DNA from: Sphingobacteriaceae bacterium
Lineage (GTDB): Bacteria > Bacteroidota > Bacteroidia > Sphingobacteriales > Sphingobacteriaceae
Assembly: GCA_035306865.1 (NCBI GenBank)
Contig: DATGNG010000214.1
Coordinates: forward strand, 1-24,783
Direction of reading: 5' to 3'
Length of the DNA stretch: 24,783 bases
Shown one piece after another: positions 1-24,783 of the stretch (position 1 is the first letter of the stretch; each line of letters opens with the position of its first letter). The notes under the pieces were generated by a model. The model was given only the letters and a program-made list of their open reading frames with translations, was not told where the DNA came from and made no database searches. The position numbers were made by a program, and so were the translations under genes.

Positions 1-50
1 TTATTGATGACGCAATTGCATCCAGGCCCGTGCTACCAGATATTGAATAA
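1..50 (+). CDS. 3' end of upstream gene, probably DHDPS/DapA-family Delta1-pyrroline-4-hydroxy-2-carboxylate deaminase (partial)
   Basis: Frame from base 3 reads IDDAIASRPVLPDIE* (TAA 48-50), 10 nt before the ALDH start. It resembles the C-terminal ..D.(I/L)A.RP.LP.. tail I recall for Bacteroidota DHDPS-family proteins in hydroxyproline clusters. Only 15 codons are visible, so the call rests largely on context. Confidence 0.5.
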   Translation, partial: IDDAIASRPVLPDIE

Positions 51-60
51 ATGAATCCCA

Positions 61-1539
61 ATGGAAATAAATACAACTATTCAAAGTATAGAGAAATTAG
101 TGCAGGAAGCCCAGAGCGCATTCCCGGTACTAAAGAGTAAAAACATTAAAGAACGGGCTGCGCTAATGCACTTGATTGCCGATGAAATAGAGGCATTGGG
201 TGAGGAGCTGACCAAAACGACCAGTGAAGAAACGAATCTGCCACTGGCCCGATTGCAGGGTGAACAGGCCAGAACTGTCTTTCAGTGGCGGAGTTATGCG
301 GATGGATTGGCTGCTGGAACGGCTCTTCCTGTCCGGATTGACACAGCTGCCCCTGATCGCAATCCCCCCAAACCCGATCTCCGTAAATCTTATGTGCCAT
401 TAGGTATTGTTGTGGTATTTGGGGCAAGTAATTTTCCTTACGCCTATTCAACAGCTGGAGGTGATACGGCATCAGCTATTGCGGCCGGCTGCCCGGTGAT
501 TGTCAAAGCCCATCCTGCCCATCCCCGGACATCCGCGATTATGGGGCAAGCTATTGCAAGGGGTATCCGGAAGGCCGGACTACCTTCAGGCCTGTTCGGA
601 CAGGTTTTTAGTGATGGTTTCGAAGCCGGGAATTTTTTAGTTTCCCATCCCTTGGTCAAGGCTGTTGGATTTACAGGTTCATTGACTGGCGGAAAAGCCT
701 TGTTTGACTTAGCTGCAAGACGTCAGGAACCCATTCCGGTTTTTGCTGAGATGGGTAGTGTCAATCCGGTATTTTTGCTTCCCGGGAAACTTAAGTCATC
801 AGGTGAAGAGCTGGCAGGACAATATATTGCCTCATTGACACTTGGGGTGGGGCAGTTTTGCACCAATCCTGGCGTATTGATGGTGCCGGAAAATGAATAT
901 CTTCCTGATTTTATAGGGGCACTCCGGGAAGCGTTACAAAAGATCGCTCCGGTCCCAATGCTGCATCAGGGTATAGCCAACAATTATCAGAAAAACAAGC
1001 AAAGGATAATCGGTCAGGTAGGGGTGGAGTTGATTGCTTCGGTTGCGCCCGGTGAAAAAATACAGGGAAACCCTGCGTTGGTGAAGGTCAAGGCGCAAAA
1101 TTTTCTTTCCAATGATGTTTTGGCAGAAGAAGTGTTTGGCCCATTCGGAATTCTGGTGACTTATAGTGATCAGCAGGAATTGTTGGCTGTTGCCAGGAAG
1201 TTTAATGGGCAATTGACTGCGTCTTTATTGGCAAATGATGAAGAATTGGGACAGTATGGTGAACTTGTGGATATACTGACCACAAAGTGTGGACGGATAT
1301 TGCACAATGGATTCCCTACCGGGGTCGAAGTTGCTTACGCCATGCAACATGGCGGGCCTTTTCCTGCATCCACTGATAGCCGATTTTCTGCAGTAGGGCC
1401 TGATGCTATACAGCGTTTTGCCCGACCGATTAGTTATCAGAATTGGTCCGATGAGTGGCTACCGGATGAGTTGAAAAACAGTAATCCCCTGGACATTTGG
1501 CGGACGATCAATACCGAATACACAAAAGAGCCAATTTGA
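61..1539 (+). CDS. Aldehyde dehydrogenase (NADP+), alpha-ketoglutarate semialdehyde dehydrogenase (KGSADH) type
   Basis: 492 aa. Motifs FGASNFP, GGDTASA, VKAHPAHP, GFTGS, EMGSVNP (catalytic E230), GQFCTNPG (catalytic C267), EEVFGP and HGGPFPAS are typical of the KGSADH-like ALDH subfamily. Adjacent to a hydroxyproline epimerase. Confidence 0.9.
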   Translation: MEINTTIQSIEKLVQEAQSAFPVLKSKNIKERAALMHLIADEIEALGEELTKTTSEETNLPLARLQGEQARTVFQWRSYADGLAAGTALPVRIDTAAPDRNPPKPDLRKSYVPLGIVVVFGASNFPYAYSTAGGDTASAIAAGCPVIVKAHPAHPRTSAIMGQAIARGIRKAGLPSGLFGQVFSDGFEAGNFLVSHPLVKAVGFTGSLTGGKALFDLAARRQEPIPVFAEMGSVNPVFLLPGKLKSSGEELAGQYIASLTLGVGQFCTNPGVLMVPENEYLPDFIGALREALQKIAPVPMLHQGIANNYQKNKQRIIGQVGVELIASVAPGEKIQGNPALVKVKAQNFLSNDVLAEEVFGPFGILVTYSDQQELLAVARKFNGQLTASLLANDEELGQYGELVDILTTKCGRILHNGFPTGVEVAYAMQHGGPFPASTDSRFSAVGPDAIQRFARPISYQNWSDEWLPDELKNSNPLDIWRTINTEYTKEPI

Positions 1540-1560
1540 AAACAAAATAAACTCTAAGCA

Positions 1561-2568
1561 ATGAAGAGGACATTTTCCTGTATTGACGCTCATACCTGTG
1601 GCAATCCGGTCAGACTGGTTTCTGGTGGAGGTCCCAATTTGGTTGGAAATTCCATGATGGAACGACGTTTACATTTTCTGGCAGAATACGATTGGATACG
1701 CAAGGGATTGATGTTTGAACCACGTGGCCATGATATGATGAGCGGTAGTATTTTATACCCCCCTATTGATCCGGAGAATGACGTTGGGGTGCTCTACATT
1801 GAAACCAGCGGGTGTTTACCCATGTGTGGCCATGGCACAATTGGCACGGTAACGATCGCAATCGAAGAGGGTTTGGTGATCCCTAAAATTCCGGGTAAGC
1901 TCCGGCTGGAAACTCCTGCGGGATTGGTTTTGGTAGATTACATGCAGGAGGGCAAAAAAGTCAAATCAGTAAAATTGACCAATATAAAATCTTTTCTGGA
2001 AGCAGAAGGGCTGACAGTAGAATGCCCGGATCTGGGAACCTTGACAGTGGACGTGGCTTATGGTGGTAATTTTTATGCCATCATTGATCCTCAGGAAAAT
2101 TTCAAGGGGATGGAACACTATCATGCAGATCAATTGATCGCATGGAGCAGAGTATGCCGCCAACGCCTCAATGAAAAGTATAGTTTTTTCCATCCGGAAG
2201 ATAAAAACATCAATGGACTGAGCCATATACAATGGACTGGTAAGCCTTTGGACCCTTCTTCAACAGCACGGAATGCGGTGTTTTACGGAGATAAAGCAAT
2301 CGATCGTTCTCCTTGTGGAACAGGTACTTCGGCTCGTATGGCCCAGTGGCACGCGAAAGGAAAGCTCAAGCAAGGGGAGGCTTTTGTCCATGAGAGTATC
2401 ATTGGGTCAAAATTCACAGGTAAGGTGGAACAGGTAGTTGAAAACGCTTTTGGCGATGGACGCCCGGCCATTATACCCAGTATTGAAGGTTGGGCAATGA
2501 TCACAGGTTATAATACTATTTTTATTGATGATGACGATCCGTATGCACATGGATTCCAAGTATTGTGA
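1561..2568 (+). CDS. 4-hydroxyproline 2-epimerase (proline racemase family)
   Basis: 335 aa. Motifs IDAHTCGNPVR, EPRGHDMMSG, GCLPMCGHG (C89), VDVAYGGNFY and DRSPCGTGT (C252). The Cys/Cys pair indicates an epimerase/racemase rather than a Cys/Thr dehydratase. Confidence 0.9.
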   Translation: MKRTFSCIDAHTCGNPVRLVSGGGPNLVGNSMMERRLHFLAEYDWIRKGLMFEPRGHDMMSGSILYPPIDPENDVGVLYIETSGCLPMCGHGTIGTVTIAIEEGLVIPKIPGKLRLETPAGLVLVDYMQEGKKVKSVKLTNIKSFLEAEGLTVECPDLGTLTVDVAYGGNFYAIIDPQENFKGMEHYHADQLIAWSRVCRQRLNEKYSFFHPEDKNINGLSHIQWTGKPLDPSSTARNAVFYGDKAIDRSPCGTGTSARMAQWHAKGKLKQGEAFVHESIIGSKFTGKVEQVVENAFGDGRPAIIPSIEGWAMITGYNTIFIDDDDPYAHGFQVL

Positions 2569-3814
2569 TAAGGTATTGGTGATCGGAGGCGGCATTGCTG
2601 GTTTGGCCTCTGCTTATTACCTTGCAAAAAGCGGGCGGCAAGTGACCCTAATAGAGAGAGGAGACTTGACGGATGGTTGTTCCTTTGGCAATGCGGGCAT
2701 GATTGTCCCCAGCCATTTTACCCCCATGGCAGCTCCGGGAATTGTCTCGCAGGGTATCAAATGGATGTTTGATCGAAAAAGCCCATTTTATGTCAAGCCT
2801 TCCCTCAATTGGTCACTATTGACTTGGGGAATGCGATTCCTGCAACACGCCAATGAAAAGCATGTGCTCCGAGCGTCTCCGGCATTAAAGGACCTGCATC
2901 TTTATAGTAGCCAGCTTTATGATCAATTGGCGACTGAATTAAGTACGGATTTCGACCTGCAACACAAGGGGATTTTGATGCTGTACAAAACAGGCAGTAC
3001 TGAAGAGGAGGAGATTCATTTGGCCAATCGTGCCAGAGATATGGGGCTGGATGTTGCCGTGCTGAACAAAGACGAGGTTCAGGCGCTCGAACCCGGTGTC
3101 AAGCTGGATGTGCTGGGTGCAGTTCATTATAAGTGTGACGGACACTTGTATCCACCTGCACTGATACAAACACTCATCTCAGAATTGAAGAAAATGGGAG
3201 TGGAGTTGCAGACGGGAGTACAGGTAGAAGGTTTTGACTTGAAAGCTGGTCGTATTGAGAAAACCTATCTGTCTGATGGAAGGCAAATTCAAGCAAATCA
3301 AATTGTGCTGACCGGTGGAGCCTGGATGGGCAATTTAGCTCGAAAGGTCAATTTATCGATACCCATCATGCCGGGGAAGGGATATTCCTTTTTGACCGAT
3401 GTTTTTGAAGGAAAAGTACAGCATCCTGCATTGCTAATGGAGGCAAGGGTGGCATTGACGCCCATGGGAGGCAAGGTTCGTATCGGAGGCACTATGGAGC
3501 TCGCTCCCATCGATCATCAGATCAATTTGAATAGAGTGGAAGGGATTGTAAAGGCGGTTGGCTCTTATTATCCTGAGTACAACTTGAATATGCCCGAAAA
3601 GAAAGACATATGGTTTGGTTTCCGGCCCTGCTCACCGGATGGATTGCCTTATCTCGGGTATTCCAGAAAGGTATCCAATTTAGTGCTGGCTGGAGGTTTG
3701 GGAATGATGGGATTGAGCCTTGGACCTGCCATAGGACAGAGTGTCGCAGATCTGATCAATGGCAAAACACTACAGGCTGATATACAAATTTTCGATCCCG
3801 AACGGTTTAATTGA
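2549..3814 (+). CDS. FAD-dependent D-amino acid dehydrogenase (DadA/DAO family), probable cis-4-hydroxy-D-proline dehydrogenase
   Basis: N-terminal VIGGGIAG Rossmann motif, SFGNAG, KGYS, GGTME, GFRPCSPDGLPYLG, GLSLGP and C-terminal FDPERF. Start moved from the track's TTG 2525 to ATG 2549 (MDSKYCDKVLV), which overlaps the epimerase end by 20 nt. Substrate inferred from context. Confidence 0.8.
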   Translation: MDSKYCDKVLVIGGGIAGLASAYYLAKSGRQVTLIERGDLTDGCSFGNAGMIVPSHFTPMAAPGIVSQGIKWMFDRKSPFYVKPSLNWSLLTWGMRFLQHANEKHVLRASPALKDLHLYSSQLYDQLATELSTDFDLQHKGILMLYKTGSTEEEEIHLANRARDMGLDVAVLNKDEVQALEPGVKLDVLGAVHYKCDGHLYPPALIQTLISELKKMGVELQTGVQVEGFDLKAGRIEKTYLSDGRQIQANQIVLTGGAWMGNLARKVNLSIPIMPGKGYSFLTDVFEGKVQHPALLMEARVALTPMGGKVRIGGTMELAPIDHQINLNRVEGIVKAVGSYYPEYNLNMPEKKDIWFGFRPCSPDGLPYLGYSRKVSNLVLAGGLGMMGLSLGPAIGQSVADLINGKTLQADIQIFDPERFN

Positions 3815-3844
3815 TTGTTTTACGGAATACTTTAATTGTTTGAT

Positions 3845-4783
3845 ATGTTGTTTATTGATGATGATAGGATCAGAGAAGCGTTGGATTACCCCCAATTGAT
3901 AGAGGCGCTCAGAAAAATATTTCTTTCTGAATACACTATGAAACTGCGTCACCATCATTTTTATCAAAGTGAATCTGGTTCTGAGAATGCTTTGATTCTG
4001 ATGCCCGTTTGGAATAAAGAGTTTATGGGCATCAAGCAAGTGATTGTTGCTCCGGACAACCACAAGATAGGATTGCCTTCAATTTCTGCTCAATATACAT
4101 TGTTGGACACACAAACTGGAAGGGTTTTGGCCCTAATGAATGCTACTGAGCTTACCGCAAGACGTACTGCCTGCACTTCTGCACTTGCTGCTTCTTATTT
4201 AGCACCGTTAGACGCCAGTGATCTGTTGGTAGTAGGTGGAGGAAGTGTGGCAAAGCATTTGGTTCAAGCACACAATGTTGTGAGAAACTATACGAATATC
4301 AAAGTATGGATGCGAAATCCTGATAAGAAGCAAGTTTTTGTAAAGGAATTGCAGGATCAAGGATATTCGGTTGAGGCAGCTGAAGATTTGGAGGTTGCGG
4401 TCAAACAAGCGGATGTAATCTCCTGTGCGACCCTTTCAGCCGATCCTATCATAAAGGGAAGCTGGATCAAAAAGGGAACCCATCTCGACCTGATCGGTTC
4501 ACATAAACCAGATACCAGAGAGGTAGATGATGAAGCCATAAGCAGGGCAGCGGTATTTGTTGACTCTCGGATGGGAGCGCTGCATGAGACAGGTGAATTG
4601 GCCATCCCGATCGCTTCAGGATTGCTGAAAGAAGAAGATGTGCTGGCCGATATTACTCAATTGGTGAGCGGGCAGCACCCGGGCAGGAGAAATAAAGAGG
4701 AAATTACATTATTTAAGTCTGCGGGTCTCGCGGTTGAAGATTTGGCAGCGGCACTTTTGGTCTATCAAACCGTAGTGGGATAA
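3845..4783 (+). CDS. Ornithine cyclodeaminase / mu-crystallin family protein (candidate Delta1-pyrroline-2-carboxylate / imine reductase)
   Basis: Motifs LILMPVW, ELTARRTACTSALA, VGGGSVA, ADVISCAT, HLDLIGS and ITLFKSAGLAVEDLAAA. ATG 3845 preferred over the track's TTG 3836, giving 312 aa. Confidence 0.85.
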   Translation: MLFIDDDRIREALDYPQLIEALRKIFLSEYTMKLRHHHFYQSESGSENALILMPVWNKEFMGIKQVIVAPDNHKIGLPSISAQYTLLDTQTGRVLALMNATELTARRTACTSALAASYLAPLDASDLLVVGGGSVAKHLVQAHNVVRNYTNIKVWMRNPDKKQVFVKELQDQGYSVEAAEDLEVAVKQADVISCATLSADPIIKGSWIKKGTHLDLIGSHKPDTREVDDEAISRAAVFVDSRMGALHETGELAIPIASGLLKEEDVLADITQLVSGQHPGRRNKEEITLFKSAGLAVEDLAAALLVYQTVVG

Positions 4784-4875
4784 GAAATACAGACTGCAAC
4801 GATATTTTTACTGTAAAATGGGTTATTTGGGATACGGAAGCACGGCTCTGCTAAGGTTCTATGTTGATTATAACT

Positions 4876-4883
4876 TATATTTG
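4876..4883 (+). promoter_or_regulatory. Bacteroidota housekeeping promoter -7 element upstream of the DUF885-APC-S9 genes
   Basis: TATATTTG matches TAnnTTTG, 68 nt before ATG 4952. No clean -33 TTTG at the canonical spacing. Confidence 0.5.
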
Positions 4884-4951
4884 CTTTTATCGAAGGGTTC
4901 GCACGGACTATTCGAAATGAATATTAAAAAACCATTTATATACCAATCAAT

Positions 4952-6724
4952 ATGATGAAAAAAATTATTTCAATTTTTTTAAGCTGTGGATTCTTTGCGG
5001 TAACCACCAATGCACAGCCCTCTGCCAATATTGACAAGCTTTATGAACAAGCCAGTGAAGTTTCCGGTTTGGTCGTAAAATATGCCAATGACGCAGGCGC
5101 AATCCAATATTTTTATGGCCCCATGACTGCTGGCTTTGGTGGCCGTGGTGGGGGAGGAGTAAATTCGCCCGAACAACTGGAGCGCTTGATGAAGCTAAAT
5201 CAATCGTATCTGGATGAGTTGAAAAAGTTAGATTTCAATAGTTACAGTATCCATGGAAAAGTGGATTATGTGTTGTTGAAATCGAGGATTGAACGTCAAC
5301 AGGAAAGTTTGAAGCGTCAAAAGGAGACTTATTCCAAGATTGCAGGCTATTTACCATTTGCACAAACTATCTATGATTTTGAAAAGAATCGTAGGAGAGG
5401 GACCTCTGTGGATGGGGAACAGATTGCTGGTGAGTTGCATCAGGCTACGCTCGAATTGCAACAGATCAGTGGAAAACTGAAAGCTGAAAAAGAGATTGAT
5501 TCTGAACTTGCCGATTATCTGGATGCGACTGTGCGGGATTTGAGAAATAGGCTTCAAAGCGCTTTCAATTTTTATAATGGTTATGAGCCCCTGTTTACGT
5601 GGTGGGTACCGGAGCCCTTTAAGGCACTGGACAAGGAATTAGAAAATTATGTAACCCTGGTGCGTTCCAAAAGTGATGCAAAAGTGTTTGACGATGGTTC
5701 GAACATAGGAGGGAAACCAATTGGCAGGGAGGAAATGACCCGGCAATTGTTGGATGAAATGATTCCATACTCACCCGATGATCTGCTGCGTTTGGCCGAA
5801 CAGGAATTTGCCTGGTGTGAGGCTGAGTTGCTAAAAGCTTCTCGGGAAATGGGTTTTGGAGATGACTGGAAAGCTGCACAAGAGCAAGTCAAGAACTCTT
5901 ACGTTGCTCCCGGAAAACAACCCGAAACCATAATAGAACTTAATCAGGCCGCTATCGACTTTATCAATGAGCGGGATTTGCTCACCATGCCTGATCTGTC
6001 ACATGAAACCTGGGGTATGGTGATGATGACCCCACAACAGCAGGAAGTAAGTCCCTTCTTTTTGGGAGGGCGTAATATTATGATCGCTTACCCCACCAAT
6101 GAGATGAGCCATGAGCGCAAGCTGATGAGTATGCGTGGTAATAACCCCTTTTTCTCCAGAGGAATAGTGCAGCACGAATTGGTACCGGGCCATCACTTAC
6201 AATATTTTATGAATAGCCGTTACAAAGCTTATAGGGGAGAAAATTTCAGAACTCCTTTTTGGACAGAAGGATGGACCTTGTACTGGGAATTGTTGTTGTA
6301 CGATTTGGGCTTCCCCAAAACTCCGGAAGAGCGTATCGGTATGTTGTTCTGGCGCATGCATCGTTGTGCACGGATCACGTTTTCTATCAAATACCACCTC
6401 GGTGAATGGACTCCTCAGCAATGTATTGACTATCTGGTAGATCGGGTCGGCCACGAACCGTCCACTGCACATGGTGAAGTGAAGCGTTCCTTTGAAGGAA
6501 ATTATGGCCCGCTTTATCAGTTGGCTTATCTGGTGGGCGGATTGCAGGTTTGGAGCCTCAAACATGAATTGGTGGACAGTGGACGCATGCCGATCAAGGA
6601 ATTCCACGATCGCTTTATGAAGGAAAACTACATGCCGATTGAGATGTTGCGTGCCACACTGACCAATCAGAATATCAGTCGGGACTTCAAGAGCAGCTGG
6701 AAGTTTTATGACTTCAAAAACTAG
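4952..6724 (+). CDS. DUF885 family exported protein, putative zinc metallopeptidase
   Basis: 590 aa. Sec-type signal peptide (MKKIISIFLSCGFFAVTTNA/Q), DUF885 hallmarks HELVPGHHLQ (H408-H415) and downstream WTEGW (E439), plus LFWRMHRCAR and EVKRS..YQLAY. Confidence 0.85.
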   Translation: MMKKIISIFLSCGFFAVTTNAQPSANIDKLYEQASEVSGLVVKYANDAGAIQYFYGPMTAGFGGRGGGGVNSPEQLERLMKLNQSYLDELKKLDFNSYSIHGKVDYVLLKSRIERQQESLKRQKETYSKIAGYLPFAQTIYDFEKNRRRGTSVDGEQIAGELHQATLELQQISGKLKAEKEIDSELADYLDATVRDLRNRLQSAFNFYNGYEPLFTWWVPEPFKALDKELENYVTLVRSKSDAKVFDDGSNIGGKPIGREEMTRQLLDEMIPYSPDDLLRLAEQEFAWCEAELLKASREMGFGDDWKAAQEQVKNSYVAPGKQPETIIELNQAAIDFINERDLLTMPDLSHETWGMVMMTPQQQEVSPFFLGGRNIMIAYPTNEMSHERKLMSMRGNNPFFSRGIVQHELVPGHHLQYFMNSRYKAYRGENFRTPFWTEGWTLYWELLLYDLGFPKTPEERIGMLFWRMHRCARITFSIKYHLGEWTPQQCIDYLVDRVGHEPSTAHGEVKRSFEGNYGPLYQLAYLVGGLQVWSLKHELVDSGRMPIKEFHDRFMKENYMPIEMLRATLTNQNISRDFKSSWKFYDFKN

Positions 6725-8111
6725 TGGGTTTAAAGCCTCGCTGACACTGACAGACGCAACGATGTTGGTGGCCGGGAGCATGATCGGCTCCGGTATTTTT
6801 ATTGTGAGCGCGGATATTGCGCGCAATACAGGAAGTGCCGGGTGGTTGATGCTCGTCTGGGCAATTACCGGATTCATGACCTTAACTGCAGCATTGAGTT
6901 ACGGAGAGCTGAGCTCTATGTTTCCCAGGGCAGGAGGGCAATATGTTTATTTGAAAGAAGCATATAACCCTTTGGTCAGTTTTGTGTTTGGCTGGACCTT
7001 CTTTACCATTATCCAAACGGCTACTATTGCCGCGGTAGGAGTGGCGTTTGCTAAGTTTACTGCCTATCTGATACCTCAACTTGATGAGGATATAATCGTA
7101 GCTGACCTTGGTTTTCTGCAAATTTCCTCAGCACAACTGGTATCTATAGCGGTTATCCTTCTTTTGACCATTGTCAATACCCGTGGGGTCAATTCTGGCA
7201 AGACAGTACAAACTTTTTTCACCTTTGTCAAAATCGCCAGTTTGCTTGGTTTGGTGCTGTTTGGGTTCTTTGCTTTTAATCCTGAAGTTTGGCAAAACAA
7301 CTGGAGTGGAGGCAATGCATGGAATCTCCGACACCTTTCTGTTGATGGTACACTTAGCGATTATACGCTGTTTGCCGCACTGGGAGCGGTTGCTGCCGGG
7401 ATGGTGGGTGCGATTTTCAGTAGTGATTCCTGGCACAGCTCTTCCTCAGTGGCTGCAGAAATCAAAAATCCAAGCCGCAATGTGGGCCTGAGCCTGGCAT
7501 TGGGAACGATAATAGTGACTGTAGTCTATTTGTTGACTAACCTTATGTACACTGGTGTAGTGTCCATGGAAGAAATGGCAGCAGCGGACAAAGACCGGGT
7601 CGCCATTACTGTTGCCCAGCAAATATTCGGTCCTGTTGGAATAACTGTGATAGCTGTTATGATAATGGTTTCGACCTTCGGTTGTAACAATGGTTTGATC
7701 ATGGCTGGTGCAAGGGTTTATTATTCCATGGCTGAGGACGGTCTGTTTTTCAAGAAGGTAGGGACGCTCAATAAATTCTCCGTACCAGCAGTAGCTCTTT
7801 GGTTGCAATGCCTTATTGCTTCGATCTGGAGCCTAAGTGGGAAATACGGGGATCTACTGGATATGATTTCTATGGTGGTCGTCATTTTCTACGTATTGGC
7901 TATTATTGGAATCTTTAAACTACGTAAGACAAGACCAGATCTGCCCCGGCCCTATAAAGCATTTGGCTATCCGGTATTGCCGTTTATTTATATACTGATG
8001 GGAACCGCCTTTTGTGTGTTGATGGTTATTTATAAACCGGATTATACTTGGCCGGGGATTGTGATTGCTTCATTGGGTATTCCGGTGTATTACCTGATCA
8101 AAAGAAAATAA
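6708..8111 (+). CDS. APC superfamily amino acid permease
   Basis: 467 aa with many hydrophobic segments. Motifs GSMIGSGIF, SYGELSSMFPRAGGQYVYL, AEIKNPSRN, GARVYYSMAEDGLFF and PRPYKAFGYP. Overlaps the DUF885 stop by 17 nt. Confidence 0.92.
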   Translation: MTSKTSGFKASLTLTDATMLVAGSMIGSGIFIVSADIARNTGSAGWLMLVWAITGFMTLTAALSYGELSSMFPRAGGQYVYLKEAYNPLVSFVFGWTFFTIIQTATIAAVGVAFAKFTAYLIPQLDEDIIVADLGFLQISSAQLVSIAVILLLTIVNTRGVNSGKTVQTFFTFVKIASLLGLVLFGFFAFNPEVWQNNWSGGNAWNLRHLSVDGTLSDYTLFAALGAVAAGMVGAIFSSDSWHSSSSVAAEIKNPSRNVGLSLALGTIIVTVVYLLTNLMYTGVVSMEEMAAADKDRVAITVAQQIFGPVGITVIAVMIMVSTFGCNNGLIMAGARVYYSMAEDGLFFKKVGTLNKFSVPAVALWLQCLIASIWSLSGKYGDLLDMISMVVVIFYVLAIIGIFKLRKTRPDLPRPYKAFGYPVLPFIYILMGTAFCVLMVIYKPDYTWPGIVIASLGIPVYYLIKRK

Positions 8112-8133
8112 GTACAGTAAAACCTCCTAAATT

Positions 8134-10368
8134 ATGAAACAGTTTATTTCTATTCTTTTTGTTGTTATTTCTCCTTTTCTGTTACTTGCGCAGGGAACTT
8201 TGACCGACTATCAACGTGCTGCGGAAATGAAAGAGAAACTGCGGCACAAGCTTTACCATGAGCCTGCCGGAATAGTGTGGGGTGCGGAAGAACATTTTTT
8301 TTACAAAACCCTAACGCCACAAGGTGAACAGTTTTATTTAGTGGATGCCAAAAATCATAATAAAAGGTTACTTTTTGATCCGGCACCTTTTGTCACGGCC
8401 CTTGCGGCCCAGTCAGGTCAGCAGGTGGATGCCAACTCCTTGCCTATCACAAACTTGAAAGTTGATCCTCAATCCATGATAATGGACTTTGTGTCTTTTG
8501 GAAAGCAGTGGCAGTATGATCCTGAAGGTAAGGTGTTGACTGAAGGAGAGGCAGTAACAAGCCGGACGGGACAACAAGGATATTGGGGCAGACGGTTTGA
8601 TGAACGGGAAGGTGATCCCATTCCCTCACCAGATGGGAAATGGAAAGTATATATCAAAAATAGCAATGTCTATGTAAGCCTTGCTAATGGAGAACAGGAA
8701 AAACAGTTGAGTTATGACGGTTCTCCCGGTGAATATTATTCGGCACGTATTTTTTGGTCTTCGGATTCGGAACATCTTGCGGTCAATCGGATTCGACCTG
8801 GAGGGCAACGTACTCTTTATCTGCTCGAATCTTCGCCTCTTGATCAGCTTCAGCCCAAATTGCATACCCGGGATTATCTGAAGCCAGGCGATGCCCTTCA
8901 GCAGAAGCAACCCCATTTATTTCATGTGGACAAGGGTTTGGTCGGCAAGATCGATGCCACACTGATCAGCAATCAGTATAATTTGACCAATCCGGTTTGG
9001 CGTGCCGATGGCCGTGAATTCACGGTGGAGTACAATCAGCGGGGACATCAGCAGTACAGTGTATTCGCATTGGATGAAACCGGTAAAACCAGAGAAGTAA
9101 TTCGCGAAACCAGCCAAACCTTTATACATTATAGTGCCAAGAACTATAGGTATGATGTGTCGGATGGAAAAGAGATTATTTGGGCATCTGAACGGGATGG
9201 ATGGAATCATTTGTATTTATATGATGGAGAGACAGGACGGGTAAAAAATCAAATCACCAGTGGCGAATGGGTTGTGCGGCGAGTAATCCATGTTGATACG
9301 GTTTCCCGAAGGATCCTTTTTGAAGGAAGCGGCCGTCATGCTGATCAGGATCCTTATTTTATCCATTATTATTCCATAGGCTTTGACGGACGTGATCTCC
9401 GGGAGCTAACCACTGAGAACGGTAACCACCGTGCTACTTTTTCACCTGATTACTCTTATTTCATTGACCAATGGTCACGCCTTGACCAACCTTCCAGGAC
9501 GGTACTTAGAAACACCTCTGATGGTCGTATCCTTATGGAATTGGAAGAAGCTGATATTAGCAATCTGCTCGCTACTGGTTGGCAGATGCCAGAGGTTTTT
9601 GCTGCCAAAGGTAGGGATGGCACAACAGATATCTGGGGTATGATCCTCCGTCCATCCAATTTCGACCCCAACAAGAGTTATCCGGTGATCGAATATATCT
9701 ATGCCGGCCCACATGATTCTTTTGTTCCCAAAAATTTTATGGCCGAATCACGAATTGGATTGTTCGAATTGGTTGAGCTTGGATTTATTGTGGTACAAAT
9801 AGATGGCATGGGAACCTCCAATCGTTCCAAAGCCTTTCATGATGTTATATATCAAAACCTGAAAGACAGCGGATTCCCAGATCGAATCCTATGGATGAAA
9901 GCGGCGGCACAAAAATACCCTTATATGGATTTGGATAGGGTGGGAATCTTTGGCAGTTCAGCCGGAGGCCAAAGCTCAGCCGGAGCCTTACTGCACCATC
10001 CCGACTTTTACAAAGTAGCGGTTTCCTCTTCGGGATGCCACGACAACCGAATGGACAAAATATGGTGGAATGAACAGTTTATGGGCTTTCCAATCGGTGA
10101 ACATTATGCTGAATCCTCCAACATCACGCATGCCCACAAATTGGAAGGTAAATTGTTATTGATCTTGGGTGAAATGGATGACAATGTCGATCCCGCCTCT
10201 ACCCTTCAACTGGTCAATGCCATTATCAAAGCCAATAAGTACGTGGATCTTTTGTTTATTCCGGGGATGGGGCACTCAATGGGCGGCGAATATGGTGAAC
10301 ACAGGCGAAGGGACTTCTTTGTCAAGCACCTTATTGGTATAGATCCACCTGAGTGGAATTTGTTTTGA
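8134..10368 (+). CDS. S9 family serine peptidase (DPP-IV-like beta-propeller plus alpha/beta hydrolase), exported
   Basis: 744 aa with signal peptide (..LLLA/Q). Motifs YIYAGP, DGMGT, nucleophile elbow GSSAGG (S609), EMDDNV (D682) and GMGH (H714). Confidence 0.92.
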   Translation: MKQFISILFVVISPFLLLAQGTLTDYQRAAEMKEKLRHKLYHEPAGIVWGAEEHFFYKTLTPQGEQFYLVDAKNHNKRLLFDPAPFVTALAAQSGQQVDANSLPITNLKVDPQSMIMDFVSFGKQWQYDPEGKVLTEGEAVTSRTGQQGYWGRRFDEREGDPIPSPDGKWKVYIKNSNVYVSLANGEQEKQLSYDGSPGEYYSARIFWSSDSEHLAVNRIRPGGQRTLYLLESSPLDQLQPKLHTRDYLKPGDALQQKQPHLFHVDKGLVGKIDATLISNQYNLTNPVWRADGREFTVEYNQRGHQQYSVFALDETGKTREVIRETSQTFIHYSAKNYRYDVSDGKEIIWASERDGWNHLYLYDGETGRVKNQITSGEWVVRRVIHVDTVSRRILFEGSGRHADQDPYFIHYYSIGFDGRDLRELTTENGNHRATFSPDYSYFIDQWSRLDQPSRTVLRNTSDGRILMELEEADISNLLATGWQMPEVFAAKGRDGTTDIWGMILRPSNFDPNKSYPVIEYIYAGPHDSFVPKNFMAESRIGLFELVELGFIVVQIDGMGTSNRSKAFHDVIYQNLKDSGFPDRILWMKAAAQKYPYMDLDRVGIFGSSAGGQSSAGALLHHPDFYKVAVSSSGCHDNRMDKIWWNEQFMGFPIGEHYAESSNITHAHKLEGKLLLILGEMDDNVDPASTLQLVNAIIKANKYVDLLFIPGMGHSMGGEYGEHRRRDFFVKHLIGIDPPEWNLF

Positions 10369-10407
10369 CCTGAGTCTGTTTTAACCTGAGTCTGTTTTAA
10401 CCTGAGT
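10348..10407. repeat. 16-bp tandem repeat spanning the S9 stop codon
   Basis: CCTGAGTCTGTTTTAA exact at 10369-10384 and 10385-10400, partial CCTGAGT at 10401-10407, and a degenerate 21-bp copy CCTGAGTGGAATTTGTTTTGA at 10348-10368 containing the TGA stop. Confidence 0.9.
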
Positions 10408-10420
10408 TTCAATAGCTCAA

Positions 10421-11866
10421 CTATTTAATTCCCATAAAGATCCGGTTCCAGCGGATTTTGTCCAGGAAGGTGCCATGTTGGTCAAGGCTTAGCCAGACAA
10501 ACATGGCCTTGCCTACAATATGATCTTCCGGGACAAAGCCCCAAACCCTCGCATCTTCTGAATTGTGGCGGTTGTCACCCATCATCCAGTAATAGTCCAT
10601 TTGGAAGGTGTATTCGGTCGCCGGTGAGCCGTTGAGATAGTACAGTCCGTCTGCCTCCCGCTGCTCCAGCTCATTGCCCTCATAGACCCGGATGGCACGC
10701 TCATAGATGGGATAACTCATGCTGTCCAGATTGACGGTCCAACCCTTTTGGGGTACAATGACCGGACCGAAATTGTCCATATTCCAGGGGTGGAGCTCAC
10801 TGATTTTATCACGGGTGCTCGGGAAAACACCCAATTCGGGGGTGTTTTCGGGGCGGATCGCCGGGACTATTTTGGAGACATTGGCCCATCCGGCCACTTC
10901 TTCGTAGGTTTTTTCGGTTAGAAAAAGAAGGTAGGGTTCACGGAATTGGAGATTGCTCTCAATCCGAAGGTCGAGTAATCGCTGGGCATTGAGACCAGAC
11001 CCGTCAGTATAGACCAAATATTCCATTTGGCCCTGAGGCGGATTAAAGCCTTTTTCTCCATTGACAAAAACCTGAGCCATCAGAAGGCTGATTGTATCGC
11101 CAGGAATACCGATAGCCCTTTTGATATAATTCTCGCGTTTGTCTATTGGGCGGTTGAATGGGGCATCTGCTTCCATGGGGAAGTTGAATACCACCACATC
11201 ATTTCGTTTGATTTCCTGAAAGCCCGGGAGACGTTTATATCCAATTTTAATCCCTTCCCAGTACGCCTTTCCTCCGGTCAATGGCATAGTGTGATGGGCA
11301 AAGGGGAAGGCTACGGGTGTCATGGGTACCCTGGGACCGTAATTTAGTTTAGAGACGAACAGAAAGTCGCCGACCAACAGGCTTTTTTCCATAGAGCCTG
11401 TAGGGATCATATAAGCCTCTATGAGAAAGCCACGGATCAGGGTTGCGGCAACTACTGCAAATACAATTGCGTCCGCCCACTCGCGGGCAAATGATTTTTT
11501 ATAAGGATGTTTTTCCTTGAATGCCGGAGTAGCCGATTGACCCAGGTACTGCACCTGTTTGTCATTGCCCCAAAGAGGCAAAACGACAAAAGGCAGAAGG
11601 ATCGTAGCCGAATATTCCCAAAAGCGTCTTTTTCCAAAAGATTTGACCAGATCCAGATATAGGCCAAAGAAAATAAAAATATTGACAATAGGGATAAGCA
11701 ATAATGCAAGCCACCAGATCGGCCTTCCTGTAACCTTATGGGAAATGATATGTTCCCTGTACAATGGAATCAGGGATTCCCAGCCGGCCCGCCCAGCTTT
11801 GACAAAAAGTTTCCACAATCCAATATGGATCAGTACTAATAGTATCGCAAAAATCAAATATCCCAT
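10421..11866 (-). CDS. lepB: Signal peptidase I with N-terminal DUF5684-like membrane domain
   Basis: 481 aa. S26 motifs IPTGSMEKSLLVGDFLFVSK (catalytic Ser), ENYIKR (catalytic Lys) and MMGDNRHNSEDARVWGFVP. N-terminus LWKLFVKAGRAGWESLIPLY..FGK resembles DUF5684. Confidence 0.95.
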   Translation of the reverse strand: MGYLIFAILLVLIHIGLWKLFVKAGRAGWESLIPLYREHIISHKVTGRPIWWLALLLIPIVNIFIFFGLYLDLVKSFGKRRFWEYSATILLPFVVLPLWGNDKQVQYLGQSATPAFKEKHPYKKSFAREWADAIVFAVVAATLIRGFLIEAYMIPTGSMEKSLLVGDFLFVSKLNYGPRVPMTPVAFPFAHHTMPLTGGKAYWEGIKIGYKRLPGFQEIKRNDVVVFNFPMEADAPFNRPIDKRENYIKRAIGIPGDTISLLMAQVFVNGEKGFNPPQGQMEYLVYTDGSGLNAQRLLDLRIESNLQFREPYLLFLTEKTYEEVAGWANVSKIVPAIRPENTPELGVFPSTRDKISELHPWNMDNFGPVIVPQKGWTVNLDSMSYPIYERAIRVYEGNELEQREADGLYYLNGSPATEYTFQMDYYWMMGDNRHNSEDARVWGFVPEDHIVGKAMFVWLSLDQHGTFLDKIRWNRIFMGIK

Positions 11867-11915
11867 GGCAAATTGCTATGTTTTGTCAATAGTATTATAA
11901 TAATTATCTCCGGTT

Positions 11916-12662
11916 TCAGTGCTGCCGGAAATCAAACATTTCTCCAATTTCAAAAAATCCTACCTTTCCCTCCAACCATTCAGCAGCCAAAATAGCCCCC
12001 ACCGCAAAACCTTTGCGGTTGTGGGCAGTATGCTTCAGCTCTATCTGATCGATCTCCGAACTGTAGATCACTGTATGTGTGCCCGGCACCTCATCAATAC
12101 GGTGGCTTTCAATCAGTAATTCTCCCGCCTTCGGTATTTTTTCTTCCCCTTCCCCGATCAGATTATTGACCCAGGAGCTTTTGCTGCTATTGTTTTCCAG
12201 GATTCCTTCTGCCAATGTGATGGCTGTACCGCTCGGTGAATCCAGTTTTTGGGTGTGATGGATTTCCTCCACCTGCACCTCATAGCTTTTATAGGGATCC
12301 ATAGCCTTCGCCAATATTTTATTGACATGGAAAAGCACATTGACTCCTATACTAAAATTAGACCCATAAAGCAGTGAATTGTTACCTGCCAAACAAGCTT
12401 CCCGCACTTCATCCAGCGATTCGTGCCAGCCAGTTGTGCCCACTACAATGGGCGTGCCCGCCTCGAAGCAGAGCTGAATATTATCCAAGACCCCTTCAGG
12501 CTGACTGAAATCGATGGCCATTTCCACATCCTGCAAATCTTCCATCGTGAGTTGAGCCCTATTGTTTTTGTCCACGATCAAAGCGATTTCATGGCCGCGT
12601 TGTATTGCAAGCCTTTCGATGAGTTCGCCCATTTTTCCGTAACCAAATAGTGCAATTTTCAT
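11916..12662 (-). CDS. dapB: 4-hydroxy-tetrahydrodipicolinate reductase
   Basis: MKIALFGYGKMG start at 12662 (ATGA overlap with the DUF5683 stop). Motifs IDFS, VVGTTGW, SNFSIGVN, EIHHTQKLDSPSGTA and HTAHNRKGFAVGA. 248 aa. Confidence 0.97.
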   Translation of the reverse strand: MKIALFGYGKMGELIERLAIQRGHEIALIVDKNNRAQLTMEDLQDVEMAIDFSQPEGVLDNIQLCFEAGTPIVVGTTGWHESLDEVREACLAGNNSLLYGSNFSIGVNVLFHVNKILAKAMDPYKSYEVQVEEIHHTQKLDSPSGTAITLAEGILENNSSKSSWVNNLIGEGEEKIPKAGELLIESHRIDEVPGTHTVIYSSEIDQIELKHTAHNRKGFAVGAILAAEWLEGKVGFFEIGEMFDFRQH

Positions 12663-13351
12663 TTTATTGTGATTTTGAGGTTGATTCCGAATACTGGTGC
12701 CGCTGAAACCGATAAGGGGTTGGTATAGGAATAGGCTATGGGCGGTGCAATAATAGTAGGGTTTACCTGAACGCCCAGCACATCTCCGATTTCCCACCTG
12801 TTTTTGAGCATAGAATCTACATAAGCTTCCACCGCATTCAGGGCATACCACCCCAGGGTGATCAGCACCATATAATCCCGGTTTCGCCGATAATAATCTT
12901 TGGCAGTGATCAGGTAACTGGTGCCTTGCTGGTCGGCTGCAATATAATCGTATGGGGAGTCAGGTGGGACTGCATGGTTGTTCGCCAGACGGTATTGCAC
13001 ATCTTTCAAGATGCTTTTATAGTATCGGTTGTTGAATTCGAAGATCAGGCCAGTGGTAGTAAATCCTCCGTAAATGACAGGAACTTTGATCCACCAAAGA
13101 CCTCCATTGGTCACCTGACCCCATCCTGGTACAATGAGGGATCTCTTCCAGGCCATCCGGGTCTTGGCCTCCAGTGCCAGCCGGGCTGAGTCCTTATAGA
13201 CTACGGTCGTGTCTTGCTGCATCGGCATCGGTTGCAACGATGCCAATTCCGGTGGCATAGGTGCCGACAAAACCTCTTCCTTTGCATCGGAAGTGGCCCA
13301 AACCAGCATCAATGCAAAAAGGGTAATTGAGATGAGTGCGCCTTGCCGCAT
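12659..13351 (-). CDS. DUF5683 domain membrane protein
   Basis: Motif SLIVPGWGQ..WWIKVPVIYGG, then YYRRNRD and YALNAVEAYVD. ATG 13351 overlaps the parB TAA (TAATG). N-terminal signal-like hydrophobic segment. Usual Bacteroidota position between parB and dapB. Confidence 0.8.
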   Translation of the reverse strand: MRQGALISITLFALMLVWATSDAKEEVLSAPMPPELASLQPMPMQQDTTVVYKDSARLALEAKTRMAWKRSLIVPGWGQVTNGGLWWIKVPVIYGGFTTTGLIFEFNNRYYKSILKDVQYRLANNHAVPPDSPYDYIAADQQGTSYLITAKDYYRRNRDYMVLITLGWYALNAVEAYVDSMLKNRWEIGDVLGVQVNPTIIAPPIAYSYTNPLSVSAAPVFGINLKITIK

Positions 13352-14298
13352 TACCAATCCAATAATTCCAAAATCCGGTTTAGGTCATCTTCTGAATTAA
13401 ACGGGATTTCAATAGCTCCTTTTCCTTTTTTTTCCTGCAACTTCAATTTCACCCGGGTCGCAAATCGGGAAGCCAGATCGTCTTCGATTTTCTGATATTG
13501 AAAAGACAGGCCAGCGGGCGTTTTTCCGCTGGAATTTTTGATATTTTTCCCTTGCTGGATTTCCCGGACGATCTCTTCGGTTTTTCGGACGGAGAGGCTA
13601 TTTTTTAGCACCTCGCGGAATACGTAAAGCTGCTGGTCCACTTCGGGCAGATTGACCAGGGCACGGGCGTGACCCATACTCAAGTTTCCATCCCGTATGG
13701 CTGCCTGAATGACCGGAGGCAATCTCAATAGTCGAAGATAATTGGTGACCGTCGATCTGTTTTTGCTGACCCGTTCGCCCAGTTCTTCTTGTTTGAGATT
13801 GAGCTCTTCTATCATTCGTTGAAAACTCAGCGCCACTTCAATGGCATTCAGATTTTCCCGTTGAATATTTTCGATCAAGGCCATTTCCAGCATTTGCTGG
13901 TCATTGGCTGTCCTGATATAGGCCGGAATGGTATTAAGACCAGCCAGTTTAGAGGCCCTGAGCCTGCGTTCACCACTGATGAGTTGGTAATTTCCAGATG
14001 CATCCTGCCTCACCGTAATCGGTTGGATCAAACCCTGCATACGGATGGAGTCGGCCAATTCTTCCAGGGCTTCCTGGTCAAAATCGGTCCTGGGTTGGAA
14101 AGGGTTGACTGCGATCCTATTGATTTCGATCTCATAAATTCCACCCGGTCCCGGATAATCCGAATCTTTTGGCATATTACCAGAAAGGGCTGGGGATTTT
14201 TGGCTGCCAGTGTTCGGTCTTGCCAAAACCTCTTCCGAATCATTCAATAGGGCGCTGAGTCCCTTTCCAAGTCCAATTTTTCTTTGTTGTGCAGCCAT
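13351..14298 (-). CDS. parB: ParB/Spo0J chromosome partition protein
   Basis: 315 aa. Motifs GLGKGLSAL, NPFQPR, GLIQPI, ISGERRLRA (CTP-binding box), ALIENIQRENLN, HTH region SKNRSTVTNYLRLL and GHARAL. Confidence 0.97.
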   Translation of the reverse strand: MAAQQRKIGLGKGLSALLNDSEEVLARPNTGSQKSPALSGNMPKDSDYPGPGGIYEIEINRIAVNPFQPRTDFDQEALEELADSIRMQGLIQPITVRQDASGNYQLISGERRLRASKLAGLNTIPAYIRTANDQQMLEMALIENIQRENLNAIEVALSFQRMIEELNLKQEELGERVSKNRSTVTNYLRLLRLPPVIQAAIRDGNLSMGHARALVNLPEVDQQLYVFREVLKNSLSVRKTEEIVREIQQGKNIKNSSGKTPAGLSFQYQKIEDDLASRFATRVKLKLQEKKGKGAIEIPFNSEDDLNRILELLDW

Positions 14299-14299
14299 A

Positions 14300-15097
14300 T
14301 TAAATACTTGCCTCTTCTTTTTCCACCGTGATCAGCCCATTTTTCTGCAATAGTTCTCTTGCCAGATTCAGGTAATTGATTGCACCCTTACTATTGGCAT
14401 CGTGCATGATCACCGATACCCCAAAGCTGGGTGCTTCACTCAAGCGGGTGTTGCGCTGGATGATCGTATCGAAAACCAAATCGTTGAAATGTGATCGTAC
14501 CTCTTCCACAACCTGATTGGCCAAACGTAGCCTGGCATCATACATCGTCAATAATATTCCTTCAATTTCCAGATCTGTATTGAGCCGGTTCTGAACGATT
14601 TTAATGGTGTTCAATAATTTTCCCAAGCCCTCCAATGCAAAATATTCACATTGTACGGGAATAATGACCGAATTGGCCGCTGTGAGGGCATTGATGGTGA
14701 TCAGGCCCAGTGATGGTGAACAGTCGATAATGATAAAATCATATTGATCCTTGACCTGATCAAGCATTTGCCTCATTTTGAATTCCCGTTCATGCAAATT
14801 GATCATTTCGATTTCTGCACCGACCAAATCTATGTGGGCAGGCAGTAAATCAAGATGAGGGGTTTCGGTGGCCTGAATAGCTTCACTGGCAGGTAAACCG
14901 TTTACTATACATTCATAAACGCTTGACTTGATGGTGCGGGGATCAAAGCCCAGTCCCGATGTGGAGTTGGCCTGTGGGTCTGCATCCACCAATAACGTGC
15001 GGTATTCCAATACAGCCAGGCTGGCCGCCAGATTGATGGAGGAAGTTGTTTTTCCGACTCCGCCTTTTTGGTTGGCTATAGCAATGATTTTGCCCAT
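14300..15097 (-). CDS. parA: ParA/Soj ATPase
   Basis: 265 aa. Deviant Walker A NQKGGVGKTT, LVDADPQAN, IDCSPSLG, PVQCEYFALEG and RLSEAPS. Confidence 0.97.
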   Translation of the reverse strand: MGKIIAIANQKGGVGKTTSSINLAASLAVLEYRTLLVDADPQANSTSGLGFDPRTIKSSVYECIVNGLPASEAIQATETPHLDLLPAHIDLVGAEIEMINLHEREFKMRQMLDQVKDQYDFIIIDCSPSLGLITINALTAANSVIIPVQCEYFALEGLGKLLNTIKIVQNRLNTDLEIEGILLTMYDARLRLANQVVEEVRSHFNDLVFDTIIQRNTRLSEAPSFGVSVIMHDANSKGAINYLNLARELLQKNGLITVEKEEASI

Positions 15098-15190
15098 TTC
15101 AATGATATCTAATTGTTTATTTGTATTTTTGGATGCGTAAGGGACGCTGTTCTCCGAGTGCTAAGATACGAATTTAGTATTAAAAGTTTC

Positions 15191-15712
15191 ATGATCACAA
15201 TAATTTCAGGTACAAACCGACCCCAAAGCAATAGTGAAAGACTGGCGGAATATTATGCCAACCGCCTGAGGGAAAAGGGGGCAGCTTCGAGGATTTTGCG
15301 CCTGACAGATCTTCCGGACAATTTTATAAAAGCCGATATGTTCGGCAAAAGAAGCCCGGCTTTTACGCCGATCCAGCAAATTGTCACCGAAACCGAGAAA
15401 TTTATATTTATCATACCCGAATACAACGGCAGTTTTCCCGGAATCCTGAAAACCTTTGTGGACGCCTGTAAATACCCTGACAGTTTTTTCAATAAAAAGG
15501 CAGCCTTGGTGGGTCATTCAACCGGCAAATACGGCAATATCCGGGGGGTGGAGCATTTTACCGGGGTCTGCCATTACATACGCCTGCACGTGTTGCCCCT
15601 GCGGATCCATATCCCAAACATTGTACAGGAATTTGATGAAGCAGGTCGTTTGTTCAAAGCAGATACCGTCCGGTTTACAGATGAACAGCTCGATGAGTTG
15701 ATCGGGTTCTAA
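15191..15712 (+). CDS. NADPH-dependent FMN reductase (flavodoxin-like fold)
   Basis: Start moved to ATG 15191 (MITIISGTNRPQS). PEYNGSFPGILK and KKAALVG..G..G motifs. 173 aa. Confidence 0.9.
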   Translation: MITIISGTNRPQSNSERLAEYYANRLREKGAASRILRLTDLPDNFIKADMFGKRSPAFTPIQQIVTETEKFIFIIPEYNGSFPGILKTFVDACKYPDSFFNKKAALVGHSTGKYGNIRGVEHFTGVCHYIRLHVLPLRIHIPNIVQEFDEAGRLFKADTVRFTDEQLDELIGF

Positions 15713-15769
15713 ATTAGTGGCCAATAACGTTTCCCTATACGTTTGAGTATATTCAATCGATCGAATCAT
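15713..15769 (-). pseudogene. Possible N-terminal stub of a RelE/YafQ-like toxin
   Basis: ATG 15769 lies 11 nt after the stop of the antitoxin-like ORF and reads MIRSIEYTQTYRETLLATN. This resembles the usual RelE/YafQ beta1-alpha1 start (M..IEYT..F+..L), then the frame runs antisense into the FMN reductase. Only 19 independent codons. Confidence 0.3.
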
Positions 15770-15780
15770 AAAAAGGGGTG

Positions 15781-15927
15781 CTATTGACCTGATCCCGGAA
15801 TACCCTGGGATAATATTTCACGGTGGGACCTGAATTTTTTTACCTGACCATCAGCAATATCCGATTCGGCTTTTTCCAATAGAATTTGTTCTTGCTCGTT
15901 GATATTCGCTACAGGATCTGGTGTCAT
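15781..15927 (-). CDS. Small (48 aa) antitoxin-like protein, not in the ORF track
   Basis: Hand translation: MTPDPVANINEQEQILLEKAESDIADGQVKKFRSHREILSQGIPGSGQ*. The LLEKAESDIADGQVKKF.S..EIL stretch resembles toxin-binding C-termini of type II antitoxins. A canonical promoter lies 20 nt upstream. Confidence 0.55.
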   Translation of the reverse strand: MTPDPVANINEQEQILLEKAESDIADGQVKKFRSHREILSQGIPGSGQ

Positions 15928-15947
15928 TTTGAGACTTATTCTCCCTA

Positions 15948-15978
15948 CAAACTTACCAAAGTTTGGTGTTCTTTCAAA
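15948..15978 (-). promoter_or_regulatory. Canonical Bacteroidota promoter (-33 TTTG / N19 / -7 TAAGTTTG) for the 48-aa ORF
   Basis: Plus strand CAAACTTA (15948-15955) and CAAA (15975-15978), 19-nt spacer. The palindrome TTCTTT-C-AAAGAA (15969-15981) overlaps the -33 box. Confidence 0.7.
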
Positions 15979-16120
15979 GAAGAACTATAAATAAATCTTT
16001 AAACTGCATATGGGTTGTGCCTGCCCAATAAATCATAACGAACCACTCGGTTGAGAACTCAGCTGCTAATGTGTTATGGTTTGCTGCTGTGATTTATTTT
16101 TTATTATTGGCAATATTATA

Positions 16121-16144
16121 TATATTTGCATATAATTACATATA
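16121..16144 (+). promoter_or_regulatory. -7 element and candidate operator of the relB-relE operon
   Basis: TATATTTG at 16121-16128, followed by CATATA-ATTA-CATATA (16129-16144) over the expected transcription start, 15 nt before ATG 16160. Confidence 0.55.
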
Positions 16145-16159
16145 AATAAATATATAGGT

Positions 16160-16432
16160 ATGGCTTCAACATCATTAGTACAGGCAAGGATAGAACCAGC
16201 CATCAAAGAAAAAGCTGAAAGTTATTTTCAGGCGTTCGGTATGGACACGGCTACTGCTATCCGTATATTTTTTGCAAAAGTAGCAGAAACGGGCAGCATA
16301 CCCTTTAAAATCGGTATTGAACCTGAAGATCTGGAAGATGCCAGAATAGCCGAAATAGCATATAGGGAGTATGAAAGTAGTGGGAAAAAATCACGTCCTT
16401 TTTCTGAACTCGTCAAAGAACTCGATCTATGA
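16160..16432 (+). CDS. Type II antitoxin, RelB/DinJ family (ribbon-helix-helix)
   Basis: 90 aa. VQARIEPAIKEKAESYFQAFGMDTATAIRIFFAKVAETGSIPF is the RelB/DinJ RHH signature. Acidic C-terminus. ATGA overlap with the toxin. Confidence 0.9.
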   Translation: MASTSLVQARIEPAIKEKAESYFQAFGMDTATAIRIFFAKVAETGSIPFKIGIEPEDLEDARIAEIAYREYESSGKKSRPFSELVKELDL

Positions 16433-16695
16433 CGTACCGTTTGGAAACTACATCAAAGTTTGACAAGCAACTAAAAAAAGCGGGCAAGACCAATCAGAGG
16501 CAAATTGTGGCATTTCTACTCAAAAATGTTGATGGAGCAACGAACCCCCGTGCGTTCGGTAAAGGATTGGTGGGCAGTAGGAAAGGATTTTGGCGATATA
16601 GAGTAGGTGATTTCCGCATTATCTGCGACATCCAGGATGAAGCCTGTATAGTATTGGCTCTGGAAACCGCACACCGGAAAGATATTTATAAGTAA
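16429..16695 (+). CDS. Type II toxin, RelE/StbE family mRNA interferase
   Basis: 88 aa, basic. Motifs FDKQLKK, NPRAFGKGL.G, WRYRVGDFRIICDI and AHRKDIYK. Confidence 0.92.
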   Translation: MTYRLETTSKFDKQLKKAGKTNQRQIVAFLLKNVDGATNPRAFGKGLVGSRKGFWRYRVGDFRIICDIQDEACIVLALETAHRKDIYK

Positions 16696-16734
16696 GCTGG
16701 ATTGAAAGTGTTAAAAATATAGTCAGATTCCCGA

Positions 16735-17295
16735 TTATTTATTGAAATTCGTCATTGTCAGCTCGATGCCGATATTGACAAAACTCTCGATCATCTGCAA
16801 AGAGGTGTCGATCAGCGCGGGGAGTGCAGCTTCTTCATCCTCATCAAAACTGCTGAGCACATAATCCGCTTGCCGCCCTTTTGGAAAATTGTCTCCAATC
16901 CCGAAGCGGAGGCGTGGGTAGCCTTGGCCGCCACAAAGTGCCTCGATGCTTTTCAGCCCATTATGACCGGCACTGCTGCCTTTGGGCTTCAATCTGATTT
17001 TGCCGAGGGGTAAGGCCAGGTCATCCACAATCACCAGGATATTTTCGAGTGGAATGCGGAGTTCGTGCATCCAGTAATTGACCGCTTTGCCACTCAGGTT
17101 CATGTAGGTCGTGGGTTTGATCACATAGACCTGTTTGCCTCTGAGTTTGAATTCAGAATAATAGGCATGCCGGAGCGTGGAGAAGGATCCGCCGACTTTT
17201 TCCACCAGCGCATCCGCCACCATAAAACCAATATTATGCCGGGTGTCTGCATATTCCCGACCAATATTTCCCAGACCTACAATCAAATACTTCAT
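16735..17295 (-). CDS. pth: Peptidyl-tRNA hydrolase
   Basis: 186 aa. Motifs LIVGLGN, TRHNIGF, KPTTYMNLSG, VIVDDL, GHNGLKSI and RLRFGIG. Confidence 0.98.
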   Translation of the reverse strand: MKYLIVGLGNIGREYADTRHNIGFMVADALVEKVGGSFSTLRHAYYSEFKLRGKQVYVIKPTTYMNLSGKAVNYWMHELRIPLENILVIVDDLALPLGKIRLKPKGSSAGHNGLKSIEALCGGQGYPRLRFGIGDNFPKGRQADYVLSSFDEDEEAALPALIDTSLQMIESFVNIGIELTMTNFNK

Positions 17296-17326
17296 TTCAA
17301 AACCAATCTTTCAAAACCAATCTTTC
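17296..17326. repeat. 14-bp exact tandem duplication immediately 5' of the pth start codon
   Basis: TTCAAAACCAATCT at 17296-17309 and 17310-17323, plus TTC. Confidence 0.9.
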
Positions 17327-17340
17327 TTCTATTAAATTGC

Positions 17341-17382
17341 TAAGATAGTGAACTCAACCAATAAGATAGTGGACTTAAACAA
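17341..17382. repeat. 21-bp imperfect tandem duplication covering the probable pth promoter
   Basis: TAAGATAGTGAACTCAACCAA / TAAGATAGTGGACTTAAACAA (18/21 identical). CTAAGATA (17340-17347) reads TATCTTAG on the minus strand, a one-mismatch -7 box. Confidence 0.75.
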
Positions 17383-17410
17383 AAAAAGCACCCAGGTTGA
17401 GGGTGCTTTT
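17381..17410 (-). terminator. Intrinsic terminator after rplY
   Basis: Stem GCACCC (17388-17393) / GGGTGC (17401-17406), 7-nt loop, A7 on the plus strand giving a U-tract on the minus-strand transcript. Confidence 0.85.
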
Positions 17411-17429
17411 ATATAGTAAGAAAGTTAAA

Positions 17430-18020
17430 TTACTTTTCCTTCTCAGCTTTTGCAGCTTCTTGTTCTGCTTGACGGAGAGCGCGGGACATCACCACTGAAA
17501 CGATGGTGTCATCGCCATTATTGAGGATGCGAGCATCTGGAATATTGATTTCCTCTACCCGTACTGATTTTCCTACTTCAAGCGGCTCGATGCTAACATC
17601 TATATACTGAGGTAAATTGGTAGGCAAGGCCCTTACCTTCAGTTTGCGGAGTTTTTGCACCAACTTACCCCCCATTTTCACCCCTGGAGATGTACCTGTC
17701 AGTTTGATGGGTACCAACATAGCTACTTCTTTGTTGTCATCCAGTTCCAGAAAGTCTATATGACGGATCTGATCGGTCAATGGGTGGAATTGACTGTCTT
17801 GGATAATGGCTTTGTATTTTTTGCCATCGATATCCAAATCAATGAAATGAGCGTCTGCAGTATAAATTGCAGGCCTCAAATCAGCTGCGGATACGGAGAA
17901 GTGGACTTGTTTTTCACCACCATAAAGCACTGCGGGCACCAAACCCTGGTAACGCAGCTCCTTCGCATCTCTTTTCCCTACGTTCTTACGTGAAGAACCG
18001 CTAATAGCAATTGATTTCAT
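17430..18020 (-). CDS. rplY: 50S ribosomal protein bL25 / general stress protein Ctc
   Basis: 196 aa. Motifs R...GK...+.LR..G.VPAVLYGG, QFHPLTD..HIDF and GVKMGG, with a C-terminal Ctc domain. Confidence 0.97.
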   Translation of the reverse strand: MKSIAISGSSRKNVGKRDAKELRYQGLVPAVLYGGEKQVHFSVSAADLRPAIYTADAHFIDLDIDGKKYKAIIQDSQFHPLTDQIRHIDFLELDDNKEVAMLVPIKLTGTSPGVKMGGKLVQKLRKLKVRALPTNLPQYIDVSIEPLEVGKSVRVEEINIPDARILNNGDDTIVSVVMSRALRQAEQEAAKAEKEK

Positions 18021-18052
18021 TATTGAATTGTTTTTAATTTTAAATTAGGGCG

Positions 18053-18084
18053 CAAAGATACTAATAGTTTGCTTAGAAAACAAA
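18053..18084 (-). promoter_or_regulatory. Canonical Bacteroidota promoter for rplY
   Basis: Minus strand TTTG (18081-18084), 20-nt spacer, TATCTTTG (18053-18060), 32 nt before the ATG. Confidence 0.75.
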
Positions 18085-18089
18085 GTAAA

Positions 18090-19034
18090 TTATTTGATCT
18101 CAAACAGGTCACTGATTGATCCGTGCTCATTGACATTTTTAATGGCATTGGCAAATAGTTTGGCAGTGGATAGTACCTTAATTTTCTCACTTTGATACTT
18201 AAGCGGAATGGTATCAGTAACAATCAATTCGGTCAATGCAGATTTTTCAATGGTTTCGTAAGCGTTGCCGGAAAGAACCGGATGTGTACAGACTGCCCGG
18301 ACACTATTGGCACCTTTTTCCATGATCAGGGAAGCCGCTTTTGAAAGGGTTCCTGCAGTATCACAGATATCATCGATCAGCACAATATCCTGGCCGGTCA
18401 CATCCCCAATAATGGACATGGATTCGATTTCATTGGCACGTTTACGCTGCTTGTCACAGATCACCACCTCTGCATTGAAGTATTTGGCAAAAGTCCTTGC
18501 ACGGTGTGAGCCTCCCATATCTGGCGAAGCAATCGTGAGGTTGGGCAGATTCAGTGATTTGATATGGGGCACAAAAATGATGGAAGCATCCAGGTGATCC
18601 ACCGGAATATCAAAGAACCCCTGTATCTGGGCCGCATGCAGATCCATAGTCATGATCCGATGCGCTCCCGCAGCCGTAATCAGATTGGCAATCATTTTTG
18701 CCGCAATGGCCACCCTGGGCTTGTCTTTCCTGTCCTGACGAGCAAACCCAAAATAGGGAACTACTGCCGTAATATAATGGGCCGAAGCTCTTTTCGCTGC
18801 GTCAATCATCAACAGCAATTCAAATAAATTGTCCGTTGGTTGGTTGGTCGATTGGATCAGAAATACATCACTACCCCGTACGGATTCATTGTAAAATGGC
18901 TGGATTTCTCCATCGCTGAATCGGGAAAGGGTCATGGAACCAAGCGGTTTCCCATAATATTTCGCGATTTTTTCTGAAAGTTCAAGGGATCCGGAACCGG
19001 AAAATAATTTGACAGGGTTAAATTGAAGGGGCAT
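18090..19034 (-). CDS. prs: Ribose-phosphate pyrophosphokinase
   Basis: 314 aa. Motifs FSDGE, PYFGFARQDRK, DLHAAQIQGFFDIPVD, SPDMGG and LIDDICDTAGT. Confidence 0.98.
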   Translation of the reverse strand: MPLQFNPVKLFSGSGSLELSEKIAKYYGKPLGSMTLSRFSDGEIQPFYNESVRGSDVFLIQSTNQPTDNLFELLLMIDAAKRASAHYITAVVPYFGFARQDRKDKPRVAIAAKMIANLITAAGAHRIMTMDLHAAQIQGFFDIPVDHLDASIIFVPHIKSLNLPNLTIASPDMGGSHRARTFAKYFNAEVVICDKQRKRANEIESMSIIGDVTGQDIVLIDDICDTAGTLSKAASLIMEKGANSVRAVCTHPVLSGNAYETIEKSALTELIVTDTIPLKYQSEKIKVLSTAKLFANAIKNVNEHGSISDLFEIK

Positions 19035-19084
19035 TGTTGTTTATATTAATTAGAAGTATCTATTATGAGTGGGTTTGTACAATA

Positions 19085-19092
19085 CAAAGCTA
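19085..19092 (-). promoter_or_regulatory. -7 element upstream of prs
   Basis: CAAAGCTA reads TAGCTTTG on the minus strand, 50 nt before the ATG and just past the tRNA terminator. Confidence 0.5.
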
Positions 19093-19095
19093 ATC

Positions 19096-19132
19096 AAAAA
19101 ATTACGGATTGCCGGCTGACAATCCGTAATTT
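19096..19132 (-). terminator. Intrinsic terminator after tRNA-Gln
   Basis: Perfect 11-bp stem ATTACGGATTG (19101-19111) / CAATCCGTAAT (19120-19130), 8-nt loop. The A-run at 19097-19101 gives the U-tract on the minus strand. Confidence 0.85.
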
Positions 19133-19140
19133 CATTTGTG

Positions 19141-19211
19141 TTGCCCGACCAGGATTCGAACCTAGACAAACAGAACCAAAATCTGTCGTACTACCATTAT
19201 ACTATCGGGCA
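19141..19211 (-). tRNA. tRNA-Gln (anticodon UUG), CCA not encoded
   Basis: Minus strand TGCCCGATAGTATAATGGTAGTACGACAGATTTTGGTTCTGTTTGTCTAGGTTCGAATCCTGGTCGGGCAA. Acceptor TGCCCGA/TCGGGCA, anticodon arm ACAGA-TTTTGGT-TCTGT, T-loop GTTCGAATC. Confidence 0.97.
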
Positions 19212-19235
19212 ATGCTACATGGCGCAAATGGTTTG

Positions 19236-19267
19236 CAAATATAGTGGGTTAGGCCATAGTTTGCAAA
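19236..19267 (-). promoter_or_regulatory. Canonical Bacteroidota promoter for tRNA-Gln
   Basis: Minus strand TTTG (19264-19267), 20-nt spacer, TATATTTG (19236-19243). Confidence 0.75.
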
Positions 19268-19333
19268 AATATTTTGAAATTAATTTTATATGCAGAATTG
19301 TGAGCGGTTTAGCCTAATTTTCTTTATTTTTAC

Positions 19334-20278
19334 ATGCATATGAGGGCTATTGTTATTTTGTTTCTGGGGTTGGCAACCTCTTTTTGTTTATCGTGCGGAC
19401 CCGCAAGTTCGGGAAGTGGGTTTTGGGGGAATTCGGAACCAAAGATTGTTTTGAATGCTGTCGATGATCTGCATCGTTTCCTGACTTACGAGGAAGGACG
19501 CTTCCCGCTGATTAGTGCCCATAGAGGCGGTCCTGAAGAAGGATATCCGGAGAATGCCATCGAAACCTTTGAATTCCAACGTAAACACCAGCCACTGATC
19601 ATTGAATGTGATATCAGGATGACCAAGGATTCAGTGCTGATCCTGATGCACGACGAAACCCTCGATAGGACCAGTACCGGAAAAGGAAAAGTAGCCGATC
19701 ATACTGCAGCGGAGTTGAAGGCTTTATTTTTGAAAGATAATGAAGGTAATATCACCAATTTTCGGATTCCTTCCCTGGAAGAAACCTTGAAATGGGGCAG
19801 GGGACGAGTGGTTTTTACGCTTGATGTAAAAAGAGGAGTGCCTTACCGAAAGGTAGTAGAGGCCATTCAGCGAAATCAGGCCCAGGCCTATTCGGTGGTT
19901 ATTACTTATAGTGCGGATCAATCTCATGAGGTGTACCGTTTGGATCCTGATCTAATGATTTCTGCTTCCATTCGTTCTCCTGCTGATCTGCTCCGGTTGA
20001 ATGACCTCAATATTCCGGACAATCGACTGGTGGCATTCGTTGGGACAAGCGAAGTAGATGAAGGCACCTATGGACTGCTGCATGGCCATGGCATCATGTG
20101 TATTTTGGGAACCATGGGCAATCTGGACAACCAGGCCGCTCGCCGTGGTCCGGAAATTTACCGGGAACTGATAGAGCGCGGGGCAGATATACTTTCTACT
20201 GATCGCCCCCGTGAAGCGGGAGAAGTCTTGCATCAATACCGATTGGACAACAAATTGTCCTCATCTTTCGTACAATGA
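19334..20278 (+). CDS. Glycerophosphodiester phosphodiesterase (GDPD) family lipoprotein
   Basis: Motifs SAHRGG, PENAIETF, IECDIRMTKD..LILMHDETLDRT and LDVK. Lipobox-like FCLSC after a hydrophobic signal. Start may be ATG 19340. Confidence 0.9.
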   Translation: MHMRAIVILFLGLATSFCLSCGPASSGSGFWGNSEPKIVLNAVDDLHRFLTYEEGRFPLISAHRGGPEEGYPENAIETFEFQRKHQPLIIECDIRMTKDSVLILMHDETLDRTSTGKGKVADHTAAELKALFLKDNEGNITNFRIPSLEETLKWGRGRVVFTLDVKRGVPYRKVVEAIQRNQAQAYSVVITYSADQSHEVYRLDPDLMISASIRSPADLLRLNDLNIPDNRLVAFVGTSEVDEGTYGLLHGHGIMCILGTMGNLDNQAARRGPEIYRELIERGADILSTDRPREAGEVLHQYRLDNKLSSSFVQ

Positions 20279-20302
20279 TCTCAGAAACCGCAATCCAACA
20301 CT

Positions 20303-21013
20303 ATGTACATAAAGGTTCAGGAAGTTTATAAATCTTATGGCAGGGAAACGGTGCTTAAAGGATTGTCATTCGAAGCGCAACCAGGCCGGGTATTGGGTTT
20401 TTTGGGTCTAAACGGAGCTGGCAAATCTACAACTATGCGGATTTTGATGGGAGTGCTGGCACCTGATGCAGGTCGGGTATGGATCGGTGACCGCTTGTTG
20501 GATCCATTGGATCAGGGGCAGCGTCGGCAGGTGGGGTACCTGGCGGAAAACAATCCGCTTTATCCGGATATGTATGTGCTGGAATTTCTGGAGTTTACTG
20601 GTAAATTGTACAAAACGGCCAGGCTGCGGCAACGGATCGCCGAGGTGGTGGAGTTGACCGGCCTTCAAACAGAACAGCATAAGCTTATAGGTAAGCTTTC
20701 CAAAGGATATCGACAAAGGGTAGGGCTGGCGCAGGCCATCCTGCATGATCCGCCTATTCTAATTCTGGATGAGCCAACTTCGGGGCTGGACCCCCATCAA
20801 TTGATCGAAATCAGGCAGCTCATCAAAATACTGGGTCAGACCAAGACCGTGCTGCTTTCCACCCATATCATGCAGGAAGTCGAAGCGGTCTGTGATGATG
20901 TGGTCATCATCCATCAGGGTAGGATCGTTGCCCAAGGCCCCCTGAATAACCTGCATCCCGAATACCAGACCGCGGGCATCGAAGAACTTTTTGTACACTT
21001 GACCCGATCCTGA
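20303..21013 (+). CDS. ABC transporter ATP-binding protein, GldA-like
   Basis: 236 aa. Walker A GLNGAGKST, signature LSKGYRQRVGLAQA, Walker B ILILDEPTSGLDP and LSTHIMQEVEA. Closely resembles GldA-type ATPases. Confidence 0.88.
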   Translation: MYIKVQEVYKSYGRETVLKGLSFEAQPGRVLGFLGLNGAGKSTTMRILMGVLAPDAGRVWIGDRLLDPLDQGQRRQVGYLAENNPLYPDMYVLEFLEFTGKLYKTARLRQRIAEVVELTGLQTEQHKLIGKLSKGYRQRVGLAQAILHDPPILILDEPTSGLDPHQLIEIRQLIKILGQTKTVLLSTHIMQEVEAVCDDVVIIHQGRIVAQGPLNNLHPEYQTAGIEELFVHLTRS

Positions 21014-21017
21014 CCCA

Positions 21018-21614
21018 CTAAAATCTATCTTCCAGTATGGTGACACAGTTTTCGGCCAGTTTTTCAATACGCTGTTTGAATTCCCCGGGTTTGGCCCTTT
21101 CGCCCAATGAAGCCATGATTCTGTTTATGCTTTCCAGGGTTCCTTCATATGGATCACAGGCATAATCTTTCTCAAGATGGGGGAGTGCCTTTGCCAGAAT
21201 ATCCTGATATGCTTCGACCAGTTTTTTGCGTTCGGCAGGATCCTCGCTGGCATTGACTTTTACAGCCATTTCGTTGCTTTCCATCAGGTAAATATAACCC
21301 ACAGCGCGGTGCACCACATGATAGTCTGGTTGCGCCTCGATCACCTTGAGATATAGTGGCAATGCTTTTTCCGCCTGTCCTTCCTGCTCATACGCATTGC
21401 CCAGGTAAAAGCTAAAAAAAACCTGACGCTGCGGATGCAGCTTGTCCAGTACGGGGAGCAACTTTTCCCCAGCCTGGATCACGCTCTGATTGTCGCCATA
21501 CAGACGGTTATTGGAAAAATCATAGTAGTGCTTCTCCGCCTCCTCCAGTGTTTGGGCATGAGCTGTCATTTGGACGGATACCAGTATCAGAAAAAGGGTT
21601 TTGAAATGTTTCAT
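21018..21614 (-). CDS. Exported tetratricopeptide-repeat protein
   Basis: 198 aa. Signal peptide (..TAHA/Q) and TPR-like YLGNAYEQEGQAEKALPLYLKVIEAQPDYHVVHRAVGYIY. Confidence 0.7.
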   Translation of the reverse strand: MKHFKTLFLILVSVQMTAHAQTLEEAEKHYYDFSNNRLYGDNQSVIQAGEKLLPVLDKLHPQRQVFFSFYLGNAYEQEGQAEKALPLYLKVIEAQPDYHVVHRAVGYIYLMESNEMAVKVNASEDPAERKKLVEAYQDILAKALPHLEKDYACDPYEGTLESINRIMASLGERAKPGEFKQRIEKLAENCVTILEDRF

Positions 21615-21625
21615 TTCTAAAGATA

Positions 21626-22012
21626 CTATTTATTTTGTTTATTGTCCAGCTCCTCCAGTTTTCGGTTTTTCTGTATCGTTCTCTCTGAAATATAGGGTAA
21701 TGTAAAGCGATCATAATGATAATACCACTCATGCCATTCCCAAAACCGCCAGGGATCCAATGTGAACGTCCGGTAGAGTTGTTTGTCTTTGACCTGAGTA
21801 TTGTTGTTCAAAAAATACTGATATCCTTCATCTCTATTTGTATAGCCTTTTCCCTTTAATCTTGCTTCTCCATATCTGAAAGTCCCATTATAATTACTGT
21901 AGGTATAATTTCGTTTCAAAAAATGGCCAATAAAGGTTAGATTCGTTAACAATACCATAGCGACAAATACGGATGACCAGGTCAGTAACCGTATATGCTT
22001 CTTTTTCATCAT
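21626..22012 (-). CDS. Hypothetical protein with N-terminal membrane anchor, aromatic-rich
   Basis: 128 aa ORF filling the gap between the TPR gene (11-nt gap) and the M42 promoter region. Basic N-terminus plus hydrophobic helix, and a WRFWEWHEWYYHYDRFTLPY segment. No family recognised. Confidence 0.7.
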   Translation of the reverse strand: MMKKKHIRLLTWSSVFVAMVLLTNLTFIGHFLKRNYTYSNYNGTFRYGEARLKGKGYTNRDEGYQYFLNNNTQVKDKQLYRTFTLDPWRFWEWHEWYYHYDRFTLPYISERTIQKNRKLEELDNKQNK

Positions 22013-22105
22013 TTTTTACTTTTCATAAATAGCTGTAGCTAATCGGTTATGAATACAAACGTAACTAAAGTGGATAGAATCGTCAACACTTTTCTCTTTT
22101 TTCGT

Positions 22106-22113
22106 TAATTTTG
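22106..22113 (+). promoter_or_regulatory. -7 element upstream of the M42 peptidase
   Basis: TAATTTTG, 35 nt before ATG 22149. No clear -33 box. Confidence 0.45.
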
Positions 22114-22148
22114 CTTATATTGAATCCTTATCCATTCACCAATAAAAT

Positions 22149-23270
22149 ATGGCAAAAAAGAAGAAAGAAGCTGTAACAGAAGCACATGTGCCGGTAGTGA
22201 CGGAGAGATCGCTGGCATTTTTTGAACAATATATCAACAATCCATCACCTACCGGATTCGAATGGTCCGGACAAAGGATGTGGTTGGATTACCTAAAGCC
22301 TTTTGTGGACGATACCTTCACTGATCATTATGGTACAGCAGTAGGTGTGATCAATCCGGGAAAAGACTTTAAGGTGGTGATTGAGGCGCATGCCGACGAA
22401 ATATCCTGGTTTGTCAACTATATTACCAAGGACGGACTGATATATGTGATACGAAATGGTGGCTCGGATCATCAGATTGCACCCTCAAAGCGGGTCAATA
22501 TCCATACCGACAAAGGGATTGTCAAAGCAGTCTTTGGCTGGCCGGCGATTCACACCCGTGGGGGTGAAAAAGAAGAGGGGCCTTCCATGAAGAATATTTT
22601 CCTGGATTGCGGCTGTACCTCCATTGAAGAAGTGGAGGCTCTGGGCATACATGTGGGCACGGTCGTTACCTACGAAGATGAATTTATGGTCCTGAATGAC
22701 CGCTATTATGTAGGCCGTGCGCTGGACAATCGTGCAGGGGGCTTTATGATTGCGGAGGTAGCGAGGCTGCTTAGTGAAAATAAGGTAAAATTGCCTTACT
22801 CTCTGTATATCGTCAATGCGGTGCAGGAGGAAATAGGATTGCGCGGAGCGGAAATGATTGCCCATCGTATCCAACCGGATGTAGCAATCGTGACCGATGT
22901 GACCCACGACACCCAGACTCCTATGATCAATAAGATCACTCAGGGAGATCTGGCTTGCGGAAAAGGGCCGGTGCTGTCCTATGCACCCTCTGTGCAGATC
23001 AACCTCAACCGCCTGTTGGTAGGAACTGCTGAAAAGCAAGGGATTCCGTTCCAACGACAGGCCTCTTCGCGAACCACGGGAACCGACACTGATGCCTTTG
23101 CCTACTCCAATTCAGGAGTGCCATCGGCCTTGATTTCCCTGCCCCTTCGCTATATGCATACCACAGTAGAGATGATCCACAAGCACGATGTCGATCATGT
23201 TATCCGATTGATCTATGAGACCTTACTGGCCCTGGAGGTGGGACAGGATTTCAGAACATTTGCCAAATAA
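22149..23270 (+). CDS. M42 family (TET-like) aminopeptidase
   Basis: 373 aa. Motifs SPTGFE, EAHADEI, RALDNRAG, VQEEIGLRGA, VTDVTH, GTDTDAF and PLRYMHT. Confidence 0.93.
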   Translation: MAKKKKEAVTEAHVPVVTERSLAFFEQYINNPSPTGFEWSGQRMWLDYLKPFVDDTFTDHYGTAVGVINPGKDFKVVIEAHADEISWFVNYITKDGLIYVIRNGGSDHQIAPSKRVNIHTDKGIVKAVFGWPAIHTRGGEKEEGPSMKNIFLDCGCTSIEEVEALGIHVGTVVTYEDEFMVLNDRYYVGRALDNRAGGFMIAEVARLLSENKVKLPYSLYIVNAVQEEIGLRGAEMIAHRIQPDVAIVTDVTHDTQTPMINKITQGDLACGKGPVLSYAPSVQINLNRLLVGTAEKQGIPFQRQASSRTTGTDTDAFAYSNSGVPSALISLPLRYMHTTVEMIHKHDVDHVIRLIYETLLALEVGQDFRTFAK

Positions 23271-23276
23271 GCTGCG

Positions 23277-24062
23277 ATGCTGAGGCATACCGGTACCAAA
23301 CGAACATTCAGGCACAACCTGCAGTTGGCAACTTTTCTAAGTTTGGCTGCGGGCTTTGTCAATGCTGCTGGTTTAATGGCCTTTGCAGTGTTGACCACCA
23401 ATATCACAGGCCATGCTGCGACCTTTGCCGCAGATTTGACCCTGAATGATATGCGGGCAGTCAAAATGGCCGGGATGGGTCTGTTGCTGTTCCTCACCGG
23501 TGCTTTCTTTTCTGGTATTTACACCCGGTCCATGGGTCGGCACAAGCGTTTTGTTTATACAGTGCCGCTTTTGATTATGCTTTCCATTTTGGCTTATGTG
23601 GCCTTGTATGGTTATACCTATGATGGGAGTATGGAGAAAAGGGGTCACTTTGCGGGTAGCCTTTTGTTTGCTATGGGCATTCAGAACGCATTGGTTTCGG
23701 TTGTATCACATTCGGTGGTACGCACTACCCATCTTACCGGAATCATGACAGACTTTGGGATTGCGCTTGCCGATGCGGTTCGATCCCGTTTGAAACTCGG
23801 AAAGTTGTTGCGTCAGCGGCTGATATTGCATATCAATATTATTATTCCGTTTTTGATGGGAGGGGTGCTGGGCGCTTTTTCCTTTGCGGAATTTAGGTAT
23901 TATGCGTTTTTTATCCCGGCTGGAATCGTAATGTTTGTGATCTTTTTTGATGCTTTCCGGGTACGGGTTTTGCTGATCCGGCATCATTTTTTTCTGCGGA
24001 ATAGAAGGAGAGTGGCTGCAAGGAGGACCCGCATACAGCGGAAAGCTTCAGGAAAGAAATAA
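23277..24062 (+). CDS. YoaK / DUF1275 family membrane protein
   Basis: 261 aa. Motifs LSLAAGFVNA, TNITGH, LFLTGA, FAMGIQNA and RTTHLTGIMTD. Confidence 0.9.
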   Translation: MLRHTGTKRTFRHNLQLATFLSLAAGFVNAAGLMAFAVLTTNITGHAATFAADLTLNDMRAVKMAGMGLLLFLTGAFFSGIYTRSMGRHKRFVYTVPLLIMLSILAYVALYGYTYDGSMEKRGHFAGSLLFAMGIQNALVSVVSHSVVRTTHLTGIMTDFGIALADAVRSRLKLGKLLRQRLILHINIIIPFLMGGVLGAFSFAEFRYYAFFIPAGIVMFVIFFDAFRVRVLLIRHHFFLRNRRRVAARRTRIQRKASGKK

Positions 24063-24085
24063 TATATTTTTATTAGTTTTACATT

Positions 24086-24394
24086 ATGGAACAAAAACAA
24101 GAAAATCAATTGAATATTGAGCTGACCGAAGAGGTTGCTCAGGGAATATATTCCAATCTGGCCATCATTACGCATTCGAATACGGAATTTGTGCTTGATT
24201 TTATCCGTGTTATGCCTGGTTTGCCCAAAGCAACGGTCAAATCACGGATTATTCTGACCCCTGAGCATGCCAAGCGTTTTTTGCACGCTCTGGAAGACAA
24301 TCTGGATAAGTACGAAGCTACGCACGGGGAGATTGACAGCAAGGATGTACCACCCTTACCCATGAATTTTGGGGGGCCAACCGCGCAGGCCTAA
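24086..24394 (+). CDS. DUF3467 domain protein
   Basis: 102 aa. IEL.EEVAQGIYSNLAIITHS..EFVLDF..KSRIILTPEHAKR is the DUF3467 pattern. Confidence 0.9.
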   Translation: MEQKQENQLNIELTEEVAQGIYSNLAIITHSNTEFVLDFIRVMPGLPKATVKSRIILTPEHAKRFLHALEDNLDKYEATHGEIDSKDVPPLPMNFGGPTAQA

Positions 24395-24433
24395 TTTCAT
24401 TCGGCCTAATAACCCGTAAAATAGAATGTTCTG

Positions 24434-24527
24434 CTTGAGTACTTCTGAATATTCTACTTGAAGGTGAGTTCGGGTTTAATATCCTTTCCATATTTCTTAT
24501 CCCGAACTCACTTTACTTGAGTACTTC
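24434..24527. repeat. 12-bp direct repeat flanking an 11-bp inverted repeat between convergent genes
   Basis: CTTGAGTACTTC at 24434-24445 and 24516-24527. GTGAGTTCGGG (24464-24474) / CCCGAACTCAC (24501-24511) with a 26-nt spacer. Confidence 0.75.
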
Positions 24528-24783
24528 AAACAAGGCTTTGCCTTTGAGCAGGCATTCGTGGTACTCCATTTCGGCATCGGATTGCAGGGTGATCGCTCCT
24601 CCGGTGTGGAAGGAGAGATAGCCATTTTCTGCATTGTACAGAAGGGTGCGGATCACCACACTGAAATCAAAATTGCCCAGGGGGCTGAAGTAACCCAGTG
24701 CACCAGAATACACGCCCCTACGGCTATTCTCATATTGTTCTATAATTTCCATGGCCCTGACTTTGGGTGCGCCGGTCATGGAG
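24513..24783 (-). CDS. pabB: Aminodeoxychorismate synthase component I (3' part, truncated by window edge)
   Basis: SMTGAPKVRAMEII, RGVYSGALGY, FSVVIRT and GGAIT..S..E.E..K are chorismate-binding motifs. SMTGAPK favours PabB over TrpE (typically GT(L/V)SGAPK). Confidence 0.8.
   Translation of the reverse strand, partial: SMTGAPKVRAMEIIEQYENSRRGVYSGALGYFSPLGNFDFSVVIRTLLYNAENGYLSFHTGGAITLQSDAEMEYHECLLKGKALFEVLK

What the first reader, a model, noticed from the sequence alone, without database searches (positions are those of the whole stretch)
1..10368. Candidate collagen / hydroxyproline-peptide utilisation locus: Hyp catabolism linked to two exported peptidases and a permease
Seen: eight co-oriented genes with short or overlapping junctions, apart from one 168-nt gap carrying a -7 promoter box. 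Established: epimerase, D-Hyp dehydrogenase, DHDPS-family deaminase and KGSADH form the trans-4-hydroxy-L-proline to 2-oxoglutarate route known from Pseudomonas, Sinorhizobium and Azospirillum. Inference: the DUF885 protein, APC permease and S9 peptidase supply the upstream steps, releasing Hyp from Gly-Pro-Hyp (collagen) or extensin peptides in the periplasm and importing it. This would be a peptide analogue of a Bacteroidota polysaccharide utilisation locus, and I do not know of a characterised example with this composition. SusC/SusD and an AraC regulator might lie upstream of the window.
Basis: partly seen in the sequence, partly recalled or inferred. Interest (0 to 1): 0.75.

Follow-up and report, generated by a model that had tools for sequence, protein, structure and literature searches.

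The report
Hydroxyproline-peptide scavenging and catabolism locus
A compost/soil Parapedobacter keeps the known genes for burning hydroxyproline next to two exported peptidases (one from the uncharacterised DUF885 family) and an amino-acid permease; relatives repeat this pairing, often with SusC/SusD importers and extensin-type sugar-removing enzymes behind the same DNA switch, so it probably harvests hydroxyproline from protein fragments, more likely plant cell-wall glycoproteins than collagen.

Summary
The window carries the 3' tail of a DHDPS-family gene, then ALDH, 4-Hyp epimerase, FAD D-amino-acid dehydrogenase, an OCD-family Pyr2C reductase, a 168-nt gap with a TAnnTTTG box, DUF885, an APC/LAT permease and an S9 peptidase.

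A neighbouring contig (C28) overlaps the window start. It supplies the rest of the DHDPS gene, an AraC regulator and a 21-bp-period direct-repeat operator, but no SusC/SusD.

The inferred link between the DUF885-APC-S9 block and Hyp catabolism is supported:
- Of the 80 closest DUF885 loci, 60 have HypE, 71 the permease and 64 the S9 gene within 10 kb.
- All 16 sampled Bacteroidia genomes with this DUF885 subfamily have HypE, against 30 of 400 overall.
- The same operator precedes unlinked DUF885 blocks and SusC genes.
- Natural DUF885-S9 fusion proteins exist in both orders.
- The DUF885 model resembles M32 and ACE zinc carboxypeptidases.

Relatives add SusC/SusD, GH127, GH27, DUF5695 and M24, which points to plant hydroxyproline-rich glycoproteins rather than collagen. 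This genome holds a stripped-down version. The enzyme specificities remain inferred.

This scan has noted DUF885/peptidase-Hyp loci before on other DNA. I found no published description.

The parts
1..50 (+). 3' end (16 codons plus TAA) of a DHDPS-family gene, the candidate Pyr4H2C deaminase. The rest is on contig C28 (L003:3642-4555), preceded there by an AraC gene (L003:2654-3533) and the operator (L003:3529-3556).
   Evidence: The end of C28 matches window 1-69 at 67/69, and both mismatches are synonymous. Pfam DHDPS 202 bits, AraC HTH_18. P. defluvii shows the same AKR-patatin-DHDPS-ALDH order. Contigs of two other metagenomes run 869 and 1011 nt beyond window position 1.
61..1539 (+). Aldehyde dehydrogenase, candidate alpha-ketoglutarate semialdehyde dehydrogenase (Cys267, Glu230).
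   Evidence: Pfam Aldedh 144 bits; no NCBIfam equivalog reached. Nearest structures 3V4C and 1EYY. Sits next to DHDPS/HypE in 57 of 80 related loci.
1561..2568 (+). 4-hydroxyproline 2-epimerase (Cys89/Cys252 pair); possibly also a trans-3-Hyp dehydratase.
   Evidence: NF010578 594 bits against a cut-off of 376; Pro_racemase 437 bits. Cys positions. Promiscuity inferred from PMC4113996.
2549..3814 (+). FAD-dependent D-amino-acid dehydrogenase/oxidase, candidate cis-4-D-Hyp dehydrogenase. The start is uncertain (2525-2549).
   Evidence: Pfam DAO 232 bits; NF001933 247 bits, below its cut-off. Conserved after HypE in 60 of 80 loci.
3836..4783 (+). OCD/mu-crystallin family Delta1-pyrroline-2-carboxylate reductase (Pyr2C to L-proline).
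   Evidence: NF004793 398 bits against a cut-off of 322. Nearest named structure 6T3E, a Pyr2C reductase, E 1e-54. Present in 11 of 80 loci, before DUF885 or after S9.
4784..4951 (+). 168-nt intergenic region with a Bacteroidota -7 box TATATTTG at 4876-4883. No AraC-type operator, no terminator.
   Evidence: Sequence. Best PWM score -8 bits. No terminator-like site; fold z-score -0.6. The -7 box aligns with those of other Parapedobacter.
4952..6724 (+). Exported DUF885 protein, a putative zinc (gluzincin-like) carboxypeptidase or oligopeptidase. Motif HELVPGHH at residues 408-415 (nt 6173-6196); conserved E439 and E446.
   Evidence: Pfam DUF885 148 bits. H408, E439 and E446 invariant, E409 and H414 nearly so, in 35 homologues of 26-54% identity. 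AF2 model pLDDT 91. Fold matches: DUF885 structures Z 30-33, then M32 carboxypeptidase BsuCP Z 13.2 over 350 residues, ACE Z 8.7, M3 PepF Z 6.5.
6708..8111 (+). APC-superfamily, LAT/SLC7-like amino-acid permease with about 12 hydrophobic segments; candidate Hyp/Pro importer or exchanger.
   Evidence: AA_permease_2 215 bits. Nearest structures are SLC7 light chains and BasC 6F2G. Hydropathy. Immediately follows DUF885 in 71 of 80 loci.
8134..10368 (+). Exported S9 serine peptidase (DPPIV_N propeller plus alpha/beta-hydrolase domain). Ser609, Asp682/683, His714. Subfamily motif GCHDNRMDK at residues 634-642.
   Evidence: Pfam DPPIV_N 155 bits and Peptidase_S9 152 bits. Nearest structure is P. 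gingivalis prolyl tripeptidyl peptidase 2D5L, E 4e-59. Positions. Present in 64 of 80 loci. Orthologous domain fused to DUF885 in P0021 and P0029.

Best explanation
This is a compact version of a hydroxyproline utilisation regulon that is widespread in Sphingobacteriaceae. Shown by homology: an AraC-type regulator and its direct-repeat operator (on the adjoining contig) precede DHDPS-ALDH-HypE-DAO, the known route trans-4-Hyp -> cis-4-D-Hyp -> Pyr4H2C -> alpha-KGSA -> 2-oxoglutarate. An OCD-family Pyr2C reductase can return Pyr2C (from trans-3-Hyp if the epimerase is promiscuous, or from D-Pro oxidation) to L-proline. Inferred: the three downstream genes are the supply line. In the periplasm the S9 peptidase (related to DPP4 and prolyl tripeptidyl peptidase, but with an altered S1 pocket) and the DUF885 protein (M32/ACE-like zinc carboxypeptidase fold) cut short Pro/Hyp-rich peptides down to free amino acids. 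The LAT-type permease then imports Hyp and Pro. In this genome the block is probably transcribed both by read-through from the Hyp-controlled promoter and from its own -7 box promoter. In relatives the same regulon also contains SusC/SusD, GH127, GH27, DUF5695 and M24 Xaa-Pro peptidase, so the native substrate of the system is most likely plant (or algal) hydroxyproline-rich glycoprotein fragments, with gelatin-type peptides also possible. This organism, which is found in soil, compost, manure and landfill metagenomes, retains only the peptide and amino-acid end of the system.
For: Gene identities. Linkage: 80 DUF885 orthologue loci with APC 71, S9 64, HypE 60, DHDPS 61, AraC 52, SusC-like 48, M24 38; GH127 in 17 and DUF5695 in 31. 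Phyletic pattern: this DUF885 subfamily occurs in 16 of 400 sampled Bacteroidia genomes and all 16 have HypE (30 of 400 overall). They fall in 5 families, all among the 9 families that have HypE. The two genes lie within 10 kb in 7 of the 16. Other families show different gene orders with the same parts: HypE-DAO-APC-S9-GH127-DUF885-DUF5695, and DHDPS-ALDH-HypE-DAO next to S9-GH127-DUF885-GH127-SusD-SusC. Regulation: a PWM trained only on DHDPS promoters gives 48 further hits of at least 16 bits, against 0.67 expected. These lie before SusC, before unlinked DUF885 blocks in five Sphingobacterium genomes, and before araC. Fusions: single ORFs join this DUF885 subfamily to this S9 subfamily (46-47% identity to the window's S9) in both orders; one carries a VHL beta domain. 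Fold. Metagenomic representatives again sit beside Pro_racemase-DAO, SusCD, DUF5695, S9, M24 and M1 genes. Habitat and weak RNA signal.
Against: No enzyme activity, transport or induction has been measured. The window's own gap upstream of DUF885 has no operator (best -8 bits), and the only strong operator in the assembled genome is the one before DHDPS. Five Parapedobacter genomes keep DUF885-APC-S9 38-79 kb away from the Hyp operon, or on another contig, with only a degenerate repeat upstream. About half of the sampled genomes have DUF885 unlinked from HypE, sometimes with no peptidase neighbours. S9 orthologues occur in 4 sampled genomes where HypE was not found. DUF885 has HExxPGH rather than HExxH, and its M32 match (Z 13) is at the level where helical proteins can match by chance. 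The nearest relative, P. defluvii, lacks S9, OCD and AraC. The genome is a 75%-complete MAG, so absence of SusCD, GH127 or M24 is not established.
Confidence: 0.65

Rival explanations
1. The DUF885-APC-S9 block is a general module for scavenging proline-rich peptides or amino acids. It sits beside the Hyp operon only because both deal with imino acids, and Hyp is not its specific product.
For: The block stands alone, away from Hyp genes, in several Parapedobacter. There is no operator in the window's gap. S9 orthologues occur in 4 genomes where HypE was not found. Some DUF885 relatives sit beside unrelated peptidases M28, S10, M4 or M20.
Against: All 16 sampled genomes with this DUF885 subfamily have HypE. 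Strong operators of the Hyp-operon type precede unlinked DUF885 blocks in Sphingobacterium. The subfamily recurs with the Hyp-glycan enzyme GH127. A VHL beta domain occurs in one fusion.
Confidence: 0.17
2. The locus is specifically a collagen/gelatin (Gly-Pro-Hyp) utilisation system, as the finding's title says.
For: The nearest solved relative of the S9 protein is P. gingivalis prolyl tripeptidyl peptidase. M61 glycyl aminopeptidase occurs in 2 related loci and M24 Xaa-Pro peptidase in 38. The OCD gene fits use of 3-Hyp, a collagen residue (my knowledge). The organism occurs in animal faeces and compost.
Against: No collagenase (M9 or U32) appears in any locus inspected. The recurrent accessory genes are plant-glycan enzymes (GH127, GH27) plus the uncharacterised DUF5695 that travels with them. 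The PTP residues that form the S1 pocket, and Glu636, are not conserved.
Confidence: 0.1
3. DUF885 is not a peptidase. It may be a binding or scaffold protein for the S9 enzyme, or it may hydrolyse another bond, for example in Hyp-O-glycopeptides.
For: It lacks a canonical HExxH. No DUF885 member has a reported activity. It is often flanked by glycosidases rather than peptidases. Fusion to S9 would also fit a non-catalytic accessory role.
Against: His, Glu and His plus two downstream Glu residues are invariant or nearly so across 26-54% identity. Whole-length fold matches are to three gluzincin peptidase families, M32, M2 and M3. Pfam places the family in clan Peptidase_MA (PMC12572635). One relative is fused to an M14 carboxypeptidase.
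Confidence: 0.08

Closest known systems
Bacterial trans-4-hydroxy-L-proline pathway (Pseudomonas LhpA/B/C/G, Sinorhizobium hyp cluster, Azospirillum)
   Same: Epimerase, FAD D-Hyp dehydrogenase, DHDPS-family deaminase and ALDH are clustered and regulated together.
   Different: The regulator here is AraC-type. Import is by an APC/LAT permease gene instead of an ABC system. Two exported peptidase genes are in line with the catabolic genes.
Composite 4HypE/t3HypD genome neighbourhoods (Zhao et al. 2014, eLife, PMC4113996)
   Same: One proline-racemase-family gene is flanked by DAAO, DHDPS and ALDH and also by an OCD-family Pyr2C reductase. That paper reads this pattern as a physiologically promiscuous epimerase/dehydratase.
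   Different: In the passages I searched, that study mentions peptidase neighbours only for Bacilli t3HypD clusters and does not mention DUF885, permeases or Bacteroidetes.
Porphyromonas gingivalis prolyl tripeptidyl peptidase PTP-A / DPP4 (S9B), with the RagAB (SusCD-type) peptide importer
   Same: An exported S9 enzyme with a DPPIV_N propeller and an intact Ser-Asp-His triad. Relatives pair it with SusC/SusD genes.
   Different: Only about 30% identity over the aligned part. PTP's S1-pocket residues and Glu636 are replaced by the subfamily motif GCHDNRMDK. The DPP4 double-Glu anchor is not evident. No SusCD lies in this genome's locus.
Bifidobacterium longum HypBA1/HypBA2/HypAA system for Hyp-linked beta-L-arabinooligosaccharides (GH127, GH121, GH43)
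   Same: Relatives of this locus carry GH127 genes next to DUF885 and S9, so they target the same plant glycoprotein decoration.
   Different: The bifidobacterial system harvests the sugars. The loci here add peptidases and full Hyp catabolism, and this window has no glycosidase at all.
M32 carboxypeptidases (TaqCP, BsuCP 3HQ2) and ACE (M2)
   Same: Whole-length helical two-lobed fold, and a His/Glu metal-site region followed by a conserved Glu helix.
   Different: No detectable sequence similarity. The motif is HExxPGH rather than HExxH. The protein is exported. No activity is known.

Membership tests
trans-4-Hyp to 2-oxoglutarate pathway | 4-Hyp 2-epimerase of the proline racemase family with a Cys/Cys catalytic pair | tested here: met
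   NF010578 594 bits (cut-off 376); Cys89 and Cys252.
trans-4-Hyp to 2-oxoglutarate pathway | FAD-dependent cis-4-D-Hyp dehydrogenase/oxidase (DAO family) | tested here: inconclusive
   Pfam DAO 232 bits, but no NCBIfam model reaches its cut-off. Assigned by position after HypE in 60 of 80 loci.
trans-4-Hyp to 2-oxoglutarate pathway | DHDPS-family Pyr4H2C deaminase | tested here: met
   Pfam DHDPS 202 bits for L003:3620-4555. Only its last 50 nt lie in the window. The contig join rests on a 67/69 overlap and on synteny. Substrate specificity was not tested.
trans-4-Hyp to 2-oxoglutarate pathway | alpha-ketoglutarate semialdehyde dehydrogenase | tested here: inconclusive
   It is an ALDH-superfamily member with catalytic Cys and Glu. 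The KGSADH equivalog NF042993 scores 80 bits against a cut-off of 770. Assigned by context only.
trans-3-Hyp pathway | Dedicated trans-3-Hyp dehydratase (Cys/Thr proline-racemase paralogue) | tested here: not met
   There is only one racemase-family gene, and it is Cys/Cys. Dehydratase activity would have to come from promiscuity (PMC4113996).
trans-3-Hyp pathway | Pyr2C reductase (OCD or MLD2 family) | tested here: met
   NF004793 398 bits against a cut-off of 322; 6T3E E 1e-54.
Bacteroidota polysaccharide/peptide utilisation locus (PUL) | Adjacent SusC/SusD (RagA/RagB) gene pair in the locus | tested here: not met
   None in the window or on C28. The best SusC match elsewhere in the MAG is 33% identical. 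The feature is met in many relatives: SusC-like genes in 48 of 80 loci.
S9B dipeptidyl/tripeptidyl peptidases (DPP4, PTP-A) | DPPIV_N propeller plus catalytic Ser-Asp-His | tested here: met
S9B dipeptidyl/tripeptidyl peptidases (DPP4, PTP-A) | Conserved hydrophobic S1 proline pocket and acidic N-terminus anchor (PTP Glu636; DPP4 Glu-Glu) | tested here: not met
   In the HMMER alignment to 2D5L, PTP's W, Y, E and Y positions are N, D, K and W in the window protein. The Glu-Glu region is not conserved among orthologues. This rests on a sequence alignment only.
Gluzincin metallopeptidases (clan MA; M32/M2/M3-like) | HExxH zinc motif plus a downstream Glu ligand | tested here: inconclusive
   A variant motif HELVPGH (H408, E409, H414) with invariant E439 and E446. 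The ligand geometry could not be inspected.
Gluzincin metallopeptidases (clan MA; M32/M2/M3-like) | Two-lobed helical oligopeptidase fold | tested here: met
   BsuCP Z 13.2 over 350 residues, ACE Z 8.7 over 360, PepF Z 6.5 over 304, all spanning the whole model. Z 13 is borderline for helical proteins.
APC superfamily, L-type amino acid transporter subfamily | AA_permease fold with 12 transmembrane segments; a subfamily model above its cut-off | tested here: inconclusive
   AA_permease_2 215 bits and about 12 hydrophobic segments. TIGR00911 scores 205 bits against a cut-off of 702. The substrate was not testable.

The most novel reading that the evidence does not exclude
This DUF885 subfamily is the missing periplasmic zinc carboxypeptidase or dipeptidase that frees hydroxyproline from Hyp-rich peptides, which ordinary peptidases handle poorly. 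It works as a two-enzyme unit with a Hyp-adapted S9 peptidase; the two are literally fused in some phyla. Together with SusC/SusD, GH127, GH27 and DUF5695 under one AraC-type switch, they form an undescribed Bacteroidota utilisation system for plant hydroxyproline-rich glycoproteins, in which both the sugar and the amino-acid part are consumed.
Probability: 0.35. Interest if true: 0.75.

Novelty: new variant of a known kind. Interest (0 to 1): 0.6.

Why it matters
Hydroxyproline-rich glycoproteins (extensins, arabinogalactan proteins) and collagen are large pools of organic nitrogen and carbon in soil, compost and guts. How bacteria strip and digest their protease-resistant Hyp-rich cores is poorly described.

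The comparative evidence gives three leads:
- A concrete, testable substrate hypothesis for DUF885, a family with thousands of sequence clusters and three solved structures but no known function.
- A distinct S9 subfamily to test for Hyp specificity.
- An AraC-type operator that can be used to map the whole regulon in cultured Sphingobacterium, Mucilaginibacter and Parapedobacter strains.

It also extends the PUL concept from glycans to a glycopeptide whose amino-acid part feeds a dedicated catabolic pathway.

Tried and rejected
- **Own-genome searches.** I looked in the MAG for the SusC orthologue, M24 Xaa-Pro peptidase, GH127 and DUF5695. None was found, but the MAG is 1.9 Mb and 75% complete, so this shows nothing about absence.
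- **Operator in the 168-nt gap.** None was found. The alignment with other Parapedobacter gaps shows that only the -7 box is shared. A PWM scan of the whole MAG gave one strong site only, at C28:3529.
- **Structured RNA or terminator in the gap.** Neither was found. Rfam and tRNA scans of the window gave only tRNA-Gln.
- **Sequence-profile link from DUF885 to characterised peptidases.** There is none beyond the three structural-genomics entries. The ESM Atlas returned only DUF885 clusters.
- **Literature.** DUF885 appears in 17 papers, none on function. Searches for a Hyp, extensin or collagen PUL in Bacteroidota found nothing relevant.
- **Transcription evidence.** One sludge metatranscriptome holds short contigs of a 90-97% identical relative on ALDH, OCD, DUF885, APC and S9. 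None spans the gap, and DNA carry-over cannot be excluded.
- **Binding test.** I did not run complex prediction on DUF885 and S9, because I do not claim that the separate proteins bind.

Full report
**What is in the window**

The window is one whole contig (C214) of a 1.9-Mb, 75%-complete MAG. ORF listing and Pfam/NCBIfam scans give these features on the + strand:
- 1-50: a 50-nt gene stub
- 61-1539: an aldehyde dehydrogenase
- 1561-2568: a 4-hydroxyproline epimerase (NF010578, 594 bits against a cut-off of 376; Cys89/Cys252)
- about 2549-3814: a DAO-family FAD dehydrogenase
- 3836-4783: an OCD/mu-crystallin protein that passes the curated model for Pyr2C/Pip2C reductase (398 bits against 322; nearest named structure 6T3E)
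- 4784-4951: a 168-nt gap
- 4952-6724: a DUF885 protein
- 6708-8111: an APC permease of the LAT/SLC7 type
- 8134-10368: an S9 peptidase with a DPPIV_N propeller

Junctions are short or overlapping, apart from the gap. The gap carries TATATTTG at 4876-4883.

The rest of the window is housekeeping: lepB, dapB, DUF5683, parB, parA, pth, L25, prs, tRNA-Gln and others. The finding's text lists seven functions and leaves out the OCD gene. The DHDPS gene is represented only by its last 16 codons.

**Upstream contig**

The last 69 bases of contig C28 match window 1-69 at 67/69, and both differences are synonymous. C28 encodes rplS, an aldo-keto reductase, a patatin-like lipase, an AraC-family regulator (L003:2654-3533) and the DHDPS-family gene whose stop codon is window 48-50.

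Two further observations support the join:
- The nearest relative, a Parapedobacter defluvii MAG, has the same AKR-patatin-DHDPS-ALDH order.
- Contigs from two other metagenomes run 0.9-1.0 kb past the window's first base.

Its guess of an upstream SusC/SusD is not.

**Is the peptidase-permease block tied to Hyp genes?**

A scan of one genome per species returned 80 loci that encode DUF885 proteins 56-88% identical to this one. Nearly all are from Parapedobacter, Sphingobacterium and Mucilaginibacter. I ran tblastn with the window's proteins against the 10-kb flanks. It finds:

| Gene | Loci out of 80 |
|---|---|
| APC permease | 71 |
| S9 | 64 |
| DHDPS | 61 |
| HypE | 60 |
| DAO | 60 |
| ALDH | 57 |
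| AraC | 52 |

In an even sample of 400 Bacteroidia genomes, this DUF885 subfamily occurs in 16 and HypE in 30. All 16 DUF885 genomes have HypE. They belong to 5 families, all among the 9 families with HypE. By my arithmetic the chance of that is about 4e-6, although relatives are not independent. The two genes lie within 10 kb in 7 of the 16 genomes.

Two other families carry the same parts in different orders:
- HypE-DAO-APC-S9-GH127-DUF885-DUF5695
- DHDPS-ALDH-HypE-DAO facing S9-GH127-DUF885-GH127-SusD-SusC

The link is not obligatory. Five Parapedobacter genomes keep DUF885-APC-S9 38-79 kb from an AraC-DHDPS-ALDH-HypE-DAO operon, or on another contig. In several families DUF885 stands alone. 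S9 orthologues of at least 45% identity occur in 12 sampled genomes, and HypE was found in 8 of them.

**Regulation**

A motif search on 60 promoters upstream of DHDPS gave a direct repeat, GTTAAwAT-N13-GaTTAAAt. It has a 21-bp period, as AraC-family sites do. On C28 it lies at L003:3529-3556 (20.5 bits), about 30 nt before a TACATTTG -7 box.

I scanned the 80 loci with this matrix. There were 105 sites of at least 16 bits, against 0.67 expected in shuffles. Of these, 57 are the training sites. The other 48 lie before SusC genes, before araC, and before DUF885 in five Sphingobacterium genomes where the block is not next to Hyp genes (23-29 bits). That is independent evidence for one regulon.

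That the AraC protein binds this site is an inference. The window's own gap has no such site (best -8 bits), and the MAG has no second strong site. No terminator follows the OCD gene. The likeliest arrangement here is read-through from the regulated promoter plus a local promoter.

**What the two exported proteins may do**

*S9 protein.* Its nearest solved relative is P. gingivalis prolyl tripeptidyl peptidase (E 4e-59), and it keeps Ser609, Asp682/683 and His714. The PTP residues that line the proline pocket, and Glu636, are replaced by a conserved subfamily motif, GCHDNRMDK. It is therefore a distinct S9 subfamily of untested specificity.

*DUF885 protein.*
- It has no characterised relative by sequence.
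- Thirty-five homologues of 26-54% identity keep H408, E439, E446, R471 and R474 invariant, and E409 and H414 nearly so.
- A confident model (pLDDT 91) matches the three DUF885 structures at Z 30-33. It then matches, over its whole length, the M32 carboxypeptidase BsuCP (Z 13.2), ACE (Z 8.7) and oligoendopeptidase F (Z 6.5).
- These three gluzincin families all act on short peptides, and M32 and ACE cut from the C-terminus.

*Fusions.* An exhaustive search found 358 clusters at E of 1e-30 or better. Among them are natural proteins that fuse this DUF885 subfamily to this S9 subfamily in both orders. One fusion is a single 4266-nt ORF in two assemblies. One carries a VHL beta domain, the fold that binds hydroxyproline in human pVHL, at 29.5 bits against a cut-off of 21. 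Another DUF885 relative is fused to an M14 carboxypeptidase.

I read this as two peptidases that work in sequence on the same short peptides. The permease is an amino-acid carrier rather than a peptide carrier, which fits free Hyp and Pro as the imported product.

**Which substrate?**

Relatives add the following:
- SusC-like genes in 48 of 80 loci, with SusD found in at least 28
- M24 Xaa-Pro peptidase in 38
- DUF5695 in 31
- GH127 beta-L-arabinofuranosidase in 17
- GH27 in 12
- M61 glycyl aminopeptidase in 2

Metagenomic DUF885 representatives again sit beside Pro_racemase-DAO, SusCD, DUF5695, GH39, S9, M24 and M1 genes.

GH127 removes the beta-L-arabinofuranose that decorates Hyp in extensins (stated in PMC4454575; also my knowledge of HypBA1). 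No collagenase gene was seen in any locus. The family-wide system therefore looks aimed at plant or algal hydroxyproline-rich glycoproteins. Collagen-type peptides remain possible but are not indicated.

This genome shows only the peptide and amino-acid end. It occurs in soil, animal faeces, compost, landfill and fungus-associated metagenomes.

**The OCD gene**

Zhao et al. (PMC4113996) showed that racemase-family enzymes flanked by both DAAO/DHDPS/ALDH and OCD can be physiologically promiscuous, acting as both 4-Hyp epimerase and trans-3-Hyp dehydratase. That is the best reading here. It was not tested, and reduction of Pyr2C from D-proline oxidation is an alternative.

OCD is present in 11 of 80 loci. 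In two Parapedobacter genomes it travels with the DUF885 block. The window therefore looks like a junction of the two units.

**Novelty**

The catabolic genes are known. I found no publication that assigns a role to DUF885 or that describes a Bacteroidota locus joining Hyp catabolism to peptidases, SusCD and GH127.

This scan's earlier notes describe similar pairings on other genomes. I tested the pairing independently here. New in this report are the operator, the fusions, the phyletic count and the fold match.

I class the finding as a new variant of known kinds (a Hyp operon plus PUL-like supply genes), with a functional lead for a large domain of unknown function.

Noticed in passing
L003 (contig C28) 1546-2586, minus strand: A patatin-like phospholipase lies directly upstream of araC. 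It scores 178 bits on the CBASS cGAMP-activated lipase model (cut-off 200), and no cyclase is visible on the 4.6-kb contig. The same gene abuts DHDPS in P. defluvii, where araC is missing.
   Followed up: no
window 16160-16432 and 16429-16695, + strand: A small overlapping gene pair (90 and 88 aa) that looks like a RelB/DinJ-type antitoxin with a RelE-type toxin. It lies in an otherwise ORF-poor kilobase between an FMN reductase gene and pth.
   Followed up: partly
L041 (P. defluvii MAG) 13675-14940: The closest relative has a HipA-family toxin gene where this window has the S9 peptidase. It also lacks the OCD and AraC genes, so gene content at this locus changes quickly between close relatives.
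   Followed up: partly
L100:5551-8241, L016:1343-4054, L114:6385-9180 and 31 of the 80 related loci: DUF5695 (about 850-930 aa, unknown function) is a recurrent member of the regulon. It is often divergent from araC with an operator between them, or it lies next to DUF885 or GH127. It is a candidate new glycosidase for Hyp-linked glycans.
   Followed up: partly
P0033 residues 120-177; P0029 residues 729-777: Some S9-DUF885 fusion proteins carry a VHL beta domain inserted ahead of the propeller (29.5 bits in P0033, weak in P0029). The window's S9 protein lacks it.
   Followed up: partly
window 10421-11866, minus strand: Signal peptidase I carries an N-terminal DUF5684 membrane domain (481 aa). 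It is followed by dapB, a DUF5683 gene, parB and parA.
   Followed up: no
whole genome G000: The MAG is 1.9 Mb at 75% estimated completeness, which implies about 2.5 Mb. Cultured Parapedobacter genomes are 4.6-6 Mb, so either the lineage is streamlined or the bin is more incomplete than the marker estimate suggests.
   Followed up: no

Follow-up and report, generated by a model that had tools for sequence, protein, structure and literature searches.

A DUF885 protein encoded beside hydroxyproline catabolic genes in Sphingobacteriaceae as a putative periplasmic zinc exopeptidase

The DUF885 protein studied here may well be a periplasmic zinc exopeptidase that finishes proline- and hydroxyproline-containing (Pro/Hyp) peptides for uptake by the permease encoded next to it, a reading to which we assign a probability of roughly 0.55. 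Its zinc binding, peptidase activity, exo mode and Pro/Hyp preference, as well as the cargo of the permease, are putative properties that we infer. The genomic evidence suggests that the gene helps soil and compost bacteria to release proline and hydroxyproline from peptides that are collagen-like or come from plant walls. The initial annotation regarded DUF885 as a family with no defined physiological substrate, and indeed no characterised member was found in the literature or among Swiss-Prot fold matches; searches on DUF885, PF05960, the Hyp cluster together with M32, and Pro-Hyp dipeptidase returned no functional study. The features discussed below are given by their positions in the window (the whole 24,783-nt stretch of DNA that was analysed):

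61..4783, + strand: Hyp/Pro catabolic genes, products cytoplasmic (Pfam and NCBIfam matches), namely the following four
61-1539, + strand: aldehyde dehydrogenase (Pfam/NCBIfam)
1561-2568, + strand: 4-hydroxyproline epimerase (Pfam/NCBIfam)
2525-3814, + strand: D-amino-acid (D-Hyp) dehydrogenase (Pfam/NCBIfam)
3836-4783, + strand: Delta1-pyrroline-2-carboxylate reductase (Pfam/NCBIfam)
4876..4883, + strand: candidate -7 promoter box TATATTTG, a match to TAnnTTTG from a pattern search, 68 nt before the DUF885 ATG
4952..6724, + strand: DUF885 coding sequence (PF05960 at 148 bits; AF2 model; VIA Z 30-32 to 3u24/3o0y/3iuk)
4952..5014, + strand: signal peptide, residues 1-21, predicted signal peptidase I cleavage between TNA and Q (sequence reading; A-Q endings in orthologues)
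5132..5158, + strand: Gly-rich loop GFGGRGGGG, residues 61-69, a lineage-specific variable insert, probably disordered
6173..6196, + strand: HELVPGHH, residues 408-415, with proposed zinc ligands H408 and H414 and proposed catalytic base E409 (conservation, predicted helices)
6260..6274, + strand: WTEGW, residues 437-441, with E439 as proposed third zinc ligand (conservation, predicted helix)
6708..8111, + strand: APC-family amino-acid permease, 467 aa (PF13520, 215 bits)
8134..10368, + strand: exported S9 peptidase (DPPIV_N + Peptidase_S9), 744 aa, with signal peptide (Pfam; nearest solved relative 2d5l/2eep)

The 590-aa product of ORF 4952-6724 (P0001) matches the PF05960 profile at 148.2 bits against a cut-off of 32.4, its residues 71-569 covering profile positions 19-531 of 532. 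The proposal that it is exported stands: the N-terminus (MMKKIISIFLSCGFFAVTTNA, followed by Q) reads as a cleavable type-I signal peptide, and the equivalent signal peptides of orthologues also end in A-Q. An alternative lipoprotein reading through Cys12 was rejected, because this Cys is not conserved in the N-terminus comparison and the orthologues carry A-Q signal peptidase I sites. Within the locus, signal peptides are found on the DUF885 and S9 proteins and on none of the catabolic enzymes. The latter have Pfam and NCBIfam matches (NF010578, 594 bits, cut-off 376; NF004793, 398 bits, cut-off 322), and a gene for a DHDPS-type deaminase lies at the end of contig C28 of the same genome. The S9 protein matches PDB 2d5l (E 4e-59), which we take to be the prolyl tripeptidyl peptidase of P. 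gingivalis; no VHL domain was detected in the S9 protein encoded here. As for transcription, the TAnnTTTG match, presumably the Bacteroidota -7 promoter consensus, sits in the sole long intergenic gap of the locus (4784-4951), and a sigma-70 promoter and terminator scan, of a type not suited to Bacteroidota, remained at background level. Downstream, the permease ATG at 6708 gives the 17-nt overlap with the DUF885 stop that had been noted at the outset, and this start is credible because in 39 of 70 orthologous loci conservation of the permease N-terminus starts at residue 1. The locus of a related strain was also found in RNA-library contigs of a sludge metatranscriptome; the contig spanning the DUF885/permease junction extends just 29 nt into DUF885, and it could stem from DNA carry-over, so it is not proof of co-transcription.

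The putative active site is defined by two motifs, HELVPGHH and WTEGW, both present where the initial annotation had read them. Across 59 diverse homologues (26-73% identity), H408 and E439 are invariant (59/59) and E409 and H414 are each found in 58, and the surrounding positions are held almost as tightly (P412 56/59, G413 58/59, G440 59/59, W441 53/59); judged from this alignment, conservation of the His/Glu motif is far beyond chance. H415, offered originally as an alternative to H414, is present in only 48 of the 59 and is replaced by Tyr at the equivalent site of crystal structure 3u24, which disfavours it as a zinc ligand and makes H414 the likely one; H415 is dispensable. The motif itself needs correction: it was described as HExx(x)H, but the real spacing is H408-E409-x4-H414 (HExxPGH). 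According to DSSP on the predicted model, the stretch forms a helix, a Pro-Gly break and a second helix (residues 399-409 and 414-423), so that the HExxH on a single active-site helix by which gluzincins (MA(E), Pfam clan Peptidase_MA) are recognised is absent from the DUF885 protein. E439 lies 25 residues past H414 on a predicted helix (435-451). A zinc-site predictor has placed a catalytic-type site of two His and one Glu in another DUF885 model (PMC12572635). A set of Arg and Tyr residues (R423, R428, R468, R471, R474, R512, Y522 and Y526) is also invariant or nearly so in the 59 homologues, a cluster of the sort that could bind the C-terminal carboxylate of a peptide. The Gly-rich loop was likewise read correctly at residues 61-69, but it is no conserved feature: among the 59 homologues it does not occur outside close relatives, its predicted confidence is low (pLDDT about 59), and a related strain carries an indel at position 5159, the loop differing in length between strains. 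We therefore rejected it as a functional motif and consider it probably disordered.

The structural evidence comes from an alignment-based AlphaFold (AF2) model (pLDDT 92.9, pTM 0.90), used in place of a single-sequence run that was unusable (pLDDT 37). Against the solved DUF885 structures 3u24, 3o0y and 3iuk the model scores VIA Z 32.1, 30.6 and 30.4 over 389-480 aligned residues (Foldseek E 2e-12 to 5e-10). The comparison with M32, M2 and M3 peptidases that had been proposed as a check was run, and the model supports an M32/M3/M2-like two-lobed helical fold that carries the invariant His/Glu...His...Glu set. These matches, together with MATCAP, are weaker, at Z 8-13, a range also attainable by long helical proteins that are not homologous; over the full length they comprise M32 BsuCP (13.1) and PfuCP (11.8), PepF (13.1), Dcp (10.0) and ACE (8.6), and over the catalytic half (residues 246-590) MATCAP (13.2). 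Foldseek against Swiss-Prot models gave nothing with a TM above 0.2, and thus no reviewed protein with the fold. Membership of M32 is not indicated: a Pfam search of the protein gave no PF02074 match, and hhalign of the DUF885 subfamily profile against a shallow M32 alignment (20 sequences, at 64-80% identity apart from one at 52%) gave a probability of 0.14, with no signal and no residue-level equivalence. The relationship to known peptidases is therefore structural only.

The substrate prediction draws on gene context. In 70 of 80 Sphingobacteriaceae species loci (Parapedobacter, Sphingobacterium, Mucilaginibacter) the DUF885 gene adjoins the permease gene (median projected gap about 20 nt), and the S9 and ALDH-HypE-DAO genes are mostly present too; the Mucilaginibacter locus adds SusC/SusD, an AraC regulator, an M24 Xaa-Pro aminopeptidase and an alpha-galactosidase. 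Within the Sphingobacteriaceae clade, 88 of 90 rows show linkage to Hyp and/or peptidase-permease genes. Proteins 40-47% identical to the ORF 4952-6724 protein occur as fusions with DPPIV_N+S9, in either order and as genuine ORFs on contigs; in two of these fusions a VHL beta domain scores higher than the Pfam cut-off. The Pro_racemase family occurs in 9 of 15 sampled Bacteroidota genomes with an orthologue, vs 19 of 135 without, an enrichment of about nine-fold that is overstated because the sampled genomes are mutually related. The idea of a Pro/Hyp substrate withstood four independent tests (conserved synteny, re-arranged linkage in other lineages, S9/VHL fusions and co-occurrence), but neither linkage nor co-occurrence holds across the whole orthologue group: in a sister clade 22 of 33 rows have uninformative neighbours (ThrRS, IF3, LeuRS, kinases), and no Pro_racemase-family gene is present in 6 of the 15 genomes with an orthologue. 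Among distant DUF885 representatives, the neighbours on short metagenome contigs were uninformative.

The many orthologues that lack Hyp or peptide linkage make a broader role possible. The enzyme would then be a general periplasmic oligopeptidase or carboxypeptidase of broad specificity, trimming any imported peptide, and the Hyp locus a general peptide-feeding operon, a reading that we take seriously while considering it rather unlikely. It fits the observations that orthologues of 44-50% identity mostly stand alone beside housekeeping genes, that four of five flavobacterial-type genomes keep the DUF885 gene without any Pro_racemase-family gene, and that the nearest characterised folds are those of M32, PepF and Dcp, which have broad specificity. 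Against it, Hyp genes turn up next to orthologues in no fewer than four further lineages and in differing gene orders, one orthologue overlaps proline dehydrogenase, and a non-selective enzyme would not readily account for the fusions to proline-specific S9B peptidases, some of which include VHL domains; the Pro_racemase enrichment argues in the same direction. We consider it improbable that the protein is instead a zinc amidohydrolase acting on a non-standard amide (a glycosylated Hyp peptide, an N-acyl or otherwise modified Pro/Hyp, or another small amide) and not a usual peptidase: the alpha-galactosidase and SusC/SusD of the Mucilaginibacter locus would suit such a role, but the tightest partners of DUF885 are a peptidase and an amino-acid permease, its fusions are to exopeptidases (S9, M14), and no glycosidase is encoded within the window. 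A non-catalytic periplasmic binding protein or chaperone handing peptides or amino acids to the permease or the S9 enzyme is the least credible option and very improbable, since H408, E409, H414 and E439 are fully or almost fully conserved (a single homologue of the 59 lacks the Glu) and APC permeases, to our knowledge, do without binding proteins, even if the literature searched gave no activity report for the family and the annotation of the three structural-genomics entries goes no further than lipoprotein or unknown.

Under the preferred exopeptidase reading, the protein would be a soluble periplasmic gluzincin-type zinc hydrolase with a split active-site motif, in which H408 and E409 would close one helix, a Pro-Gly break would follow, the next helix would begin with H414, and the helix after it would carry E439 as the third ligand. 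Pro/Hyp-rich oligopeptides, derived from gelatin or collagen or from plant hydroxyproline-rich glycoproteins, would enter the periplasm, where the exported S9 neighbour, of the prolyl tri-/dipeptidyl peptidase type, would remove X-(X)-Pro/Hyp units; DUF885, acting as a short-peptide or C-terminal exopeptidase, would then yield free amino acids including Hyp and Pro. These would be imported by the putatively co-transcribed APC permease, and the imported Hyp and Pro would be burnt through the epimerase / D-Hyp dehydrogenase / deaminase / aldehyde dehydrogenase route. A bolder and tentative proposal, whose odds we put well short of even, is that the subfamily is the missing periplasmic imido-peptidase, freeing Hyp from prolidase-resistant X-Hyp (Pro-Hyp, Gly-Pro-Hyp) by means of a previously undescribed split HExxPGH...E zinc site and acting as the second component of a two-enzyme machine whose other component would be a Hyp-recognising (VHL-domain) DPP-IV-type peptidase, to which it is fused in some bacteria.

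DUF885 is a large family (4915 clusters at 50% identity retrieved at E<=1e-3 from a single query, with three orphan crystal structures), and a concrete substrate class, mutable catalytic residues and a partner enzyme would make it amenable to routine bench work. If the reading is true, it would explain the source of free hydroxyproline for soil, compost and gut Bacteroidota from fragments of collagen/gelatin or plant-wall glycoproteins, supply the step ahead of a well-studied Hyp catabolic pathway, and describe a zincin variant whose two histidines are separated by five residues (E409 plus four). The imido-peptidase version, if true, would provide the first activity for a DUF that spans bacteria, amoebae, and arachnid and snail venoms; X-Hyp-cleaving enzymes are also of practical interest in collagen-peptide processing.

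Compared with known systems, the closest relatives are 3U24 (Shewanella oneidensis), 3O0Y (Colwellia psychrerythraea) and 3IUK (Arthrobacter aurescens), which belong to the same PF05960 family and share the HExxPGH...EGW motif (HEAIPGHY/VEGW, HEANPGHH/TEGW and HEGVPGHH/GEGW, respectively); for at least two the annotation is that of an exported protein or lipoprotein, and our literature search found no functional study of them. They are only 13-18% identical to the ORF 4952-6724 protein, which sits in a subfamily of its own (358 of the 4915 clusters reach E<=1e-30). M32 carboxypeptidases (Taq/Pfu/BsuCP type; 3HQ2, 1K9X, 5E3X, 5GIV, 3DWC) share the two-lobed all-helical fold, the five structures aligning over 350-374 residues with DUF885 residues 35-590 at Z 10.6-13.1, a range that is indecisive for helical proteins, and the Glu in the third-ligand position, putative in the DUF885 protein, follows the second His by 25 residues in that protein and by 26 in the M32 alignment. 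However, M32 enzymes are cytoplasmic and carry a canonical HExxH on one helix, whereas the DUF885 protein is exported and has HE-x4-H over a Pro-Gly break; moreover, M32 enzymes are not known to release C-terminal Pro, and the M32-like fold therefore lends no support to a Pro/Hyp preference. The M3/M2 peptidases (PepF 2H1J, Dcp 1Y79, neurolysin 4FXY, ACE 3NXQ/4C2O) share a neurolysin-like architecture (Z 7.8-13.1; Foldseek probability 0.98 for ACE) with a deep cleft that restricts substrates to short peptides, but have a canonical HExxH and no sequence-level similarity to the DUF885 protein.

The best non-DUF885 match for the catalytic half (residues 246-590) is the tubulin carboxypeptidase MATCAP/TMCP1 (KIAA0895L, 7Z5G), a gluzincin with carboxypeptidase activity and an extended HExxxH motif, for which DPP III offers a further precedent (PMC10499314). 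MATCAP differs in being eukaryotic and cytoplasmic, in acting on tubulin tails, in lacking the N-terminal helical lobe and in having a motif one residue shorter than that of DUF885. With respect to gene context, a genome-neighbourhood study of the proline-racemase superfamily makes only brief mention of peptidase neighbours, and its main text does not include DUF885 (PMC4113996). The trans-4-hydroxy-L-proline clusters of Pseudomonas (lhp) and Sinorhizobium (hyp) encode the same pathway as the genes upstream of DUF885, sharing the epimerase, the D-Hyp dehydrogenase, the DHDPS-type deaminase (here on contig C28) and the aldehyde dehydrogenase. The lhp and hyp clusters take up free Hyp via ABC systems, while the DUF885 locus joins the Hyp pathway to two exported peptidases and an APC permease.

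The DUF885 protein (Pfam PF05960, 590 residues) is best read as a short-peptide exopeptidase serving the use of proline and hydroxyproline (Hyp) peptides, with a probability of roughly 0.55; that it is a metal-dependent hydrolase is very likely, and that it is specifically an X-Hyp-releasing enzyme is a doubtful refinement. Its gene lies on a 24.8-kb contig, the whole of which is the window, from a metagenome-assembled Sphingobacteriaceae genome (Parapedobacter-like, 75% complete), in a run of seven genes of the same orientation (window 61-10368, forward strand):

first gene: aldehyde dehydrogenase (ALDH)
second gene: 4-hydroxyproline epimerase (HypE; NF010578, 594 bits, cut-off 376)
third gene, listed TTG start at 2525: DAO-family D-amino-acid dehydrogenase (DAO)
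3836-4783: Delta1-pyrroline-2-carboxylate reductase (OCD family; NF004793, 398 bits, cut-off 322)
4952-6724: DUF885 protein
6708-8111: APC amino-acid permease
8134-10368: DPPIV_N+Peptidase_S9 protein (S9)

The permease ATG overlaps the DUF885 stop by 17 nt; alignment of orthologous permeases from their first residue onwards, seen in 39 of 70 loci, makes this start credible. A DHDPS-type deaminase, absent from the window, is encoded at the extreme end of a second contig from this genome (C28:3641-4549 in G000) and shares 81% identity with its counterpart in the closest relative, where that gene immediately precedes ALDH; the copy on C28 is a probable Pyr4H2C deaminase and probably abuts the window's 5' end, in which case the Hyp pathway would be complete. 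From its listed start, DAO overlaps the epimerase by 44 nt (2525-2568). Translation probably begins a few codons further downstream, given that the Rossmann motif only sets in near residue 20 and that the TTG is followed by several Met codons. The OCD-family reductase accompanies the locus, though dispensable for the 4-Hyp route: in the window, as in some loci of the Parapedobacter type, it lies upstream of DUF885, and several Sphingobacterium species have it downstream of S9 (loci L022, L023, L026, L030, L032 and L067, at ~15400-15460), a linkage suggesting that 3-Hyp or D-Pro is handled too. Genomes of the window's genus (G151-G154) are small, at 1.5-2.3 Mb (one 98% complete at 2.2 Mb); in the family's other genera the range is 1.8-5.7 Mb, with most genomes at 3.6-5.7 Mb. 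The Hyp-peptide locus is kept in a reduced genome.

Among 80 species loci within the family (Parapedobacter, Sphingobacterium, Mucilaginibacter), the permease immediately follows DUF885 in 70 (median projected gap ~20 nt), the S9 gene comes next in most, and ALDH-HypE-DAO lie upstream in about 60. Because some loci retain only DUF885, permease and S9, these three form the core. In a complete Mucilaginibacter genome the locus is re-ordered but intact (L046 565-21388): SusC/SusD importer, DHDPS, HypE, DAO, AraC regulator, DUF885 and permease, then alpha-galactosidase (Melibiase_2 with a He_PIG domain), ALDH, M24 Xaa-Pro aminopeptidase and S9. Such an expanded locus would fit the use of plant hydroxyproline-rich glycoproteins, for example galactosylated extensin peptides. 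One metagenome contig (L105 683-4300) has two DUF885 copies in tandem, flanked by the OCD gene and the permease; their identities to the query are 69% and 68%. Sphingobacteriaceae-type loci in two MAGs labelled 'uncultured Citrobacter sp.' and 'uncultured Lacihabitans sp.' (L013, L014) nest in that clade on the tree and probably reflect binning or labelling errors.

The initial annotation had derived a Pro/Hyp substrate from gene context, a link that holds within the family and recurs in re-ordered loci but weakens outside it. In a tree of 123 orthologues classed by neighbours, the Sphingobacteriaceae clade (90 rows) has 66 Hyp-linked, 22 peptidase/permease-linked and 2 uninformative rows, whereas the sister clade (33 rows) has 9 Hyp-linked (at four or more separate positions), 2 peptidase/permease-linked and 22 uninformative. 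Across the phylum, an orthologue was found in 15 of 150 sampled genomes; Hyp genes lie within 10 kb in 4 of the 15 loci fetched, from three families and in three gene orders, DUF885 being lodged between DAO and HypE in one. In one Bacteroidota genome (L099 8319-10969) the orthologue and a proline dehydrogenase gene share a 1-nt overlap; another orthologue adjoins an M1 peptidase. The Pro_racemase family occurs in 9 of 15 genomes with an orthologue versus 19 of 135 without (odds ratio 9; Fisher p 2e-4, overstated because the genomes are related). Flavobacterial-type genomes keep DUF885 by LeuRS, without epimerase, in four of five cases. For metagenome loci at 43-48% identity the neighbours are mostly functionally uninformative (ThrRS, IF3 or a protein kinase); five have a Pro_racemase paralogue near (immediately downstream in three) and three adjoin M24 aminopeptidase P. 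These many unlinked orthologues keep alive the main rival, a broad-specificity periplasmic peptidase merely parked in the Hyp locus by some lineages, which we regard as improbable.

Under the exopeptidase reading, the two exported peptidases (DUF885 and S9) would work in the periplasm, the permease would carry amino acids and not peptides, and catabolism would be cytoplasmic, an arrangement in which free amino acids must be released from X-(X)-Pro/Hyp units in the periplasm. This step would fall to DUF885, made the obvious candidate by its C-terminal-exopeptidase-like fold, conserved Arg/Tyr cluster, tight permease coupling and S9 fusion. The proposed export was confirmed: DUF885 and S9 have signal peptides and the four catabolic enzymes have none. 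Signal peptides of orthologues end in A-Q and the Cys is not conserved, which indicates a soluble exported protein and makes a lipoprotein unlikely. The DUF885 profile match extends to residue 569 of 590, leaving no space for a C-terminal secretion domain, and we infer that the protein remains in the periplasm. Sludge metatranscriptome contigs 90-99% identical to the window fall on ALDH, the reductase, both DUF885 ends, the permease and S9; none reaches 31 nt into both genes at any junction, and they are a weak hint of expression, DNA carry-over being possible.

The annotated positions were exact (HELVPGHH 408-415, WTEGW 437-441, GFGGRGGGG 61-69, the 17-nt stop/start overlap); the HExx(x)H spacing was not. 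Among 59 homologues (26-73% identity, found by searching 1.84 billion cluster representatives), H408, E439, G440 and R474 are conserved in all, E409, G413 and H414 in 58, P412 in 56 and H415 in 48, with Asn or Tyr tolerated (the crystal structure 3u24 has Tyr). This gives HExxPGH as the motif, whose four residues between Glu and the second His rule out both canonical HExxH and HExxxH. A downstream set (R423, R428, R468, R471, H482, R512, Y522, Y526) is near-invariant. The Gly-rich loop, although present, is no functional motif: it is limited to close relatives, variable even among them, of low confidence in the AlphaFold model and bordered by an indel in a related strain (sludge metatranscriptome run X20, compared over 4950-5159). 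The same strain has a 3-nt deletion at 5003, in the signal-peptide region.

Fusions to DPPIV_N+S9 occur among proteins 40-47% identical to the query, in both S9-DUF885 and DUF885-S9 orders, and one protein is fused to an M14 carboxypeptidase; two fusions were verified on contigs as uninterrupted ORFs, one of them in two assemblies. The nearest solved relative of the window's S9 protein is 2d5l/2eep (E 4e-59), which we take to be the Porphyromonas gingivalis prolyl tripeptidyl peptidase. Two fusions contain a VHL beta domain above the Pfam cut-off (29.6 and 32.0 bits vs 21) and two more match below threshold, the matches preceding the DPPIV_N module in bacterial S9-DUF885 fusions (P0154 and P0206, residues ~120-177; P0144 and P0150). 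In HIF-1alpha, hydroxyproline is recognised by the VHL beta-domain fold, whose presence within bacterial exopeptidases is worth separate study.

In line with the initial annotation, which knew of no defined physiological substrate for DUF885, no assigned substrate or activity was found in the literature searched, relative to which the Pro/Hyp link, the DPP-IV/VHL fusions and the definition of the HExxPGH...E set appear new. "Probable metallopeptidase" is not new, given the Peptidase_MA placement, the 3IUK deposit, whose title presumably names an M32-like fold, and an FFAS report. The clan placement is Pfam's (PMC12572635) and the FFAS similarity, to the same M32-like fold, is from a spider-venom paper (PMC7682650). 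A published predictor also finds a catalytic-type 2His+Glu zinc site in a different DUF885 model (PMC12572635), and MATCAP and DPP III have extended His spacings compatible with catalysis (PMC10499314). In our alignment-based AlphaFold model (pLDDT 92.9, pTM 0.90), helix 399-409 ends with H408 and E409, a break at LVPG separates it from helix 414-423, which H414 starts, and E439 lies on helix 435-451; the predicted active site is a split zincin active-site helix with a "glutamate helix" after it. The top Foldseek and VIA-align matches are three DUF885 structural-genomics entries (Z 30-32). MATCAP (VIA Z 13.2) matches over the catalytic half only; PepF (13.1), five M32 carboxypeptidases (10.6-13.1), Dcp (10.0) and ACE (8.6; ranked by Foldseek directly after the DUF885 entries, probability 0.98) match almost the entire chain, in a Z range inconclusive for helical proteins, and hhalign of the DUF885 and M32 alignments gave no match. 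M32, PepF, Dcp and ACE are gluzincins acting on chain ends or short peptides. With structural matches but no profile signal to M32, DUF885 is placed outside the M32, M3 and M2 families and is predicted to act like them.
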